A DNA stretch of 64,000 nt from positions 137,618 to 201,617 of the forward strand of contig JANRKO010000019.1 of assembly GCA_033763455.1 (NCBI GenBank). Direction: 5' to 3'. Source of the stretch: Polyangiaceae bacterium. Lineage in GTDB: Bacteria > Myxococcota_A > Polyangia > Polyangiales > Polyangiaceae. The notes under the pieces are model-generated. The model was not told where the DNA came from and searched no databases. It worked only from the letters and a program-made list of their open reading frames with translations. Shown here piece after piece: positions 1 to 64,000 of this stretch; positions within the stretch are counted from its first letter, which is position 1; every line of letters begins with the position of its first letter. The translations under genes and the position numbers were made by a program.

Positions 1-606
1 CTTGGCGACGTCTTCGCTGAAGCTCAGCTCTGTCTTGCCGTCGATCGTGATCTTGTTGTCGTCGTAAACGATAATCAAGTTATCCAGGCCAAGATGGCCC
101 GCGATACTGCTCGCTTCGCTCGCGACACCCTCCATGATGTCGCCGTCTGAAGCCAGGACAAACACGCGGTAATTGATGAGCTCGGAGCCCGCCGAATTCA
201 CGCGCGCGCCCGCCATCTTGCCCGCTAGCGCGAGACCCACAGCGTTACCAATCCCCTGCCCGAGCGGGCCGGTCGTGGTTTCCACGCCGGGGGTCATGAA
301 ATTCTCCGGATGCCCCGGAGTTTTCGAGCCCCACTGACGGAATTGTTTCAGATCTTCCAGACTGAGATCGTACCCGGCCAAATGCAGCACCGAATAAAGC
401 AGCATCGATGCGTGGCCGCAGGACAACACGAAGCGATCGCGATTGGGCCAGGCGGGATCTTCGGGATTGTAACGCAGGTGCTTGGTGAAGATGTCGGTGG
501 TGATACCGGCCAAGGCCATCGGAGTACCGGGATGGCCACTTCCAGCCTTCTCAACGCCGTCAACTGACAGGAACTGAATCGTGCGTACCGCTTGCTCAAA
601 ACTCAT
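1..606 (-). CDS. tkt: transketolase, N-terminal part (gene runs off window start)
   Basis: Minus-strand translation from the ATG at 606 gives [34 protein letters not shown]...[21 protein letters not shown], the canonical transketolase N-terminus with its TPP-binding motif. Confidence 0.9.
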
Positions 607-688
607 AGGGTGTCTGTGGTAGCGCTACTTTGCCACGCTGAAAAGCCTAGGTGCGCGTTTCAGCACGGGGCGCGGGGGGCGCGAGGGC

Positions 689-1861
689 TCAGTTCCCCGG
701 CGGCTGTGGGGTTGTGGCCACTGGCACAGGAGCCGCTCCTGGTTTGGGAGCATACACGCGCTGGTGTTCGGCGTAGGTGCGGCTGAACGCATGTTTGCCC
801 CCGCCAACTGCAACAAAATATAGATAGTCCGTTTCTGCTGGGCTGAGAACCGCCCGAACAGCGCCGAGCCCAGGGTTGCAAATAGGGCCGGGAGGAAGCC
901 CTGGGTGGGCATAAGTATTATACGGATTCAGGCTGTCCCTCAGCATGGCTGGCGTTATCTTGCCTCCAAATCCAACACAACTTGGGATCGTGGCGCCGAG
1001 CAGCCGGCAACCGTAAGCCGCCGTGGGATCGGACTGCAAGGCCTGCCTTGGTTGAAAATTGGGGTCACTCAAGCGGTTGAGAAAAACTCCTGCTATGAGT
1101 GCACGTTCGTCTGCGCGCGCTGCTTCCTTCTCCACAATCGAGGCCAGCGTGAGGATCTCAGATACCCCCATACCAAAGTCATTTTTCAGGCGGTTGAGGC
1201 CATCGGGCTCGCTCTTAAGAACCTCGATCAGACGGCGGCGCGCTTCTTTCACCAACTGGTACAAGACCAACCGAGGGTCACTGTCTTCCCTAAAATCATA
1301 AGTGGCGGGGAACAGAAAGCCCTCGGCGCTTTTCTCCAGTCGGACCTCTTTGAGGGCTTCTGGATCGAAAGCCACCTTTACGAACGCCTCCGCGCTACAC
1401 ACATCGTTCGCTTCTAACCGCTCTGCCACTTGCCAGCTATCGAACCCCTCCACGATAGTAACTTTGCGGGATCCGCGCTGCTTCAGCCGCCCCAAGCGCC
1501 TGGTAAGATCGCGCGGCGAAAGTGCGTCGTTGAAAATGTGGGAGCCGGGTTGGATAGGAACGCCGCGGCGCACGATGTCGAGGTAGAAAGAAAACAACCA
1601 CGGAGAAGTGATGAGCTGTCGCTCAGCGAACAACTGGGCAACTTGCGTGCTCGAAGGGTTTTCTGGGATCTCCAGAATGACGCGTTTTCCCGTACCGGGG
1701 CCGGATGCGAGGGCCCAGCCAACAAAGGCGGAAACCAAGGCGCCGCCCGCCCCCAAAAGAGCCCCGAACCATAGCCATCCGCTGCGAGAAGGTCGCCGCC
1801 GCGCCCGAGCGCGCACCGAGCGCTTGGCGCGAGGCGCGGGGGTGGGTTTAGGCGAGTTCAT
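689..1861 (-). CDS. mltG: endolytic murein transglycosylase MltG (YceG family)
   Basis: 390-aa ORF with an N-terminal TM segment and YceG-like core motifs (LIAGVFLNRL, YNTYAHPGLPPGPICNPG). Confidence 0.8.
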   Translation of the reverse strand: MNSPKPTPAPRAKRSVRARARRRPSRSGWLWFGALLGAGGALVSAFVGWALASGPGTGKRVILEIPENPSSTQVAQLFAERQLITSPWLFSFYLDIVRRGVPIQPGSHIFNDALSPRDLTRRLGRLKQRGSRKVTIVEGFDSWQVAERLEANDVCSAEAFVKVAFDPEALKEVRLEKSAEGFLFPATYDFREDSDPRLVLYQLVKEARRRLIEVLKSEPDGLNRLKNDFGMGVSEILTLASIVEKEAARADERALIAGVFLNRLSDPNFQPRQALQSDPTAAYGCRLLGATIPSCVGFGGKITPAMLRDSLNPYNTYAHPGLPPGPICNPGLGAVRAVLSPAETDYLYFVAVGGGKHAFSRTYAEHQRVYAPKPGAAPVPVATTPQPPGN

Positions 1862-2276
1862 CAGCGGGTCTTCGTGAATCTAGCCAACCTTGAAGCAGAA
1901 CTGCGGCCGCCGCGCTATCGATGCGGACACGCGATTGCCGGGTGTCGAGGCCTTGCTCGTGCAGGTGCCGTTGGGCCTGGCGCGTCGTGAGGCGCTCGTC
2001 CAGCAGCTCCACGGCTATGCCTGTGAGAGCGTGGAGCTCCGCCGCAAAAACGCGTGCACGCCTCGCTGGGGGCCCTTCGCGTCCATTCAGGTTGCTGGGG
2101 AGCCCAACGACGAACAGGGTGATCTGCTCCTCCTTGGCGAAGCGGGCGAGCGCCCGAAGCAGGCCCGGCCGATTGGCACCTGAAAGTGCTGGGCGGGGAT
2201 GCGCCATCAGGCCGAGCTCATCGGCTACCGCGAGGCCCACTCGCACTGTTCCAAGGTCGATCCCGGCCGCTCGCAT
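1848..2276 (-). CDS. ruvX: Holliday-junction resolvase-like RuvX/YqgF
   Basis: Internal start MRAAGIDLGTVRVGLAVADE... (142 aa) is typical of YqgF. The 294-aa ORF reaching 2732 is an upstream extension that overlaps the next gene. The stop overlaps the mltG start. Confidence 0.7.
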   Translation of the reverse strand: MRAAGIDLGTVRVGLAVADELGLMAHPRPALSGANRPGLLRALARFAKEEQITLFVVGLPSNLNGREGPPARRARVFAAELHALTGIAVELLDERLTTRQAQRHLHEQGLDTRQSRVRIDSAAAAVLLQGWLDSRRPADELA

Positions 2277-2394
2277 TTGGCCCTGCGTCGTATCACGGAC
2301 CATCGGGAGGTTTGGCACCCAATCTGTAAAGCTTTGCACCCCGGCTTGACCGCGACGAACGGTTACGAGCATAAGCCGGGCAGGCGCGTTCAGA

Positions 2395-4143
2395 GTGAGC
2401 ACACACAACCTCAGAAATTTCCTGCGAACGGGTCTGCTTTTCACAGCGTTCTCGCTACTGGCGGGCTCTGTTTCGGCACAGGGAGGCGGGTTTGGCCCTG
2501 GCGGCTTTGGCCCCGGCCAGCCACCGGAGCCCGCGCGCCCCTCCAAGAAGGCGCCCGCAAAGGTCGATCCTAACGTCCCCGAGACGCACGCCGCCTCGGG
2601 TGCCAGCGATGCACCGCTCGGCACGGGGGCCGAACCTTCATTGCCCGAGCAACCCCTGGAGGTCCCTAAAGCCCTAGCGGCGCGCATCGGTTCAGATCTC
2701 GATCTCGACGATCTCGAACAAGGGCGCGCCACAACGACGGACCGTAATTTTTATGGACTGTATTACGCCGAGCAGAGCGGAGCCTATTCGCTGAAGCTCG
2801 CCTTCCCCGTTTGGATGGAGCGCAAGCAGCCCTCGCGCACACTGGCTAAAGTGGAAGATCGAGCGTCGGTATTCGGCGGCGTGTATTACAATCGGCGCAG
2901 CCACGAGCACGCCGATGACGTGCTTTTTCCCCTCTTTTGGAATCTGCGAAATCCGGCCGAAGGCGAGCGCACCACCATTGTTGGGCCCTTCGTGAATCGC
3001 CGTACGCGGACCGAGAGCGATGATTGGTTGGCGCCCCTCTATTTCACCGGCCAGCGCAAAACCGGCCACTATACGTTAATTCCGCCGCTCCTCACGTACA
3101 CTTCCACCAACGCCCAAGGCGGCTTTAACTTGGTGGGGCCGCTCTTCTGCTCGTGGAAAGGTGGCAAGCATTGCGACACGCGCACGGCGCAAGATATCGA
3201 CATGGGCGTGGCCCCATTCTACTTCTACGGCCAGAACGATCGCTCCCAATACGAGCTCATCCCGCCGCTCCTGCATTACTACGGCTACAACGATCGCACC
3301 GGCGATTGGACGAACGTGTGGGGCCCTTACTATCGCGCCCACACCGAAACACGCGAGCTTTTCCACCTATTGCCCATTTATTGGAGCATCACCGGCAAAG
3401 ATGAACGGCACACCACCGTGCTCCCGTTCTTTCACTACGGAACCAAGGGAAAATCATCGCTCTTCGTGAACCCGCTGTTTCTCACGAGCCACGGTGAAAA
3501 CGGCGAGAACCTCTTCGCCACCTGGGGCTACGCTCGTTACCGCGGCCGCACGGAGCTCGATATGATAACGCCTCTTTATTGGGATTATCGAGATCCAGAT
3601 ACCCACTTTAGCCAGAAGCTATTGTTCCCGTTTTTCCTGTCTCGACAGGGCCCACGTGAATCCACGACAGTGCTCTTTCCGTTCTTTGGCAAGAGCGAGC
3701 GCTTCGGCATCAGCAACCAAACCTGGATCACACCGTTCTTTCAGCACACTACGGATTTGCGCGGCTGGAGCACGAATCTTCACCCGATCTTCTACGCGGG
3801 GCGAAACGGCAACGATTCACACCTTGTGATCGCGCCTTTCCTCTGGGATTTCGCTTCTCCTGAGTCGCGCTCTACCGTCGGCTTCCCCTTCTTCTGGCGC
3901 TTCACTGACCGCAAGGAGACCTCGCAGCTGGTCGGTAACGTCTATTATCACGAGAAGTACACAAGCGCAGGTTCGGACTGGCAGATCCATGTGTTCCCTG
4001 CTTTCTCGTACGGCGAGAGCCCCGACGGGCACTTCTGGAATATTTTGTACGGGCTGGCCGGCTACACGCGCGAAGGCCGTCGCACCGAAATGCGGACGCT
4101 CTGGATCCCGATCCCTTTGAGTTCAGGCCTGAAGCAGCAATAA
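2395..4143 (+). CDS. secreted repeat protein (signal peptide; ~20 degenerate ~21-aa aromatic repeats)
   Basis: GTG start. N-terminal signal LLFTAFSLLAGSVSAQ. Periodic motifs PLFWN / PLYFTG / LIPPLLTY / LPFFHYG / FPFFWRF. No recognisable catalytic motif. Confidence 0.6.
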   Translation: MSTHNLRNFLRTGLLFTAFSLLAGSVSAQGGGFGPGGFGPGQPPEPARPSKKAPAKVDPNVPETHAASGASDAPLGTGAEPSLPEQPLEVPKALAARIGSDLDLDDLEQGRATTTDRNFYGLYYAEQSGAYSLKLAFPVWMERKQPSRTLAKVEDRASVFGGVYYNRRSHEHADDVLFPLFWNLRNPAEGERTTIVGPFVNRRTRTESDDWLAPLYFTGQRKTGHYTLIPPLLTYTSTNAQGGFNLVGPLFCSWKGGKHCDTRTAQDIDMGVAPFYFYGQNDRSQYELIPPLLHYYGYNDRTGDWTNVWGPYYRAHTETRELFHLLPIYWSITGKDERHTTVLPFFHYGTKGKSSLFVNPLFLTSHGENGENLFATWGYARYRGRTELDMITPLYWDYRDPDTHFSQKLLFPFFLSRQGPRESTTVLFPFFGKSERFGISNQTWITPFFQHTTDLRGWSTNLHPIFYAGRNGNDSHLVIAPFLWDFASPESRSTVGFPFFWRFTDRKETSQLVGNVYYHEKYTSAGSDWQIHVFPAFSYGESPDGHFWNILYGLAGYTREGRRTEMRTLWIPIPLSSGLKQQ

Positions 4144-4183
4144 CGCGTCGCTTTGGCCCGGCGAAGCGAAGGATGTTACGCTT

Positions 4184-5239
4184 TTGGGCGTGACCAAACA
4201 TCAAGTTGTTGTGATGGGGGCTTCAGGGTTTGCTGGGGCGGAGCTGCTGCGGCGCTTGCTCTCACATCCGCATTTCGAAATCCTAAGAGTTTGCGCGACG
4301 GATCACGTGGGAATGCCCGTCAGTTCGGCGCACCCACATCTGGAGGGATTGAGTGAGCTTCGGTTCGAAAATCCACCCATCGAAAGCGCGATTGCCGGCG
4401 CCGACGTAGTCTTAATGGGCCTGCCGCACGACGTGAGCGTGAAGCTGGTGCGGGCGGTGCAAGATCCTAAGGTTCGGATTTTAGATCTCTCGGGTGCCTT
4501 TCGTTTGCGCGACCTCGTGCATTATCAACGGTTCTATGGCGAGGCCCACCCTGCCCCCGAGCTTCTGCCAGATTTCGTTTACGGCTTGCCTGAGCTCAAT
4601 CGCGACAAGATCCGCGGCGCTTCGCGACTGGCCTCACCAGGATGCTTCGCTACGACCATTCAGCTGAGCCTGCTTCCGTTAGCCAAGGCGGGCTGGCTTT
4701 CGGGCACTGTCTCGACGGTGGCGGCCACGGGCTCAAGCGGAAGTGGAGCGAATGCCTCACCCGGTACGCATCACCCGGTGCGCGCGCAAAACCTTAAAAC
4801 CTATCGACCCCTTCTGCACCAACACGCTCCCGAAATTGTGCGAACGCTGACGGACGCCGGAGCGCGCGATCTTTCCCTGGATTTTGTGCCCATTTCGGCG
4901 CCCCTCACGCGTGGCATTTTTGCCACTTCACTCGTCGATATACCCGGCAAAATAACGGAAGAAGAGCTCACCCGCTGCTACGCAGAAGCCTTCAGCGGCG
5001 AGCCTTTTGTGCGGATCCCGAAGCAACGCTTGCCTGAAGTGGTGGCGGTGAGCCACTCCAATTATGCGGAGGTGGGGTTCACCTGGGGGGAGCTGCGCGG
5101 CAATCTTCGACGGATTGCAGTCTTTGGGGCGCTTGATAACCTCATCAAGGGCGGAGCGGGCCAGGCAATTCAGAATCTTAATTTGATGTTTGGGTTGGAT
5201 GAAAGACTCACCTTGATGGATCCCGGCGGCTACCCGTAA
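4184..5239 (+). CDS. argC: N-acetyl-gamma-glutamyl-phosphate reductase
   Basis: NAD-binding VVVMGASGFAGAELLRRL and ArgC-like C-terminus; TTG or GTG start. Confidence 0.8.
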   Translation: MGVTKHQVVVMGASGFAGAELLRRLLSHPHFEILRVCATDHVGMPVSSAHPHLEGLSELRFENPPIESAIAGADVVLMGLPHDVSVKLVRAVQDPKVRILDLSGAFRLRDLVHYQRFYGEAHPAPELLPDFVYGLPELNRDKIRGASRLASPGCFATTIQLSLLPLAKAGWLSGTVSTVAATGSSGSGANASPGTHHPVRAQNLKTYRPLLHQHAPEIVRTLTDAGARDLSLDFVPISAPLTRGIFATSLVDIPGKITEEELTRCYAEAFSGEPFVRIPKQRLPEVVAVSHSNYAEVGFTWGELRGNLRRIAVFGALDNLIKGGAGQAIQNLNLMFGLDERLTLMDPGGYP

Positions 5240-5333
5240 GCTCCCGCGTTCGCACACACACACAGCCCCGACCGTCTGCTCACTTATGTCGTTCGCCGCG
5301 AGCACCCCCGGCTGGCCGGCGGCGCAGCCACGG

Positions 5334-5378
5334 GTTGAACTCGCTGGGTGTTGGGTACACCGGAGAGCGAGTTCAAAC
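5334..5378. terminator. long imperfect hairpin downstream of argC (terminator-like / REP-like)
   Basis: GTTGAACTCGCT...AGCGAGTTCAA arms (11-12 bp) enclose an inner GGTGT/ACACC stem. No T-run follows. Confidence 0.35.
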
Positions 5379-5550
5379 ATAGTAACTTGTTACGTGTTCT
5401 CACTTTGTGCTTGACGACTAACTAAAGGGGTGCTGGGGTAGGCCGCTGAAAGGAGAGGGCGGGATGCCCTCGGCGGCTAACGTCATTGTTGCTTGGGGAG
5501 GGCCTGAGCAGGGTGGGGCTAGACACGTAATTAAATCAGGAAGAAAATCA

Positions 5551-7473
5551 ATGAAGAAGTCACATTTGCACATATTGACGGCGGGCTCCGCCACATTCGG
5601 CCTATTTCTCTCCGCTTGCTCAGCCGATCCTGCGCCAAACGAGGTCGTTGCTACTCAGAGCGCCCAGCTCAATGTGAAGATAGGCCCCGTGGTCCCCGAT
5701 GACGCCACTGAGTTCTCCGCTGAGGTAAGTGTCGGCGCCGACGGAAATATCGAGAGCCGAAAGGTAACGCTCGAGGGTGACGTAACGTTGGTTCCCTTCG
5801 ACGCGAGGACTTTACCAGCGAAGGCGGCCGAGCCGGTAGTTAAGCCCCCAAAGATCCACCCAAGCCTTGCAGCCAAGTTGCGCCCCGCGGACCCCGCAGC
5901 CTACACGGACGTGATAATCTCTGTTTCCCACAACGCGCCGTTTCCGCGCCTCACGCGGGTGCTTCGCACCGAATCCCGCACGTCCGCTGAGAACTTGCGG
6001 CGTTTTGCGATGCGTGACGCCGAAACTGTCGCCGTGGAACGCCTGCGCAAGCCATTTCGCGACGCGGTGGCCCAGCGTGCCCGAGAGCTGGGGGCTACGG
6101 TCACCGAGGAGTACACGATGGGAAATGGCATGGCGATGCGCATCCCTGACTCTGCCGTGGCAACGCTGGCCACGGTTCCGAACGTTCTAAATATCAGTTT
6201 GCAGCACGACGGCACGCCTCCGCCCGCTACGATTTCAGATGGCACGAGCTTGGCCACGGGGATGAACTCCGATTACTGGCGGACATGGATGGCTGGGAAT
6301 ACTGCCTCCCTCTCCGCGGCGCTCCTTGATAGCGGTGTGCGGAGCTCCCACACGGTCTTTAATTCACCTGATGGAGGTCGCCTCGGAAGGGCGTACGACT
6401 GCTATATTGGGAACGGGGTGTGCGACAACGACCCCCCGAATCCTCTATACCATACGCAGGGGTACTACAATGGTCACGGAACCGCCGCCGCTAGCATCAT
6501 ATTGGGCGGGAAGTCGTCCCAACTATCCTTCGGTCTCCCGTTTAGAGGCGTTAGCAAGGTGGACCTTGAATACTACAACATCTACAACTTCTTTGGCCTC
6601 CTGGAGGCCGGCGCCGTTCCAAAAGCATTCATGCGAGCTCAGATGAACGCCGTGGACATCGTGATTGCAGAGGTCCAGGCGCTCCAGCCCTTCGACGGCC
6701 TGATTTCGAGGGCGGCTGACGACGCGTTCGACCAGGGTATCATGGTGATTGCCGCCTGCGGCAACCGTGGCTCAGTTCAAGAACCCGCGGCGCCTGGCAA
6801 CGCTCACAAGGCCCTCTCCATCGGGGACTACAATGCCCTCACCGGCGTGACCGCATACCAGAAATCAGGACTAACGGCGGACTATCGGATAAAGCCCGAC
6901 CTCCAAGCACCCACGAAAGTGGATACCGCCTGGAACGGATCTGACACGGCCATGTATGCCGGCTTCGACGGCACCAGTGGGGCGACCGCTTTTGCAGGTG
7001 GAGCAGCCGCAATCATGTACCACTGGTACAACCATGCCTTCGGCCTGTCGAATCGTCCTGGCAATGTCTATAGTGCGCTCCTCGCGCAGGGCGATAGCGG
7101 TACACTCGGATGGGATAACGGAGTGGGGAGGCTGAAATTGGTGAGTGCTTCACAATGGTTTACAGGAACCAGAACGGTGAGCAGCTCCGCTGCGATGGAT
7201 GTCCCCTTCAGCATACCGGCGAACCGCAAGGACTTGAAGCTAGCCTTGTGGTGGCCAGAAAATGTGGCCGATGGCCACAACGACATCGACCTTTATGTTT
7301 ACAACCCGAGTGGCACTCTTATCTTGCAGAGCACATTGGGAGGAAGCGTTTGGGAGCACGCGATATTGAATGGCAACCTGGCGGCAGGGACCTACAATAT
7401 GCGCTTGCTCCCTTACTCTATGAAGCGCTCGACGCAGCTTGTTTACTATACTATTGTGGTAAGGCAGATCTGA
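5551..7473 (+). CDS. S8 family serine peptidase (subtilase) lipoprotein with its own I9-like propeptide
   Basis: Lipobox LFLSAC. Asp/His/Ser triad motifs (DSGV..., HGTAAAS, GTSGATAFAGG). The pro-region ends LATVPNVLNISLQHDG. The long ORF starts at 5464; the lipoprotein start at the ATG near 5551 is preferred. Confidence 0.8.
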   Translation: MKKSHLHILTAGSATFGLFLSACSADPAPNEVVATQSAQLNVKIGPVVPDDATEFSAEVSVGADGNIESRKVTLEGDVTLVPFDARTLPAKAAEPVVKPPKIHPSLAAKLRPADPAAYTDVIISVSHNAPFPRLTRVLRTESRTSAENLRRFAMRDAETVAVERLRKPFRDAVAQRARELGATVTEEYTMGNGMAMRIPDSAVATLATVPNVLNISLQHDGTPPPATISDGTSLATGMNSDYWRTWMAGNTASLSAALLDSGVRSSHTVFNSPDGGRLGRAYDCYIGNGVCDNDPPNPLYHTQGYYNGHGTAAASIILGGKSSQLSFGLPFRGVSKVDLEYYNIYNFFGLLEAGAVPKAFMRAQMNAVDIVIAEVQALQPFDGLISRAADDAFDQGIMVIAACGNRGSVQEPAAPGNAHKALSIGDYNALTGVTAYQKSGLTADYRIKPDLQAPTKVDTAWNGSDTAMYAGFDGTSGATAFAGGAAAIMYHWYNHAFGLSNRPGNVYSALLAQGDSGTLGWDNGVGRLKLVSASQWFTGTRTVSSSAAMDVPFSIPANRKDLKLALWWPENVADGHNDIDLYVYNPSGTLILQSTLGGSVWEHAILNGNLAAGTYNMRLLPYSMKRSTQLVYYTIVVRQI

Positions 7474-7499
7474 GCGACGGCGGCCTGAGGGCACATGCC

Positions 7500-9029
7500 A
7501 TGAGAAAATCATCGGGACCTCACACAGCTTTTGCCACCCGCACCGCGCATGGCGGCCTCCGTAGTGTCCTCATACTCATCCTGATACTCATCCTGCCGGC
7601 GGTGGTGCTCGTCAGCTGCGGTCGCGCTAACGATGTTCCTCAGATGAGTGGCAGCGGCAGCCCGGTTTCCAACGGACCCCCCGTTGCCGATCTCGTGATC
7701 GACCCTGACACCTGCCCGGCCGAGGCCCCCGAGCTCAGCGAAGCGAAGCTATCCATCTCATTCGAGGCGTACCTGCGCACGCACCCTGATCTCACTCATT
7801 CGATCGCCGTGAAGCTTCGAGAGCCTCGCTTCACCCCCCCTCCCTGCGACGGCGATACCAGTGACACGGTGCGCTGCGCCGCGCGGGATGAAGCCTTGCT
7901 GCAGCGTCAGGTTCTCAACCAAAAAGCCTTGGAATGTGTTTTCGAATCTTTTGGCCCTCCGGGATCCTTAAAGCAGCCATTGGCGCTGTGGTACGAGGCA
8001 CCTCGAAAGTTAGAGAGTGGTCTACCCGTGCCCATCGGAGTTGCATTTTCGGCTTTGGCGTCCTGGTCACAAGTTGAGGTGGTGGCGAGACACCCTTACG
8101 TAGAACGCATTGAGCCCGCCTTTCGGACAGCAGCGGAGTTTCAGGTTGAAGCTCCCAAGATCCCGCTAGAGTGCCCAGCTGCAGTTGAGGCCTCGGCCGC
8201 GAAGCTCACAGAGGCAAGGTCAATTCAAGGTCAGGGTCGTCGCCCTGTCGTAGTGGAGCTAAAGTTGGAGCTCCTGCCTGAGCTGCAGCTCTGCGGATCG
8301 GAGGCTCTTTGCGACGCTGCGCTCAGCTCCGGCTACGAGCTTACGATCCTTGGCCGGCGCATGCTTACCTGCGTTCAAACATTCATCGATTCGAAGCTTC
8401 AAGCGCCAGCCTCGCGCGTAGCCTATGATGGAGCTACGGGCAATCCGATGGTCAGCATGCCACCATTTGGGGACCCTGTGCATGCCGTGACAGCCTTCGG
8501 TTTGGCACTGACCTGGGAAGAAGTGCAGGAAATCGCCAAACACCCCTTCATCCATAAGATTTGGACGAGCGATGGCATCCAAGTAGATGCACCCCCTGAG
8601 GGGTGCCCACCGAAGTATGACGAGCCAGTTGCCCTGCCCGTCTGCCCCGCTACGACTGAGTCCGTTAGCGGGAAATTTAGGCCGGAGGAAGAAGCGCTCT
8701 GGAAGGCCACACCGGGCCCGCACGAGGTGATGATTTCCGTTGCACGGAGCGCACCGGTATGCCCACGCCCCGACTGCCCAGGCTCTGGCATACTTTCCTG
8801 CCCTGAGTACATACAGTATAGTGATCGACTCGACGCAGAGACGGTTGCTTCGCAAACCTGCGTGCGCGCGCTACTCGAAATGATTGGCGGGGAGGAGCGG
8901 GTTGGCGTGTTTCCGCGGAGTACCCCGGGCATTCTTGCCCTGCTGACCTGGGCTCAAATTCAGGCAGTCGCGGCTCATCCACATGTCCTGGGTATCAGTT
9001 CCACGAAACTGGGAACGCCACCGCCCTGA
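7500..9029 (+). CDS. lipoprotein with three inhibitor-I9 (subtilisin propeptide)-like repeats
   Basis: Signal plus lipobox VLVSCG. Three modules end ARHPYVERIEPAF, AKHPFIHKIWTSDG and AAHPHVLGISSTK, resembling the P-V-x-Y-V-E-x-D tail of S8 propeptides. The 7155 start is rejected because it overlaps the peptidase gene. Confidence 0.55.
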   Translation: MRKSSGPHTAFATRTAHGGLRSVLILILILILPAVVLVSCGRANDVPQMSGSGSPVSNGPPVADLVIDPDTCPAEAPELSEAKLSISFEAYLRTHPDLTHSIAVKLREPRFTPPPCDGDTSDTVRCAARDEALLQRQVLNQKALECVFESFGPPGSLKQPLALWYEAPRKLESGLPVPIGVAFSALASWSQVEVVARHPYVERIEPAFRTAAEFQVEAPKIPLECPAAVEASAAKLTEARSIQGQGRRPVVVELKLELLPELQLCGSEALCDAALSSGYELTILGRRMLTCVQTFIDSKLQAPASRVAYDGATGNPMVSMPPFGDPVHAVTAFGLALTWEEVQEIAKHPFIHKIWTSDGIQVDAPPEGCPPKYDEPVALPVCPATTESVSGKFRPEEEALWKATPGPHEVMISVARSAPVCPRPDCPGSGILSCPEYIQYSDRLDAETVASQTCVRALLEMIGGEERVGVFPRSTPGILALLTWAQIQAVAAHPHVLGISSTKLGTPPP

Positions 9030-9613
9030 GGGCCGCGTTCGAGCGACCCGACGCAGGATCGTCCCGACACACTTCGCAGGTCGACGAAAGGGGGGCCTTC
9101 GCTCGTATCACCACGCAGCTCTAGATTAACCCGTTCACGAAAGGCGTACCTTCCAACATTGCTCAGCGGAAGGCGGTGTGATAGCAGGTAGGACAGCTGA
9201 TTAAGCACAAGCGCTCTGAAACGGGAGAATCCCCTCCGGTCGCGGTCTGTCTGGCATCGTCTTAGATTAACTACTGGCAAACTTCTGCTATTCCGGTAAT
9301 CCCCAATGGGGCTCGTTTTTTGGATTGGACATCCGTAGTAGTCGCCGCCACTTCCAACTTGTTTTCCCGAATTCCAAAAACGAGCTGCTGCCCCGGCTTT
9401 TCAGGTCGCAACCCCTCCGTTGCAGCGCGGAGCTGCCGCTTCATGCGGCAGCCGGGGTGGGCATCCAACCAATTCGGTGACGCCCTCTTCCAACAACTAG
9501 GATGGAGCAATTTCGATCGCTTACACACCAGGGGCGTTATCACCGGATCAGAGTGTACGGATGCGTTCCGGTGCTTTGCGATCCCGGCGGTTACCGGTAA
9601 GCTCCCCGCTCGT

Positions 9614-10333
9614 ATGCCTCAAGCACAAGCTTCCGAAACATGGGTGGTGCACCCACACGATCCGATTGAAAAGCTCGAATCGAACCTCTGGCGTGTGGAA
9701 GGCAGCCTGCCGAACATGCCCCTTCGCCGCGTAATGACAGTAGCGCGGTTGGCCTCGGGTGGCCTGGTGGTCTACAACGCGATCGCCCTTGAAGAAGCAG
9801 CTATGCAAGAGGTCGACGCCTGGGGCAAGGTGGAATACATCATAGTGCCGAATGCTTGGCACAAGTTGGACGCGAAGCGCTTTGCCGAGCGTTATCCCAA
9901 CGCCAAAGTGATCGCACCGGCGAGCGGCCGCGAGAAGGTGGTGGCCGTTGTTGCAAGAGCAGCCGGGCCTGAGCAGCTGCCAGAGAACGCGGATATCGTG
10001 ATTCAGGAATTCGGTGGCACCCGCGAACGCGAGCTTTACATGACGGTTCGTTCTGGAAGCGGGATTTCGCTCATTGTGGCCGATGCTTTGTTCAACATGC
10101 CGCACCTTACGGGGGTGCAGGGCTTCCTGCTGCGGCACATCACGCGTTCCAGCGGCGGCCCCGTGGTATCGCGCGTGAGCCGGGCCATCCTAGTGAAGGA
10201 TAAGAAGGCTTATGCTGAACAACTTCGGAGCCTAGCCACCCCTGATCTGCGACGGGTGATTGTGGCGCACCATCAGGTGATCTCCGAGAGCCCAGCCGAA
10301 ACGCTGCGCCAGGTGGCCAGTACGGTTGGTTGA
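9614..10333 (+). CDS. DUF4336-like hypothetical protein (MBL-fold-like)
   Basis: Internal ATG start MPQAQASETWVVHPHD. Motif LVVYNAIAL...IIVPNAWHKLDAKRFAERYPNAKVIAP resembles the DUF4336 family. Low certainty. Confidence 0.4.
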   Translation: MPQAQASETWVVHPHDPIEKLESNLWRVEGSLPNMPLRRVMTVARLASGGLVVYNAIALEEAAMQEVDAWGKVEYIIVPNAWHKLDAKRFAERYPNAKVIAPASGREKVVAVVARAAGPEQLPENADIVIQEFGGTRERELYMTVRSGSGISLIVADALFNMPHLTGVQGFLLRHITRSSGGPVVSRVSRAILVKDKKAYAEQLRSLATPDLRRVIVAHHQVISESPAETLRQVASTVG

Positions 10334-10371
10334 GGGCCTGGAGCGCACAGGATCAGGTGGGGCGATTACCT

Positions 10372-10402
10372 TGCAAATTCATAGGTAACCTATGAATTTG
10401 CA
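10372..10402. promoter_or_regulatory. perfect 31-bp AT-rich palindrome (candidate operator)
   Basis: TGCAAATTCATAGGT-A-ACCTATGAATTTGCA, 15-bp arms. It lies 33-40 bp upstream of the ATPase gene start in a GC-rich genome. Confidence 0.6.
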
Positions 10403-10434
10403 TAGCCCAGTGGGCCCAGATTTGCTAGCTTGTC

Positions 10435-11622
10435 GTGGCGATGATCATCCGCGAAGCGCATGGCCAGGCGGTTAGGCGTCTCCTGAAAGCCAACCGAGTT
10501 GTGGCATTGCTGGGTGCTCGGCAAGTGGGGAAAACCACGTTGGCGCGCCAAATTGGCGCGGCATTCGAGCACGATATTCACCACTTCGACCTTCAGTCCG
10601 AGCGCGATCTTTCAAAGCTGCAAGATCCCTTGCTCGCCCTCGAGCCTTTGCGAGGATTGGTGATCCTGGATGAGGTTCAGCGCCGACCTGACATCTTCTC
10701 CACGCTTCGCGTGCTCGCTGACCGACCGCGAGGAGCGCGGTTCTTGGTCCTGGGGAGCGCATCGCCGGATCTATTGCGCCAAGGCTCGGAAACTCTCGCA
10801 GGTCGAATCGCATTTCACCAACTCGATGGGTTGAGCTTGGAAGAAGTGGGAGCAAGCCGAGCCAACGAGCTGTGGGTGCGAGGAGGATTCCCTCGGTCGT
10901 TCCTAGCTAGGACCAACGGGCAAAGCGTTCGCTGGCGACAAGACTTCATCAGCACCTTCCTCGAGCGAGACCTGCCTCAGCTGGGCGTGCGTGTGCCGGG
11001 AACGACTCTGCGACGATTCTGGTCCATGTTGGCGCACGTGCACGCGCAGGTCTTGAATTGGTCTGAGCTGGGACGTTCCATGGCTGTGACCGACATGACC
11101 GTTCGACACTATGTGGACCTGCTCGCAGCAACCTTCATGGTCCGCATATTACCTCCGTGGCATGAGAATCTATCCAAGCGTCAGGTAAAAGCTCCCAAGG
11201 TCTTCATCCGCGACTCGGGCATTTTGCACGTGCTTCTAGACATCGTTGGTGCGGAAACCCTCGAAGGTCATCCAAAAGTTGGAGCATCCTGGGAAGGATT
11301 TTGCATCGAGACGTTGATTAGCCACCTAGGAGCACGCGTCGAGCAATGTTATTTTTGGGCAACGCAAGCGGGCGCCGAGCTCGATCTCTTGGTCGTCGCC
11401 GGAGGCCGCAGGATGGGCTTCGAGGTCAAACGAACGGTCTCCCCGAGAACGACAGCGTCCATGCACACCGCTTTGCGGGACCTCGGGCTTGATTCCTTGG
11501 ATGTCATTCACGCAGGCCAGGAAACCTTCGCAATGGCCAAGGACATTCGGGCCGTCGCACTGCGGCGCATCGCGAACGACATCAAGCCCTTGCACCCAAC
11601 ACGTGCGGCGAAGGTTTCCTAG
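10435..11622 (+). CDS. AAA-family ATPase with C-terminal DUF4143 domain
   Basis: Walker A LLGARQVGKTTL, Walker B LVILDEVQ, and a DUF4143-type C-terminal region. Confidence 0.75.
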   Translation: MAMIIREAHGQAVRRLLKANRVVALLGARQVGKTTLARQIGAAFEHDIHHFDLQSERDLSKLQDPLLALEPLRGLVILDEVQRRPDIFSTLRVLADRPRGARFLVLGSASPDLLRQGSETLAGRIAFHQLDGLSLEEVGASRANELWVRGGFPRSFLARTNGQSVRWRQDFISTFLERDLPQLGVRVPGTTLRRFWSMLAHVHAQVLNWSELGRSMAVTDMTVRHYVDLLAATFMVRILPPWHENLSKRQVKAPKVFIRDSGILHVLLDIVGAETLEGHPKVGASWEGFCIETLISHLGARVEQCYFWATQAGAELDLLVVAGGRRMGFEVKRTVSPRTTASMHTALRDLGLDSLDVIHAGQETFAMAKDIRAVALRRIANDIKPLHPTRAAKVS

Positions 11623-11699
11623 GCCCGTGGGACATCGCGCGGATTCGTGCCGCCCGCGGGCTGAACGTGGGCCAGGTGCGTGACTCAACCCACGCAAGG

Positions 11700-12437
11700 C
11701 TAATAGGTAGCCCGCCCGCCTGACATATCAAACGTGAACCCGGTGGTGAAGCTCGCTTCGGGGGACACGATGAAGGCTGTAAGCGCCGCGATTTCCGCGA
11801 GCGTGCCGCAGCGCTTCATGGGGATCTTGTCGGTCATGTATTTTACATGGCCCGGATCCATACCTTCTACCATCGCTGTCCGGATTACGGCGGGTGCGAG
11901 CGCGTTCACGGTGATGCCCGTCTCCGCGTATTCTTTTCCAATCGACTTTGCCAAACCGATAACGCCTGCTTTTGTCGAAGAATATGCGCTCATGCCCGCG
12001 TTGCCTTCTTTACCTGCGATCGAAGCAATCAAGAGAACTCGGCCGTAATTTCGCTTTTCCATGTACGGAATGGCATATTTGGCAACCAAGAAGGAGCCGC
12101 GAAGGTTCACGCGATACACGGCGTCAAATTCCTCCACGGATACATCCGTCAGCTTGCGCCCAGAGGGACCAACAATGCCGGCGCTGTTCACCACAACATC
12201 CAGGCGGCCCCACTTGGCGAAAACCTGCTCGTACGCACCTGCTACGGATTTCTCATCGGAAACGTCTCCGGCAATGGCTAAGCCCGAAAGCTCGCCGGCC
12301 GCTTTTTCCGCAAGAACAGGGTCACGATCAAAGACAGCAACTTTGGCGCCTTCATCTGCCAAAAGCTTGGCAATGGCTCGGCCCAGGCCGTCAGCCCCAC
12401 CAGTAATAAAGGCTACCTGATCTTGAAATCGTTTCAC
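11700..12437 (-). CDS. SDR family oxidoreductase
   Basis: TGGADGLGRAIA Rossmann motif, NSAG, and YSSTKAG catalytic Y-x3-K. Confidence 0.8.
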   Translation of the reverse strand: MKRFQDQVAFITGGADGLGRAIAKLLADEGAKVAVFDRDPVLAEKAAGELSGLAIAGDVSDEKSVAGAYEQVFAKWGRLDVVVNSAGIVGPSGRKLTDVSVEEFDAVYRVNLRGSFLVAKYAIPYMEKRNYGRVLLIASIAGKEGNAGMSAYSSTKAGVIGLAKSIGKEYAETGITVNALAPAVIRTAMVEGMDPGHVKYMTDKIPMKRCGTLAEIAALTAFIVSPEASFTTGFTFDMSGGRATY

Positions 12438-13744
12438 GCGTGGGCTCCTAGAGGCAAAAGGTTGTCGCTGGAATCAAAGGCAAATGGCTTTGGTGCGGAG
12501 GAAAGAGCGATATTCTTCTTACCCGAAAGCTCCCGGGCGATGGCTTCGGAGACCTGCATGTTCCCGAGTGAAAGCGAATCACGGATACGAATGACTCGAG
12601 CGGTGCGCGTATCCGGCAAAGCTAGCGTTGCCAGGGCATGGGCCAACACATCTTTATCCGTTTCAAAATGAATCGGGATTTTGGCGGCGAGAATGGCCTG
12701 CGAAGTGAGCGTGTTCATGTACATGGTGGGGTAATCGATGGCACGGACCAAGCGGCTGGTGGCAAAATCAGCCACGCCAATTCCGACCGCATTGCCGTGG
12801 GTTTCGGGCGTGAGGTCGCGCACGAAGATGCGCCGAATGAAGGGCTTTCGTGTGGGTTCCTGAATAAGCGAGGAAAAATACCCAAAACAATCCCGGCCGA
12901 TCACGTTCGGATCGATGCCGGCGCCGCTGATGTTCTTACCCATGTAATCGACGATCAAAAGATCTACATCGTCGGTCGGAAGTTGGGGCATCAGAGCCCG
13001 CGCCTCATTAAGCAATTCTGGCTCACGCTGCTCGATGGCTTCAGCACGAACCACTTCGATGCGCTGCAGCTCGTGACGTTGATTTTCGATCAACGCCACA
13101 CTCCCAATGAACGGCGCTTTTTCAAGCTTTACGCGGGCCACGGTTTGGAGAACTTTGGGAAAAGGCACTCTTTGGCAGGCCACGTGAAAAGCAGTTGCTC
13201 CTAGCTCTTTGCCCAAACCTACCGCAATCATCTTCATGATCCCGCTTTCGATAGGACCCCGGAATTCGGTGTGCGGCTTCACGCGGCAAACAACCAAAAT
13301 TCCATCCGCCCGGAGAGCTTCGGCAGCCAAATGTACGGGGACCCCATCCGCAGTCTGCCCCACGAGCGTGGCTTCCATGCTTGCGCGTACCGGTACACCT
13401 AATGCTTGTTCGCTGATCCCGTAGCCGGCGAGTAACTCTGCCTGGCCTTCAGCTGTAGCGCCGCCGTGGCTCCCCATCGCGGGTACAATGAACGGCTCTG
13501 CCCCTGCGTCGCGTAGAAGTTGAATCACCTCGCGCACCACTTCGTCGAGCCGAGAAATCCCCCGGCTGCCCACGGCGATGGCGATCTTGGCTCCGGGCCG
13601 AACATCTAGGTTCCAGGATCCTCTGAGCACAGCGCGGGCGTCGAGCGCAGGCGTTGGAGGAAAGCTTTGAGTCAGATCGAGCAGCTTAGGAAAATGGGTG
13701 TCAGGGATGCGTAACATGGATGGATCAGGGCTCCGACCCCGCAC
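12434..13744 (-). CDS. LarA-like (lactate racemase N-terminal/DUF2088-like) protein
   Basis: 436-aa ORF whose stop overlaps the SDR start (operon). KxH-like RVKPHTEF motif. The family assignment is from memory and not certain. Confidence 0.4.
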   Translation of the reverse strand: MRGRSPDPSMLRIPDTHFPKLLDLTQSFPPTPALDARAVLRGSWNLDVRPGAKIAIAVGSRGISRLDEVVREVIQLLRDAGAEPFIVPAMGSHGGATAEGQAELLAGYGISEQALGVPVRASMEATLVGQTADGVPVHLAAEALRADGILVVCRVKPHTEFRGPIESGIMKMIAVGLGKELGATAFHVACQRVPFPKVLQTVARVKLEKAPFIGSVALIENQRHELQRIEVVRAEAIEQREPELLNEARALMPQLPTDDVDLLIVDYMGKNISGAGIDPNVIGRDCFGYFSSLIQEPTRKPFIRRIFVRDLTPETHGNAVGIGVADFATSRLVRAIDYPTMYMNTLTSQAILAAKIPIHFETDKDVLAHALATLALPDTRTARVIRIRDSLSLGNMQVSEAIARELSGKKNIALSSAPKPFAFDSSDNLLPLGAHA

Positions 13745-13938
13745 TTTAGGCGTCCGGCCTTTGCCGACAACCCGGCAGCACGAAATTACAGAAGTTGACC
13801 GAAAGCCAGCCTAGTCGCGCTTTCAGCGCTGCTCGCCAACAGGTGGGCGGTCGGGGAGCGTTATAGGCCTCGGAGGGGCCCTGAATGGTGCCCAAGGGTG
13901 TGAGGTGACTTTCCCCGGGCCAAGGCTTAGGTTGACGT

Positions 13939-14433
13939 ATGCGCCCCGCGGACGATCCCGAGTTCTTTGAGCGCCCCGCCCCCGATGGGCGCAGCCGTGA
14001 GAGCTCGATCCGGCTGGATGCTCATGGAAATTTCTGGCACGCCGGCGATCGCGTCGAGAATCAACGTATGAGGAGCGCGTTTGGGCGCTGGGTTTCGCTT
14101 CACCCGAACGGGCGCTTCATCCTGAATAACGGCTACGATTGGAGCTATCTCTCGGTTGAGGATACGGGCTGGTTCGTGGTGCGAGTGCGGGACACAGAAG
14201 GCGGTCCGCGTTTAGTCTTTTCGGACGGCACCGAGCAGTTCCTCACTGAAAGTGAGCTCTTTAGGCTGCCCAACGAGGCACTCTACGCGCGGTTGCACGA
14301 ACGAGGAATGAATGCCAGGTTCACGCGCGAAGCGGCTTTGATGCTCGGGCCGTGGCTCACCGAGTCTGAATCAGGCGCGTTGAGTATCCAAGTGGGTGGG
14401 CAAACCAACCCAATCAAGCTCTTCACGACCTGA
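13939..14433 (+). CDS. DUF1285-like hypothetical protein
   Basis: 164-aa ORF with good coding periodicity; the family guess is weak. Confidence 0.35.
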   Translation: MRPADDPEFFERPAPDGRSRESSIRLDAHGNFWHAGDRVENQRMRSAFGRWVSLHPNGRFILNNGYDWSYLSVEDTGWFVVRVRDTEGGPRLVFSDGTEQFLTESELFRLPNEALYARLHERGMNARFTREAALMLGPWLTESESGALSIQVGGQTNPIKLFTT

Positions 14434-14435
14434 CT

Positions 14436-15248
14436 TTACGTCTGCTTGGCTCGGAACGCCTCAAGTTCGGCGGCAAGGCTGCGGGCGCGTTCGGCCTCGG
14501 CATTCGCGCGCTCGGCCTCTGCATTGGCGCGCTCGGCCTCGGCATTAGCGCGTTCGGCTTCGGCATTGGCGCGAAGCTGCTGTGCCTGTTGCTGCTCCAA
14601 AGCCTGAGAAAGCTGGGCCTTCACAGCGTGCGCGGCTTCTTGCGGCATCGGCAAGGGTTGCCCGTCTGCATCTAGCCAACGAAGCCAATCGACATCGACC
14701 GCCCAAAGGCTGCTTCGCATCTTGCCCAACCAAAGCCCGAGCTGTGAGCATTTGAGATTGCCGTGTGCATCGGGGATCTTCGGGCGGTAGCCCGCCCCGG
14801 CAGCTTCCAGCTCATATCCCTCGAAAACACCCGAAAGTGGATCAAACAAGAAGTACTCCCCCACCTTGAGCAAGCGCCCATACACGCGCATCTTCTCGCC
14901 CCGGTCGACCGCTTCTGTCGTTTCCGACAAGAGCTCAATGATCACGTCCGGGGACTTTCCCTCTTCCTCCCAGACAACCCAAGCTTTTCGCTCTCTCCGC
15001 GTGGTGTTGAGCACCACGAATACATCGGGCCCCCGAAAATCGTTCCTGCGAGTCTGTGTTTCGCTGAAATAAAGGAACATATTTCCCCCCACGTAGTAGT
15101 CCGTTCGCTCCTGCCACGCGAACTCCAGCGATTCTATCAAGATCGCCATTTGTTGGCGATGGCGAGCCGATTCCATGGGCTCACCGTCGTCCGTGACGAG
15201 CTGATCGGCGCCGGGGGGCATTACAAACGGGTGCGGGGGTTCGCTCAT
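14436..15248 (-). CDS. Uma2 family (DUF820) putative endonuclease with C-terminal coiled-coil heptad repeats
   Basis: PD-(D/E)xK-like core (DVFVVLN...EEGKSPDVIIELLSETT) and a C-terminal (ANAEAER)x4-5 tail. Confidence 0.7.
   Translation of the reverse strand: MSEPPHPFVMPPGADQLVTDDGEPMESARHRQQMAILIESLEFAWQERTDYYVGGNMFLYFSETQTRRNDFRGPDVFVVLNTTRRERKAWVVWEEEGKSPDVIIELLSETTEAVDRGEKMRVYGRLLKVGEYFLFDPLSGVFEGYELEAAGAGYRPKIPDAHGNLKCSQLGLWLGKMRSSLWAVDVDWLRWLDADGQPLPMPQEAAHAVKAQLSQALEQQQAQQLRANAEAERANAEAERANAEAERANAEAERARSLAAELEAFRAKQT
14483..14574. repeat. 21-bp tandem repeat (~4.3 copies) encoding the ANAEAER heptads
   Basis: gcgcg(t/c)tcggcct(c/t)(g/t)gcatt(c/g/a) units seen directly in the sequence. 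Confidence 0.8.
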
Positions 15249-15317
15249 AGCGGGCCTTCATTGTAGCCGAAACTCATCGGCTGCGCGCTGGCTCAGTTGC
15301 GCGCATAGCGGGGCGCC

Positions 15318-16655
15318 CTAGCCGTCACTGGGCGCGAGCGCCTCAAGCTCCGGTTCCGTCTTTACTTGGCTCCACTCTAAGCGCTCTTCCTGCACGGCTT
15401 GGCCCAGAAGCACGGCTGCCAGCTCCGCGCGGCCGCCCCTAACCCAACCCCGAGCGGCGGAAAGAGCATCTTCAGGCAAGCGACTCTGTCGGAAAAGGCT
15501 CTCGAAGAGCTGGGCCGCGGATTCGAATACTCCGGCTTCTAGGGTCTCGCTGCCCACTCTTCGCACATCCTCTTCGGCGAGCTGCTCCACACAGCCGGCC
15601 GCGAGAGCACATGCTTTTGGATATTCTTGGAGCTTGAGCCAGATGCGGATCAAGGCACCCACCACCTCCGCTCGTTGATCCCCCGCGCGGCGCGCTACAA
15701 CCAACACCTGAGCGGCGCCTGTAAGATCTCCATCGAGCTCCCGAATAGATGCCTCAAGGAGCGCGTCAAGCTGTTGCCCAACAGGAGTCCGCGCCAGCAC
15801 TGCACGGGCCTCTGCAGCGCGCCCAGCCATCACCGCGGACCAACCCGCGATGTCGAGGGCCTTGGTGCGCCAGGCGTCCGTGGGGGAGTTTTCAAAGACT
15901 GCCATAGCCATGGCCATGGCCTCGCCATAACGCTCGGATTCGCGCAGCGCGTGGGCGCGCGCCAAGATCTCCCGCAAGGCTTCTTCGGGCAGGGCGGGCC
16001 GTACGGGCGTGCGACGTGCGTGCACGTAGCTAAAGATCCCAGAAACCCCAAAAAGCAGGCCAGGCAGTGGCTGATTGAACAAAAAGAATGCCGCACTCAG
16101 CGCCAAACTCGCCACTAACGACACCGTCGCAGCGGTACCACGGCGTTCTGGCCCCAAGAACACGGCCATCGCTTGACCGCCATCCATTGGCAAGATCGGC
16201 AGTAGATTCACGGCGCTGTAGAGGAACGCATACGTGAGCACCGTTGCGAGAAATGTGGGCAGGTTAGGAGTGGACTCCTGCATGGATTGTACTGGCAGCT
16301 CATGCACACCCAGCGCAATCAGCCCGCCCCAAGCTAGGCCCCCCAGCAAAAAACCCGCAGCCGGCCCCGCTAACGCAACCCAGATTTGGCGCCAACGTGG
16401 CAGCGGCGAAGTTTGCCGCCAAGCCGTGAGCCCACCAAATAGGTGCAGAAACACCACTGGCTCCTGACCAAACGCGCGCGCAACCACCGCATGCCCGAAC
16501 TCATGGCTCAGGATGCATAAGCCAAATGCACCTAAGAACATCAGCGCCCCCTGCACTGAATTGGATATTAGATACCCGAACATCAGCGCAAGCATCCAAA
16601 AGCCAGGATGCACGTGAACGGGAAAGCCGAACAATCTAAAGCGAAAAACACCCAT
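15318..16655 (-). CDS. M50 family (site-2 protease-like) metallopeptidase with C-terminal TPR-like region
   Basis: HEFGHAVVA HExxH motif within TM helices; Ala-rich helical repeats at the C-terminus. Confidence 0.7.
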   Translation of the reverse strand: MGVFRFRLFGFPVHVHPGFWMLALMFGYLISNSVQGALMFLGAFGLCILSHEFGHAVVARAFGQEPVVFLHLFGGLTAWRQTSPLPRWRQIWVALAGPAAGFLLGGLAWGGLIALGVHELPVQSMQESTPNLPTFLATVLTYAFLYSAVNLLPILPMDGGQAMAVFLGPERRGTAATVSLVASLALSAAFFLFNQPLPGLLFGVSGIFSYVHARRTPVRPALPEEALREILARAHALRESERYGEAMAMAMAVFENSPTDAWRTKALDIAGWSAVMAGRAAEARAVLARTPVGQQLDALLEASIRELDGDLTGAAQVLVVARRAGDQRAEVVGALIRIWLKLQEYPKACALAAGCVEQLAEEDVRRVGSETLEAGVFESAAQLFESLFRQSRLPEDALSAARGWVRGGRAELAAVLLGQAVQEERLEWSQVKTEPELEALAPSDG

Positions 16656-16678
16656 GCAGAGGAGCTCGGGTTAGCACA

Positions 16679-18523
16679 TCAGCGGTGGATGTACACGCCC
16701 GTTCCCTGCCCCATATCTGCCCCAATATTGACGCCATGCCAGCCATCCGGTACCGGTGGGTCACTCCACATGAACACATAACGTGCGTCAATCGGCGCCA
16801 AATTGACGCACCCGTGGCTCCGCGGGATCCCGAAAACATCGTGCCAATAGGCCCCATGGAGGGCATACCCCGAAGCAAAATACTGGATCCATGGCACATC
16901 GCGCAGCTCGAAGCCTGCAGAGCCGCGCCGCACGGTAACACCATATTCTGGGTCGCGCCCTTTTTTAATGTTGGCCAGCCTTCTTCGATCTTCTTCGTCC
17001 AGGGGTTCTCCCCTTTTCTCAGCGGCCAGTAGGCGTTCCTTAACCCCGGAGTTATCCACCTTACTAACGTTCGTGTTGGAGCGGGTGCCACCCGCCACGC
17101 TCGAGTTTTCCTCTGAGTCCATCGCCGCGGCGATGTGTTTGCTGGTGAGCCGAAACGTACCTTGTGGCGTTGAAAGCGTTTCTTTTGGATCTCCAAAGCG
17201 ATCCCGCCCCGTCGACACCAATGTGGCGTAGGTAGCGCGCTTGCCTTCGTAAAGAACCAGCGTCTGCTGCCCGAGCGAGACATCGATCCATTTTTCGCCC
17301 TTCTCAGCAAATTCTGGCCATTCTGGGGGTGGAGCAACAATGCCAAGATCGCTCGCTTTGAGCCACATCAGCTTATCTTTGAGCGACTGATAGTAACGTT
17401 CACCGGCCTGGATCCGCGCATTCCCGGACAATGGGATCAGGGCTCGCCGGGGCACCTCTCCGGCCGGGCGAACCTCATCTCTGCCGCGCACCAACTGATA
17501 AGATTTCGTCTCTCGCTTGATAGCCCAGGCGAACGGCATATCGAGCCCTTTTGGAATTTCAATTCCGTGAAACGGGGAACCTGTATCGGGCTTCACCTTG
17601 GTTGTTGGGATCAAGCGCATGTCCACAGTCACGGCGAAGCTTCGCTTCAAGCCATCACTCTCCGTGTCAAACGCATCCACGAAGGAAAGCCCGGTTTTAC
17701 GGCTCACGCGATCAGCGAAGTACGCGTATTCGGGCACTTGGTAGCCAGAAACGTTCGGCACTTGGCGGCCACCTTGGAGCCAAAATGGGATCTTTCCCTC
17801 CTTATCGCCGCCGAACAATTCGTTGCGCGTAAGCTCGGTAGAATTTCGAAAGCCGGGCGCTGGTTTTAACCCCGGCCGAGCAATGCCCCGGGCATCGAGT
17901 GGTACGTCGTTGGCGCCGAGCTCCACTTGTTGTACCTCGTGTTCGTGTTCAGCATACCAAGCGAGGTGTTCTTCGAGCTTGAACTCACTCTTGAGCTGCT
18001 CGGCTTTCGTAGGAATTCTGAGGTATTGCGGAGAAGCGGCGCGCACAAACCCATAGCTATACGGTAGCGGTCGATCGAGGTGCGGACGGCGCTGATTGGC
18101 CCGCACCAGCGGCGACTCAAGATCCGTAGTGGCGTCTTTGGTGCACACGTAACCCATGGGGTAAATGCGATACCACTGCCCTTTTTCGCACCCTCGGCCA
18201 GTAATCGCGTCCGGATCACGGCGCACGATTCCGCCGAGGCGAATGTAGCCTAGCCGCCGCGAGTTCTCGTCCGCCAGCTTGTAGACAGTGGTGGCGATCG
18301 TCGTGGCAGCCAATTTGGGCGCACTCTCTGGTGCTTGAGTGTCGAGCTCGCCGTGATCTACCTGAACACTCGAAAGCTTGGCGGGCGTACCATTGCTACT
18401 GGGTGTGTTCCCAAGAGCTTCCGTAGGAGCTTTCGGATCTTTGCCCAAGTTGGGTTTTTGGGGTTTGTTGCAGCCGAACCCGAAGACTAGAATTACCGCC
18501 GCGGCACGACCCATTACACGCAT
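16679..18523 (-). CDS. L,D-transpeptidase family lipoprotein
   Basis: YkuD catalytic motif [20 protein letters not shown] and N-terminal lipobox VFGFGC. Confidence 0.8.
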
Positions 18524-18777
18524 ACGATACCGGCGGTCATACCCCCCTCGTGAAAGCGGTCAAGGGCGGCGAACACCGCCGACTCATGAAAACGCAGCGC
18601 CACTTTCGGTGGTACGGTTTGGGGGATTCCTCACATAAACGCGTATCGCCAATAGACACGAAGGGCCGCTCGATACCGGCATCCAACGACACGGCTTCTG
18701 GCGCCTCGGGGTCCAAGGCCGGACGACTTGCTGCTTGCTGTCTCAGTGCATTTGACCTAACCAGGCCCTCCAAGGAT

Positions 18778-18978
18778 ATGCACCTAATCGTCAACGGAGA
18801 GCCGTACGAAGCGCCCCCAGGCCTCACCGTGCGGGGGTTGGTGGAACATCTGGGGCTCACAGAGGGTCCCGTGGCGGTTGAACGCAATCGCGAGGTGGTG
18901 CCTCGTGCTGAGCACGCTGCAACACTGCTCGCTGAGGGCGACGTATTGGAAATTGTACATTTCGTCGGTGGCGGGTAG
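18778..18978 (+). CDS. thiS: ThiS/MoaD-family sulfur carrier protein
   Basis: 66 aa, [22 protein letters not shown]...EIVHFVGGG with a C-terminal GG. Confidence 0.7.
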
Positions 18979-19010
18979 ATCGGTGGCGGCTAGATGGTGG
19001 CGGGTAGAAA
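18966..19010. repeat. three tandem 15-bp repeats spanning the thiS stop
   Basis: cggtggcgggtagat / cggtggcggctagat / ggtggcgggtagaaa. Confidence 0.8.
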
Positions 19011-19029
19011 GAGTAGCGTAGGTAAAGGC

Positions 19030-19731
19030 CTAGCCGTCAATGCGATCCCGCAAGCGATAGCCGACTCCAGGCTCGGTCACCAAATACCTAGGCCGGCTTG
19101 GCTCACGTTCGAGTTTATGGCGCAATTGACCCATATAAACTCGTAAGTATTGTGTCTGATCGCCGAAGTTGGGCCCCCACACTTCGCGTAAGAGCTGACG
19201 ATGGGTGATAACTTTCCCGCTGTGCTTCACCAACATCGCCAAGATCCTGTATTCGATGGGCGTGAGGTGCACCTCTTTCTCGTCGCAGAAAACCTGCCGC
19301 CGATTAAGGTCCACCTTAAGCTCGCCCACAGTGAACAGCGAGCTGCCGTCCGCTCCAGCTACCGCATGTCGCAGAGCAACGCGAATGCGCGCCAAGAGTT
19401 CACCGACGCCAAAAGGCTTCGTGAGATAATCGTCGGCGCCGAGGTCCAGCGCATGGATCTTATCTTCCTCCCGGCCGCGTGCCGAAATCACGATGATTGG
19501 AGTTTTTGACCACTCCCGGAGACGCTCGGTAACCACCAGGCCATCGAGATCGGGCAGTCCCAAATCCAAGAGAATGAGATCGGGGCTGTGAGCCGCTACG
19601 AGATTCAAGCCATCTTGGCCCGTTTCAGCCTCGATCACGCGATAGCCGTTGCTTGATAGCGAGGCCCTTAAGAAACGACGCATTTGCGCTTCGTCCTCGA
19701 TCACCACAATCGTCGACGGGTTCTCGCTCAT
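19030..19731 (-). CDS. kdpE: KDP operon response regulator
   Basis: Receiver domain (DLILLDLGLPDLDG, KP) plus an OmpR winged helix; the ATG overlaps the kdpD stop (ATGA). Confidence 0.85.
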   Translation of the reverse strand: MSENPSTIVVIEDEAQMRRFLRASLSSNGYRVIEAETGQDGLNLVAAHSPDLILLDLGLPDLDGLVVTERLREWSKTPIIVISARGREEDKIHALDLGADDYLTKPFGVGELLARIRVALRHAVAGADGSSLFTVGELKVDLNRRQVFCDEKEVHLTPIEYRILAMLVKHSGKVITHRQLLREVWGPNFGDQTQYLRVYMGQLRHKLEREPSRPRYLVTEPGVGYRLRDRIDG

Positions 19732-22445
19732 GCTGACTCCTCGGCGTGTGGCTCCAAAGGCTCCGGCGGCGGCAGCATGGGGGCCTGGCCCAGAAGTGGC
19801 AACGCGAAGCGAAAGGAAGCCCCTCCCCCCGCGCGGTTTTCTGCCCAAATGCGACCACCATGCGCTGTCACGATGGCGCGACAAATCGCCAGGCCCAAGC
19901 CTACCCCGCTTGGGCTGCCTTCGCGCACGGCGCGGTGAAACTTCTCGAAGATACGCGCCTCCTGCCCTTCCGGGATCCCTGGGCCTCTGTCAGCCACTTC
20001 CACCACGACTTCGCCGGGCACCAGGGTCGCCACGATGTCGATCCCTCCTTCACTGTACTTGGCGGCATTCTCCAGCAGGTTGATCAGTGCTTGCTCGATC
20101 AGGATAGGATCGCAGGGCATGAGCGGTAACCCTGGCGGAAGCTCTACCTTGAGCTCGCGGGCTTTCAAGCGAGCTTCCAAACGTTGTAGCGCGGAGCCCA
20201 ACACTTCTTCGAGGGGCACCCACTCCTTTTTTACACGAATGGCGCCCGATTCGAGCCGGGTCATATCCAATAGATTGCGAATCAGCCGGTTGAGGCGTTC
20301 GGCTTCTTCCAAGATCGTCTCGGTGAGCTCACGCCGCACAGGTGCTTCGAGTGAGGGCACATCTTGAAGCAACGTACTGGCAGCTCCCGTGATCACGGCC
20401 AGGGGGGTTCTTAGATCATGAGACACGGAGCTCAGAAGCGAGCTTCGCAGCTGCTCAGTTTCGATTTCTTGACGCGCTTGGCTGGTCTCGGCCGCCAACA
20501 GGCTACGCTCCATCGCCAATGCCATTTGGGCGGCAAATGCGTCGAGATGGCGCCTTTGATCGATGGCAAGAAAGCGGTCCTTTTGCTCGGCTGTTACTCC
20601 CAAAACGCCCACGATCCCCCTCGAGGCAAGAAGTGGCACATAGAGGGTGGAGCCGCTCGGCAGCGTGTTGGTGCCTACCCCTGCTTCCTTCTTATTAGCC
20701 CAAACCCACTCGCCCACACTCACATCCCGATCTTGCGGCGGATTGTTGGTCGAGGCGCGTGCACACAAGAGGGAGCCTCCCCTATCCTTGACGAACACGT
20801 TCACCGTGCTCCCAAAAGCCCTCTCGATCTGCTCTGCCGCCACCTGAATCACGGTGCCGCCATCCTCGGCAGCTGCAAGCTCCCGACTCAAATCATAGAG
20901 TGCTGTCGTTCGATGTTCACGCTGTCTGGCCGATAAAGCCTGATTGCGAACGCGTTCGGTAAGGCCACTAATTACCACGGCAACCACAAACATGACCGCA
21001 AAAGTCACAATATGCCGCAAGTCCCCAACGGCAAAGGTAAAATAGGGTGGGACAAAGAAGAAGTCCAACGCGGCCACGCTGAGGAGCGCAGCCGATACGG
21101 ATGGCCCGAGCCCAAAGCGACTGGCAACGAGCACAATGCCGAGTAAATACGTCATCACCACGTCCGCCAGCTGAGCGGGGCCAAAGATGACCCACGCCAG
21201 CGCCGTGGAGAGTGCCGTGACGCCGAGAGCAGACAAAAAACTGGGAATATTGAGGGGAACTGGCTGCGGTTTGTCGATTACGGCCTCTGCGGGATCGGGG
21301 TCGCCGGCGGTAACGAATACGTCGATATCACCACTCTTTTTGACAATTTGATCGACGAGCGAAGGCCGAAAGCGATCGCGCAATCTGAGTGCCACCGGCT
21401 TACCAACGATGATTTTGGTGATGTTACGGCTTCTGGCAAACTCAATCAAAGCATTGGCCGTGTTCTCCCCGGTTAAGGTAGCAACCTGTGCGCCGAGTTG
21501 CTGGGCCAGCCTCAAGTTCTGCGAGAGGCGGGCAGCGGCAGATGCCGGCAGCGGCCGGATCGCGTTGGGCTCTACATACACCGCAAACCACGAGGCATGA
21601 AGCGTGGAAGCCATGCGCCGAGCGGCTCGGAGGAGGTGCGCCGAATAGGGGCTTGCACTCACGGCCACCAGGATACTCTCGGTGGTGGCCCAGGTCTGCT
21701 CGATGTGCTGCGCCTTTCGATATTCACGCATCTGAGCGTCGACCCGCTCGGCGGTCGTGCGCAATGCCAGTTCGCGCAAAGCGATGAGATTCCCTTTCCT
21801 AAAGAAATTCTCGATCGCACGCTGCGCCTGCGCCGGCACGTAGACCTTGCCGTCGCGCAAGCGTTCCAGAAGGTCATCCGCCGGAAGATCCACGAGCTTG
21901 ATCTCGTGAGCAGCACCCAAGATGGCGTCAGGGACCGTCTCGCGCACGACGACACCGGTGATCTTAGCAATCACGTCATTCAGGCTCTCCACATGTTGCA
22001 CGTTTAGGGTGGAAAAAACATCGATCCCGGCGTCGAGCAGCTCTTCCACGTCTTGCCAACGTTTGGGATGGCGAGAGCCCTCGGCATTCGTGTGTGCCAG
22101 CTCGTCGATCAGGATCAGATCTGGGCGACGAGCTAACGCCCCATCTAAATCGAACTCCTGAACCTCCACCCCTCGGTACACCACTTTTCGCAACGGCAAA
22201 AGCGGCAGCCCTAAAACAAGTGCGGCGGTCTCGTAGCGCCCGTGGGTTTCCACGATCCCCACCACCACATCGCGCCTCTCGCGTTCGAGCTCCGCGCGCG
22301 CCGCCTCCAGCATCGCGTACGTTTTGCCGACCCCTGGAGCTGCTCCAAAAAAGAGCGTCAGCTTTCCGTGCTTCGCGCGCGCCTCCTCGGCCACCACGCG
22401 GCGCAAGAGCTCATCAGGATCTGGACGGTGGGGCTGGTTAGTCAT
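19728..22445 (-). CDS. kdpD: sensor histidine kinase KdpD
   Basis: N-terminal KdpD/Usp domain (GAAPGVGKTYAML), TM region, and HisKA (SHDLRTPL) + HATPase. Confidence 0.9.
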   Translation of the reverse strand: MTNQPHRPDPDELLRRVVAEEARAKHGKLTLFFGAAPGVGKTYAMLEAARAELERERRDVVVGIVETHGRYETAALVLGLPLLPLRKVVYRGVEVQEFDLDGALARRPDLILIDELAHTNAEGSRHPKRWQDVEELLDAGIDVFSTLNVQHVESLNDVIAKITGVVVRETVPDAILGAAHEIKLVDLPADDLLERLRDGKVYVPAQAQRAIENFFRKGNLIALRELALRTTAERVDAQMREYRKAQHIEQTWATTESILVAVSASPYSAHLLRAARRMASTLHASWFAVYVEPNAIRPLPASAAARLSQNLRLAQQLGAQVATLTGENTANALIEFARSRNITKIIVGKPVALRLRDRFRPSLVDQIVKKSGDIDVFVTAGDPDPAEAVIDKPQPVPLNIPSFLSALGVTALSTALAWVIFGPAQLADVVMTYLLGIVLVASRFGLGPSVSAALLSVAALDFFFVPPYFTFAVGDLRHIVTFAVMFVVAVVISGLTERVRNQALSARQREHRTTALYDLSRELAAAEDGGTVIQVAAEQIERAFGSTVNVFVKDRGGSLLCARASTNNPPQDRDVSVGEWVWANKKEAGVGTNTLPSGSTLYVPLLASRGIVGVLGVTAEQKDRFLAIDQRRHLDAFAAQMALAMERSLLAAETSQARQEIETEQLRSSLLSSVSHDLRTPLAVITGAASTLLQDVPSLEAPVRRELTETILEEAERLNRLIRNLLDMTRLESGAIRVKKEWVPLEEVLGSALQRLEARLKARELKVELPPGLPLMPCDPILIEQALINLLENAAKYSEGGIDIVATLVPGEVVVEVADRGPGIPEGQEARIFEKFHRAVREGSPSGVGLGLAICRAIVTAHGGRIWAENRAGGGASFRFALPLLGQAPMLPPPEPLEPHAEESA

Positions 22446-22478
22446 CGCTAAGGCTAGGCCCCCTGGCTTGGGCGGCCG

Positions 22479-23096
22479 TTATTTGACCGCGTCCAGAGCG
22501 AGATTCAACTCTAAGACGTTGACCCGTGGTTCGCCGATGAATCCTAGCGTCTTTCCAAGCGTGTGATCTAGGACGAGTTGGTTCACCCGGTCAACGGCGA
22601 GCCCCCGCGCCTTTGCCACACGGGCTGCCTGCAAGTGGGCGTTAGCTGGGCTGATGTGCGGATCCAGGCCACTCGCAGAGCGTGTGGCGGCATCGGCGGG
22701 AACAATGCTACCGGGTGCGAGCCCATTCTCCTCGCGGTAGGCCTTGGCCAGATCTCCGAAGCCAAGGTAGGTCTCGTCGGCCTCTTTGGTGGCCGGATCA
22801 TCTTTGATGCCGTTCACGAGCTTGTCACTGGTCGGACCGAGGTTCGTGCCGCTCGAGTTCGCAGCGTCGTAGCCTGCGCCCGCGGCTGAAGGCCGTGGAT
22901 GAAAGTACTCGGGCTTGGTGAAGGCTTGACCCAGAAGGGATGATCCGACGACCTTGCCGTTTGCGTCCTTGACGAAACTGCCGCTGGCTTGGTTGGGAAA
23001 CGCAACACGGCCAATCGCCCAGACCACGACGGGAAACGCTAGCCCAGTCACGACGACGAAGAAGAGGGTGAGTAAAATGGCAGGACGTAGTTGCTG
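22479..23096 (-). CDS. kdpC: K+-transporting ATPase subunit C
   Basis: MQQLRPAILLTLFFVVVTGLAFP...GLDPHISP, with the internal start preferred. Confidence 0.85.
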   Translation of the reverse strand, partial: QQLRPAILLTLFFVVVTGLAFPVVVWAIGRVAFPNQASGSFVKDANGKVVGSSLLGQAFTKPEYFHPRPSAAGAGYDAANSSGTNLGPTSDKLVNGIKDDPATKEADETYLGFGDLAKAYREENGLAPGSIVPADAATRSASGLDPHISPANAHLQAARVAKARGLAVDRVNQLVLDHTLGKTLGFIGEPRVNVLELNLALDAVK

Positions 23097-23101
23097 CATG
23101 A

Positions 23102-25225
23102 TCAAGCGAGCCTCAATAGTACGATGATGCGATCGATGAGCCATATGGCCGGAAAGGGCGCAAGCACCCCACCTACGCCGTAGATGAGCAGATTGCGGCG
23201 CAAGGTGGAGACGGCATTGGTCGGGCGATAGGCAACGCCTCGGAGCGAAAGTGGGATGAGTGCGATGATGATGAGGGCGTTGAAGATAACCGCAGCAAGC
23301 ACGGCGGACTGTGGGTTCGTGAGTTGCATGAAGTTGAGCTGGCCGAGCGCCGGATAAGTCAGCAAGAACATCGCCGGAATGATGGCGAAGTATTTGGCGA
23401 CGTCATTGGCGATGCTGAACGTCGTCAGTGCCCCGCGCGTCATCAGCATCTGTTTTCCGATCTCCACGACCTCGATCAGCTTGGTCGGGTTGGAGTCCAA
23501 ATCGACCATATTTCCTGCTTCTTTAGCGGCCTGGGTTCCGGTATTCATGGCCACGCCCACGTCTGCTTGAGCAAGAGCGGGTGCGTCGTTCGTTCCATCT
23601 CCCGTCATCGCCACCAAACGCCCGCCGGACTGTTCTTCGCGGATGAACGCGAGCTTCATTTCAGGTGTTGCTTCGGCAATAAAGTCGTCAACACCTGCCT
23701 CCGCTGCGATGGCGGCAGCCGTCAGTGGGTTATCACCAGTGACCATGACCGTTTTGATGCCCATCTCGCGAAGTTGCAGAAAGCGCTCTTTCATACCACC
23801 CTTCACAATGTCTTTAAGCTGAATCACGCCAAGTGCCCGCCCACCTTCTGCCACCACAAGCGGCGTCCCACCGTCTTTGGCGATGCGTTGAACAAGGTTC
23901 TGAATATCGGAGGGAAAAGTACCACCGTGGGACTCGACAAACTTCTTTACACTGTCCGACGCACCCTTCCGGATCTGCGAATCCCCCACATCCACCCCGC
24001 TCATACGGGTGTTGGCGGTAAACTCAACGAAGTGAGCATCACCGAGCTCGCTCACTTCACGGGCCGCGACTCCATATTTGTCCCTGGCGAGTACGACGAT
24101 GCTTCTGCCTTCGGGCGTTTCGTCGGCAAGCGATGCCAGTTGGGCGACCCGCGCAAATTCCTCTATCCGTACGTTGCTGCTCGGGAAAAACTCAGTCGCC
24201 TGACGGTTGCCAAGCGTGATCGTACCGGTCTTGTCTAACAGCAAGGTGTTGACGTCGCCAGCCGCCTCCACGGCTTTGCCACTCATCGCCAATACATTGT
24301 GTTGCATCACGCGATCCATGCCGGCGATGCCGATGGCGCTCAAGAGGCCACCGATCGTCGTGGGGATGAGGCAAACGAGCAACGCCACGAGGACCGTGAT
24401 GCTGGGCACCGCTCCCGTTTCGCCCGCCGCGAACTTGGCGAAGGGCAACAAGGTCACCGTGGCGAACACGAAGATGAGTGTAAGCCCCGCAAGGAGTATT
24501 GAAAGCGCGATCTCGTTGGGCGTTTTCTGCCGCTTGGCGCCTTCAACTAGCGCAATCATACGATCAAGAAAGCTATGGCCTGGGTCTTGGGTTACGCGCA
24601 CCACGATTCTATCGGAGAGCACTTTGGTACCACCAGTAACAGCGCTTCGGTCACCTCCACTTTCGCGAATAACGGGCGCTGATTCACCGGTGATGGCCGA
24701 CTCGTCTACACTTGCGACACCTTCGATAATCTCGCCGTCCGCTGCGATGACATCACCCACCTCGCACACGAAAAGGTCACCCTTTGCGAGGCGCGGGGCC
24801 GGAACGCGCTCCTCCTTTCCGTTCTGCAGTCGACGCGCTGTCGTGTCGGTTTTCGTCTTGCGCAAGGCGTCGGCCTGCGCTTTGCCGCGCCCTTCCGCCA
24901 TCGCTTCTGCGAAGTTTGCAAAGAGCACCGTAAACCAAAGCCAGAGGCAGATTTGGCCCACAAAGAGTGTGTCCGCCGCGTTCGTTATGAGTCCCCGGAT
25001 GAAGAAATAGGTGGTAATGGCGCTGCCGACCTCTACCACGAACATCACCGGATTTTTCGCCACTACGCGCGGATCGAGCTTCACGAACGCGTCTTTTATG
25101 GCGCGGCGCACAATGCTGGCTTCGAAAAGCGCGCGTGGCGCATTTTTGGGTCGCACGCCGCGACTCGTCGAATCGGCTGGGGCAACTGCTGAAGGGGCAG
25201 GATCGAGAGTCTTTTGGGTTGCCAT
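23102..25225 (-). CDS. kdpB: K+-transporting P-type ATPase subunit B
   Basis: DKTGTIT phosphorylation motif, TGDN, and [10 protein letters not shown]. Confidence 0.9.
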
Positions 25226-25238
25226 AGTGTCTATTCCG

Positions 25239-27050
25239 TCAGTGAGTTCCCAAGGTGTGCATCTGGAAGTGCTCAACGATGGGTCCGAGCGCGAGCCCCG
25301 GGAAATAGGTGAGCGCTCCTACGGTCAGCACGACGCCGATCAAGAGAGCCGTAAACGTGGGTGTATCAGTAGGGAATGTGCCGGATGAGGCAGGAACGAG
25401 TGTCTTTTTCGCCAAAGCGCCCGCCATGGCCAAGAGGGGCACGATCATGAAAAAGCGTCCAAACAACATCGAAAGGGCGATGGTCGTGTTGTACCAGGGC
25501 GTGTTTGCGGTGATGCCTGCGAAGGCAGAACCGTTGTTTCCCGTGCCTGAGGCATAAGCGTAGAAGATTTCGCTGAAGCCGTGAGGGCCACCGTTGTTGA
25601 GATTGTTCGTCGTCGCTCCGTAGACAGTGTCGGAGCCGCCGTAGGCGCTGCCTGGCCAGGTATTGAGTGCCGCAAGCGCACCTTCCTTGGGTATATCCAC
25701 GGTGCTTGAGAGTGCCGTGAATCCGAGCACGCAAGCAGCCAAGATAAGAGTCGCCAACATCGCCATTTGCACCTCGAATTTCTCAATCTTCTTGCCGAGG
25801 TATTCCGGCGTTCGACCCACCATGAGGCCAGCGATGAACACGGCCAAGATGGCAAACATCAACATACCGTAAAGACCAGCACCGACGCCACCGAAGATCA
25901 CTTCACCAGTCAGCATGTTAAATAGCGGCACAAGCCCACCCAGAGGCGTGAAGCTGTCGTGCATCGAGTTGACGGCTCCACACGAAGCCCCGGTCGTCAC
26001 CGTTGCAAACAACGCTGAGCTGGCGATACCGAAGCGGACTTCTTTGCCCTCCATGTTGCCACCGGGCTGGAGCGGTGTGGCGGCCGTCTCGATATTGGCG
26101 TTGGCAAGGTGCGGGGTTCCCGCTTGCTCCCCGACAGTGCAAACAACGACGCCCACGATGGCCAAAAAGGCCATGGCGCCAAAAATGGCCCAACCCTGCT
26201 TGGCATTGCCGACCATTTTGCCAAACGTGTGCGTGATGGCGGCCGGGATCATCCAAATGAGGAGAACCGTAAAGAAGCTGCTGAGCGCAGTTGGGTTTTC
26301 GAAGGGGTGCGCGGAATTCGCATTGAAAAAACCGCCGCCGTTGGTTCCGAGCTGCTTGATGATCTCCTGGGAAGCCACCGGGCCGAGCGCGATTGTCTGC
26401 TTACCACCTTCGAGCGTAGTCACCACGGTGTAGGGATCAAAATTCTGTGGGACCCCTAGCGCGAGGTAGATCACGGCGCCCACCAAGGCTATCGGCAGGA
26501 GCACGTACAGGGTGGCGCGCACCACATCAACCCAGAAGTTCCCGATGCCATTGGCGTTCTTCCGCGCAAAGCCTCGAACCAGAGCGATGGCGATCCCGAT
26601 ACCCACGGCCGCAGACGCCCAGTTGTGGATGGCCAGTGCCACCATATTCGAGAAATACGAAAGAGTGACCTCCGGCGAATAGCTCTGCCAGTTGGTGTTC
26701 GTCGTGAACGACACGGCGGTATTGAACGCCAGATCGGGGCTCATTTGCTTGGCTCCGAAACCTTGCGGATTCAGCGGTAGAAAGCCTTGAAACCGCAACG
26801 CTGCATAGGTGAAAAGCAGCGAAACAATTGAGAATAGGAGCATGGCCACGGCATAGGTGGTCCACTTCATGTCGTTATTTGGGTCTACGCGGAGCACGCG
26901 ATAGGTTCCTCGCTCCAGCCAGCCGAGCGGCGTGTGCAGGAACGTTTTCTCCCCTGAAAACACCCGAGCCATGTACGAACCCAAGGGCTTCGTAACCAAA
27001 AACAGCAGGCCAAAGAAAACGATACTTAGCAGAATAGCGGAAGTCGTCAT
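25239..27050 (-). CDS. kdpA: K+-transporting ATPase subunit A
   Basis: 603-aa polytopic membrane protein with a KdpA-like N-terminus [30 protein letters not shown]. Confidence 0.9.
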
Positions 27051-27053
27051 GGT

Positions 27054-27140
27054 TCAGAACTTCTCCGGCACGAGCAGAGCGTAAACGAGGTACACCAACA
27101 ACATGAGCGTCACCGCCCCAATCCAAAGCGTGTCAGTCAT
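27054..27140 (-). CDS. kdpF: K+-transporting ATPase subunit F (28 aa)
   Basis: Not in the ORF track. The reverse complement reads MTDTLWIGAVTLMLLVYLVYALLVPEKF*, with the ...PEKF ending typical of KdpF. Confidence 0.75.
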   Translation of the reverse strand: MTDTLWIGAVTLMLLVYLVYALLVPEKF

Positions 27141-27243
27141 GGGGGCTGCCTCCGCGCAGGTGCTCGCAACCGCGGGTGTAGGCGATGCACAGGGCAAAAA
27201 AGCCCACAGAAACAGCCACGAAAATTAGGTCACTCATACTCAT

Positions 27244-27476
27244 TTCTCAGGGATTTTTGCACGGCGCTTATATTTGGCGTTAATCCGATTCTTGATTCCA
27301 CGAACGTTGATTGAAGCCAGCCAATCGTAATCGCTAGTCCATCAACGAGGCGTAAAGAGATCACGGCTCAAGGTAAGGGAAAGATAAAGATTGCGTCACT
27401 CAGCCAACGCGCGCGTTACCACAAGCGCCAGCCGAGCTAGAGTTGTGCCCCCCAATTGTCCCTATCCAGTTAGCCC
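27244..27476 (-). promoter_or_regulatory. AT-rich kdp promoter / probable KdpE-binding region
   Basis: Markedly AT-enriched intergenic sequence upstream of kdpF(A). Confidence 0.4.
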
Positions 27477-28004
27477 CTAAGGCAAACGTTCTTTCGGCAC
27501 CAACCCCTGTGCTAAACGCACGTAGCGCGGCGAAAATACCTTATTCTGCTCCAGCTCTTCAGGCGTAAGTTGGCGAACCACTTTCGCCGGCCGACCAAGC
27601 ACGAGCGTTCGTGGCGGCACCACGAGCCTGCCGACCAATAGAGAGCCCGCTCCCACCATCGCGCCTTCTCCAACAACCACTTGATCCATCAAGATCGAGC
27701 CGAGCCCTATGATCGCTCCGTCACGGATCTCGGCACCGTGGATCATCACACCGTGACCCACCGTAACGTCGTTGCCGATAACGGTGTTGGAAAGGCCCGT
27801 CGTCATGTGCAACATACTGAGATCTTGAATGCTCGTGCGCGCACCGATCCGAATCGCGCCAACATCGCCCCGAAGCACGGCGCCATACCAGATACTAGAA
27901 TCATCCCCAATCTCCACGTCGCCTATTATGGTGGCATTTTCGGCCAAAAATACCCCGCTGCCAAAGCGCGGATGAAACTCTGCGAAGCTCTTGACGAGGG
28001 CCAT
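27477..28004 (-). CDS. gamma-class carbonic anhydrase family (hexapeptide repeat) protein
   Basis: Left-handed beta-helix hexapeptide repeats; HMTTGL, GHGVMIHGAEI. Confidence 0.8.
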   Translation of the reverse strand: MALVKSFAEFHPRFGSGVFLAENATIIGDVEIGDDSSIWYGAVLRGDVGAIRIGARTSIQDLSMLHMTTGLSNTVIGNDVTVGHGVMIHGAEIRDGAIIGLGSILMDQVVVGEGAMVGAGSLLVGRLVVPPRTLVLGRPAKVVRQLTPEELEQNKVFSPRYVRLAQGLVPKERLP

Positions 28005-29452
28005 CACATCACCGGAAGTGCTCTAAGCTGGGCTTTCGTTTTCTGATCTTGCCAGGGCAGGTGCCGCGTGGGTTCCACGAGCTCAGCGGCCAAGGAATTT
28101 TTGAAAGCGCGCAGAATGCGAACCTCGCAGACTTCCCCCACTGGGCTCGTGGTTGCCCAAAAGTGCACAATTTCGTTGCGTTCGGTGCGGCCTGTGTAGC
28201 CACCGCGCTGATTCAACCCCTCCACCAACACCTGCTGAGTGGTACCGATAAGGCTCGTCAGGTGCGCAATCCGTGCCCGCTCAACCACATCAAACAACTC
28301 AGCCAAACGCCGAGCTTTTTCGGGCTCCGGCACGTCATCTTCCAGCTTGAGCGAAGGCGTGTGTGGCCGCGGTGAATACTTGAAACCAAAAAGCCCAACA
28401 AACCCAACTTTTTCAACGAGCTCTAACGTCGCCTGAAAATCCTCGAGCGTCTCTCCCGGAAAACCGACGATCACGTCGGTTGAAAGAGTCATCCCAGGCA
28501 CCGAGTCCCTGAGGGCTGTGATGCGCTCAAGGTACTCTTCGGCACTGTAGCGCCGAATCATCTTCTTAAGCAGGCGGTCGCTGCCTGATTGCACAGGCAT
28601 ATGCACGTGTTTGGCGAGGATCGGTATCTCGGTGTGTGCCGAAATCAAGCGCGCTGTAAGGTGGCGCGGGTGCGGGCTCGTGTAGCGTAAGCGCAAAAGG
28701 CCCGGCACTTGGCGAGCAATCGCGTGCAAGAGTGCAGGGAATTCGCTTTCTGCCTCGTTGGCTCGAAGGTGCGGAGCTTGACGGAATTCGAGTGCCGAGG
28801 GCGGTGCAGCCGGCAGGCTTCCGGAAGGGTCGCGGTAGCTGTTCACCGTTTGCCCGAGTAGCGTCACTTCCTTCACCCCCGCCAAAACCAGCCGTTCGAT
28901 CTCGTCTAAGATCTCTCTGGATGGGCGGTAGCGTTCTGGCCCGCGAGTGTATGGCACCACACAATACGAGCAGCGCTCATCGCACCCCTTCATCACGGTT
29001 ACGAAAGCGCTCGGCATGACTTTGCCCGCCTCGGGGCGTGCTTGCAGGAATTCAGGTGCGTCGAGATCGAACTCGGTGCGAACCTGCGGAGGCGACCCGG
29101 CCTCCGCGCGGGCTAAAAGGGTGGGAAGCTCCGCAATGTTGTCCGGCCCGATCACGATGTCGATCTGCGGGAGCGTCTTGATGAGGCGTTCGCCTTCTTG
29201 TTGGGCCACGCAACCGGCAACGCCAATCAGGAGGCCGGGCCGCTCACGCTTGAGCAGGCCCAAACGCCCCACTTCACTGCGTAGCTTCTGTTCGGCTTTC
29301 TCTCGCACGCTGCACGTGTTCAGGAGCACCACGTCCGCCTCTTCGAGCTTCTCGGTCGCCCAATATCCGGCGCCCGTGAGCACTTCGGAGAGGCGCTCTG
29401 AATCGTGGCTGTTCATCTGGCAGCCGAAGGTAATGACACTGAAAGCGGGCAT
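28004..29452 (-). CDS. miaB: tRNA-i6A37 methylthiotransferase MiaB (radical SAM)
   Basis: MTTase N-domain CQMN, radical SAM CDERCSYC, and a TRAM domain. Confidence 0.85.
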   Translation of the reverse strand: MPAFSVITFGCQMNSHDSERLSEVLTGAGYWATEKLEEADVVLLNTCSVREKAEQKLRSEVGRLGLLKRERPGLLIGVAGCVAQQEGERLIKTLPQIDIVIGPDNIAELPTLLARAEAGSPPQVRTEFDLDAPEFLQARPEAGKVMPSAFVTVMKGCDERCSYCVVPYTRGPERYRPSREILDEIERLVLAGVKEVTLLGQTVNSYRDPSGSLPAAPPSALEFRQAPHLRANEAESEFPALLHAIARQVPGLLRLRYTSPHPRHLTARLISAHTEIPILAKHVHMPVQSGSDRLLKKMIRRYSAEEYLERITALRDSVPGMTLSTDVIVGFPGETLEDFQATLELVEKVGFVGLFGFKYSPRPHTPSLKLEDDVPEPEKARRLAELFDVVERARIAHLTSLIGTTQQVLVEGLNQRGGYTGRTERNEIVHFWATTSPVGEVCEVRILRAFKNSLAAELVEPTRHLPWQDQKTKAQLRALPVM

Positions 29453-29593
29453 GGCCGGGCCCCTATAGCACGCAATCCGGGACGGCCAGCCCCGGGCCCA
29501 AAGGGCTGGACCGCGGGAGCGGATTGACCGGCTCGGGCACGCTTCCTATCTTCCCGGAGTCCCGAAAATCCCGTCAATTTCTGGAGGAGCACT

Positions 29594-31357
29594 ATGGATC
29601 CCGAATACGCGAATCTCGTCGAACTGTTCGAGCAAGCCTGCGCCAAGTTCGATGCTCGCGAGTTGTTCGGAACCAAGCGGGGTGGCCGCTGGGAGTGGAT
29701 GACGTTCGGGCAGTTCAAGGCCGACGTGGATAAGTGCCGGGGCGGCCTCGCGCAGCTGGGAGTGAGAGCCGGGGATAAGGTGGCGATAATCTCCAATAAT
29801 CGCGTGGAATGGGCGGTGTTGGCGTACGCCACCTATTCGCTCGGGGCGGTTTACGTACCGATGTATGAAGTACAGCCCAAGGATGAATGGGCTTTCATCT
29901 TGCATGATTCCGACGCCAAAGTGGTGGTCGCAGCGACTCGGGTGATTGCGGAAACGTTGGAAGGCTTGCGAACCGGCTGTCCCAAGTTGGAAAAGATCAT
30001 CAGCTTGGAGGGCCCCGGTGGCTCCCTCTCTTACGAAGCCCTGCTCAGCCAGGGCGCCAGAACACCCAAAGATCCCGTGTATCCAGCGTCGAGTGAGGTT
30101 GCCGGCTTCATCTACACGTCGGGCACCACCGGGATGCCCAAGGGCGTAGTCCTCTCGCACTCGAACATCTGCTTCGACATTTGGGCCTCATTTTCCTGTT
30201 TTGACTTTGGCCCGCTAGACCGCTCGTTAGCGTTTTTGCCCTGGGCACACTCTTACGGCCAAGTAGCAGAGCTGCACGGGCTCCTTAGCCGCGGCACCTC
30301 GATCGCGATCAACGACGAGGTACCAAACCTCGTCGCCAACTTGGCCGAGGTGCGGCCAACCGTGCTGGTTGCCGTACCAAGGATCTTTAACCGCATCTAC
30401 GACGGCATCCAGAAACAGATGGCGGCCAAGCCGGGCGCCATTCGCGCGTTGTTCAAAAAAGGCGTCGACGTAGCCGGAAAAAAGAGCCGGGGTGAGAGAA
30501 TTGGCACGCTCGATAGCATGGCCCACGCCTTGGCGGATAAGCTCATTTTCTCCAAGGTTCGAGCCAAATTCGGCGGCCGGTTGCGGTTTGTGGTGAGCGG
30601 AAGCTCGGCACTCAACAAAGACGTCGCCATGTTCATCGATGCGCTCGGAATCGAGGTTTATGAAGGATACGGCCTCAGCGAAACGAGCCCCGTGGCAGCG
30701 AGCAATTACCCCGGGCACCGCAAGATCGGCAGCGTTGGCCTACCGCTACCAGGCGTCGAAATTCGTATTGATAAGAGCGTTTCCGATGATAACCACCAGG
30801 GGGAGATCTTGATCAAAGGTCGCAATGTAATGCAAGGTTATCACAATCGCCCGGAAGAAACGGCCCTAGTACTCCCAGGTGACGGTTACCTCCGCACAGG
30901 AGATCTCGGCTACCTTGATGAAGACGGTTACCTCTTCATCACTGGGCGCCTGAAAGAGCAATACAAGCTGGAAAACGGTAAATACGTGGCGCCGGCACCG
31001 CTCGAAGAGGACCTCAAGCTTTCGCCGTTCATTCTAAATGCCATGCTGTACGGCGCCAACCACGCCTACAATGTGGCCCTCATCGTGGTCGACAAAGTAG
31101 CAGTTGCCGAGTGGGCCAAAGAAAATGGCGTTGAACTAGGGGACCTCTCGAAGAACCAGAAGCTGAACGAACTTCTGTTTCGTGAGATTGAGACCTATGG
31201 GTCTAAATTCAAGAGCTTCGAGCGGCCCAAGAAGCTCTTCATCACCGACGAAGATTTTAGTACAGAAAATGAGCTTCTAACCCCATCCCTCAAGATCAAA
31301 CGGCGCAATGTGTTGGCCAAATATGGCAAACAATTAGAGGCACTCTATTCGGAGTAA
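29594..31357 (+). CDS. long-chain fatty-acid--CoA ligase (AMP-dependent synthetase)
   Basis: AMP-binding motif YTSGTTGMPKGVVLSH, and TGD...GYL. Confidence 0.8.
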   Translation: MDPEYANLVELFEQACAKFDARELFGTKRGGRWEWMTFGQFKADVDKCRGGLAQLGVRAGDKVAIISNNRVEWAVLAYATYSLGAVYVPMYEVQPKDEWAFILHDSDAKVVVAATRVIAETLEGLRTGCPKLEKIISLEGPGGSLSYEALLSQGARTPKDPVYPASSEVAGFIYTSGTTGMPKGVVLSHSNICFDIWASFSCFDFGPLDRSLAFLPWAHSYGQVAELHGLLSRGTSIAINDEVPNLVANLAEVRPTVLVAVPRIFNRIYDGIQKQMAAKPGAIRALFKKGVDVAGKKSRGERIGTLDSMAHALADKLIFSKVRAKFGGRLRFVVSGSSALNKDVAMFIDALGIEVYEGYGLSETSPVAASNYPGHRKIGSVGLPLPGVEIRIDKSVSDDNHQGEILIKGRNVMQGYHNRPEETALVLPGDGYLRTGDLGYLDEDGYLFITGRLKEQYKLENGKYVAPAPLEEDLKLSPFILNAMLYGANHAYNVALIVVDKVAVAEWAKENGVELGDLSKNQKLNELLFREIETYGSKFKSFERPKKLFITDEDFSTENELLTPSLKIKRRNVLAKYGKQLEALYSE

Positions 31358-31444
31358 GCCCAATACCCCCGAAACCTAAACTAGCGACGGAAGCCAGCTT
31401 TGATTTCGGGGGTTGTGCTTGTGGCACGTGGTCAGCTTTCGCCA

Positions 31445-32557
31445 TCATGCGCCACTCTTGCCGTTGGTGAGAAGCTGCGCCGGGAGCAGTGATTGGAGCC
31501 CGTCGGCCCCAACCACCACCTTCACTTCTTGGATGTGCTGAGCGATCTCTTTCATCGCTTCCAGCTCCTTCAAGCGCAAAAGTACCGGGTTTGCCTCCAT
31601 AACCTTGGCCGTGTTCGCCAACGACCGCGTAGCGGCCGTTTCTTCACGACGTAAGATCACGTTGGCCGCAGCTTCCTTTTCGGCCTCGATCACGCGATTC
31701 AACAGGGCTTTCATTTCACCCGGCAAAACCACGTCTTTGACACCCACATGTTCGATCTTGACTCCCAGCGCCGTGGTGCATGCCGTAACCCGTCGCTCCA
31801 TGAAGCGTGTCATTTCGTCACGCCCTTCGAGCAATTGATCGAGGGTTACCCCGGCCACGTATTCACGCGCGGCAAGCTGGGCTGCCGTGTAGACAGAATC
31901 CCGTAGGTTCTGCACCTTGGTTGCAACCACCACCGGATCAGAAACAGCGTATTCGGCCGTTAACGTCAAACGCAACGTCACCTTATCTCGCGTCATCAAT
32001 TCCTGACCAGCAATGGTTACTTCCTGGCGCCGCATATCCACGACGCCAATCTCGGCCTTGGCTCCAGGGTGCGTCCACAACTTGTATCGGCCCGGCGGCA
32101 ACACAGAAACGAAGCGCCCCTGCTCGTAACGCAAGCCCATTTGGTAGGCCAATACCGTTACGTCAATGTACTCATTGGACGGAATCAACCGCTCCAACTC
32201 TGCCGACATTTCCGGCAAAGGCTGAGTAACATCGAACACCGAAAGCTGCACAGAAGCATCTACGGTCCAATAACGGTGCACCCCCGGGCGCAAAAATGCC
32301 ACCGGCACACCATCTTTGAACAGGACACCTCGTTCACCAGAACCAATCACAACCTCACGAAACCAAGCAGAAGGCAGTTTTGCCCGGACTTCCGGCAGGG
32401 CTGAAAACAGCAAAACACTGGTATCGAACCGTTGCTCAGTGAGCCGCAACGACCAAACCCGATAACGGCCCGGGCCAAGTGCAGCTACAGGTAAGCCGTC
32501 CTTGAAAAGAACCACTCGTTCGTTTAACTTCACACGAATCAATTTTGACCACAACAT
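31445..32557 (-). CDS. SPFH/Band-7 (slipin-like) domain protein
   Basis: Band 7 core followed by a coiled-coil tail. Confidence 0.65.
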   Translation of the reverse strand: MLWSKLIRVKLNERVVLFKDGLPVAALGPGRYRVWSLRLTEQRFDTSVLLFSALPEVRAKLPSAWFREVVIGSGERGVLFKDGVPVAFLRPGVHRYWTVDASVQLSVFDVTQPLPEMSAELERLIPSNEYIDVTVLAYQMGLRYEQGRFVSVLPPGRYKLWTHPGAKAEIGVVDMRRQEVTIAGQELMTRDKVTLRLTLTAEYAVSDPVVVATKVQNLRDSVYTAAQLAAREYVAGVTLDQLLEGRDEMTRFMERRVTACTTALGVKIEHVGVKDVVLPGEMKALLNRVIEAEKEAAANVILRREETAATRSLANTAKVMEANPVLLRLKELEAMKEIAQHIQEVKVVVGADGLQSLLPAQLLTNGKSGA

Positions 32558-33071
32558 GGGTCACCTCTTGGGTTGATGGACTCCCACCTTCGGCGTGAGC
32601 ACCATGCCCGCGCCTTTGGAGATCGTCGATTGCTGGTATTTGCCGATACCGTCGGCTTTCGGCGAGCCCGCCTTTGGCCCTAGTAGTAGGGAGAACGGGA
32701 CTCGGAAGATGTGCGGGGGCTCTGCAGACTGCTTGAGCCCGAAATTAGTGGCTCCAGAGGTTCAAAGCCCGGCGCCTAGGTTGAAGCGCAGTGTGAAGCC
32801 GCCGTAGCGGCCTCCGAAACGCTTCTCGCTTGAGCGTCTTGGGTCCGATGATTTGCGCGAAATCACTGCGATCTCACCCGGTTGCAGTCAGCGGGCGCCG
32901 AGGCGATGGCCGAAGCTTGCGAGCGAAATGTACGTGAGTTTGGGCAAAACTCGGGTCCGTTCGCCTTCCCCCAATGGCTGCGGAAGGGCTTTGAAAACCT
33001 CTGGAAACCTGGTGTGAATGCCTTTTTAAGGCCAGGCCCTTTGCTCTACCCGATGAGCTACAACTCCGTGA

Positions 33072-33124
33072 GGAGAAGATCGGATTCGAACCGACTACCG
33101 AAGGGTTCTGCCGTGACAGGGCAG
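33072..33124 (-). other. tRNA 3'-half-like fragment (anticodon arm GUC, T-arm GTCGG-TTCGAAT-CCGAT, acceptor 3' strand) with no matching 5' acceptor
   Basis: The minus strand gives a G.U-containing T-stem (A.C mismatch on plus) and a CTGCC-CTGTCAC-GGCAG hairpin. No GGAGAAG-type 5' acceptor partner was found upstream. Confidence 0.3.
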
Positions 33125-33249
33125 TGTCATCCATGACAAGCATGCTTCCGGGACACAACTACCGGACATCCATCGGTGACTCACGAGGAGACCAATGCAC
33201 GCAGTGTTGCGCCGTTTTGAAGCAAGCTTCGCGGGATTCGAACCCGCGG

Positions 33250-33323
33250 CACACAAGGCAAGATTCGAACTTGCACTCTACTGATATAGAATCAGCGGCC
33301 TCTACCTTTTGGGCTACATGTGT
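33250..33323 (-). tRNA. tRNA-like gene with CUA (amber-reading) anticodon; possibly a pseudogene
   Basis: The minus strand ACACATGTAGCCCAAAAGGTAGAGGCCGCTGATTCTATATCAGTAGAGTGCAAGTTCGAATCTTGCCTTGTGTG folds as a cloverleaf. U8, A14, G18G19, A21 and T54-T55-C56-G57-A58 are present. T-arm GCAAG/CTTGC, anticodon stem with one G.U, 5-nt variable loop. There is one T.T mismatch in the acceptor and a U at position 37. A second hairpin, GCGGG-TTCGAAT-CCCGC, follows only 9 nt downstream (33231-33247). Confidence 0.35.
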
Positions 33324-33370
33324 TAATTGGTTGCATACGGTTGGTCCTCTTGCTTTGAATATCGAGCCGG

Positions 33371-33408
33371 GAAATGAAAAAAGCCGCCGAGGTAACCCTG
33401 GGCGGCTT
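33371..33408 (-). terminator. Rho-independent terminator for the PA14 gene (minus strand)
   Basis: AAGCCGCC-N12-GGCGGCTT stem followed on the minus strand by TTTTTTCATTT. Confidence 0.6.
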
Positions 33409-33687
33409 CACACAGAAACACTGCGTAAACGCCCTAGGGGGAGCCCCGAAAATCGCGAAAATTGCCGACTAAGCTGCGCTCGCGGCGTGCACCACAGACG
33501 AAAGCCATGCCAAGATTTGGCAGCTGTTGTGCTGTGATGGTGAAACGGTGGAAGTGCTTCATGAGGAGGCCGCAGAGTACGGATCTAGAAAAACAAGTCA
33601 ACACAATATCGCTCAGGCGTGTTTTTTTTACGAGGTGACGTTGCTCGCGATCCTCATTTCAAAGCTCCACCATGCAACACAGAGTCC

Positions 33688-34380
33688 CTAGAGGCGAGCC
33701 GTCCAGACGCGTTCAGCGCTGCCGGGGCGAGTCACGAACAAGCGCAGTGTTACCGGAGCCCGTTCACCCATGAGATAAAGCACGCGGATTTTGTGCTCCC
33801 CGGGAGCCAGCGGGATGCTGCCCATCGCATTATGAGCCTTCCTGCTGTCGTCGTTGTTCACGACTTGGCGGCCATTAATCCACAGGATGGCGGCGCCCTG
33901 GGTCTTTAACCGAAACTTATAGTTGCCAGCCGCCGAAACGGAGAATCTGCCAGTGTAGTTAATGGCAAACCAGTCGTAGCGCTCGGCGATTCCTGGGAAA
34001 CCCGAAAAGTAGCGCTGAGCTACGTCCAAGCTATCCACGAACAAGCGACCTTGCGGGATGCACCGTTCAAGGCGCAGCAAAGACACTGTGTTAGGCTTAA
34101 CAAAGCACACTGTACCCGCGAGCGCTGCTTTGCGGCTGTGGCCAAACAAGGTGCTCCCCGACACCACAGGTACGCGACCACCTTTGTGACTCGCCCAACG
34201 CTCGCCCATGCCAGCGGGCGTGCCGCCTTGCTCGACACCGTACCCGTCCATTCTGTTGCGGCTAGCAGTTCGGATCCGTTCCCCCAACGACTGACCATGG
34301 GCCGCGCCAGCTAAGCTCAGCACTCCAAGTGCCACGCGACTCCCCCACTTCCACAACGTCCCGATCACCATGCGTTTCAC
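33688..34380 (-). CDS. secreted PA14 domain protein
   Basis: Signal peptide plus a PA14-like core (GRFSVSAAGNYKFRLKTQGAAILWINGRQVVNND). Confidence 0.7.
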   Translation of the reverse strand: MKRMVIGTLWKWGSRVALGVLSLAGAAHGQSLGERIRTASRNRMDGYGVEQGGTPAGMGERWASHKGGRVPVVSGSTLFGHSRKAALAGTVCFVKPNTVSLLRLERCIPQGRLFVDSLDVAQRYFSGFPGIAERYDWFAINYTGRFSVSAAGNYKFRLKTQGAAILWINGRQVVNNDDSRKAHNAMGSIPLAPGEHKIRVLYLMGERAPVTLRLFVTRPGSAERVWTARL

Positions 34381-34534
34381 TTCACTAGCACAAGTGCCCA
34401 GTGGACCGCGCCATCAGCTAAGACATGCTGTGGAAACAATTAAGCAAACTGCCCGAAAACCCTAGAGAAATCCTGACATTTCGAGTGCTGGTTTCCCTTG
34501 CTATGCCGGGAGCGGGCGTCTATCTCCGTGACTC

Positions 34535-35986
34535 ATGGATCTCAAACACTACGAAGTGGATCCGAAGAGTTACGACGAAATGTTCGACGCGAGCGGCGAG
34601 GTTCGGCCGGCCTATCGGGAACTTGCGCGGCGGCTCGGCGAAATGTCCGGTGAAGATTTCACCCGGCGGCAACGCACGGCAGATATCTTGCTGCGAAACC
34701 AGGGCGTCACGTTCACCGTGTACTCGGACGACGCGGGCATTGAGAAGGTTTTTCCGTTCGACCCCATCCCGCGCCTGATGCCTGCCGAAGAATGGAGCCT
34801 GATTGAACGCGGCTTGATTCAGCGCATTGAGGCCTTGAACCTTTTCATTGCTGACATCTATGGGGATCAACACATCCTCAAAGACAAAGTGGTTGATCCT
34901 GAGCTCATCTTAGGCGCCTCATTTTTCCGCCGTGAGATGATGGGGTTTAGGCCGCCTCGTGGGATCTATACCCACATCACCGGCACAGATTTAATTCGCG
35001 ATGCCAACGGAAAATTCGTCGTCCTAGAAGACAATGCTCGGAACCCAAGCGGCGTGAGCTACGTGCTTGAATGCCGCGCAGTTCTGAAACGTGTCTTCCC
35101 GCTCTTGTTCGAAACGTACGGAGTGCGCCCGGTTGAAGATTACGCCAATTGGCTCCGCGACATGATGCAATTTGTAGCGCCACGAGGCTCATCCAATCCA
35201 AGCATGGTGGTGCTGACGCCGGGCATCTACAATTCGGCGTACTTCGAACACAGCTTTTTAGCCCGCCAAATGGGTGTACCGCTCGTCGAAGGTCGAGATT
35301 TGGTCGTAAAAGATGGAATGGTGTGCATGCGCACGATTACCGGGCTGCAGCGGGTGGATGTTATCTACCGGCGCCTGGATGATGACTTTCTGGACCCACT
35401 TATCGGTCGCCCTGATTCGGTATTGGGCTGCGCGGGGCTTTTCTCGGCGTATCGCAGTGGGGCGGTGACGCTCGTGAACGCACCAGGCACAGGCGCCGTG
35501 GACGATAAAGCTGTCTACCCGTTCGTGCCGGACATGATTCGTTATTATCTTAAGAGTGAACCTATCATTGACAACGTTCCAACCTATTTGGCAACCCGCC
35601 CGGATGAGCAGAAGTACATGCTCGAGAATATCCACGAACTGGTGATCAAACAGACCGACGCTTCCGGCGGCTACGGCATGTTGATTGGCACGCACTCTAC
35701 GGCAGAGGAACGCGAAGACTTCAAACGGCGCATCAAGGCTAAGCCCCGCTCCTACATTGGCCAACCCACTATCAGTCTCGGCAAACATCCCACAGTAATC
35801 GACGGTAAGCTGGAAGGGCGGTGCGTCGATTTGAGGCCTTATGTCCTTTATGGCGAGCGAATTTCGGTCATTCCAGGAGCCCTCACCCGGGTGGCACTCA
35901 GGAAGGGCTCTCTCGTTGTTAATTCAAGCCAAGGTGGTGGCTACAAAGATACCTGGGTGCTCACTGATAAGGGAGGCGCAGCCTAA
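34535..35986 (+). CDS. circularly permuted type-2 ATP-grasp protein (DUF404/DUF407)
   Basis: 483-aa protein with the characteristic order of this amidoligase family; its stop overlaps the next start. Confidence 0.75.
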
Positions 35987-36903
35987 TGTTAAGCCGAGTT
36001 GCAGACGCCCTTTATTGGATGAGCCGTTACGTCGAACGTGCTGAGCACGCAGCACGTGTCCTCGAGGTCACACGCCGCATGTTGATCGACGTTGAGCCCC
36101 TCGCCCCTCAAATGGCCAAACGCATTCGGGACGACGCATTTCGCAGCTTGGGCCTTCCGGGCGTCGACTTGCACGGAGCCATCTTCGACGAATCAGAGCC
36201 TGGGTCTATCGCCTCCTCTGTCTTCAGAGCCCGAGAGAATGCTCGTCAGGTGCAGGAGGTTATTAGCTCGGAGATGTGGGGCTATATCAACGAGACGCAC
36301 TGGATGCTCTCGGAGGCCCGTCGGGCGGGGCCTTCGCGTGAGCTGCCAGACCTCTTGGGTGAAGTAGTAAAGGCTGGGTTTCTTTGGGCTGGGGTTACGG
36401 ATGCCACTATGGGTCGCGGGCCTGGTTGGTTGTTTATTCGCCTGGGCCAGTTCGTTGAACGAGCGGACCGAACGAGTCGAATTTTTGCGGCACAATGGGA
36501 GGCCATCGAGGAGTTGAGTACTGAGGCCATCCACACCTCGGGCGATCACTTTGCCTGGCTCACATTGCTTCGGAGTTGCGGATCGCTTGAGGAGTATAGG
36601 AAGCGGTACCCAACACGCATGACAGCACGGCAAGTGGCGGATTTTATGCTGCTAGACGACACCTTTCCGCGCACCGTGCGCTACTCAGTCTCAGTTGCGG
36701 CCGAATTTTCAAAACGCTTAACCCAGTTCGCAAGCCCCGAACGCGCCCGCGCTGAACGCGCGTTTGGGAGAGTCGCTTCTCGCATCGAATACACCACCAT
36801 CGACGAAGTTATGGAGACCGGCCCAGCTGTGTTCGTGAGAGGCGTTGCAGAAGAGATCTTGCTGGCGACAGCCGAGCTCCAGAGCGCGTATTTCTTGCAC
36901 TAA
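35986..36903 (+). CDS. alpha-E domain protein (DUF403)
   Basis: [21 protein letters not shown]... is a hallmark alpha-E N-terminus. Confidence 0.75.
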   Translation: MLSRVADALYWMSRYVERAEHAARVLEVTRRMLIDVEPLAPQMAKRIRDDAFRSLGLPGVDLHGAIFDESEPGSIASSVFRARENARQVQEVISSEMWGYINETHWMLSEARRAGPSRELPDLLGEVVKAGFLWAGVTDATMGRGPGWLFIRLGQFVERADRTSRIFAAQWEAIEELSTEAIHTSGDHFAWLTLLRSCGSLEEYRKRYPTRMTARQVADFMLLDDTFPRTVRYSVSVAAEFSKRLTQFASPERARAERAFGRVASRIEYTTIDEVMETGPAVFVRGVAEEILLATAELQSAYFLH

Positions 36904-36912
36904 CGAGGACCC

Positions 36913-37932
36913 ATGCTGCTGTTCATCAAACACCTCACCGAACTCACGTATTCGGAGCCCATCACCGAAACGGTGATGGAAGTTCGCATGACTCCGCGAA
37001 ACGATGCCCACCAAGTGCGGCGCGCGTTTCGCCTGGAGGTGGGGCCCAGCGCCACACCTTTCGAACACACAGATTGGCTCGGTAACCGCGTGCAGCAGTT
37101 CTCCATTTTGCCCCCGCACGATAAAGTCGTGATCTTGGCTCGGAGCGTGGTGGATACGCAGCCAAGGCACTCAGTGCTCGCAGATGTGAATCGCGGGTCA
37201 GTGCCTCCGCTCGACCATCGAATCGGCGACTATTTGCGCTTCACCGGGCCGGTTGTGGACGTTCACAACCTCGACCGTTTGATTCAAAATTTGGGGCTCG
37301 GGGCACCGGCGTCGCCTGAAGTTATTCTGCAACGAGTCGCGTCAAACCTGCGCGATCACGTGGAGTACCGTAAAGGCGTTACCACGAGCGCCACGGCGAT
37401 CGACAAGGTGCTCGAGCAGCGCGCTGGTGTGTGCCAGGATCTGGCTCACGTGGCCATTGGGATCTTGCGCAAGCTCGGCGTACCAGCTCGCTACGTGTCG
37501 GGGTATTTCTATCGCGCGGATGGAAACAGCGAGATGGAGAGCCATGCTTGGTGCGAGGCGCACTTCCAGGGCACAGGTTGGCTCCCGATAGATCCCACCC
37601 ACAAAACACTGGCGGGCGAAGGGCACGTTGCTATCGCGAGCGGTCGCGATTTCTCTGACGTTTCACCCAATCGCGGCGTCTATCGCGGCAAGGGTGAAGA
37701 GAGCCTGCGCGTAAGAGTCACCGTGCAAGAGGTGCAAGAGGTACCCGAAGGCTTATTTGCCGTAGGCTCACCCGAAGTCGAGGTGCAGCCAATTGGAGGA
37801 GGCATGCTTCCCACCCACCGCGAAGCTCTCGAATACCAGCAAGAACAGCAGCAACAGCAGCAACAGCAGCAACAAGTACAGCAGCAACAGCAGCAACAAG
37901 TACAGCAACACCAATATTCGGCTGTGCACTGA
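36913..37932 (+). CDS. transglutaminase-like cysteine protease family protein with C-terminal poly-Q tail
   Basis: Bact_transglu_N-like N-terminus, Cys/His/Asp core (GVCQDLAHVAIGILR...HAWCEAHF...GWLPIDPTH), and C-terminal QEQQQQQQQQQQVQQQQQQQVQQHQ. Confidence 0.75.
   Translation: MLLFIKHLTELTYSEPITETVMEVRMTPRNDAHQVRRAFRLEVGPSATPFEHTDWLGNRVQQFSILPPHDKVVILARSVVDTQPRHSVLADVNRGSVPPLDHRIGDYLRFTGPVVDVHNLDRLIQNLGLGAPASPEVILQRVASNLRDHVEYRKGVTTSATAIDKVLEQRAGVCQDLAHVAIGILRKLGVPARYVSGYFYRADGNSEMESHAWCEAHFQGTGWLPIDPTHKTLAGEGHVAIASGRDFSDVSPNRGVYRGKGEESLRVRVTVQEVQEVPEGLFAVGSPEVEVQPIGGGMLPTHREALEYQQEQQQQQQQQQQVQQQQQQQVQQHQYSAVH
37820..37925 (+). repeat. CAG/CAA trinucleotide repeat (two copies of a 27-bp CAG-rich unit) encoding the poly-Q tail
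   Basis: cagcagcaacagcagcaacaagtacag appears twice in tandem within a CAG/CAA run. Confidence 0.8.
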
Positions 37933-37942
37933 GCCTTATCCC

Positions 37943-40900
37943 ATGGCCATTCGAGTTCGTCTCAGTCATCAAACGCGTTACCGTTACGACAAGCCCATTA
38001 ACCTGGGCCCACAAACGGTTCGCCTCCGACCAGCACCCCACAACCGCACGCCCCTACACACGTATGGGCTTCACATCGAACCCAAGGGCCACTTTCTCAA
38101 TTGGCAGCAGGATCCTTACGGCAATTATCTGGCAAGGCTGGTTTTCCCAGAAAAGGTAGACCATTTTGAAGTCACCGTCGATTTGGTCGCCGATCTTGAG
38201 GCGTACAATCCGTTTGATTTTTTCGTCGAGCCAGAAGCCGAGAATTTCCCTTTCAGCTACGAGCCCACACTTAAAAAAGAGCTAGAGCCCTATCTAGAGC
38301 AAGACCCCCTAACGCCCGCCCTCGCAGCTTTCATCGACAGTTTGAACAAGACACCGCGGAGAGTTAACGATTTCCTTGTAGAAACGAACCGCGCTGTAAA
38401 TGAGGCCGTTAGCTACATTATTCGCCTGGAGCCGGGCGTCCAAAGTCCCGAAGAAACGCTCACTCTGGCCAAGGGCTCGTGTCGAGATTCTGCATGGCTA
38501 TTGGCGGTGGTGTTGCGAAAGCTAGGCCTGGCGGCCCGGTTTGTTTCCGGATACCTCATCCAGCTCACGCCAGATCAGCGCCCGATTGAAGGCGCCCAGG
38601 GCCCGCTCGCAGACTTTTGCGACTTGCATGCCTGGTGTGAAGTCTACGTTCCCGGCGCCGGTTGGATTGGGTTAGATGCAACGAGCGGGCTTCTGACAGC
38701 CGAAGGGCACATTCCGCTCGCGTGTTCCCCAAGCCCAGGTTCTGCGGCACCCATTTCGGGGCTGTTGGATGAAGCCGAAACCGATTTCAGCCATCACATG
38801 TTTGTGGAACGCGTGGTGGACGTTCCCCGCGTCACCAAACCCTATACCGATGAAGAGTGGGCCGCCGTTGAGAAGTTCGGCACCAAGGTGGATGAGCATC
38901 TAACGCGCTCAGACGTTCGCCTCACCGTAGGGGGTGAGCCCACCTTTGTGAGCACCGAATACCCGGATGACGCCGAATGGAACACGGACGCCCTTGGTAA
39001 AAATAAGGAAGGCCTTGCCGATAAGCTGATTCGCCGTTTGCGGAGCGACTGGTATCCCAAAAGCGCCCTCTACCATGCGCAGGGCAAGTGGTACCCGGGT
39101 GAGCCTTTGCCGCGGTGGGCTATTTCCTGCTTCTTTCGCACCGACGGCGTGCCCGTTTGGAATGATCCTGCGCTTATAGCCGATACCAACAAGAGCTACG
39201 ACCACGGGCCCAAAGAGGCCGAAGCCTTCGCAAAGCGTTTGATCGAGAATCTCGGGCTCGAGCGCCACGGCCTGATGCCAGCGTTTGAGGATGCTTGGTA
39301 CTACATGTGGCGCGCGCGGCGTTTACCTGTAAACGTGATGCCGCTCGATAATCGCGTGGATGATGAGGTGGAGCGCGAGCGAATAGCGGCCGTATTCAAC
39401 CAAAAGCTATCCAGCGTGGTGGGCTATGTGCTCCCCCTGACGTATTGGGGTGGTTGGCGCAGTGGGTCTTTTTTCCTCAAAGATGAACGCTGCTACCTGC
39501 TTCCTGGTGATTCGCCGATGGGTTACCGCTTGCCTTTGGATTCCCTACCGTGGATCGCCCAGGAAGATTGGGACGGCAACATTCCGGTAGATCCTTTCGC
39601 GCGCCAGCCTTCGTTGCCAAAGGCCTTTCACTTCCCGTTGATGCCGGCGCCCGCGATGCCGGCGCCTATCCGCCGTGTGGTGCCTTCTCTGCCGAAAGCC
39701 GAAGTTGCGCCCAACGGGCAGCCAAAAGGCGCCGTTCCTTCACCTCGCGGCGCCGCCCCAGGCAGCACTCATGCCGCGCCGTTCACGTCACCCGCACAGT
39801 TCGAGTCTGCCACGGGCGTGGTGCGCACCGCTTTGTGTGTCGAGCCCCGAGCCGGTCGTTTGCGGATCTTCTTGCCTCCACTGGAAACGCTCGAAGCGGC
39901 CCTTGAGCTCATCGCCGCCATCGAAACAACCGCGGCGCAGCTGAAGCTACCCGTGCAACTGGAAGGCTACGAACCCCCGAGGGATCCGCGGCTCGGCGTG
40001 TTTCGTGTCACTCCGGATCCGGGTGTGATCGAGGTCAACGTGCCCCCGGTCTCCAGTTTTGCGGCGCAGAAGCTCCAAACCCTCTCGCTCTATGAACACG
40101 CTCGCCAAGTAAAGTTGAGCGCCGAAAAGTTTGATCTCGACGGCACCCACATCGGCAGCGGCGGTGGCTACCACCTCGTGCTTGGCGGAATGACGCCTGA
40201 AAATAGCCCATTTTTGCGGCGACCAGATTTGCTCGGCAGTTTGATTCGTTATTTTCACAACCACCCCAGCCTCTCTTATCTTTTCTCAGGGCGCTTCATC
40301 GGCCCCACCTCGCAATCGCCACGCGTGGATGAAGGCCGCAACGACAGCATCTACGAACTCGAAATAGCTCTCCAACAGTTGCCGCAAAAGGGGCAGAACG
40401 TTCCACCGTGGATTGTGGACCGTGTGCTCCGGCACTTGCTCGCAGACGTTACTGGCAACACCCATCGGACGCAGTTCTGCATCGATAAGCTCTATTCCCC
40501 CGATAGCGCTACAGGGCGGCTCGGCCTCTTGGAGCTGCGCTCTTTCGAAATGCCACCGCATGCCCAAATGGCGGTCGTGCAACAGCTCTTAGTGGGCGCT
40601 ATGGTCGCGAGTTTTTGGGAGCAACCTTATCGTGAAGATCTGGTGTCGTGGAACACGATGCTGCACGATAAATTCATGCTCCCCTACTTCGTAAAGCGTG
40701 ACTTTTACGAGGTGCTGGCCGATCTTGAGCGACGCGGATTCAAGCTCGATCGCCACTGGTTCGAGCCACATTACCAGTTTCGGTTCCCGTATATCGGGCA
40801 CGTGGTTAAGGATGCTGTAACCCTAGAGATACGTGGCGCTCTCGAACCCTGGAATGTGCTCGGAGAAGAGAGCACTGGAGCCGGGACTGCCCGCTACGTG

Positions 40901-41332
40901 GATTCATCAGTTGAACGCTTGCAGGTACGCGTATTCGGTGCCACACCCGGCCGGCATATTGTGTGTTGCAACAACGTGGAGCTACCGCTTGTTGCCACTG
41001 GCGTGGAAGGCGAAATGGTAGGGGGCGTGCGTTATCGAGCCTGGCAACCCCCATCATGCCTTCACCCAACCATCGGCGTTCAGTCACCGCTTGCGTTCGA
41101 TTTGTACGATCGTTGGAACGGCGTGGCGATTGCGGGGGCCACCTATCACGTAGTGCACCCGGGAGGCCGGGCGGATGAGGTCCGCCCCGTAAATGCAGCA
41201 GCCGCGGAAAGCCGCAGGCTCGCTCGCTTCGAGGCTCGCAGCGTAGGCACCCGTTTGGTTCAACCGCGGCGCCTGGAGCCCCATCCGAAGTTCCCATTTA
41301 CGCTCGATTTACGCCGGGCTTGGCTAGCCTAA
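37943..41332 (+). CDS. large transglutaminase-family protein (Bact_transglu_N + TGase core + ~800-aa C-terminal region, Rv2566-like)
   Basis: Internal ATG MAIRVRLSHQTRYRYDKP. Core GSCRDSAWLLAVVLRKLGLAARFVSGY...HAWCEVYVPGAGWIGLDATSG. Total 1129 aa. Confidence 0.75.
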   Translation: MAIRVRLSHQTRYRYDKPINLGPQTVRLRPAPHNRTPLHTYGLHIEPKGHFLNWQQDPYGNYLARLVFPEKVDHFEVTVDLVADLEAYNPFDFFVEPEAENFPFSYEPTLKKELEPYLEQDPLTPALAAFIDSLNKTPRRVNDFLVETNRAVNEAVSYIIRLEPGVQSPEETLTLAKGSCRDSAWLLAVVLRKLGLAARFVSGYLIQLTPDQRPIEGAQGPLADFCDLHAWCEVYVPGAGWIGLDATSGLLTAEGHIPLACSPSPGSAAPISGLLDEAETDFSHHMFVERVVDVPRVTKPYTDEEWAAVEKFGTKVDEHLTRSDVRLTVGGEPTFVSTEYPDDAEWNTDALGKNKEGLADKLIRRLRSDWYPKSALYHAQGKWYPGEPLPRWAISCFFRTDGVPVWNDPALIADTNKSYDHGPKEAEAFAKRLIENLGLERHGLMPAFEDAWYYMWRARRLPVNVMPLDNRVDDEVERERIAAVFNQKLSSVVGYVLPLTYWGGWRSGSFFLKDERCYLLPGDSPMGYRLPLDSLPWIAQEDWDGNIPVDPFARQPSLPKAFHFPLMPAPAMPAPIRRVVPSLPKAEVAPNGQPKGAVPSPRGAAPGSTHAAPFTSPAQFESATGVVRTALCVEPRAGRLRIFLPPLETLEAALELIAAIETTAAQLKLPVQLEGYEPPRDPRLGVFRVTPDPGVIEVNVPPVSSFAAQKLQTLSLYEHARQVKLSAEKFDLDGTHIGSGGGYHLVLGGMTPENSPFLRRPDLLGSLIRYFHNHPSLSYLFSGRFIGPTSQSPRVDEGRNDSIYELEIALQQLPQKGQNVPPWIVDRVLRHLLADVTGNTHRTQFCIDKLYSPDSATGRLGLLELRSFEMPPHAQMAVVQQLLVGAMVASFWEQPYREDLVSWNTMLHDKFMLPYFVKRDFYEVLADLERRGFKLDRHWFEPHYQFRFPYIGHVVKDAVTLEIRGALEPWNVLGEESTGAGTARYVDSSVERLQVRVFGATPGRHIVCCNNVELPLVATGVEGEMVGGVRYRAWQPPSCLHPTIGVQSPLAFDLYDRWNGVAIAGATYHVVHPGGRADEVRPVNAAAAESRRLARFEARSVGTRLVQPRRLEPHPKFPFTLDLRRAWLA

Positions 41333-41433
41333 AGTTGGGTGCTTGAACGGCCTGGCACCTACGGGCACAACGCTAACCTCTGCCTCTCCCAGGCACCGCG
41401 AGCGCTAGGACCCACTCACGGCAAAGGACCCGT

Positions 41434-43992
41434 TTGCTCCCAACCCAGTTTCAGTCCCAATCCCAGTCAGAACCGCCTCCGTCCACGGGCGGTGGCGAGT
41501 CCTACGACGAGATCTGGAGCGGCCCTGGCCACGCGAGGGCCCACCAGGCGCTCTTGCAGGAGCACCTACTAGTTCAGCCCCTGGACGATCTGCTGAAGGT
41601 TCGCCAGGCGGTTGAGCGTCAGATGGCCGAGCAAGCTGTTACGTTCAACATCTTGGGCGTTCCCGGAGGCGAAAACCGCTCTTGGGAGCTCGACCCAATC
41701 CCATGGGTGATTGAAAGTCGCGAATGGGCAGAGCTGTCGCGGAAGCTCGTACAACGAGCCCAGCTCCTGGAAGCGTTCTTGGCGGACTGTTACGGCCCGC
41801 AACGCATGCTGCGCGAAGGTGTCATTCCGGCCCGCGTGGTCCTCGCCAATCCAGACTTTCTGCGAGCGTGTCACGGCTGGCGCCCACTCGGAGAGAAGCG
41901 TCTATGGCTCTACGCTGCAGATCTCGCACGCGACAAAGCTGGTGATTTTCACGTATTTTCCGATCGCGCCGCAGCACCTACAGGGGCGGGCTACGCGCTC
42001 GAAAATCGCCTGGTTTTGGGGCGGGTTTTAGGGGATTTGTTCCGTGAATACCGGGTCACGAAAGTTCGGGGTTTCTTCGAAAAGCTGAAGGCGTGCGTAG
42101 CCGAGTTGGCTCCACCGGGCCGCCCCGATCCCCGTGCGATCGTGCTCACAACGGGCATGCAAGATGAGAGTTCGTTCGAGCATGCCTACTTAGCTCGCTA
42201 CCTCGGCTTTGATCTTATGGAGGGCCGAGATCTGAGCGTGAGAGACGGCAAAGTCTTCCTAAAGACAGTCGCCGGGCTCACCCAGATCGACGTGATTTTG
42301 CGCCGTGTTCCAGATGCCTTCTGTGATCCTGTCGAGCTTCGCGAAGATTCCATGATCGGCGTTCCCGGCCTCGTGGAAGCCGCCCACGGAAAACACATTG
42401 GGTTGGCCAATCCGCTTGGGGCAAGCCTCATCGAATCACCTGCAATGAAAGCATTTCTCGGGCCCCTGTGCCAAGCCCTTCTGGGAGAGGATTTGCTGTT
42501 ACCTTCGGTGGAGACTCACTATCTCGGGACGCCCGGATCGCTAGAATACGTACAATCCAAGCCTGAAGAATTCCTGATAAAACCAGCCTTTGCAGAGCGT
42601 CGCGGGGCGATTCGGCCTTTGGGCGAGTTGAGTATCTCCGAGCGAACAACGCTTTTAGATTCTGTGAAGGCGCGCCCTCACGACTTCGTAGCGGAACGCT
42701 GGCCCGCCTGCTCTCGCAGCCCCCTTCTCACTCGACACGGCCTCGGAGCAGGAAGGCTTACCCTGCGCTCATTTCTGTGCCGCGACAAAGAATCTTTCGC
42801 CGTGATGCCGGGGGGCTTCGCACGGCTTGATTCAACACCAGACGGCATCTTCCTCACCAACCGCCTTACGCGAACCTGCAAAGACGTTTGGATCCCTGAG
42901 GTGGGTACGACCTACGACATGAAGTTGCCGCAGATGCCCGATCAACGCATGTCGCTCCGACGTGGTGCCCAAGATCTACCAAGCCGCTTGGTGGACGATA
43001 TTTTTTGGTTGGGGCGTTACATCGAACGCACCGATGCTTCAGCTCGTTTGATCCGCGCCGGTTTTGACCGCCTAGGAATGGAAGCCGCTGGTGACGCGCA
43101 GCAAGTATTAGAAGCAATTCTTGAAGCGTTGAAGCTCAAGGGGCAGCTACCAGCGACGTTCGATGTGCGCGGTATGTTTTCGAAGCCCGATAATCGAGCC
43201 CTGGCGCAGGTGCTAAACGGCGCATTATTCGATCAAACCTCCGGCAGCAGCGTGTACGCCACGCTCGATCGTATCCACAAACTCATGATCGGCGTAAGAA
43301 GCCGCCTTTCCCGTGACGCGTGGCATACGTTGAGGCGTCTTACGAGTGCCCTGGATGCAACCCCACTGCACCATTCGTCGCTCGGCACGGCCGAGATCTT
43401 GGAACTTCTGGACGAGCTTCTGGTACTGCTTTCTGCTGCCACCGGAGCCACGCTCGATAACATGGTGCGAGGCCACGCCTGGCTGTTTCTCGATCTCGGG
43501 CGCCGCCTTGAACGAGCGTCGGCTACCCTGGAACTGTTGGAAGCGATGCTGCCATCAGGGGCCACGCGCGCGCACATGGAATGCTTATTGGAAGTTACAG
43601 ATAGCTTGCTCACGTATCGCGCCCGCTACGTTTCTAGCCTGCAAGTGGCCCCCATCGTTGACCTCCTACTTACAGACAATACCAATCCGCGCTCTGTGCT
43701 CTTTCAAGTCGAAACCATCGATCAGCACGTAGAAGCACTACCTAACCAAAGCGGCGCTCTGGTAACACGAGCCGAAAAGCGCGTGCTCACCCTCCGAACC
43801 CGCCTCGTCGCAGCAGATATCGAGGAAGCCACCGGGGGTCAAGGCGAAGGCCTGCGCCAACTTGTGAAAGACGCCGCCGAGCTTGTTTGGCAGCTCTCTG
43901 ATGATATCGCCGCGACGTGGTTTTCACACGCAGCCCCCTCACGCTCGCTCACCATTCCCGCTTGGGTTAACGAACAACTCGAACGCCAGTGA
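41434..43992 (+). CDS. fused circularly-permuted ATP-grasp + alpha-E domain protein (Rv2567-like)
   Basis: The N-terminal half is paralogous to 34535..35986. The C-terminal ~300 aa is an alpha-E domain (FWLGRYIERTDASARL). Confidence 0.7.
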   Translation: MLPTQFQSQSQSEPPPSTGGGESYDEIWSGPGHARAHQALLQEHLLVQPLDDLLKVRQAVERQMAEQAVTFNILGVPGGENRSWELDPIPWVIESREWAELSRKLVQRAQLLEAFLADCYGPQRMLREGVIPARVVLANPDFLRACHGWRPLGEKRLWLYAADLARDKAGDFHVFSDRAAAPTGAGYALENRLVLGRVLGDLFREYRVTKVRGFFEKLKACVAELAPPGRPDPRAIVLTTGMQDESSFEHAYLARYLGFDLMEGRDLSVRDGKVFLKTVAGLTQIDVILRRVPDAFCDPVELREDSMIGVPGLVEAAHGKHIGLANPLGASLIESPAMKAFLGPLCQALLGEDLLLPSVETHYLGTPGSLEYVQSKPEEFLIKPAFAERRGAIRPLGELSISERTTLLDSVKARPHDFVAERWPACSRSPLLTRHGLGAGRLTLRSFLCRDKESFAVMPGGFARLDSTPDGIFLTNRLTRTCKDVWIPEVGTTYDMKLPQMPDQRMSLRRGAQDLPSRLVDDIFWLGRYIERTDASARLIRAGFDRLGMEAAGDAQQVLEAILEALKLKGQLPATFDVRGMFSKPDNRALAQVLNGALFDQTSGSSVYATLDRIHKLMIGVRSRLSRDAWHTLRRLTSALDATPLHHSSLGTAEILELLDELLVLLSAATGATLDNMVRGHAWLFLDLGRRLERASATLELLEAMLPSGATRAHMECLLEVTDSLLTYRARYVSSLQVAPIVDLLLTDNTNPRSVLFQVETIDQHVEALPNQSGALVTRAEKRVLTLRTRLVAADIEEATGGQGEGLRQLVKDAAELVWQLSDDIAATWFSHAAPSRSLTIPAWVNEQLERQ

Positions 43993-44858
43993 CGCTCTAC
44001 CGCCTCCGCCACCTCACGCGCTACCAATACGAATCGCCGGTTGTGCACGCACACCACGTGGCGAGGATGCGCCCCATGCCGTCGCCATTTCAGCGGGTTT
44101 TGTCCAGCGAAATCACGACCAGCCCGGAAGCAACCTTTACGGCGAGCGTGCGAGATTATTACGGCAATCTACAAGATTTTTTCGAAATTCTGAAAGATCA
44201 CGATGTGCTCGAGGTAACGGCCGTGAGTGAAGTAGAGCCGCTCCTCCGTCGGCCCGGGGGCGCCCTGGAAGGCTATGCGTTAACCTGGGAAGATGCTCGC
44301 CTCGTAGCCAGTGCGCCCTACACGGAGGTCGAGGATTTCGGGTACGATTCCCCTCTAGTGCGGGTCCACCCAGATCTTCGGGCGTATGCGGCTCCGAGCT
44401 TTCCACCTGGGCGCCGCATCGTCGAAGCCGTGAGCGACCTTAATCAGCGCATTTTTGATGAATTTGCATACGACCCTGCGGCCACAGATGTGACCACTCC
44501 GCTCGGAGAGGTTCTCCGTGAAAAGCGCGGCGTTTGCCAGGATTTTGCGCACCTTGCCATCGGCTGTTTGCGAAGCCTGGGCCTGCCTGCGCGCTACGTG
44601 TCCGGTTACCTTGAGACGGCGCCGCCTCCCGGCGAAGAACGCTTGGTGGGCGCTGATGCTTCACACGCCTGGGCTGAAGTGCACCTGCCAGGGCTAGGGT
44701 GGCTTGAGTTTGACCCCACGAACGCTGTTCTGCCTTCAACGAAGCATATTCGCGTGGCTCACGGTCGCGACTTCAGTGACGTGAGTCCGCTTAAGGGTGT
44801 TGTCTTGGGCGGCGGGCGCCACACGCTCACTGTCGAAGTGGATATGGCGCCGATCTGA
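43989..44858 (+). CDS. transglutaminase-like family protein (Rv2569c-like)
   Basis: MTLYRLRHLTRYQYESPV...; GVCQDFAHLAIGCLR...HAWAEVHLPGLGWLEFDPTN. The start overlaps the upstream stop. Confidence 0.75.
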   Translation: MTLYRLRHLTRYQYESPVVHAHHVARMRPMPSPFQRVLSSEITTSPEATFTASVRDYYGNLQDFFEILKDHDVLEVTAVSEVEPLLRRPGGALEGYALTWEDARLVASAPYTEVEDFGYDSPLVRVHPDLRAYAAPSFPPGRRIVEAVSDLNQRIFDEFAYDPAATDVTTPLGEVLREKRGVCQDFAHLAIGCLRSLGLPARYVSGYLETAPPPGEERLVGADASHAWAEVHLPGLGWLEFDPTNAVLPSTKHIRVAHGRDFSDVSPLKGVVLGGGRHTLTVEVDMAPI

Positions 44859-44975
44859 GTTGCTCTAAAGTGGTGCAACCCACACACACTCACCCACAGG
44901 TGCAACGAGCCGTGCTCCTTGCTGAAATGGCCAACTCAAGGTATACAGGCTGCTTCTACCCTCCGGTGTTTTCGC

Positions 44976-46052
44976 ATGCTTCTTAACAGAAATAGTGTGT
45001 TCTTGGTTGCTATTGGCGTAGCTTCGGCTTGTTCGCCGAATACCGGGAGCGCCCCTCCACGGGGGGGCGGTTTGCCAGAAGCAGGCGCTGGCCCCGCTTC
45101 TGGAGGCGCTCGTGCGACGGGTGGGAGCATCTCGACATTAGGGGGCTCTCCCAGCGTGGGCTCGGGTGGTGCTTCGCCGCTGGGAACTGGCGGCACATCG
45201 TCCGCCGGTGGCAGTGGTGGGTTAACGGCATCTGGCGGCACTGGCGGAACGAATTCGGGAGGTACTGCGACCGGCGGAACAACGAGCGGAACCGGCGGAG
45301 GAGCGACTGGGGGAACCAATACCGCTTCGGGCGGCTCCCCTAGTGTCTCGTGTCCGGCGCAAGGTACGGGCGGGCTCGCGAGTCTTTCTACGGGGCTTAT
45401 CGGCTATTGGAAGTTCGATGAGGCAGACACCAGCGGGGCAACTACCGCGGATGCCAGTGGCATGAATTTTTCGGGTACCTACAGTGCTACCAAGCCTGCG
45501 CTCACTACGGCTGTGCCCCCTCTGTTGACCGGGAAAAGCATGAAGGCCATAGTATTTAATGGCACAAATGAGGTGAAGTTACCGGCAGGTTCGTTCGGTA
45601 ACTGGAGCGCGGCCACAAGCTACTCGATTTCTGCCTGGGTCCAAGTGACGGCGTTGGATGGTGACTGGATGGGGATCATTGCAAACGAAGCAGCCGGCGC
45701 CACGACGTATTGTGGACTCTATATTGGCGGCGCCCAGAACAGCACTCAAAACGCCTTCCGATACCAAGGAAATGAAACAGGGTTCGGGGATCTGGTCCCA
45801 ACGCCGGGCGTTTGGTACCACCTTGCGCTGGTTCAAGATGTGTCCGGGAACGCGCAAAGGCTGTACGTGAATGGTCAGCCCGCGGGCACTGGCGAACTGA
45901 AAGACTGCGCCACCACGGGCGTGTTTCACTTTGGTTCGGTCGATGGTGCCGATACGCCCACTTTCTTCAACGGAAGCCTAGATGACGTACGTTTCTATAA
46001 CCGCGCACTCATGCCAACCGAAGTTACCGCTCTAGCCTGCGGAGCTCAGTAG
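44976..46052 (+). CDS. lipoprotein with Gly/Ser/Thr-rich linker and LamG-like (concanavalin A-like lectin) domain
   Basis: Lipobox LVAIGVASAC, a long GGS/GGT linker, and a C-terminal FNGSLDDVRFYNRAL LamG_3-like motif. Confidence 0.65.
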   Translation: MLLNRNSVFLVAIGVASACSPNTGSAPPRGGGLPEAGAGPASGGARATGGSISTLGGSPSVGSGGASPLGTGGTSSAGGSGGLTASGGTGGTNSGGTATGGTTSGTGGGATGGTNTASGGSPSVSCPAQGTGGLASLSTGLIGYWKFDEADTSGATTADASGMNFSGTYSATKPALTTAVPPLLTGKSMKAIVFNGTNEVKLPAGSFGNWSAATSYSISAWVQVTALDGDWMGIIANEAAGATTYCGLYIGGAQNSTQNAFRYQGNETGFGDLVPTPGVWYHLALVQDVSGNAQRLYVNGQPAGTGELKDCATTGVFHFGSVDGADTPTFFNGSLDDVRFYNRALMPTEVTALACGAQ

Positions 46053-46157
46053 CCGGCCCTGGGGAACGCGGGGGATGTCGCTGGCGGCGAACTTGTTGGT
46101 GCGAAAGCGTGTTAATGTTATGTTGGTGTGTGGGGAAACGCACACCTTCCGCGCACA

Positions 46158-46289
46158 CAACAGATGCTTGTCATGCTAAGGACATTTTAGCGAGCGAAAA
46201 GGGCACTCCGCCGTGTTGTGCACTCGCCTTTCGTGCGAGCAACAGATGCTTGTCATGCTAAGGACATTTTTGGCGAGCAAAAGGGCTCC
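46158..46289. repeat. two direct copies of a ~50-bp element (46158..46208 and 46240..46289)
   Basis: caacagatgcttgtcatgctaaggacatttt(t)(a/g)gcgagc(g)aaaagggc(a)ctcc, about 90% identical, sitting in a convergent intergenic region. Confidence 0.7.
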
Positions 46290-46335
46290 TGCCACGCTGT
46301 TTTGAGGGCCACACTTCCCTCACCCGCATTTGCCC

Positions 46336-46695
46336 TCACCCGCATTTGCCCTCGCCACACTTCCCCTCACCGCACTTGCCTTCTTTGCTTGGTTCGCCCT
46401 TTTTCTGGTCTTTGGCATCTGCAGTGCTTTTAGCTGCGGGTACTTCTTTTGCTGACGCACTCGCAGCCGGCATTGCGCCAGCACTAGGTTGAGGTGCCGG
46501 TGCTGACGCTTGAGTGTTAGCTTGTTTCGGCTCCGCGGGCTTTTGAGCTTCGGCGAGGGGTGCTGTGGCACTAGTACTTGGCTCAGGTTCCGGCTTTGGA
46601 CGGGACTCTGCATCGCACGCTGTGGCGCCTACCAAGGCTAACGCGGCAAAAATGCTGTCTGCCGAAAGGGGACCTTTGCGTGGGGGAGAATACAT
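46336..46695 (-). CDS. small lipoprotein with C-terminal (GEGKC)x4 cysteine repeats
   Basis: Internal start MYSPPRKG...LALVGATAC lipobox, a Pro/Ala-rich linker, and a C-terminal GKCGEGKCGEGKCGEGKCG tail encoded by 15-nt tandem repeats at 46320..46385. Confidence 0.5.
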   Translation of the reverse strand: MYSPPRKGPLSADSIFAALALVGATACDAESRPKPEPEPSTSATAPLAEAQKPAEPKQANTQASAPAPQPSAGAMPAASASAKEVPAAKSTADAKDQKKGEPSKEGKCGEGKCGEGKCG

Positions 46696-46726
46696 GGCGG
46701 CTCCTTTGTGTAATGGCCGAATGTGA

Positions 46727-46768
46727 GCCCCGTTGGGCCCGAAGTGGGCCCCGTTGGGCCCGAAGTGG
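46727..46768. repeat. perfect 21-bp tandem duplication in the divergent promoter region
   Basis: gccccgttgggcccgaagtgg x2. Confidence 0.8.
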
Positions 46769-46884
46769 AGCTTGAGCGAAACTGTGGCGGGAACGCGTCC
46801 GGATTTGCTGTCTTCTCGACCAGCCGTCAAGCGCAGTGGCCATTTTCACCCCCGTCGGCTGTTCTTGACAAACCCGATGTGGGA

Positions 46885-47370
46885 ATGCATATCGGAAGGG
46901 TGAAACTCTCGAATAAGGGCCGCTATGCTGTGCGGGCGCTGTTCGATATCGCGTTTTTCAACGGTGGGCAGCCCACTCAGGTGAAGGACATCGCGGAGCG
47001 GCAGCAAATTCCGCCGCGTTTCCTGGAGCAGATCTTTCAAGATCTCAAGCGCGCGGGCCTCGTAGGTTCGAAGCGGGGGCCTCAAGGGGGCTACAACTTG
47101 GCGCTAGGCGCCGGAGAGGTGCGCCTCGGGGACGTGGTGCGTGCGCTTGAGGGCCCTATCTCGCTCGGAGACCGTGAGTCCGAAGGAGGGGCCAACGCTG
47201 CCAAGGAGCCCGCGGGCAATTCCCGGCGGATCACCGAACAGATATTTGTGGATCTTTCGGCGCGCGTCGAAGCCTGTTTTGACGCAATCACTATTCAACA
47301 CATCTGTGATCTTGCGGAAGCTGAAGGGCTTAGGCGCCCAGGAGCGCAACGTTATGTCTACGTCATCTGA
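46885..47370 (+). CDS. Rrf2 family transcriptional regulator (CymR/IscR-like)
   Basis: MHIGRVKLSNKGRYAVRALFDIAFF... HTH; the gene overlaps the cysK start. Confidence 0.75.
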   Translation: MHIGRVKLSNKGRYAVRALFDIAFFNGGQPTQVKDIAERQQIPPRFLEQIFQDLKRAGLVGSKRGPQGGYNLALGAGEVRLGDVVRALEGPISLGDRESEGGANAAKEPAGNSRRITEQIFVDLSARVEACFDAITIQHICDLAEAEGLRRPGAQRYVYVI

Positions 47371-48337
47371 GCGGAACGAGCCCGGCCGTCCTTCGCTTCC
47401 GTCGCACCGGTTGGTGTACCCGAGCGTTTTAGATTTGATCACAGATACGCCGCTTGTGGAGGTGCGCAAGTTGGCAACGGATGCACCGCGTGCACGCGTC
47501 TACGCCAAAATCGAGTCAGCAAATCCCGGTGGGTCGGTGAAGGATCGCATCTGCTTGGCCATGATTGAGCAGGCAGAGCGTGAAGGCTTGTTGGGCCCAG
47601 GTGGCGTCGTTATCGAGCCAACGAGCGGCAACACGGGAATTGGGCTGGCGCTAGTGTGTGCAAGCCGAGGTTATCGCTGCGTTTTGACCATGCCGGAGAG
47701 CATGAGTCTTGAGCGCCGGCAGCTGCTGCAATCCTTTGGTGCGGAGGTTGTTCTGACGCCCGAATCGGAGCAGATGGAGGGAGCTATCGCGAAGGCGCGA
47801 GAGCTGGCCCTGGAAATCAAAGGTGCTTTCATGCCGCACCAGTTCGACAACCCGGCGAACCCAGCCGTGCATGAGCGCACCACCGGCCCCGAGATCTTAG
47901 CCGCAATGCAGGGAGATCCGATCCATGCTTTTGTCGCTGCGGTGGGTACGGGCGGTACAGTGAGTGGTGTGGGTCGCGTGTTGCGCAAGGCGTACCCCAG
48001 TTGTCGGGTGATCGCCGTCGAGCCGGAATCTTGCGCCACCATTTCCAAGGGCGAACGTGGGCCGTCTAAGATCCAGGGGATCGGCGCCGGTTTTGTCCCC
48101 GGCAACTACGATGCAAGCATCGTGACTGAGGTGCGCACGGTGGGTGATCGCGTGGCGTACGATACAAAAGTGTCGCTAGCAAAACGCGAAGGTTTACTCG
48201 TGGGGATCAGCGCCGGAGCGAATGTGGCTGTTGCTTTGCAAGTTGCCCGTGAGCTTGGCCCAAGCAAAAATGTGCTTACCGTGCTGTGTGACACGGGCGA
48301 AAGATATTTCAGTTTAGACGAGTACTTCCGTGACTGA
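47354..48337 (+). CDS. cysK: cysteine synthase A (O-acetylserine sulfhydrylase)
   Basis: PLP-lysine motif NPGGSVKDRI, and GNTGIGLA. Confidence 0.85.
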   Translation: MSTSSERNEPGRPSLPSHRLVYPSVLDLITDTPLVEVRKLATDAPRARVYAKIESANPGGSVKDRICLAMIEQAEREGLLGPGGVVIEPTSGNTGIGLALVCASRGYRCVLTMPESMSLERRQLLQSFGAEVVLTPESEQMEGAIAKARELALEIKGAFMPHQFDNPANPAVHERTTGPEILAAMQGDPIHAFVAAVGTGGTVSGVGRVLRKAYPSCRVIAVEPESCATISKGERGPSKIQGIGAGFVPGNYDASIVTEVRTVGDRVAYDTKVSLAKREGLLVGISAGANVAVALQVARELGPSKNVLTVLCDTGERYFSLDEYFRD

Positions 48338-49082
48338 TCCCGAGCGCCCTTTTGCCACGCATTCCGTGCTCGTGGTGGGTGTCGGTGGCCTTGGGTGTCC
48401 TGCCGCGTTGGCGCTTGTGCGGGCTGGCGTGGGGCGCGTGGTTCTGGCGGATGACGACGAGGTCGACATTACGAATCTGCACCGGCAGATTTTGTTCGAA
48501 GAGTCAGACGTCGGGACCCCGAAGCTGGACGCGGCACACAGGGCTCTTCAGAGGCACCTGGAAGGCTTTCAGAGGGTCGAGCTCGTGCGCTCACGGCTCT
48601 TGCCAGAAAATGCGCTCGCGTTGCTCAGCGGGGTCGACGTGGTTGTCGAGGGCGCCGACAACTTCGCCACGAAATTTCTCGCGGCAGATGCCGCGCACTT
48701 GGCAAGCGTACCGGTGGTGCACGGCGCGGCAATTCGCTTCCAAGGCACCGTACTGGCCGTGCCTCCGGGGGGGCAGCCTTGCTATCGCTGCTTGTTTGAA
48801 GACGTTCCAGGAGCGGAAGCCGGCCTTAATTGCGCGCAGGCGGGGGTGATGGGGCCTGTGGTGGGGGTGATAGGAGCCCTGATGGCGGACAACGCTCTTC
48901 GGATATTGGCCCAGGATATGAGCGTTTTTGGCAAAATCGCTACCTTCGACGGAAAACGCGATCGTCTTCGATTTGTCCCGCTGACGCCCAATCCCAAGTG
49001 CCCGCTGTGTGGGCCCACGCAAAGCATTGGCGATGTCCGCGAGTCGCGGTACATCGACGGCCTCTCTTTTGTAACTGCCTGA
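48330..49082 (+). CDS. ThiF/MoeB/MoeZ-family E1-like adenylyltransferase
   Basis: [19 protein letters not shown] nucleotide loop and CxxC...CPLC pairs; the GTG start overlaps the cysK stop. Confidence 0.75.
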
Positions 49083-49093
49083 AAGGAATAGTC

Positions 49094-49363
49094 ATGGATG
49101 TGATCGTTCGAATCCCAACCCCTCTTCGTACCCTCACCGGTGGTGAAGAACAGGTCAAAGTTGCCGGCGGTACAGTGCAGCAGGTTATCGATGCCATGGA
49201 AGCACTCCACCCAGGCATCAAAGATCGTTTGCTGGATGAAAAGGGCGTTCGCCGCTTCATCAATATCTACGTGGGCGAAGAAGATATTCGGTTTCTGGAT
49301 GGCCTAGCCACCCCCACAGCTGGCCAAGAGATCAGCATTGTTCCCGCCATCGCTGGCGGCTGA
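49094..49363 (+). CDS. cysO: MoaD/ThiS-family sulfur carrier (CysO-like)
   Basis: 89 aa ending ...IVPAIAGG, located between the E1-like gene and cysM. Confidence 0.6.
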
Positions 49364-49383
49364 TCCCTTGCTGCTCCGGCACT

Positions 49384-49728
49384 TTGAATGCGCTCAACCC
49401 TCTGTTTTATCCTCGGTGGTTTGTGAGTTCCGACGCACGCTTTCGTCCGCAGGTGCGCCTGGCCGAAGTGGGCCACTTGGGTATGCAGAAGATCCTGGCA
49501 GCTCGCTTTAGGGTGCGGGAGCAGCCGGGCGCCTGGGTGGAGCAGGCGTACCTGGAGCGAGCAGGAGGCGCCGTGGAATCAGTAAGAGGCCAAGGCACCA
49601 CCACCCCGCCCCAGGAGCCTGAATTTGCGCACCGCACGGCGTTTCACTATGCGGCTGCCGAAGAGATTGCCGGCGGAAGCTGGCGCGCCCTCCGCCAGTT
49701 AAGACAAACCTTGGGGATCTTGCCATGA
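49384..49728 (+). CDS. hypothetical protein, translationally coupled to cysM
   Basis: 114-aa ORF whose TGA overlaps the cysM ATG (ATGA). No recognisable domain, and the start is uncertain. Confidence 0.3.
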   Translation: MNALNPLFYPRWFVSSDARFRPQVRLAEVGHLGMQKILAARFRVREQPGAWVEQAYLERAGGAVESVRGQGTTTPPQEPEFAHRTAFHYAAAEEIAGGSWRALRQLRQTLGILP

Positions 49729-50675
49729 GCTACGCTCTCCGCAGAAGCCGCCGGCTATCATCCATTGTTGAAGCCGTGGGCAATACGCCACTCGTGCGGC
49801 TCGATCGCCTCACACGCCATATCCCGAGCGTAGAAGTTTATCTTAAGCTCGAATTCGCCAATCCCGGCGGCTCAGTGAAGGATCGCCCAGCGCTACGCAT
49901 CATGCTCGACGCGATCGAAAGTGGGCGCCTCACCGAAGATAAGATCCTCATCGACGCCACGAGCGGCAATACAGGCGTCGCGTATTCGATTATCGGGGCA
50001 GCCCTTGGTTATAGGGTTAGCCTGGTGATGCCAAAAAATGTCACTAAAGCCCGCAAGGATATCACCCAAGCTTTCGGCACCGAGCTCATTTATTCGGATC
50101 CCATGGAGGGCTCCGATGGTGCCATTCGGCTAGTGCACAAGATCGTGGCGGAGAACCCTGACCGCTATTTCTACGCAGATCAGTACTCCAATCCCTCGAA
50201 TCCGCGAGCTCATTACCTGGGCACGGCGCAAGAAATCCTGGATGCCTTGGGAGATCGGGTTACACACTTTGTGGCTGGGCTTGGCACCAGCGGCACGTGC
50301 ATGGGCACCACACGGCGCCTGAAGGAGCACACTCGCCCCATCTACTGCGTGGCGGTGGAGCCAGCCGAAGCGCTGCACGGCCTCGAAGGCCTAAAACACA
50401 TGGCATCGAGCATCGTACCCGCCATTTACGATCCCCATCTGCCAGACGAAATCTTGCCAGTGGGCACCGAAGATGGCTGGGATATGGCCGACCGTCTAGC
50501 CGCAGAAGAAGGGATCCACGTGGGGCACTCTACAGGGGCCAACGTATTTGGGGCCGTGAAGTTTGCCGAGAAGCTGCACCGAGAACAAGGCGGCGGCTGC
50601 GTGGTTACCATCGCTTGTGACCGGGGTGATCGCTACTTTGCGCCGATGAAATGGGAAAGGAAGTACCTATGGTGA
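49725..50675 (+). CDS. cysM: cysteine synthase B-like PLP enzyme (CysM, CysO-thiocarboxylate dependent type)
   Basis: NPGGSVKDRP PLP motif and a GNTGVAYS loop. Confidence 0.75.
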   Translation: MSYALRRSRRLSSIVEAVGNTPLVRLDRLTRHIPSVEVYLKLEFANPGGSVKDRPALRIMLDAIESGRLTEDKILIDATSGNTGVAYSIIGAALGYRVSLVMPKNVTKARKDITQAFGTELIYSDPMEGSDGAIRLVHKIVAENPDRYFYADQYSNPSNPRAHYLGTAQEILDALGDRVTHFVAGLGTSGTCMGTTRRLKEHTRPIYCVAVEPAEALHGLEGLKHMASSIVPAIYDPHLPDEILPVGTEDGWDMADRLAAEEGIHVGHSTGANVFGAVKFAEKLHREQGGGCVVTIACDRGDRYFAPMKWERKYLW

Positions 50676-51178
50676 GGCCTCGCTGGACCAAAGGTGGTCT
50701 TCGAATCACACGTGCAACGCTGAGCACCGTGGAAGCTACGGGCAAAGAGGCCTACCTGCGCAACGAGGAAGGTTGCGGCTACCTGGAGGGGCCAGCCGGC
50801 GATGAACTGCTGGCCGACGCCGCGGTTCCCCTGGAAAATCTTGCCAATAAGTACCACCAAGCCGATCCCGTGGCGCATCCACGAACCGGGCATGATTACT
50901 TCAAGATCAATGCGCTCAAGTTCGAGAAGGCCATAGCGCAGGGCAAACAAGCCGGCAGGCCCGTGAAGGTCTTCTTCCACTCTCACCTCGACTGCGGCGC
51001 CTATTTTAGCGAAGAAGACGCGGCAAGCATGACAATGGGCGGGCAGAACGCACCTGCGCATGATTTGGCCTACTTAGTTACCGCCGTGGACGCCGGCGAA
51101 GTTACTGCCCATCGCCTATTTATCTATAACTTCGAGACGCGAAAGTTCGACGAAGCGCCGTTCAGCGTTGTTGAGTAG
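50669..51178 (+). CDS. mec: JAMM/Mov34 family metalloprotease (Mec+-like CysO-Cys hydrolase)
   Basis: JAMM motif E..., HSHLDCGAYFSEED (H-x-H-x7-S-x2-D). The ATG overlaps the cysM stop. Confidence 0.7.
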   Translation: MVRPRWTKGGLRITRATLSTVEATGKEAYLRNEEGCGYLEGPAGDELLADAAVPLENLANKYHQADPVAHPRTGHDYFKINALKFEKAIAQGKQAGRPVKVFFHSHLDCGAYFSEEDAASMTMGGQNAPAHDLAYLVTAVDAGEVTAHRLFIYNFETRKFDEAPFSVVE

Positions 51179-51221
51179 CCTTATTGTGGGCTCATGGCTG
51201 ACCTGCAGCTAAGCTAACGGG

Positions 51222-52514
51222 GTGCGCTTCCCCTATCGCTTCGGCTCACTCCTGCTCGCAATCCTTGCCACGTCACGGGCTTCCCTCGCGGACGTAGTTA
51301 CGGACGTCGACACGTTGTCTCAAGCGTATTCCAGGTTGGGTAGCACGGTGGAGGTTCAGAAGCCCCGCCTGCTAGAACGAACCCAGCTCTTGCCGCTCCA
51401 GTTCCTTTCGGCGCTAACCGAGACGCCCGAGGAGAGACGCTCCAACAGTTGCGCACGTGTGGTGGTATTGGCCGCAAAAACCACCAGCTTCCTACTGCGA
51501 CAGCGCGCAGGTGATCCCAGCGAAGCCCCCACCCGGCCGCTCGCAAGCGTCGCCGGGGCAGCCGAGATCGAACTGTGTGGGGCCAAAACGGAGGCCTTGG
51601 GAGCACTCGTCCTTGAGATGCGGTCGCCCCGCGGCATCGTTCAGGCGCTGCGCATCCGCTCCCCAAAGGAAAGTCCGAGCCTAAGCCACTTTTTGACACA
51701 TCGGGTGCAGGGCCCTGCTGCGGCTCCGCCAACGAGCCTCGCGCGGCCCAGGTTACCCGCATTTCAAGTACGAGAAAGTCGTTTGCGGGCGAATGCGCAC
51801 TCCGAACCTAAAGCGGAGGTTCAATCCCTCACGATTGAGGCTTCGCATCCAGACGGGGGAACGGTGAACGTGTTGCCCGGCTGCCACCAAATAACAGCGC
51901 TGCAGCTGGACAGCGAACCCGAAGCGGGCGTTGTGGATCTCGATCTCGAGATCTTCGAACAGGGCGACACTCAGTTGATAACCCGTGATTTCTCGGAGGA
52001 TCTGGACGCCACCGCCAACTTCTGCACACCGGAACCCCAGCGACTACGACTGCGACTGCAGGGCGCCCTGCCGACCACGAAGGTGCAATGGTTCGATATA
52101 AGAACCCCGTTTCCGAGCGGGATCCCAGAAGTTTTTGGTCCCATGGGTCGTGGCAACTTGGCCTCCGCACTTCGGAGCTCCCATGCCAGCCTCCCAGAAG
52201 GTGAGCCCGTAGCGCGTGTTCTCGGCGTACAAGGACGCACCCTCCTTCCTCTGCTAATCGAGCCAGGTGCGTGTTATCTGGCGATTGTGGGCGCGGCTGC
52301 GGGCAATCTGCGGGCTCTCGGCTTGAGCGCTCGCACGGGGGCGATCCAAAAAGATGCACAGGGTGATCAAGACTCCCCGACAGCCACACTAGCTTTCTGT
52401 AACCAACAGTCGCGCTCTGTCCAGTTCGAGGTGATGGCACGCGGGCAGAACCTCGTGTGGGCGGGGGCCGTTTGGCTAACGGCCCGGCTTCCGATCGGGC
52501 AGGTGGCAGAATGA
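51222..52514 (+). CDS. secreted hypothetical protein
   Basis: Signal peptide LLLAILATSRASLA. 430 aa with no recognised domains. Confidence 0.5.
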   Translation: MRFPYRFGSLLLAILATSRASLADVVTDVDTLSQAYSRLGSTVEVQKPRLLERTQLLPLQFLSALTETPEERRSNSCARVVVLAAKTTSFLLRQRAGDPSEAPTRPLASVAGAAEIELCGAKTEALGALVLEMRSPRGIVQALRIRSPKESPSLSHFLTHRVQGPAAAPPTSLARPRLPAFQVRESRLRANAHSEPKAEVQSLTIEASHPDGGTVNVLPGCHQITALQLDSEPEAGVVDLDLEIFEQGDTQLITRDFSEDLDATANFCTPEPQRLRLRLQGALPTTKVQWFDIRTPFPSGIPEVFGPMGRGNLASALRSSHASLPEGEPVARVLGVQGRTLLPLLIEPGACYLAIVGAAAGNLRALGLSARTGAIQKDAQGDQDSPTATLAFCNQQSRSVQFEVMARGQNLVWAGAVWLTARLPIGQVAE

Positions 52515-54187
52515 GGGCCACTCCTTTCCTTTTTTTGGGGATTGCGTTCGCGTGCGCTCGACCTGCCCCTCAAGCGCCGGAAGTGGGCGCACCTCGTGCG
52601 CCGGTACGAGCTCCCTCTGAAAGTCCCGACAGTCGCCTCTGGTTGGGCCCGGAGCTCACTCGGGCACTTGGAGCTGGGGCGAAGCCTAGCGACGTTTTAG
52701 TGATTGAGCCCGGCGTTGCCGGAGACCGGATACAGGCAACGCACCAGGTGCCTGAGCATGAATGCGCTCTGTTCGTTGCACGCACCTCCCCGAATGTGGG
52801 CGACGTCGATCTCTTCCTTTTCGGCGAAGACGGCACACTGCTCGGTAGTGATGAATCTCCAGAGAGATCACCAGCCCTCCTTATTTGCCCACCGCACCCG
52901 CGACACGTGTACGCAGTAGCGCGTATCGCGGCTGGCGATGGCTTCGTTGCCATCATCGCGCAGGCCGTTGACCCGACTTTGAACGCTCCGGTCAAAGAAG
53001 TACTCACACAGCAGCTCTTGGCTTCGCAAGAACAACTCGCCACCGGGAAGTGGGCCGCACTCGATGGACAAATAGAAGCCCATCGTCGACGGATCGGCGG
53101 AAGCTGGCGGGAGCTGCGCCGCATGGCCTTGCCCCTGGAACCGGGTACGCCCACGAAAGTGACTGCCGAAGTCCCGCGCGATGGTTGTTTGGATGTATTG
53201 GCCGTTCCCTCCGAAGATGTGGCCTATCTGGAGCTCACCATCCAAGATGCCGACGGGCGTTACGTGGCGCGCGGCGAAACGCGTGACTCTGACCGCAGTG
53301 CCGTTCTTTGCTCCAGAGAACAAGCCAGCGTCACAATAGCCGTACAACCTCACGTGGGGCGTGGCCTGGGGGCGCTCATCATCGCCGATTCGGGGCCGGG
53401 CACCGTAACAGCCCTGGCGCCTGGAGTGGTCCCCACGCAGCTCTTTCCCCGCGGGATGTTGAGCCAAACACAAGTTGCTCTGGAACAGTCGCTGAACGCG
53501 CTCGATTACCCGAAGCCGGTGTGGCAGCAAGGCGGTGCGCTACGTGTCGGCGAAAGAAAAAGCTTCCCCATCACGCTCGGAACGGGGTGCTACCGGATCG
53601 ATCTATTGAGTCAAGCTCCGGTGCAACAGCTGGCCGCGTGGGTTTGGGACTCTCAAGGGGGACTAATCATTGAGGACACCCGAATAGGCCAACTCAATCT
53701 ATTTGCCTGCACGAAAACGCCAAACGCACGGTTGGACGTAGAGAGCCTGACGCGAGCGGGGAGCTTTGTTGCCCAGGTCCGGCCGGTGAAAGTGCCTGCG
53801 CTTCTGCTCCAACATCCACTCGCGGGTTCTCGCCTCCTTGGGGATCTTGTGGAGCGAGGGCGACTTCAGGCACCAGCCGCGTTGCCCAAGCCGGAGGTCG
53901 TGCCGGTGAGTGCCACTCGACTAGCCCAACTCGAAATCACGATCCCTGCCGGCAATTGCGCTGACGTCAGTGCGGCTCTCGGGCCTGGAGCACTCGGCCT
54001 GGATCTTCGACTTTTAGATTCAGCGACCGGTGCCCAGCTTCAACTCGTGCGAGTGCCCTGGGTCGGAGGCGGTATTGCTTGCGCTCCAAAAGGCTCGATT
54101 CCACTCGCGGTGAAAGTAGAAATGCGTGTAACGGCTGGGGCTAGCGAAGCTCTCCTCGTCTCCACGTTCTTTTCTCCCCACCTCTGA
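52511..54187 (+). CDS. secreted hypothetical lipoprotein, coupled to the upstream gene
   Basis: Internal ATG overlaps the upstream TGA (ATGA). Lipobox LGIAFAC. 558 aa of unknown function. Confidence 0.5.
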   Translation: MRATPFLFLGIAFACARPAPQAPEVGAPRAPVRAPSESPDSRLWLGPELTRALGAGAKPSDVLVIEPGVAGDRIQATHQVPEHECALFVARTSPNVGDVDLFLFGEDGTLLGSDESPERSPALLICPPHPRHVYAVARIAAGDGFVAIIAQAVDPTLNAPVKEVLTQQLLASQEQLATGKWAALDGQIEAHRRRIGGSWRELRRMALPLEPGTPTKVTAEVPRDGCLDVLAVPSEDVAYLELTIQDADGRYVARGETRDSDRSAVLCSREQASVTIAVQPHVGRGLGALIIADSGPGTVTALAPGVVPTQLFPRGMLSQTQVALEQSLNALDYPKPVWQQGGALRVGERKSFPITLGTGCYRIDLLSQAPVQQLAAWVWDSQGGLIIEDTRIGQLNLFACTKTPNARLDVESLTRAGSFVAQVRPVKVPALLLQHPLAGSRLLGDLVERGRLQAPAALPKPEVVPVSATRLAQLEITIPAGNCADVSAALGPGALGLDLRLLDSATGAQLQLVRVPWVGGGIACAPKGSIPLAVKVEMRVTAGASEALLVSTFFSPHL

Positions 54188-54324
54188 GATTTCTACCCGC
54201 GTAGAACACCCACGCAGCAGCCTTCTCGAAGATCTCACCCCCACAAAACACCTCAGCAGGTGCCTCTGCAGCAGCCCGTTGTGGGCGACCGAGCGACACC
54301 TGCTGAGGATCCCAACGGCAATAA

Positions 54325-54604
54325 TTACATTGCTGCGGGAGCTGCAGGCGCTGCAGCGCGACGACCGCGCTTCTTCGCCTTCTTGCGGCCAGCTTTCTTG
54401 GCCGGGCGAGCTGCCGCGGCTTTCTTGGCGCGCTTTTTACCAGCCTTCTTGCGGCCAGCTTTCTTGGCAGCCTTTTTACGGCCGCCTTTCTTAGCAGCTT
54501 TCTTTGAAGCCTTCTTGCGTCGGCTCTTTTTTGCGGGTGCTGCTGCTACTTCAGTGGAAGCTGCAGCTTTTTTTGAACTCTTCTTTTTCCGTCTTGCGGC
54601 CATG
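54325..54604 (-). CDS. histone H1-like Lys/Ala-rich DNA-binding protein
   Basis: MAARRKKKSSKKAAAS...KKAAKKGGRKKAAKKAGRKKAGKKRAKK low-complexity basic repeats. Confidence 0.6.
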
Positions 54605-54640
54605 TAACCCTCCAAGGTGTCGGTGGAATGTGAACCACCG

Positions 54641-54670
54641 TATGGCAATGCAGTAACATATATTGCCATC
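54641..54670. promoter_or_regulatory. inverted repeat in the histone-like gene promoter (TATGGCAAT-N12-ATTGCCATC)
   Basis: 8-of-9 matching inverted-repeat arms in an AT-rich stretch 40-65 bp upstream of the start. Confidence 0.4.
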
Positions 54671-55560
54671 TATGGTTCCCTGTCAACAATATTTTTTCCT
54701 GTGATGCGTTTTTTCCTTGCCACGGTGGCTAAGATCTCACCGCGCCCTGAGAAGCTGCAGATCGCGTCAGCCCCCAGATTTTGCGGCAAATACGCCAAAT
54801 TTTGACGCAGCTCACCTCTCCCCTGGAGCCGCCCGCCGGATGCCCTTTGCGCGCCTCGGGTGAGAGATTTTTTTTCTGACCCCACCCAGAGCTTCACGCG
54901 CTGAGCATTAAGCGACCAGCGGGTACCGATGTCATTGCTACTCGTGGAGCGTCGACGTTCGATAGCGGCTGCGATGATCACTGTGGGTCTCGAATGCCGG
55001 TGGTGCTCACGCGAAATTGCCTGATGCGCCGGCACCTCAGCTAACGCACACCCGACAGAGCGCTTAAGTGCAGTTGCACTGAGACCTGTGCGAGTGCCTC
55101 GGGGTGGCTCTCTGTTGCTTCGAAAAGTTAGACGCAAGCCTTGAGCGAACTCGCCGAACAAGCGCCCAAAACAGCGCTCGTGCACGCGCCATCTTCCCCT
55201 ACAAAATGCAGTATTTGCTGCACATTCACCACCAAAGGTGGAGCCGGGAACTTGTGCAGATGCGAGCGCAGTGTCGGCGCCGCATGGGTCCGTGAGGTGC
55301 TGAAGCAGCTTTAAATCTTTCTGCGAATGGCCCCCAAGGCCACAGCGTTTCAAAATTAGACCCGACGATGCGCACCTAAGTCAATTCTTTTGTGCCGTCG
55401 GTGAAGGCGTGTGCAATGCGTTTGGCCCCTGCCCTCCCACGATGTGCGCTTGCAACGTGGCCCCGCTGAACCGCGGCCCGAGCGCCAGCGCCACAACTTG
55501 TACGCCGTTATCAAGGCCGTGCTTGACCCCTTTCGTCCTTTTCTGGATGGTCTGTTCGGC

Positions 55561-57645
55561 ATGGCAACAGGGCTCAACTCCGAGCAGCATTCAGCAGTTA
55601 AAACACTCAGTGGCCCCCTTTTGGTGCTTGCGGGTGCGGGTACCGGCAAGACGCGCGTCATCACGTACCGCATTGCCGAACTGATTCAGAGTGGCGTCAC
55701 GCCGAGCAGGATCCTGGCACTCACGTTCACGAACAAGGCTGCCAAAGAAATGCGGGAGCGAGCACTGGCGCTGCTCGGGAAGCGTCCCAAGACGGTGCAG
55801 CCTCCCGAGATTTCAACGTTTCATTCCTTGTGTGTGCGCATCTTGCGTCGGCATATCACCCGCCTTGGGTACCCCAAGGAGTTCGTTATCTATGACCGAG
55901 GTGACCAAGAAGCCCTCGCACGCAACGCCCTCCGAGACATTCGCGTAGGCCAAGAGAAGCTGCGCCCAGGTGATCTGATCACCAAGATCAGCGGTTGGAA
56001 GACGCTATCCATCGGCCCAGAGCAGGCCGTGGACGTGGCCAAGGAGGATAAGGATCAGCTCGCCGCCGCGGCGTACGTCCGGTACCAGGCCGCACTCAAG
56101 TCATCCGGGGCGCTCGATTTTGATGACCTGCTGATGCTCACCGAAGAGCTACTCGTAAAGTTCCCAGAGGTGCGGTTTGCTGAGTCCACTCGCCATGATC
56201 ATGTCCTCATCGACGAATATCAGGACACCAACGGGCTCCAGTACCGGATCGTGCGGCACTTAGCGCAAGGGCATGGGAATCTATGTGTGGTGGGGGATGA
56301 TGATCAGTCCATTTACGGCTGGCGTGGGGCCGAAGTGACTCACATTCTGAACTTCTCCCGTCACTGGCCAAAAGCCAAAGTTGTGCGTTTACAGCAAAAT
56401 TACCGCAGCAAAGCGAGCATTTTGGAGCTCGCCAACACGCTCATCGTTAACAACAAGACCCGCCACGACAAGAAGCTTTACGCGGAGCGTGAAGGTGGAG
56501 CGAGCCCTCGCTTCATCCGCTTCGAGGACGAAACCAAAGAGGCCGAGGAGATCGTGAAAGACGTGAGAGAGCAGCTCACGCCCTCGAGCGATAAGCCACG
56601 CGTCCACCCGGGCGACATCGCCATTCTCTTCCGGACCAATGAACAGCCACGAGTCTTCGAGCTGGAGCTTCGCCGAGCCAAGATCCCATACGTGATTGTT
56701 GGAGGGCTTTCCTTTTTTGATCGCAAGGAAGTGCGCGATATTATGGCGTATTTGCGGGTGCTGGCGAACCCGAAGGACGAGCTGTCCTTGTTGCGTATTT
56801 TAAATACTCCCCCACGTGGCATCGGTACGGGCAGCATCGAGACGCTCCTTGAACATGCGGTCGAAAAAGGCGTCCCACTTTGGAACGTCTTGGCCGGAAG
56901 CCTGAGCCACCCGGACATCGGCCACCACACTGCCGAGCGCATTCTGCAATTTCAGAACCTCCTGGTTTCCTTCCAGGCTCGGCTCGGTGAGGGCTCCTTG
57001 GCCGACCTTGCTAAGGACTTGCTGACAGCTGTGGACTACAAGGCCGAGCTTGACCGCACCTACAAGACGGCCAGCGAGATCGAGGCGCGCACCAATTCGC
57101 TGGAGGAGCTGGTGAACTCCCTCGCCCAATACGAACAGCAGGCCGAAAACCCCTCACTCCTAGGCTTTCTGGAAGAGGCCACCCTCACCACGAAGGAAGA
57201 TCAAAAGGACGACGACAAGAAGCAGAAGAACGCCCTCACGCTGATGACGCTTCACAGTGCCAAGGGGTTGGAATTCCCTCACGTGTACCTCGTCGGTGTC
57301 GAAGAGGGCATCATGCCGCACCGTCGCTCGCTGCTAGATGGAACGGTCGAAGAGGAACGTCGGCTTTGCTACGTCGGCGTTACCCGTGCCCAGGATCATT
57401 TGACCATTAGCTTCTGTAAGCAGCGTATGAAGTGGGGCAAAGAGCGGCCCTGCATTCCCAGCCGCTTCATCTTAGAGATGCGCGGGGAGAACGAGAAAGC
57501 CGAAAAAGTGGCTCAAGCGGCACTTGAGCTTTTCACCAAGGAAAAGCTTGAGGAAGAAGCCCGTAAGGCCCCGAAAAAGGTCAGTAAAAAGGTTTCTGCG
57601 AAATCAGCAACGCCGGCTCAACCCCGCTCTAAAACGAAAGCGTGA
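55561..57645 (+). CDS. uvrD: UvrD/PcrA/Rep family ATP-dependent DNA helicase
   Basis: Walker A AGAGTGKT, the TFTNKAA motif, and helicase motifs I-VI. Confidence 0.85.
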   Translation: MATGLNSEQHSAVKTLSGPLLVLAGAGTGKTRVITYRIAELIQSGVTPSRILALTFTNKAAKEMRERALALLGKRPKTVQPPEISTFHSLCVRILRRHITRLGYPKEFVIYDRGDQEALARNALRDIRVGQEKLRPGDLITKISGWKTLSIGPEQAVDVAKEDKDQLAAAAYVRYQAALKSSGALDFDDLLMLTEELLVKFPEVRFAESTRHDHVLIDEYQDTNGLQYRIVRHLAQGHGNLCVVGDDDQSIYGWRGAEVTHILNFSRHWPKAKVVRLQQNYRSKASILELANTLIVNNKTRHDKKLYAEREGGASPRFIRFEDETKEAEEIVKDVREQLTPSSDKPRVHPGDIAILFRTNEQPRVFELELRRAKIPYVIVGGLSFFDRKEVRDIMAYLRVLANPKDELSLLRILNTPPRGIGTGSIETLLEHAVEKGVPLWNVLAGSLSHPDIGHHTAERILQFQNLLVSFQARLGEGSLADLAKDLLTAVDYKAELDRTYKTASEIEARTNSLEELVNSLAQYEQQAENPSLLGFLEEATLTTKEDQKDDDKKQKNALTLMTLHSAKGLEFPHVYLVGVEEGIMPHRRSLLDGTVEEERRLCYVGVTRAQDHLTISFCKQRMKWGKERPCIPSRFILEMRGENEKAEKVAQAALELFTKEKLEEEARKAPKKVSKKVSAKSATPAQPRSKTKA

Positions 57646-58696
57646 CCCAGCGCCCACGGTCCGGCGAGCCTCGACAGATCGATAACGTCAACGCCTCTGG
57701 GATGCCTACGAAACAAGCATTGGTGGACGTCCCTTGGTCGTCTTCGGCGTAGCGGTTGATGCTGTCGACCCCATCGCTGCGATCTGAGAATAGGGCACGG
57801 ATGCTTTCGACGTTGTGCCCTCCCGTACTCAGGACGGCCTTCAAACGTTCCAGCCGCTTCACACTGGAGTTGGAAGCGGCCTCCCCCTCAAGAGCTCGAA
57901 GCGTCGGGCTCAGACAATGGTTGGTGCGAGCGATCGGTTCGGTGCCTAACGTGCGCTCGACGCATGCGGTCGCGCTGCATTCAAATTCCTGGGCACCGTA
58001 GCGGTCGGCCAGAAAATAAGTGTGGCCCCCTGCGCGCGGGGCACGGCGAACGAAGTCTGCTGCTTGTTCTCGCGTGCGGCTCGTGAGCGCACGATGAAGG
58101 ATACTTAAGTATCCGACCCCCACCCGCGAGCCGTGGGTCTTGATGTTCGTCGTGCCAACGGTGAGGCCGTGTTCGTTCATCCCCACAAGAGAGAGCGCGC
58201 CAGCGCAGGTGACCGACCAAGTACGCGGACCATCGGTCGGGATCCGGTGAATCGCCACCACGTAGTCCAGATCCGTTGGATTAAGATCCCAAGTTTGCGC
58301 CGCGATCACTTTCCTATCTCGGCTGAGGTTCTCCGGAACCAACGCCACCGAACACCCTTCGCTGTCGGAGCGCTTACCAAGGAGCAATACGTCTCTCACG
58401 TCAGTCATGTTGGTGGCGGCGTAGAGGTGCCCTGGATCCACGCGCGCGGCTTCCGCAATGGCAACGTGTTCGGCGTAGCCTTCGGAGTGAAAAGCAAGGC
58501 TTGCCTCCAGGCATTGCGCTCCCACAGCCAAGAGATCCTTCACGGTGTACGGGCCTCGCTCCCCAAGATACGCGGCGGCGGCATCTAACCGTTGCGCAAC
58601 AAACCCCTGTATCTTTTCACGAAGGGCTTCGCCTTGAGTTAGCCCCAGTTCTCGCGGCGTGCCGCGACATTCCAAACGCGTAAGTTCAAGTTCCAT
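57629..58696 (-). CDS. C45 family peptidase / acyl-CoA:6-APA acyltransferase-like Ntn hydrolase
   Basis: SDSEGCSVALV with a putative Cys nucleophile; family-typical length. Confidence 0.6.
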   Translation of the reverse strand: MELELTRLECRGTPRELGLTQGEALREKIQGFVAQRLDAAAAYLGERGPYTVKDLLAVGAQCLEASLAFHSEGYAEHVAIAEAARVDPGHLYAATNMTDVRDVLLLGKRSDSEGCSVALVPENLSRDRKVIAAQTWDLNPTDLDYVVAIHRIPTDGPRTWSVTCAGALSLVGMNEHGLTVGTTNIKTHGSRVGVGYLSILHRALTSRTREQAADFVRRAPRAGGHTYFLADRYGAQEFECSATACVERTLGTEPIARTNHCLSPTLRALEGEAASNSSVKRLERLKAVLSTGGHNVESIRALFSDRSDGVDSINRYAEDDQGTSTNACFVGIPEALTLSICRGSPDRGRWVTLSF

Positions 58697-58707
58697 TGCC
58701 CGCGAGC

Positions 58708-59346
58708 TTAGCTCTCGAGGTCTCGAAGCTCACCGTCCAAACGTGCATCGAGTGCGGCGTTCGCGGTTTCCTTGTCCTTCGACGTTTCCGCGCTTGCTGA
58801 TGCCCCACTCGGACTCGGCTCGGCTGACCTGGCAATCGCTGCGGCCCGCCACTTTCGGAGCTTCAGGCCGGCCCCAACCCCCGCCAGACCGATCAACACG
58901 GTGAGGCCCACCGCGAAACCTCGAAGCGGGCTATGGGGCTGAACCGCAAGGATCTTCGAACCATATCGTTCCACCATTGCTGAGCGGATCGCATCGACGC
59001 TTTCTCCGGCGGTGAGCCTTCGCCGGATTTCCCTGCGGAGATCTGAAACGATGGGTGAGTTGTGTATATCCATGGTTTGGTTCCAGCAGCAGGGAGCTAT
59101 GAGCTCGCCCTCCAACCGATGTTGACCCGGGAGATATTTCTCCTGCTCCGCCGCCGACGCTGGGGGCGAAACTGGCTCGCCGCCACCGGCGACCGCCGGA
59201 AGGCTCGCCAGCACACTTGCGCCAAGCCAAGGAACGCACCAAACGAACTGTGTAAGCCGACGGTTCACCACGCAGGTGCCACTCTGCCACGGGCGGGGAA
59301 AGCTCGCATCCAGTGTTTTGGCGCGCTTGACCGCTCCTCGGCCCAA
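58708..59346 (-). CDS. CcmH/NrfF-like cytochrome c biogenesis protein homolog (divergent; start uncertain)
   Basis: LIAPCCWNQTMDIHNSPIVSDLRREIRRRL resembles the CcmH LRCxxCQNQS...A.DLR motif but has adjacent CC; a C-terminal TM helix is present. Confidence 0.4.
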   Translation of the reverse strand: MGRGAVKRAKTLDASFPRPWQSGTCVVNRRLTQFVWCVPWLGASVLASLPAVAGGGEPVSPPASAAEQEKYLPGQHRLEGELIAPCCWNQTMDIHNSPIVSDLRREIRRRLTAGESVDAIRSAMVERYGSKILAVQPHSPLRGFAVGLTVLIGLAGVGAGLKLRKWRAAAIARSAEPSPSGASASAETSKDKETANAALDARLDGELRDLES

Positions 59347-59429
59347 GGCCTAGGGTGGCCACCGAATTGGGCGTTTTTCAGCGCCGTTTCAACTTCGCGG
59401 CCTGCCCCAATCCCGAAAACCCACGTTTT

Positions 59430-60161
59430 ATGAGTTCGTCCCCAACCCCCACCGCTCTGGCTCGCCGCGATGGCTCAGGAGCGATGTTCGACGGAATTGC
59501 TCCGCGCTACGACTTGCTCAACCGCCTGCTTTCTTTCGGGCTCGATCAACGTTGGCGCAAAATGGCCATCCATCGCCTGAGGCTCAAGCCTCAAGCAGAA
59601 GTGCTCGACCTCGCAACCGGCACGGGCGACGTGGCCATCGCTGCCGCTCTTGCCGAACCCACAGCACGAGTCGTCGGCGTCGATCCATCTGAGGAAATGA
59701 TGGTGGTAGGCCGCCGCAAGATTTCGGCTTCGGGCCTTTCGGCTCGCGTAAGCCTCTTGCTGGGTGATGCGCAAGCGCTCACGTTCGGCGAAGCTTCCTT
59801 CGACGGCATCAGCATGGCGTTTGGCATTCGTAACGTACCGGATCGACTGCGAGCTCTTGCGGAGATGAAGCGAGTGCTGAAGCCGGGTGGGCGCGTGGTG
59901 ATCCTTGAGCTTTCCGAGCCCCCCAACGGTGTGATGGGGGCCCTCGCGAAGTTCCATGTGCACGTGTTGGTACCTTGGTTGGGCGCACTAGTCTCGGGTG
60001 CGCATGAATATCGTTACCTGCAGCGCTCCATCGCCGCATTCCCGCCCGCCTCAGAGTTCGCCAAATTGATCGAGGCGGCTGGCTTGGTAGTGGAAGAGGT
60101 TCGTCCCCTCACCTTCGGCGTCGCGCATCTTTACGTTGCGGAGAACAGGGCCCCCCGGTGA
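59430..60161 (+). CDS. ubiE: demethylmenaquinone / ubiquinone C-methyltransferase
   Basis: FDGIAPRYDLLNRLLSFGLDQRWRK and the SAM motif VLDLATGTGD. The longer ORF starts at 59355. Confidence 0.8.
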   Translation: MSSSPTPTALARRDGSGAMFDGIAPRYDLLNRLLSFGLDQRWRKMAIHRLRLKPQAEVLDLATGTGDVAIAAALAEPTARVVGVDPSEEMMVVGRRKISASGLSARVSLLLGDAQALTFGEASFDGISMAFGIRNVPDRLRALAEMKRVLKPGGRVVILELSEPPNGVMGALAKFHVHVLVPWLGALVSGAHEYRYLQRSIAAFPPASEFAKLIEAAGLVVEEVRPLTFGVAHLYVAENRAPR

Positions 60162-61573
60162 CATCTTCGTTGGCGCAGTTCGGGGTTTCCGAGGCCATTT
60201 CCTCGGAAGAGCCTCTTTCACGCTGGGTAGCGCGGGAGCTTGAACGACTCAAGGATGCGGCGTTGGTGGTCCTTGGTGTGCCCGCACCGCGCGTATCGTT
60301 GGACCGCTTTCTGGCACTAGTTAAAGACGAAGAAGCACTGCTTTGGGACCCTCCGGGTGAGCCGGGTTTTGCCGGAGCCGGTTGTGCGCGTGAAGTGCGA
60401 GCCCAGGGGCCCTCGCGTTTCGTTGAAGCTCAGCAACTAGCTCGTTCCCTGTTCGCTTCAGTAAAGAGTGCCCACCGCGAGCGCCCTAACGAGGGTTTGG
60501 CCCTGCTTTTTGGTGGGTTTTCCTGCTTTCCGAACCAGGCGCTAGATGCTCTCTGGCAAAGCTTTGGCGAAGCGCGGTTTGTTTTGCCGCGAATCTTGTA
60601 CAAGTTGCACAGCGACGGCACGGCAACGTTCGGCGTCACCTGCGACCTCGATTCCAAGCACTCACCCGCAGAGCTGGTGCGCTCCACTGTCGGCACCATT
60701 ACCGAGTGGCTCGAGAGACTGAATGATGGGACCTCGGCTCCATTGCCTCAGGAGCGCACCCCCTCCATCTTGGAACAGAACGAACTTGGGGAGGCCGAGT
60801 GGGGTTCGCTCGTGGGCCAAATTAGCCGGAATATTGAGGCGAAAACGGTAGAAAAAGTGGTCGCCGCGCGACGTAGCTCGCTGCAAATTTCCCCCACACC
60901 CGAGTGGCGCGACGTACTTCTGCGCCTCGCCGGAGACAATAATTCCTGCACGCGCTTCGCGCTCCATCACGCTGATTGTACATTCCTCGGCGCCACCCCC
61001 GAACGGCTGATCCGTAAGTTTGGCACGCACTTCGACACTGAAGCTCTCGCGGGCTCTGCGCGGTCCGGCGCGGAGAGCGCCCAAATGCTGCTTGGCAGCC
61101 AAAAAGATCTCGAAGAGCACGCCATCGTGGTGCGTGAAATCAAGCGTTCGCTCGGCCCATTCGCCGCCGAGCTCACGGCTCCCGGCACCCCCAGCGTCCA
61201 CGCGCTGCATTACGTTTCCCACCTCCGCACGCCGATCGAGGGCACGCTTCGAGCTTCCACGCATATCTTGGATCTTGTAGCTGCCTTGCATCCCACCCCT
61301 GCGGTTGGCGGCGTCCCCAAGGCTGACGCAGAACGCTTGATCTTGGCGAACGAGCGCGATCGCCGGGGCTGGTACGCTGGCCCCATCGGCTGGTTCGATC
61401 GGCATGGAGACGGCTCATTCGCCGTGGCGCTGAGGTCCGCATTGCTAGAAAGCAACTATGCACACCTCTATGCGGGAGCGGGTATCGTCCGTGGTTCAGA
61501 TCCTCACGCCGAATACCAGGAAACACAGTTGAAGCTGCAGGGCTTGCTGCGTGCACTCGGGGTCAGTGCGTGA
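60158..61573 (+). CDS. menF: isochorismate synthase
   Basis: Chorismate-binding C-terminus (GGVPKADAERLI...LYAGAGIV). The GTG start overlaps the ubiE stop. Confidence 0.8.
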   Translation: MTSSLAQFGVSEAISSEEPLSRWVARELERLKDAALVVLGVPAPRVSLDRFLALVKDEEALLWDPPGEPGFAGAGCAREVRAQGPSRFVEAQQLARSLFASVKSAHRERPNEGLALLFGGFSCFPNQALDALWQSFGEARFVLPRILYKLHSDGTATFGVTCDLDSKHSPAELVRSTVGTITEWLERLNDGTSAPLPQERTPSILEQNELGEAEWGSLVGQISRNIEAKTVEKVVAARRSSLQISPTPEWRDVLLRLAGDNNSCTRFALHHADCTFLGATPERLIRKFGTHFDTEALAGSARSGAESAQMLLGSQKDLEEHAIVVREIKRSLGPFAAELTAPGTPSVHALHYVSHLRTPIEGTLRASTHILDLVAALHPTPAVGGVPKADAERLILANERDRRGWYAGPIGWFDRHGDGSFAVALRSALLESNYAHLYAGAGIVRGSDPHAEYQETQLKLQGLLRALGVSA

Positions 61574-63321
61574 CGGAGCCGAGCCCTCAAGCTGAGTGGG
61601 CTCGTTTGTTGTTTGGCAGCTTTGCGCAAGCGGGCGTTCAAGATGTGGTGATAAGCCCTGGGTCTCGTTCCACACCCTTCGTGTGGGCGGCGATCCATAC
61701 CGAAAACTTGCGTTGCCATACCATTCTGGATGAGCGCTCAGCCGCATTTTTTGCTCTCGGACAGGCCAAATTGTCAGGCAAGCCAACCCTGCTCTTGTGC
61801 ACTTCCGGCACCGCGTTAGCGCACTACTTCCCTGCCATAATCGAGTCCCGGTTAACGTCTACTCCGCTGGTGGTGCTGAGTGCGGATCGCCCCTTCGAGC
61901 TCCAAGCCGCAAAAGCTCCGCAAACGATCGACCAGGTGAAAATCTTTGGAGATTTCGCCGAATATTTCGAACTCGGCACGCCCGAAGCTCGGTCCGAAGC
62001 TCTGCATTTTGTGCGCCGGCTGGCCTTTCAAGCCGTGCTCTCGGCCCAGGCTCCCGGCGGGCGGCCCAGCCACGTCAACGCACGCGCCAGAAAGCCACTA
62101 GAGCCCCAGAGCTTCCCTGAACTGCACTCACAGGTTTCGGCGCTGCTCGCTCTAGGCCCGCCCCCACACGCGAAGGCTGCGCAAAGCTGCTCAATTCCCC
62201 CGGTTTTGTCCGAGCAATTGCGCGATGCAACGCAAGGATTGCTGTTTTCAGGGCCAGAAGCTCCGGCCCATTCTGGCTATATAGGGAAGCTATTGGAGCT
62301 CGCTCGCCGCACCGGGTGGCCTATCGTTGTCGACGCCGCGAGCCCCCTTCGTTTTCTCGGGCCAGAAAGCGTACCGCCAGGCGTCACGTTGCTCGGGTTT
62401 GCAGAATGGTTCTTGCCAAACCTCGCTCAACACTTTGAGCCCGAGGTCGCAATCCATTTCGGCGAGCCAATGGTCCCAACTTCGCTTCAGGCTTGCGCCA
62501 AAAGCTGGGTGAACACCCAATTTTATGCCGCTTCAGTGAGCTTTTGGAACGATCCCGAGAACCGCGCAGCACAACTACCGAGCCAGCCCGAAGCTTTGCT
62601 GAATGCGCTTCTGGAGCAAGCGCCTGAGCTCGCGTTGCCCGCTGCCGCAAAATACGCCGCTAAGCTTCAGTCCCTGGAGTCTCGCGCCGCTGCTGCTGTT
62701 GAACAGGCTATTGCCACACAGACGCATTTTTCTGAAAGTCAAGCCGTACGCCTCGTTGCTCATGCGCTTCCCAAAGGGTCGCTTTTGGTCCTCGGCAACA
62801 GCTTACCTATTCGCGATTTCGGGGCGTTTGTTGCTCGCTCAGCTGCAGAGGTGCAAGTGCTCTCCCAACGCGGTGCCAACGGGATTGATGGCCTGCTTTC
62901 CGGTGCAGCGGGGGCCGCAAGCGTTTTTGGAAAGCCCACTACGTTAGTGTTGGGGGATTTGAGCTTTGTTCATGATTTGGGCGGGCTTTGGAGTTGCCAA
63001 GCCATCAGAACCCCAGTTGTTATAGTGGTTATCGACAACGGGGGCGGAAGGATCTTCGAACAATTGCCCATCCAGCGAAGTGCGGGGATGTCGCAAGAGA
63101 AGCTCCAGCATTGGGTGCTCGATCACTCCCTGAAGCTCGACCACGCCGCCGCCGTATTTGGGCTCCCTGCCCACCGCATCTCCACAGCTCAGGAGTTGGA
63201 GCAGGCCCTCAAGCTCTCCTACGCACACGCGGGAGCCAGCTTACTGGTGGTGAGTGTGGCACCCCACGGCGCCGAGGAAGCAAACCAACGCGTCCGTGCG
63301 CTGTTAGCAGGCGATGGCTAA
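61570..63321 (+). CDS. menD: 2-succinyl-5-enolpyruvyl-6-hydroxy-3-cyclohexene-1-carboxylate synthase (TPP enzyme)
   Basis: MenD N-terminus ...QDVVISPGSRSTP and TPP-binding GDLSFVHDLGG...IDNGGG. Confidence 0.85.
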   Translation: MTEPSPQAEWARLLFGSFAQAGVQDVVISPGSRSTPFVWAAIHTENLRCHTILDERSAAFFALGQAKLSGKPTLLLCTSGTALAHYFPAIIESRLTSTPLVVLSADRPFELQAAKAPQTIDQVKIFGDFAEYFELGTPEARSEALHFVRRLAFQAVLSAQAPGGRPSHVNARARKPLEPQSFPELHSQVSALLALGPPPHAKAAQSCSIPPVLSEQLRDATQGLLFSGPEAPAHSGYIGKLLELARRTGWPIVVDAASPLRFLGPESVPPGVTLLGFAEWFLPNLAQHFEPEVAIHFGEPMVPTSLQACAKSWVNTQFYAASVSFWNDPENRAAQLPSQPEALLNALLEQAPELALPAAAKYAAKLQSLESRAAAAVEQAIATQTHFSESQAVRLVAHALPKGSLLVLGNSLPIRDFGAFVARSAAEVQVLSQRGANGIDGLLSGAAGAASVFGKPTTLVLGDLSFVHDLGGLWSCQAIRTPVVIVVIDNGGGRIFEQLPIQRSAGMSQEKLQHWVLDHSLKLDHAAAVFGLPAHRISTAQELEQALKLSYAHAGASLLVVSVAPHGAEEANQRVRALLAGDG

Positions 63322-64000
63322 CCTTCAGAATTTTGTGCTGCTCCACGGATTTTTGGGCGCACCAGAAGTCTTCCGTGATGTGAAAGGTTACGTGGAGGGA
63401 GCGCTGAACGCCAACTGCTCCTTCTACACCCCCACGCTGAGTGGTCACGCGGGTGTGCCCGCGGCATGTGCTGATTTTGAAGCCGAAGTAACGCGGCTCC
63501 TGGCGGCGATCCCGAATCCCTCCCCACACGCGCGACTTCACCTTGTCGGGTATTCGCTGGGCGGGCGTTTGGCACTCGGGATGGCCCTCCGGCAACCCGC
63601 GCGTTTTAATTCACTCTGTTTGATCAGTGCGCACCCAGGGCTCACGGAGTCTGCTGCACGTGAGGAACGCTGCCGCTCCGACGAAACCTGGGCCTGCTTG
63701 CTGGAAGCCCACGGGTTGAAGGCGTTTGTCGAAGCGTGGCAAAAACAGCCGCTTTTCTCGTCTCAAACGCTGTTAAGTGAGAGCGTCCTAGCCGAGCAAC
63801 AGCGGATAAGGCTGCGCCACGAGCCGAGCGATCTAGCCCAAGCTATGCGGCGGTTGAGCCTTGGGCGGATGCCGAACTACGCGGAGCGGCTTGGGGAACT
63901 TCGCTTGCCTGTCCAGTTGGTTACGGGTGCCCTTGATGCAAAATTTCAAGCCATAGCCCAATCCATGAGTCAGGCATTGCCGGCAGCAACACACCACTCC
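63314..64000 (+). CDS. menH: alpha/beta hydrolase MenH-like (SHCHC synthase), 3' end truncated by the window
   Basis: LLHGFLG, the GYSLGGR nucleophile elbow; the start overlaps the menD stop. Confidence 0.65.
   Translation, partial: MANLQNFVLLHGFLGAPEVFRDVKGYVEGALNANCSFYTPTLSGHAGVPAACADFEAEVTRLLAAIPNPSPHARLHLVGYSLGGRLALGMALRQPARFNSLCLISAHPGLTESAAREERCRSDETWACLLEAHGLKAFVEAWQKQPLFSSQTLLSESVLAEQQRIRLRHEPSDLAQAMRRLSLGRMPNYAERLGELRLPVQLVTGALDAKFQAIAQSMSQALPAATHHS

What the first reader, a model, noticed from the sequence alone, without database searches (positions are those of the whole stretch)
32558..33687. About 1.1 kb with no protein genes, holding a cluster of tRNA-like cloverleaf elements; one has a CUA anticodon
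Three GGTTCGAATCC-type T-arm hairpins lie on the minus strand within 200 bp.

- One segment (33250-33323) folds into an almost canonical cloverleaf with U8, A14, G18G19 and the T-loop, but reads CUA (an amber-reading anticodon) with U37 and one acceptor mismatch.
- A second T-arm hairpin, GCGGG-TTCGAAT-CCCGC, follows 9 nt later.
- A third element (33072-33124) carries an Asp-like GUC anticodon arm, a T-arm and an acceptor 3' strand, but has no 5' half.

Candidate readings: a suppressor-like tRNA, decayed tRNA genes, att-site remnants of a lost integrative element, or a tRNA-mimicking ncRNA.
Basis: seen in the sequence. Interest (0 to 1): 0.55.

Follow-up and report, generated by a model that had tools for sequence, protein, structure and literature searches.

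The report
Y RNA-like tRNA mimic plus orphan CUA tRNA
The gene-free stretch holds one intact tRNA gene with an amber-reading CUA anticodon followed by a conserved myxobacterial non-coding RNA that imitates a tRNA in the way bacterial Y RNAs (partners of the Ro60 protein) do, always placed in front of a slipin gene; this is a new variant of a known RNA class, not decayed tRNA debris.

Summary
On the minus strand, ARAGORN and Rfam call a cloverleaf tRNA at 33250-33323 (50.3 bits, anticodon CUA). Two further T-arm hairpins follow.

The second and third elements are not tRNA wreckage. Together they form one RNA of about 215-240 nt (33249 down to about 33008). Its parts are:
- a free-standing T-hairpin;
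- a long bulged helix with an invariant GUCCGG core;
- a circularly permuted tRNA-like domain (closing stem, T arm, closed acceptor hairpin, D arm), which is the layout of YrlA-type bacterial Y RNAs.

I found this RNA in front of a slipin (SPFH) gene in about 12 Myxococcota lineages, with strong covariation. In two lineages it lies directly downstream of rsr (Ro60). In another, RtcB is nearby. Several lineages have 21-30 tRNA genes inserted just upstream.

The window has no rsr within 64 kb. The Rfam YrlA score (27 bits) is far below the family threshold (69).

The CUA tRNA is the only tRNA left at the position these arrays occupy. Its nearest relatives are short class-I tRNAs with Leu anticodons (CAA, AAG, CAG). 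The copies at the same position carry CAA, so one base change gives CUA. It also has U37 and G73, and TAG is an ordinary stop codon here. A dedicated suppressor role is therefore unlikely, though not excluded.

The parts
33250..33323 (-). Intact class-I tRNA gene with anticodon CUA. It has U33, U37, a U6·U67 mismatch and discriminator G73, and no encoded CCA (the next bases are CCG).
   Evidence: ARAGORN. Rfam tRNA 50.3 bits. Homologous to class-I CAA tRNAs at or near the same position in L202, L230, L227, L240 and L241. Its nearest relatives among 114 array tRNAs are class-I Leu-type tRNAs.
33229..33249 (-). Free-standing T-arm mimic (CC-GCGGG-UUCGAAU-CCCGC-G). This is the first conserved element of the Y RNA-like transcript.
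   Evidence: Conserved in window, L223, L232, L224, L239, L230, L202, L241 and L253, with compensatory stem changes (GC/AU and CG/UA). It is present whether or not a tRNA precedes it.
33138..33229 (-). Long hairpin containing a conserved bulged helix. The invariant GUCCGG core is at 33162-33167 and is the candidate Rsr (Ro60) binding site.
   Evidence: RNAalifold consensus and pair counts: 96.6% of cells paired, 5 of 13 pairs compensatory, and the core around the UC bulge invariant; slid controls give 35-49%. The single-sequence MFE fold also forms this hairpin. The motif resembles the GGUCCGA Ro60 site cited in PMC4201824.
33108..33137 (-). Variable linker with two small hairpins: a D-arm-like GUCAUGGAUGAC (33126-33137) and a hairpin with a tRNA-Asp-like loop CUGUCAC (33108-33124).
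   Evidence: Rfam tRNA partial match of 20.3 bits, E = 0.33, not significant. Formed in the MFE fold. Not conserved in sequence across lineages.
33034..33108 (-). Circularly permuted tRNA-like domain. Parts: closing stem CCCUU/AAGGG (33101-33105 with 33037-33041), 5-nt variable loop, T arm (33079-33095), closed acceptor hairpin (33061-33078) and D arm (33042-33060).
   Evidence: Rfam YrlA model positions 23-85, 27.4 bits. Own covariance model R1 scores 74.8 bits. Covariation: 94% of cells paired, 16 of 21 pairs compensatory, slid controls 36-43%. The Levitt 15:48 tertiary pair covaries, 7 G:C and 3 U:A (slide -1).
33008..33036 (-). 3' hairpin CCUGG...CCAGG after the tRNA-like domain. It occupies the place where most relatives carry an anticodon-arm-like hairpin (ACGAC-CUUUNAA-GUCGU).
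   Evidence: Sequence reading. Weakly supported in the window itself.
32558..33007 (-). Long leader between the RNA and the slipin start codon. It carries conserved blocks GGCCAUCGC..GGCG (32894-32911) and AAGCCGACGGUAUCGGC (32642-32658).
   Evidence: MAFFT alignment of 12 leaders. Coordinates.
31445..32557 (-). Slipin (SPFH/Band 7) gene, the constant downstream neighbour of the RNA.
   Evidence: Pfam Band_7, E = 3e-29. The RNA lies upstream of its homologue in every locus examined.

Best explanation
**What is there.** The minus strand from about 33249 to 33008 encodes a Myxococcota-specific relative of the YrlA class of bacterial Y RNAs. It has three parts:
- a free-standing T-arm hairpin;
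- a long bulged helix whose core, GUCCGG, is invariant while the flanking pairs covary;
- a domain that is a class-I tRNA turned inside out. The 3' strand of an anticodon-stem equivalent comes first, then a 5-nt variable loop, a T arm, an acceptor stem closed by a small loop, a D arm, and the 5' strand of the anticodon-stem equivalent.

The T- and D-loop sequences and the 15:48 tertiary pair are kept, so the domain should fold into the tRNA L-shape. It has no free CCA end and no anticodon loop.

**How it most likely works (inference by analogy with Deinococcus Yrn1 and Salmonella YrlA).** The GUCCGG helix binds the Ro60 orthologue Rsr. The tRNA-like domain acts as the effector or gating module of that ribonucleoprotein, which works in RNA quality control.

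**What is shown.**
- The structure is conserved and covaries.
- The RNA always sits in front of a slipin gene.
- It lies directly downstream of rsr on the same strand in two lineages.
- It is near RtcB in a third lineage.
- It is next to 21-30-gene tRNA arrays in several lineages.

**The CUA tRNA.** The tRNA at 33250-33323 is the only tRNA left at the position those arrays occupy. It belongs to a family of short class-I tRNAs with Leu anticodons, and CAA becomes CUA by a single A35U change. Its stems are maintained by compensatory changes, so it is kept as a folded RNA. My guess is that it serves as an RNase P / RNase Z processing handle that defines the 5' end of the Y RNA-like transcript, or as a substrate of the same RNA-repair system, and not as a routine amber suppressor.
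For: **YrlA layout**
- Rfam YrlA matches the T / acceptor-hairpin / D core in the window: 27.4 bits, E = 0.0023 in a 1.4-kb search.
- It matches in every homologous locus at 33-42 bits.

**Structure**
- Across 10 lineages, 94% of cells are paired and 16 of 21 pairs have compensatory changes. Slid controls give 36-43%.
- The Levitt pair covaries, 7 G:C and 3 U:A.
- A covariance model built from these sequences finds an independent lineage that was not in the training set (L253/L254) at 68.3 bits.

**Ro60 link**
- In L202, a TROVE plus vWA_Ro60 gene ends about 0.85 kb upstream on the same strand.
- In L253, a locus found through the Rsr protein, the order is rsr, tRNAs, T-hairpin, GUCCGC helix, tRNA-like module, slipin.
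- RtcB lies in the L241 locus.
- The invariant GUCCGG in a bulged helix just 5' of the tRNA-like domain resembles the GGUCCGA site contacted by Ro60 (PMC4201824).

**Slipin link**
- All loci found by routes that did not use slipin, and that extend far enough, have slipin downstream: L202, L232 and L236 by DNA pattern, L253 by Rsr.

**CUA tRNA**
- Alignment to the CAA tRNAs of L202, L230, L227, L240 and L241 shows an identical D arm, with acceptor, anticodon and T stems differing by paired changes.
- The best-scoring relatives among 114 array tRNAs are class-I Leu-type tRNAs.

**Strain comparison**
- Two 99.3% identical strains show 2 differences in the 1130-nt gene-free stretch, against 9 in the 1113-nt slipin gene. 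There are none in the tRNA or the Y RNA-like RNA.
Against: - No rsr homologue lies anywhere in the 64-kb window (tblastn; Pfam).
- In most lineages rsr is not within 5-6 kb of the RNA.
- The Rfam YrlA score is far below the gathering score of 69. The terminal 5'/3' stem of the YrlA model is not matched.
- The GNCGAAN0-1G motif that defines YrlA is not present as such. The candidate Ro60 site sits in a local hairpin, not in a stem formed by the two RNA ends.
- Transcription, RNA ends and protein binding are all untested.
- The tight slipin linkage and the conserved leader down to the start codon fit a cis-acting role equally well.
Confidence: 0.6

Rival explanations
1. The whole structured region is a cis-acting leader of the slipin mRNA. 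The tRNA-like domain and the bulged helix would sense a factor (uncharged or damaged tRNA pool, a tRNA-binding protein, RNase P) and control slipin expression, with no role for Ro60.
For: - The RNA is upstream of slipin on the same strand in every locus, 270-480 nt from the start codon.
- The leader carries further conserved blocks down to the start codon.
- No terminator-like site was found between the RNA and the gene.
- rsr is absent from the window and from most loci.
Against: - The core is specifically the YrlA layout, not any known riboswitch or T-box.
- Where rsr is present, the RNA sits in the position Y RNAs normally occupy, just downstream on the same strand.
- A second YrlA-like module sits inside a tRNA array far from slipin (L253 4819-4894, 43 bits).
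Confidence: 0.2
2. The tRNA at 33250-33323 is a working natural amber suppressor. It would be charged (most plausibly with Gln or Leu) and would give low-level or conditional read-through of UAG.
For: - Full cloverleaf with canonical D and T loops, U33 and a CUA anticodon; 50.3 bits.
- Stems are kept by compensatory changes relative to the CAA homologues.
- Identical in two other strains.
- From my own knowledge of E. coli identity rules: G73, a weak 1:72 pair, C34 and U35 match several GlnRS elements. CUA suppressors are often charged with Gln.
Against: - Homologues at the same locus read CAA, so CUA is lineage-specific.
- U37 replaces the near-universal purine.
- G73 replaces the A73 of the Leu-type family.
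- There is a U6·U67 mismatch.
- TAG ends about 10 of 43 predicted genes in the window, including Pfam-verified ones, so there is no sign of reassignment or avoidance.
- No strong promoter match was found.
Confidence: 0.12
3. The elements are non-functional debris: decayed tRNA genes and leftover tRNA 3' ends (att-site scars) from integrative elements or from a lost tRNA array.
For: - tRNA arrays of very different size sit exactly 5' of the T-hairpin in relatives: L202, L227, L240, L241, L253. The site is therefore a hot spot for gain and loss.
- HNH and DUF5131 genes accompany some arrays.
- The window tRNA is more AT-rich (46% GC) than its relatives.
Against: - The three T arms differ in sequence, so they are not direct repeats.
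- The T-hairpin, the bulged helix and the permuted domain are conserved across about 12 lineages with compensatory changes.
- The tRNA keeps 20 of 21 stem pairs despite about 35% sequence divergence from its relatives.
Confidence: 0.06
4. The third element is a circularly permuted tRNA gene or a two-piece (permuted) tmRNA that is processed into a functional adaptor.
For: The T arm, acceptor 3' strand, short loop, acceptor 5' strand, D arm order is the order found in permuted tRNA and tmRNA genes.
Against: - ARAGORN, which detects permuted tmRNA, reports none.
- Rfam tmRNA and permuted-tmRNA models do not match in the window.
- The acceptor loop is only 3-6 nt with no CCA.
- In the window, the closing stem is not capped by an anticodon loop.
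- No tag reading frame is present.
Confidence: 0.02

Closest known systems
YrlA (Y RNA-like A; Rfam RF02553), the tRNA-mimicking Y RNA bound by Rsr/Ro60 in Salmonella, Mycobacterium and many other bacteria (Chen et al. 2014, PMC4201824; structure in bioRxiv 10.1101/312249)
   Same: - Same module order: variable region, T arm, closed acceptor hairpin, D arm, all enclosed by an anticodon-stem equivalent.
- Near-identical T-loop and D-arm sequences (UAGCUCA..GGUAGAGC).
- Covarying 15:48 pair.
- A Ro60-site-like motif immediately 5' of the tRNA-like domain.
- In two related lineages it lies within 1 kb downstream of rsr on the same strand, and RtcB is nearby in another.
   Different: - Scores 27-42 bits against a gathering score of 69.
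- The terminal stem of the model is not matched.
- The candidate Ro60 site is GUCCGG in a local upstream hairpin, not GNCGAAN0-1G in a stem formed by the RNA ends.
- It has an extra free-standing T-hairpin.
- It is about twice as long.
- It is not next to rsr in the window or in most lineages.
- It is constantly linked to a slipin gene.
Deinococcus radiodurans Yrn1 and metazoan Y RNAs
   Same: - A bulged helix carrying a GUCCG-type motif (GGUCCGA in Xenopus and Deinococcus).
- A modular design with a protein-binding helix plus an effector module.
- Yrn1 also has a T-arm-like stem-loop.
   Different: In those RNAs the Ro60 helix is formed by the 5' and 3' ends. Here the partner strand lies upstream. 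Ro60 binding is not shown for this RNA.
tRNA gene arrays (clusters of 20-30 tRNA genes in mycobacteria, cyanobacteria, Firmicutes and large phages). This comparison rests on my own knowledge.
   Same: Relatives of this locus carry 21-30 tightly packed tRNA genes covering most amino acids, accompanied by HNH genes. The window's CUA tRNA is homologous to one member type.
   Different: The window keeps a single tRNA. The link of such arrays to rsr, RtcB, a Y RNA-like RNA and slipin in Myxococcota was not found in the papers I could search.
Natural and phage-borne amber suppressor tRNAs; tRNA-Pyl
   Same: CUA anticodon on an intact cloverleaf. ARAGORN labels it 'Pyl' purely because of the anticodon.
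   Different: - None of the tRNA-Pyl hallmarks are present. It has a normal 5-bp anticodon stem, a 5-nt variable loop and a D loop with G18G19.
- U37 is atypical for any decoding tRNA.
- Orthologues read CAA.

Membership tests
YrlA (Rfam RF02553; Chen et al. 2014) | T stem-loop and D stem-loop with tRNA-like conserved nucleotides, separated by a closed acceptor-like hairpin | tested here: met
   Rfam alignment to model positions 23-85. Covariation across 10 lineages. Levitt pair covaries.
YrlA (Rfam RF02553; Chen et al. 2014) | Score at or above the Rfam gathering threshold (69 bits) | tested here: not met
   27.4 bits in the window. 33-42 bits in homologous loci.
YrlA (Rfam RF02553; Chen et al. 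2014) | Long stem formed by pairing of the 5' and 3' ends that carries the Rsr site | tested here: not met
   The outer stem of the model aligns with many non-pairs. The conserved bulged helix is instead a local hairpin upstream of the tRNA-like domain. Only a 4-5 bp closing stem flanks the domain.
YrlA (Rfam RF02553; Chen et al. 2014) | GNCGAAN0-1G motif near the 5' end (proposed Rsr contact, resembling GGUCCGA) | tested here: inconclusive
   The exact motif is absent in the window. An invariant GUCCGG (GUCCGC or GUCCGA in L202, L253 and L241) lies 5' of the domain and matches GUCCG of GGUCCGA (motif definition).
YrlA (Rfam RF02553; Chen et al. 2014) | Located within 4 kb of an rsr (TROVE) gene on the same strand | tested here: not met
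   No rsr in the 64-kb window. The feature is met in orthologous loci L202 and L253.
YrlA (Rfam RF02553; Chen et al. 2014) | Bound by Rsr in vivo; modified by TruB and DusA | not testable with these tools
   Needs immunoprecipitation and modification mapping.
Amber suppressor tRNA | Canonical cloverleaf with anticodon CUA | tested here: met
Amber suppressor tRNA | Anticodon-loop context fit for decoding (U33, purine 37) | tested here: not met
   U33 is present, but position 37 is U. The homologues have A37 or G37.
Amber suppressor tRNA | CUA anticodon conserved in orthologues, or TAG avoided or read through in the genome | tested here: not met
   Orthologues read CAA. TAG terminates about 10 of 43 predicted genes in the window.
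Amber suppressor tRNA | Expressed, CCA-tailed and aminoacylated | not testable with these tools
   Needs tRNA-seq or acid-gel Northern blotting.
tRNA-Pyl | 6-bp anticodon stem, 3-nt variable loop, small D loop without G18G19 | tested here: not met
   5-bp anticodon stem, 5-nt variable loop AGAGU and a D loop with GG (alignment).
Permuted tmRNA / permuted tRNA gene | Detected by ARAGORN or the Rfam permuted-tmRNA model; CCA at the acceptor 3' strand; tag reading frame | tested here: not met
   No tmRNA call. No Rfam tmRNA hit in the window. The acceptor loop is UCAC with no CCA.

The most novel reading that the evidence does not exclude
This could be a Ro60-independent branch of the Y RNA family. 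In this reading, a double tRNA mimic (T-hairpin plus bulged helix, then a permuted tRNA domain) has been captured as the partner or regulator of a slipin (SPFH) protein. It would form the fixed core of a myxobacterial 'tRNA back-up and repair' island onto which rsr, rtcB, HNH genes and whole tRNA sets are gained and lost. Within that island, the retained CUA tRNA would be a deliberately non-decoding or conditionally suppressing tRNA.
Probability: 0.12. Interest if true: 0.8.

Novelty: new variant of a known kind. Interest (0 to 1): 0.55.

Why it matters
Bacterial Y RNAs have been recognised almost only by their position next to rsr. This locus shows a YrlA-type tRNA mimic that differs in three ways:
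- It escapes the Rfam threshold.
- It has a rearranged candidate Ro60-binding helix.
- Its constant neighbour is a slipin gene, with rsr, RtcB and large tRNA arrays coming and going around it.

If Rsr binds it, the known range and architecture of Y RNAs widens, and Ro60 biology gains a link to SPFH proteins and to tRNA arrays. If Rsr does not bind it, the RNA is a new use of the permuted-tRNA fold.

The CUA tRNA is also a practical warning. Annotation pipelines will label it tRNA-Pyl or a suppressor. The comparative evidence says it is a diverged member of an unusual family of short tRNAs carrying Leu anticodons.

Tried and rejected
- **Rsr in the window.** I looked with Pfam on 18 ORFs and with tblastn using the Labilithrix Rsr. 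None was found.
- **General T-loop...D-arm pattern on viral contigs.** It saturated with phage tRNA clusters, so I did not use it on the large collections.
- **T-loop...T-loop pattern on genome contigs.** It returned 100 loci. Nearly all were assembly duplications, tandem repeats or tRNA 3' duplications. Only L202 was a true homologue.
- **Metagenome scan.** It gave 7 loci. Three were true (L232, L236, L237) and four were chance matches.
- **Viral contigs.** The GUCCGG-helix pattern gave 10 matches, none with the RNA. The collection holds no close relatives of the slipin or of Rsr, so I could not show a phage origin.
- **Defence and naming libraries.** PADLOC and NCBIfam added nothing for the slipin or the PA14 protein.
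- **Papers.** The supplement of Chen et al. 2014 is not held, so I could not check whether any Myxococcota were in their list. Literature searches found nothing on a Ro60-SPFH link or on myxobacterial tRNA arrays.
- **Readings rejected.** tRNA-Pyl, permuted tmRNA, and the tRNA-Asp pseudogene reading of 33079-33137 (Rfam 20.3 bits, E = 0.33; not conserved in relatives).
- **Promoter/terminator scan.** It found nothing.
Full report
**What is in the sequence**

The window is 59% G+C. Protein homologues place it in Myxococcota, among Polyangiaceae- and Myxococcales-type relatives.

Between a PA14-domain gene (33688-34380, minus) and a slipin/Band 7 gene (31445-32557, minus) lie 1130 bases with no credible protein gene:
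- only short ORFs without Pfam hits overlap it;
- gene calls on a 99.3% identical contig list just a 42-aa ORF.

The T-loop 9-mer GTTCGAATC occurs three times on the minus strand within 188 nt. There are four matches in the whole window against 0.61 expected. The fourth is a chance match inside a ThiS/MoaD-like ORF.

ARAGORN and Rfam both call one tRNA at 33250-33323 (minus) with anticodon CUA, at 50.3 bits. The discriminator is G73, followed by CCG, not CCA.

**The second and third elements are one conserved RNA**

A permissive Rfam scan matched 33039-33103 (minus) to YrlA, the tRNA-mimicking bacterial Y RNA (27.4 bits, E = 0.0023, model positions 23-85). The match covers a T arm, then a closed acceptor-like hairpin, then a D arm. 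That half, the acceptor 5' strand and the D arm, lies just downstream. The element is a circularly permuted tRNA fold.

I collected homologous loci by four routes:
- a DNA pattern scan of genomes gave L202, a Labilithrix MAG;
- slipin homologues gave L223, L224, L227, L230 and L239-L242;
- a metagenome pattern scan gave L232, L236 and L237;
- an Rsr homologue gave L253.

Every locus carries the same YrlA-like core 270-480 nt upstream of a slipin gene on the same strand, at 33-42 Rfam bits. L240 and L242 have degenerate versions.

On an alignment of ten lineages, the structure is paired in 94% of cells. The structure is a closing stem of 4-5 bp, a T arm, an acceptor hairpin and a D arm. Sixteen of 21 pairs show compensatory changes, against 36-43% pairing when partners are slid. 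The tertiary 15:48 (Levitt) pair also covaries, 7 G:C and 3 U:A (slide -1). This is what Chen et al. reported for YrlA.

A covariance model built from the alignment scores the window copy at 74.8 bits. It finds the independent L253/L254 copy at 68.3 bits. Adjacent ordinary tRNA pairs reach only about 20-34 bits.

Two more conserved elements lie upstream of this domain (alignment A3):
- a free-standing T-arm hairpin (window 33229-33249), present whether or not a tRNA precedes it;
- a long hairpin (33138-33229) with a bulged helix, whose core GUCCGG and partner CCGC are invariant while the flanking pairs covary (96.6% paired, 5 of 13 pairs compensatory).

The single-sequence fold of the window reproduces the T-hairpin, the long hairpin, the T arm, the acceptor hairpin and the D arm.

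It is not conserved between lineages. It is only a weak, non-significant tRNA match (20.3 bits, E = 0.33).

**Link to Ro60 and RNA repair**

- In L202, a TROVE plus vWA_Ro60 protein (Rsr) ends about 0.85 kb upstream of the tRNA-like domain on the same strand, with tRNA genes on both sides.
- In L253, which I reached through the Rsr protein and not through slipin or the RNA, the order is: HNH, 23 tRNAs, rsr, tRNAs, T-hairpin, GUCCGC helix, tRNA-like domain, slipin.
- L241 has RtcB and an RbfA-like gene upstream of a 21-tRNA array, followed by the RNA, slipin and HNH.

This is the company Y RNAs keep in other bacteria: rsr-yrlBA-rtcBA in Salmonella, and Ro60 plus YrlA in mycobacteriophages.

The GUCCGG motif resembles the GGUCCGA contacted by Ro60 and sits immediately 5' of the tRNA-like domain, as the Rsr site does in YrlA. 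Its partner strand, however, lies upstream in a local hairpin. In known Y RNAs the partner is the 3' end of the RNA, and the terminal stem of the Rfam model is not matched here.

The window itself has no rsr in 64 kb. Most slipin-derived loci have none within 5-6 kb. Rsr homologues are common in Polyangia generally, so a distant rsr in the source genome is plausible. I could not check it.

**The CUA tRNA**

In L202 and L230, a class-I tRNA with anticodon CAA and discriminator A73 sits in exactly the same place, 2-3 nt before the T-hairpin. The arrays of L227, L240 and L241 contain the same type.

All six share the D arm GCCCAA..GGCAGAGGC. Their acceptor, anticodon and T stems differ by paired substitutions. 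The fold is therefore under selection.

Among 114 array tRNAs, the best-scoring relatives of the window tRNA are these short tRNAs with Leu anticodons (AAG, CAA, CAG).

The window copy differs from them by A35U (CAA to CUA), A37U and A73G. It is also more AT-rich.

TAG ends about 10 of 43 predicted genes in the window, including Pfam-verified ones, so the code is standard. I read the tRNA as the last member of an array that is otherwise absent at this locus. It is kept as a folded RNA but is unlikely to be a dedicated suppressor. A weak or conditional suppressor is not excluded. By E. coli identity rules (my own knowledge), G73 with C34-U35 would favour Gln charging.

The tRNA, the T-hairpin, the helix and the domain show no differences between three strains that differ at 9 sites in the adjacent slipin gene. 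This evidence is weak, because the differences between the strains are clustered.

**Mechanism and rivals**

Best-supported reading (confidence about 0.6): a YrlA-type Y RNA variant that binds Rsr through the GUCCGG helix and presents a tRNA-shaped effector domain. The upstream tRNA may provide RNase P/Z processing sites. The structure and the synteny are shown. The binding and the function are inferred by analogy.

Main rival (about 0.2): a cis-acting leader of slipin. This fits the invariable linkage, the conserved blocks further down the leader and the lack of a terminator.

Other rivals:
- a functional amber suppressor, about 0.12;
- non-functional debris or att scars, about 0.06, contradicted by the covariation;
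- a permuted tRNA or tmRNA gene, about 0.02; ARAGORN and Rfam are negative and there is no CCA.

**Comparison with what is known**

The RNA works like YrlA. By the published criteria it is not a clean member:
- it is below the Rfam threshold;
- the terminal stem is not matched;
- the exact GNCGAAN0-1G motif is absent;
- the window copy is not next to rsr.

I file it as a new variant of a known kind. The papers I could search hold nothing on a Ro60-SPFH link or on tRNA arrays in Myxococcota. No relatives of the slipin or of Rsr turned up in viral contigs.

**Verdict**

The interesting object is less the CUA anticodon than the conserved, rearranged Y RNA-like tRNA mimic tied to slipin, rsr, rtcB and tRNA arrays. 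Interest 0.55.

Noticed in passing
window 33376-33601 (minus): A conserved promoter-like site (TTGACT, 16 nt, TACTCT, within GATCCGTAC(A/T)CT), a transcript of about 190 nt, and a strong hairpin plus U-run (GAAGCCGCC...GGCGGCUUUUUU, 33376-33409). It lies just upstream of the tRNA. The promoter, a TCATGAA start region and the 3' end are conserved in L224, L237, L239, L230, L223 and L232. The 42-aa ORF inside it is not conserved as protein. This looks like an unannotated small RNA; Rfam has no match. It occupies the position that rsr takes in L202 and L253.
   Followed up: partly
window 32894-32911 and 32642-32658 (minus): Two conserved blocks lie in the long slipin leader: GGCCAUCGC(AGC)GGCGACC, and AAGCCGACGGUAUCGGC near the start codon. 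They are shared by most of the 12 lineages aligned. Function unknown.
   Followed up: partly
L227 1-3500; L240 1216-4281; L241 2025-4357; L253 4074-8803; L202 95-3011: tRNA arrays of 9-30 tightly packed genes, covering most amino acids, sit upstream of the Y RNA-like RNA in several Myxococcota. HNH endonuclease, DUF5131, RtcB, RbfA-like and Rsr genes accompany them.
   Followed up: partly
L202 2936-3011; L230 5298-5372; L227 1880-1955 and 2082-2157; L240 3296-3369; L241 4033-4109; L253 7036-7110: These are short (74-77 nt, 5-nt variable loop) class-I tRNAs carrying Leu anticodons (CAA, AAG, CAG) and A73. Bacterial tRNA-Leu is normally class II with a long variable arm. The window's CUA tRNA belongs to this family.
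   Followed up: partly
L253 4819-4894: A second permuted tRNA-like module (T arm, closed acceptor hairpin, D arm, then an anticodon-like arm with a CAU loop) lies inside the tRNA array upstream of rsr. It scores 43 bits with model R1.
   Followed up: partly
L224 5594-5700; L239 4596-4700: The sequence ACGA(C/U) after the D arm can pair in two ways. It can pair with an upstream UCGU to form the closing stem, or with a downstream GUCGU/AUCGU to form an anticodon-arm-like hairpin. This is a possible structural switch.
   Followed up: no
window 49094-49363 (plus): A small ORF ending in GG ([14 protein letters not shown]...AIAGG), apparently ThiS/MoaD-like by eye, contains the only other GTTCGAATC in the window. 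The match is a chance one.
   Followed up: no
window 34535-37932 (plus): An operon of a circularly permuted ATP-grasp protein, an alpha-E domain protein and a transglutaminase-like protein lies next to the locus, divergent from the PA14 gene.
   Followed up: no

Follow-up and report, generated by a model that had tools for sequence, protein, structure and literature searches.

Systems that make amide bonds with the protein families considered here were reportedly predicted by Iyer, Aravind and colleagues in 2008-2009. The predicted peptide-ligation/tagging system of Iyer, Abhiman, Burroughs & Aravind (2009) is said to comprise a circularly permuted ATP-grasp, an alpha-E protein, a transglutaminase-like peptidase, optionally Anbu, and a transglutaminase (TGase) fused to a permuted COOH-NH2 ligase. 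The substrate of the system and of the linked Anbu 'ancestral proteasome' operon has been sought since 2008-2009. The Anbu operon of Pseudomonas, Yersinia bercovieri and Hyphomicrobium, with genes for an ATP-grasp, an alpha-E protein, a TGase and Anbu, is without an assigned function (PMC6376114, PMC5666114, PMC8665760), and the one biochemical activity published for these ligases is that of a Yersinia split ATP-grasp, which frees phosphate from ATP (PMC6376114). In Burkholderia cenocepacia the genes I35_5080-83, coding for a grasp, an alpha-E protein, a TGase and a large TGase, are down 6- to 9-fold in an ntrC mutant, and the cluster depends on NtrC in nitrogen limitation (PMC5491218). The domains also co-vary with urea-metabolism domains in marine metagenomes (PMC3597751). 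In Mycobacterium tuberculosis, Rv2566 consists of a TGase and a carboxylate-amine ligase and has been placed in the carboxylate-amine ligase superfamily (PMC2588565). The ATP-binding proteins of these families include Rv2567 and Rv2411c, neither of which made GABA-trehalose (bioRxiv 2026.04.15.718621).

We analyzed a 64-kb stretch of Polyangiaceae DNA (the window) that carries two sets of such genes side by side. All six ORFs lie on the + strand between 34535 and 44858 (Table 1), as a sequence-only reading of the window had described them, and in each of the six proteins Pfam finds the domains predicted for it in that reading. The overlap of start and stop codons that it had reported within each set is present at two junctions only, 35986 (1 nt) and 43989-43992 (4 nt); the remaining junctions are gaps of 9, 10 and 101 nt. 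No terminator-like site was found in any gap of the cluster, and the sigma-70 and terminator scans stayed at background. As the two sets are 10 nt apart and no gap holds such a site, the six genes likely form one co-transcribed operon. Translation from the start at 37943 gives 1129 aa, and an NCBI-annotated protein of a Polyangiaceae MAG (P0001) is identical to this product; an exact-sequence look-up of the window's DUF2126 protein returned no record. The true start of the fusion is uncertain because its homologues align only from about residue 15-24.

Table 1. Features of the six-gene cluster, in window coordinates.
Feature	Position	Strand	Domain matches
Set-1 circularly permuted ATP-grasp, 483 aa	34535..35986	+	Pfam CP_ATPgrasp_2 (E 3e-157), CP_ATPgrasp_1
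Set-1 alpha-E protein, 305 aa	35986..36903	+	Pfam Alpha-E (1e-72), full length
Set-1 transglutaminase-like Cys-His-Asp protein, 339 aa	36913..37932	+	Pfam Bact_transglu_N, Transglut_core
Poly-Q tail coding tract, aa 309-334 of set-1 TGase: QQEQQQQQQQQQQVQQQQQQQVQQHQ	37837..37914	+	
Set-2 large protein, 1129 aa	37943..41332	+	Pfam Bact_transglu_N, Transglut_core, DUF2126 (1217 bits)
Set-2 ATP-grasp::alpha-E fusion, 852 aa from TTG start	41434..43992	+	Pfam CP_ATPgrasp_2 (2e-120), Alpha-E (3e-67)
Set-2 transglutaminase-like Cys-His-Asp protein, 289 aa, without Q tail	43989..44858	+	Pfam Bact_transglu_N, Transglut_core

All protein families of the 2009 system except Anbu are present here in operonic order: CP_ATPgrasp twice, Alpha-E with its ER motifs, Cys-His-Asp TGases and a TGase::DUF2126 fusion. 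Anbu itself is absent from the window, where tblastn with the Anbu of locus L088 gave a best E of 0.006, far from the cluster; it was found in L024, L076, L080, L088, L089 and Ralstonia. Set 1 thus equals the Anbu operon minus its last gene, with DUF2126 in place of Anbu. The first four genes follow the identical order of B. cenocepacia H111 I35_5080-5083 (BCAM1233-1236; DUF404/407, DUF403, TGase, large TGase), and the full six-gene order recurs in a Burkholderia sp. locus (L002), in which, however, the middle TGase is without a Q tail. The Burkholderia cluster is sigma-54/NtrC dependent, whereas no such promoter was found in the window: a scan for TGGCAC-N5-TTGCW gave 33 matches against 38.5 expected, none of them upstream of 34535, and the spacing of a TGG...TTGC motif at about 34488 is 2 nt too short for a sigma-54 promoter. 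The nitrogen link is therefore extrapolated here from proteobacteria. The likeness to the M. tuberculosis proteins noted earlier, Rv2566/67/69 plus a three-gene type, holds as well, as the domain architectures of Rv2566-Rv2567-Rv2569c and Rv2411c-Rv2409c are the same. Unlike in the window, the two sets occupy separate loci there (Rv2409c-2411c and Rv2566-2569c).

The arrangement was found to be widespread. Among 80 loci from many phyla, the triad of DUF2126, fused ATP-grasp::alpha-E and transglutaminase is near-universal, and a split ATP-grasp and alpha-E pair lies within 10 kb in 29 of the 54 well-flanked DUF2126 loci (54%), drawn from Myxococcota, Pseudomonadota, Planctomycetota, Verrucomicrobiota, Acidobacteriota and Desulfobacterota. 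The pair is upstream on the same strand in 12 of them, divergent in 13 and downstream in 4. Since 29/54 loci have such a pair and the same order has been published for B. cenocepacia, the side-by-side arrangement is, to judge from these loci, not unusual but a real and common case of a widespread enzyme cluster. DUF2126 homologues number over 8000 among the matches listed, and the cluster is one ordinary representative of a system that thousands of genomes carry. A split pair is missing within 10 kb of about 46% of the well-flanked DUF2126 loci, and set 1 occurs alone in L085, L088-L090, S. meliloti and Deinococcus, so the coupling is not obligatory. The earlier statement that the neighbourhood is known from comparative genomics without a proven function also stood: neither NCBIfam nor PADLOC (anti-phage defence models) matched any of the six proteins, and the PDB holds structural-genomics entries only.

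The two ATP-grasps of the cluster differ in what they have kept. The set-1 protein, 50-59% identical to split orthologues of other phyla, has kept all the positions that do not vary among 35 split-type sequences (E165-D-N167, R169, D323-D324-K325, K372 with G378-G-Y-G381, and N463-SSQGGG-x-K471). It is predicted from these residues to be catalytically competent, and by the same measure it is the only intact ATP-grasp of the cluster; the PDB relative is 3n6x, a match made with the paralogue. A comparison of 72 fused with the 35 split ATP-grasps gave a contrasting picture, as in the fused forms E165 is replaced by A or S, N167 by R (94%), R169 by Q and DDK323-325 by ESP, and the GGYG loop is unconserved. 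In the window's fusion the changes are E165 to S, N167 to R, R169 to A, DDK to ESP and GGYG to RRGA, and this copy thereby departs from the ExN motif, the Lys with Gly-rich loop and the invariant polar residues expected of an active ATP-grasp. We equate the lost positions with the Mg-binding ExN and the ATP loop from general knowledge of ATP-grasps, not from structural superposition. The Pfam description of PF04174, which derives from Iyer 2009, matches the division into active split and degenerate fused forms. Because split-invariant residues including the ExN motif and the Gly-rich loop are lost, the fused ATP-grasp is probably a pseudo-ligase, and the ATP-grasp::alpha-E fusion as a whole probably serves as a non-catalytic scaffold or regulator. 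The ER motifs of alpha-E are conserved in split and fused forms alike: both are invariant in the set-1 protein (E17-R18, E158-R159), the presumed partner of the ATP-grasp, and the fusion has kept its own.

With its ATP-grasp degenerate, the ligase of set 2 would be the glutamine synthetase (GS)-like DUF2126 domain. In sequence searches of the PDB no match was obtained for DUF2126 or alpha-E, even in a profile search at E 10, but the model of DUF2126 adopts a glutamine-synthetase fold, and its structural matches include PafA and Dop. Judged by this model, DUF2126 is a GS-fold carboxylate-amine ligase fused to an N-terminal transglutaminase-like domain. The split ATP-grasp and the DUF2126 ligase are thus the ones to focus on, the fused ATP-grasp being pseudoenzyme-like. 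The fold recalls pupylation, as do the Gln-ending protein C-terminus described below, which resembles the G[EQ] end of Pup, and the proteasome homologue linked to the system in related loci. In contrast to pupylation, DUF2126 has a circular permutation and a fused TGase domain, the window has no Mpa-type ATPase, the Q tail goes with set 1 and not with DUF2126, and instead of a small Pup-like protein it is an enzyme of 30 kDa that ends in Q. A Pup system would comprise a Pup protein of 50-90 aa with a G[EQ] end beside a PafA or Dop ligase with the GhExE motif, plus a proteasome and its ATPase. Neither a conserved small ORF (ORFs of at least 90 aa in 81 loci, shorter ones in the window and L081) nor a proteasome or ATPase was found, leaving the GS-like fold and the Q-terminated protein as the only similarities.

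The catalytic triad is conserved in all three TGase-like domains, for which 3isr is the fold match. In the set-1 TGase, C174, H211 and D227 are conserved in 137, 144 and 145 of 145 representatives, and its AF2 model (pLDDT 86) has 3isr as best PDB match at E 5e-22. In the stand-alone TGases of the loci, Cys, His and Asp are conserved in 72/73, 73/73 and 73/73, and where a DUF2126 locus extends far enough downstream, the set-2 stand-alone TGase is there in 97% of cases.

The cluster therefore holds one intact split ATP-grasp, one DUF2126 ligase of the GS/PafA/Dop fold, three TGase-like domains, two alpha-E modules and one degenerate ATP-grasp. Our best explanation, to which we give an even chance, is that the six genes form one co-transcribed unit encoding a composite cytoplasmic amide-bond system, in which both sets serve a single pathway and do not represent two parallel specificities. 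On a peptide or protein, the ligases would form amide bonds of the gamma-glutamyl type or at the C-terminus, and the papain-fold TGase-like domains may deamidate, transfer or hydrolyse these bonds, with the degenerate fusion as putative scaffold or regulator. The system may serve nitrogen-limitation physiology, given the NtrC control in proteobacteria. The two specificities proposed in the sequence-only reading have become less plausible, as a fused ATP-grasp without the split-invariant residues means that the sets are not equivalent ligase modules. The only wet-lab report on a homologue of the set-2-type TGase describes Rv2569c of M. tuberculosis as a serine protease of the cell wall that is insensitive to E-64 and NEM (PMC11081392). 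This claim fits poorly with a cytoplasmic enzyme with conserved Cys-His-Asp, and it counts against our best explanation.

The sets could instead be two autonomous modules that tend to adjoin, each making or remodelling its own product. Each is found alone at many loci, each holds a single plausible ligase together with one or more TGase-like hydrolases, and the separation of the sets in M. tuberculosis points the same way. However, their co-location in 54% of loci, with the orientation shuffled across phyla, would be difficult to account for if they were not functionally linked, and the sets here adjoin almost directly. In addition, 30 of 38 adjacent split pairs are without a TGase of their own, so that combined clusters work with one stand-alone TGase, and in B. 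cenocepacia genes of both sets respond jointly to NtrC. We regard autonomy as possible but less probable than the single pathway.

It is also possible, though in our view less probable than the single pathway, that the target is a small molecule, such as a glutathione-like gamma-glutamyl peptide or a polyamine or amine conjugate, and that the system scavenges or stores nitrogen with the TGase-like domains as amidases. Conserved neighbours do not include a transporter, a racemase or any other small-molecule gene; outside the five families, the neighbours are lineage-specific housekeeping genes. The frequent link to Anbu, a proteasome homologue, together with the conserved Q tail points to a protein substrate.

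That tail was one of two precursor candidates named in the sequence-only reading and is the sole one that holds up, being conserved in hundreds of homologues from at least two phyla, down to about 35-45% identity. The longest Q-run of the closest homologues is 3-11 residues, and 102 of 120 are Q-terminal (100 of 120 QQQ-terminal); in a second, gammaproteobacterial clade all 120 of 120 are, even with a run of just 1-2 residues. The window protein is among the 18/120 closest homologues that are not Q-terminal. Most homologues stop directly after Q, whereas its tail is followed by YSAVH and a stop (QQHQYSAVH): the 82%-identical relative L081 reads ...CAG CAA TAA, the window ...CAC CAA TAT TCG GCT GTG CAC TGA. 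The tail is predicted in the AF2 model to be a helix after a disordered linker. The Q-tailed gene comes after the ATP-grasp and alpha-E genes in 8/8 contexts examined, and in L088 and L089 it is followed by Anbu homologues 45-100% identical to each other. Over the family, the tail occurs in 44 of 145 representatives of 50%-identity clusters; it is absent from the set-1 TGases of cultured Ralstonia, Sinorhizobium and Deinococcus and from the extra TGases of L002, L015, L021, L078 and L079, and is thus not essential to the whole family. No mention of it was found in the literature searched, a search that the text of Iyer 2009 lay outside.

By analogy, we tentatively propose, as an idea we think has a low though real chance of being right, that the C-terminal oligo-glutamine tail of the set-1 (Anbu-operon-type) TGase is the missing substrate of the system. 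More speculatively, its glutamines could serve the TGase-like domain as acyl donors in a built-in substrate, or that domain could deamidate the run to Glu, yielding a C-terminus of Pup-like or RimK-like character for the adjacent ATP-grasp, with alpha-E, to activate, extend or ligate. This would make a self-contained device for protein tagging or signalling, comparable to Pup-Dop-PafA or RimK-S6 and coupled here to a second ligase module, that of the GS fold. In RimK and the tubulin TTL-family ligases, likewise, an ATP-grasp acts on an acidic C-terminal tail and a peptidase reverses the tag (an analogy drawn in PMC3495828), and Zhang & Aravind predicted that TGase-like domains reverse peptide tags, e.g., polyglutamate, added by ATP-grasps (PMC3495828). 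Those ligases, however, belong to another ATP-grasp family that is not circularly permuted. A conserved Gln-terminated tail on the operon's own transglutaminase offers a concrete, genetically encoded substrate candidate, and if it is the substrate, bacteria would possess a new chemistry of protein modification with a tie to nitrogen limitation.

The tail might alternatively be a functionless low-complexity extension that arose by CAG/CAA slippage, since its coding tract forms a DNA repeat here, tails range from 1 to more than 20 Q, and many family members, including the 18 close homologues above, are without a Q terminus or tail. We consider this unlikely, because the tail stays at the extreme C-terminus over the divergence and in the two phyla given above, its CAG/CAA mix differs in pattern from locus to locus, the gammaproteobacterial runs of 1-2 residues are too short to slip, and in the protein core only 3% of residues are Q.

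The other candidate, the small ORFs at 44859-44975, did not survive comparison: they are 20-48 aa long, run into the next gene and show no conservation even in L081, whose DNA does not align there. They had been the one local feature in favour of a pathway of the RiPP or graspetide type whose precursor peptide is encoded nearby but unannotated. Lactam and lactone RiPPs are made by ATP-grasp ligases, but the circularly permuted ATP-grasps are a family distinct from the graspetide ligases. No conserved precursor-peptide gene was found beside the ligase, either among ORFs of at least 90 aa in 81 loci or among shorter ones, which were examined in the window and L081 only. All-vs-all clustering of the 5309 longer ORFs returned, beyond the five core families, no conserved small family and just lineage-specific housekeeping genes, and we judge such a pathway very improbable. 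From their sequences, these neighbours appear to be ComEC-like, RidA-like, radical-SAM and azurin-like.

Repeated domain content is all that speaks for an assembly or binning duplication, the refuting possibility raised with the first description, and it is excluded because the paralogues are only 24-34% identical as proteins (ATP-grasp 30%, alpha-E 24%, TGases 34%) and share no DNA, the sole repeat within 34000-45500 being the CAG/CAA tract of the tail. The same layout recurs in independent assemblies and isolate genomes, and each set is closer to its orthologues in other phyla than to its neighbour set. By these identities, the two sets are true, ancient paralogues.

The window comes from a Polyangiaceae (Myxococcota) MAG. 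Its six co-directional ORFs at 34535-44858 belong, by Pfam, to exactly the families that the sequence-only reading had assigned to them, and the 1129-aa product of the fourth is identical to the NCBI-annotated protein P0001. From gene 1 to gene 6 the intergenic gaps are −1, 9, 10, 101, and −4 nt, and the spacing between set 1 and set 2 is as tight as that inside each set. Promoter and terminator scans of the cluster yielded nothing above background level, and none of the six proteins is covered by a model in NCBIfam or PADLOC.

Genes of the cluster and its surroundings in the window (cluster families by Pfam; TGase, transglutaminase)
Feature	Coordinates	Place
AMP-binding and PA14 genes	29594-31357 and 33688-34380	upstream of cluster
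CP-ATP-grasp	34535-35986	set 1, first ORF
Alpha-E	35986-36903	set 1, second ORF
Bact_transglu_N + Transglut_core (TGase)	36913-37932	set 1, third ORF
Bact_transglu_N + Transglut_core + DUF2126	37943-41332	set 2, fourth ORF
CP-ATP-grasp::Alpha-E fusion	41434-43992	set 2, fifth ORF
Bact_transglu_N + Transglut_core (TGase)	43989-44858	set 2, sixth ORF
Long Gly/Ser/Thr-rich region + Laminin_G_3 (concanavalin-like) domain	44919-46052	next gene after cluster
Rrf2 regulator	46723-47370	downstream of cluster
PALP enzyme	47141-48337	downstream of cluster
ThiF/E1-like protein	48330-49082	downstream of cluster
Unannotated 114-aa ORF	49384-49728	downstream of cluster
Second PALP enzyme	49725-50675	downstream of cluster

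An assembly duplication, which the same reading had named as one finding that would overturn it, was examined and ruled out: between the two sets the ATP-grasps share 30% identity, the alpha-E proteins 24%, and the TGases 34%, and the single DNA repeat of the region is the CAG/CAA tract encoding a glutamine run (Q tail) at the C-terminus of the set-1 TGase. Orthologues in other phyla are closer to each protein than is its paralogue in the window; the split ATP-grasp, for instance, shares 50-59% identity with split ATP-grasps elsewhere.

In an alignment of the ATP-grasp domains of the comparison loci, 35 split and 72 fused, the fused type has substitutions where the split type is 97-100% invariant. 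The split L-E165-D-N167-x-R169 corresponds to x-(A/S)-D-R-x-Q in the fused type (N to R in 94%) and D323-D324-K325 to E-S-P, while the G378-G-Y-G381 loop after K372 is unconserved and N463-S-S-Q-G-G-G is degraded. Since the ExN Mg-binding motif and the Lys with the Gly-rich ATP loop are hallmarks of ATP-grasps and are degenerate here, the fused domain is in all likelihood a pseudo-ligase. The Pfam entry PF04174 points the same way, in that its inactive forms frequently occur as N-terminal fusions to the Alpha-E domain. All three TGase-like domains retain the Cys-His-Asp triad. The six genes thus comprise an intact and a degenerate ATP-grasp, a GS-fold ligase, three amidase/transferase domains of the papain fold, and a pair of alpha-E modules. 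Judged by their residues, set 1 and set 2 are functionally non-equivalent; for the most part, the earlier interpretation, two specificities or a ligase/hydrolase pair in a predicted peptide-tagging system, fairly sums up what comparative genomics had already shown.

To see how common the layout is, one genome per species was scanned with a degenerate pattern derived from a DUF2126 alignment, and the best 80 loci of at least 600 matching stretches were compared with the six window proteins by tblastn. These loci come from Pseudomonadota (beta, gamma, and alpha), Myxococcota, Desulfobacterota, Planctomycetota, Verrucomicrobiota, Acidobacteriota, and Bacteroidota, and in 96-97% of those adequately flanked the order is DUF2126, fusion, TGase. 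Among the 54 of the best 80 that were well-flanked (no less than 5 kb on the upstream side and 8 kb on the downstream side), 29 (54%) have a split ATP-grasp and alpha-E pair within 10 kb, 13 divergent, 12 upstream on the same strand, and 4 downstream. The tandem double copy is no oddity; its layout is common and already published. What remains of interest is the role of the system as a whole and the conserved glutamine tail, a lead that can be tested. An own TGase is absent from 30 of 38 adjoining split pairs among the best 80 loci, and 6 of the 80 have a second stand-alone TGase like the window, one of them a Burkholderia locus (L002) whose six genes stand in the same order. The same six genes are found in L081, the nearest relative among the matches listed (82% identical), and a five-gene version in three Polyangiaceae-type relatives of 65% identity (L082-L084). 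Clustering of all ORFs from the loci revealed no additional family kept across phyla. The alternative of two autonomous modules, one per set, we consider somewhat less likely than a shared pathway.

We favor a single pathway instead. The data establish which enzymes the cluster encodes, that its fused ATP-grasp is degenerate, and that both the neighbourhood and the tail are conserved. In the proposed mechanism, Glu/Gln-type carboxylates or a C-terminus would receive amide bonds from the two ATP-dependent ligases; the Cys-His-Asp domains would deamidate, transfer, or hydrolyse these bonds, and the ATP-grasp::alpha-E fusion would serve as a scaffold. Rv2566-type proteins (TGase plus a C-terminal domain) have been placed with PafA in the carboxylate-amine ligase superfamily, with the remark that Pup-like ORFs are absent (Iyer et al. 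2008, PMC2588565), and the TGase-like domains of such systems have been predicted to undo peptide tags put on by the ATP-grasp (Zhang & Aravind 2012, PMC3495828). An operon of ATP-grasp, alpha-E, TGase, and the proteasome homologue Anbu has been described (PMC3235984, PMC5666114, PMC6376114); its sole biochemistry is the release of phosphate from ATP by the Yersinia ATP-grasp (PMC6376114), and Anbu was still without a known function in 2021. At three of our loci (L024, 17676-18398; L076, 6395-7120; L080, 19444-20130), ATP-grasp, alpha-E, and Anbu without an intervening TGase adjoin the DUF2126 triad, whose set-2 TGase domains may replace the missing one. One study describes the set-2-type TGase homologue Rv2569c as a 'serine protease' of the cell wall, cleaving E-cadherin and inhibited by PMSF and AEBSF, not by E-64 or NEM (PMC11081392); we take it as weak evidence for peptidase activity.

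In B. cenocepacia H111, I35_5080-83 (ATP-grasp, alpha-E, TGase, and large TGase) are among the strongest sigma-54/NtrC-dependent genes at nitrogen limitation (PMC5491218), and across marine metagenomes these domains vary together with those of urea metabolism (PMC3597751). Rv2411c and Rv2567, candidates for GABA-trehalose synthesis, tested negative (bioRxiv 2026.04.15.718621). A further alternative, that the cluster scavenges nitrogen through the metabolism of small gamma-glutamyl molecules or polyamines, we likewise regard as somewhat less likely.

The set-1 TGase of the window ends in ...EYQQEQQQQQQQQQQVQQQQQQQVQQHQYSAVH. A C-terminal Q-run is present in all 120 best homologues (43-100% identity), with Q as the last residue in 102 and a QQQ ending in 100; the longest run spans 3-11 residues, with a median of 8, compared with a Q content of 3% in the protein core. 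Before the run comes a disordered, variable linker (AF2 pLDDT below 50 at residues 297-315). CAG/CAA usage varies from locus to locus, which speaks for selection at the amino-acid level; that the tail is neutral low-complexity sequence appears improbable. A search with the core alone (residues 1-290) covered 1.84 billion cluster representatives; of the 145 full-length ones it yielded (33-51% identical), 44 end in a run of at least four Q, and these clump round the window protein in a neighbour-joining tree. In a second clade, Steroidobacteraceae/Povalibacter (Gammaproteobacteria) where named, all 120 members are Q-ended (runs of 1-10) and the run follows straight after the last core strand. 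The Q-tailed TGase lies 3' of ATP-grasp and alpha-E in all retrieved contexts (the window, L081, and loci L085-L090), with Anbu next in two and set 2 nearby in two. Set-2 TGases lack the tail, as do the set-1 TGases of Ralstonia, Sinorhizobium (ending EQQGQSQAQN), and Deinococcus. Some Comamonadaceae and beta-proteobacterial loci carry a distinct Q-containing tail on the other paralogue: set-2-type TGases in L008 (16375-17391), L023 (16412-17383), and L039 (6707-7756) end in the Ser-Gln repeats ...SQSQTQSQSL, ...SQSQSQSQTSS, and ...SQSQSQGSY. In the window, five further codons (YSAVH; 37915-37932) follow the last Q where L081 has TAA (CAA TAA vs CAA TAT...); this may reflect a TAA-to-TAT stop-loss that buries an otherwise conserved C-terminal Gln. 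No description of the tail was found in the searchable literature, which does not reach Iyer et al. 2009. Gln side chains are the target of transglutaminase chemistry, and we speculate by analogy that the tail could be the built-in substrate of the system. As parallels we offer Pup, with Gln at its C-terminal end and handled by GS-fold enzymes, and RimK-type ATP-grasps, which lengthen acidic C-termini.

Downstream, the genes at 46723-50675 resemble a sulfur-carrier cysteine pathway of the CysO/CysM type; L081 too has an Rrf2 gene 3' of the cluster. The gene immediately after the cluster, a probable secreted protein, is not conserved beside it in relatives. An AMP-binding (acyl-CoA-synthetase-like) gene lies upstream of the cluster in the window and immediately precedes it in L081 (2109-3872), and a PA14-domain protein upstream in the window has PA14/DUF4215 counterparts upstream in L082-L084 (~5400-7240), probably as lineage synteny and not functional linkage. 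A weak tblastn match to an Anbu protein (28% over 100 aa, E 0.006) lies near the first base of the window (451-720, minus strand), in a gene that extends past the window's edge.
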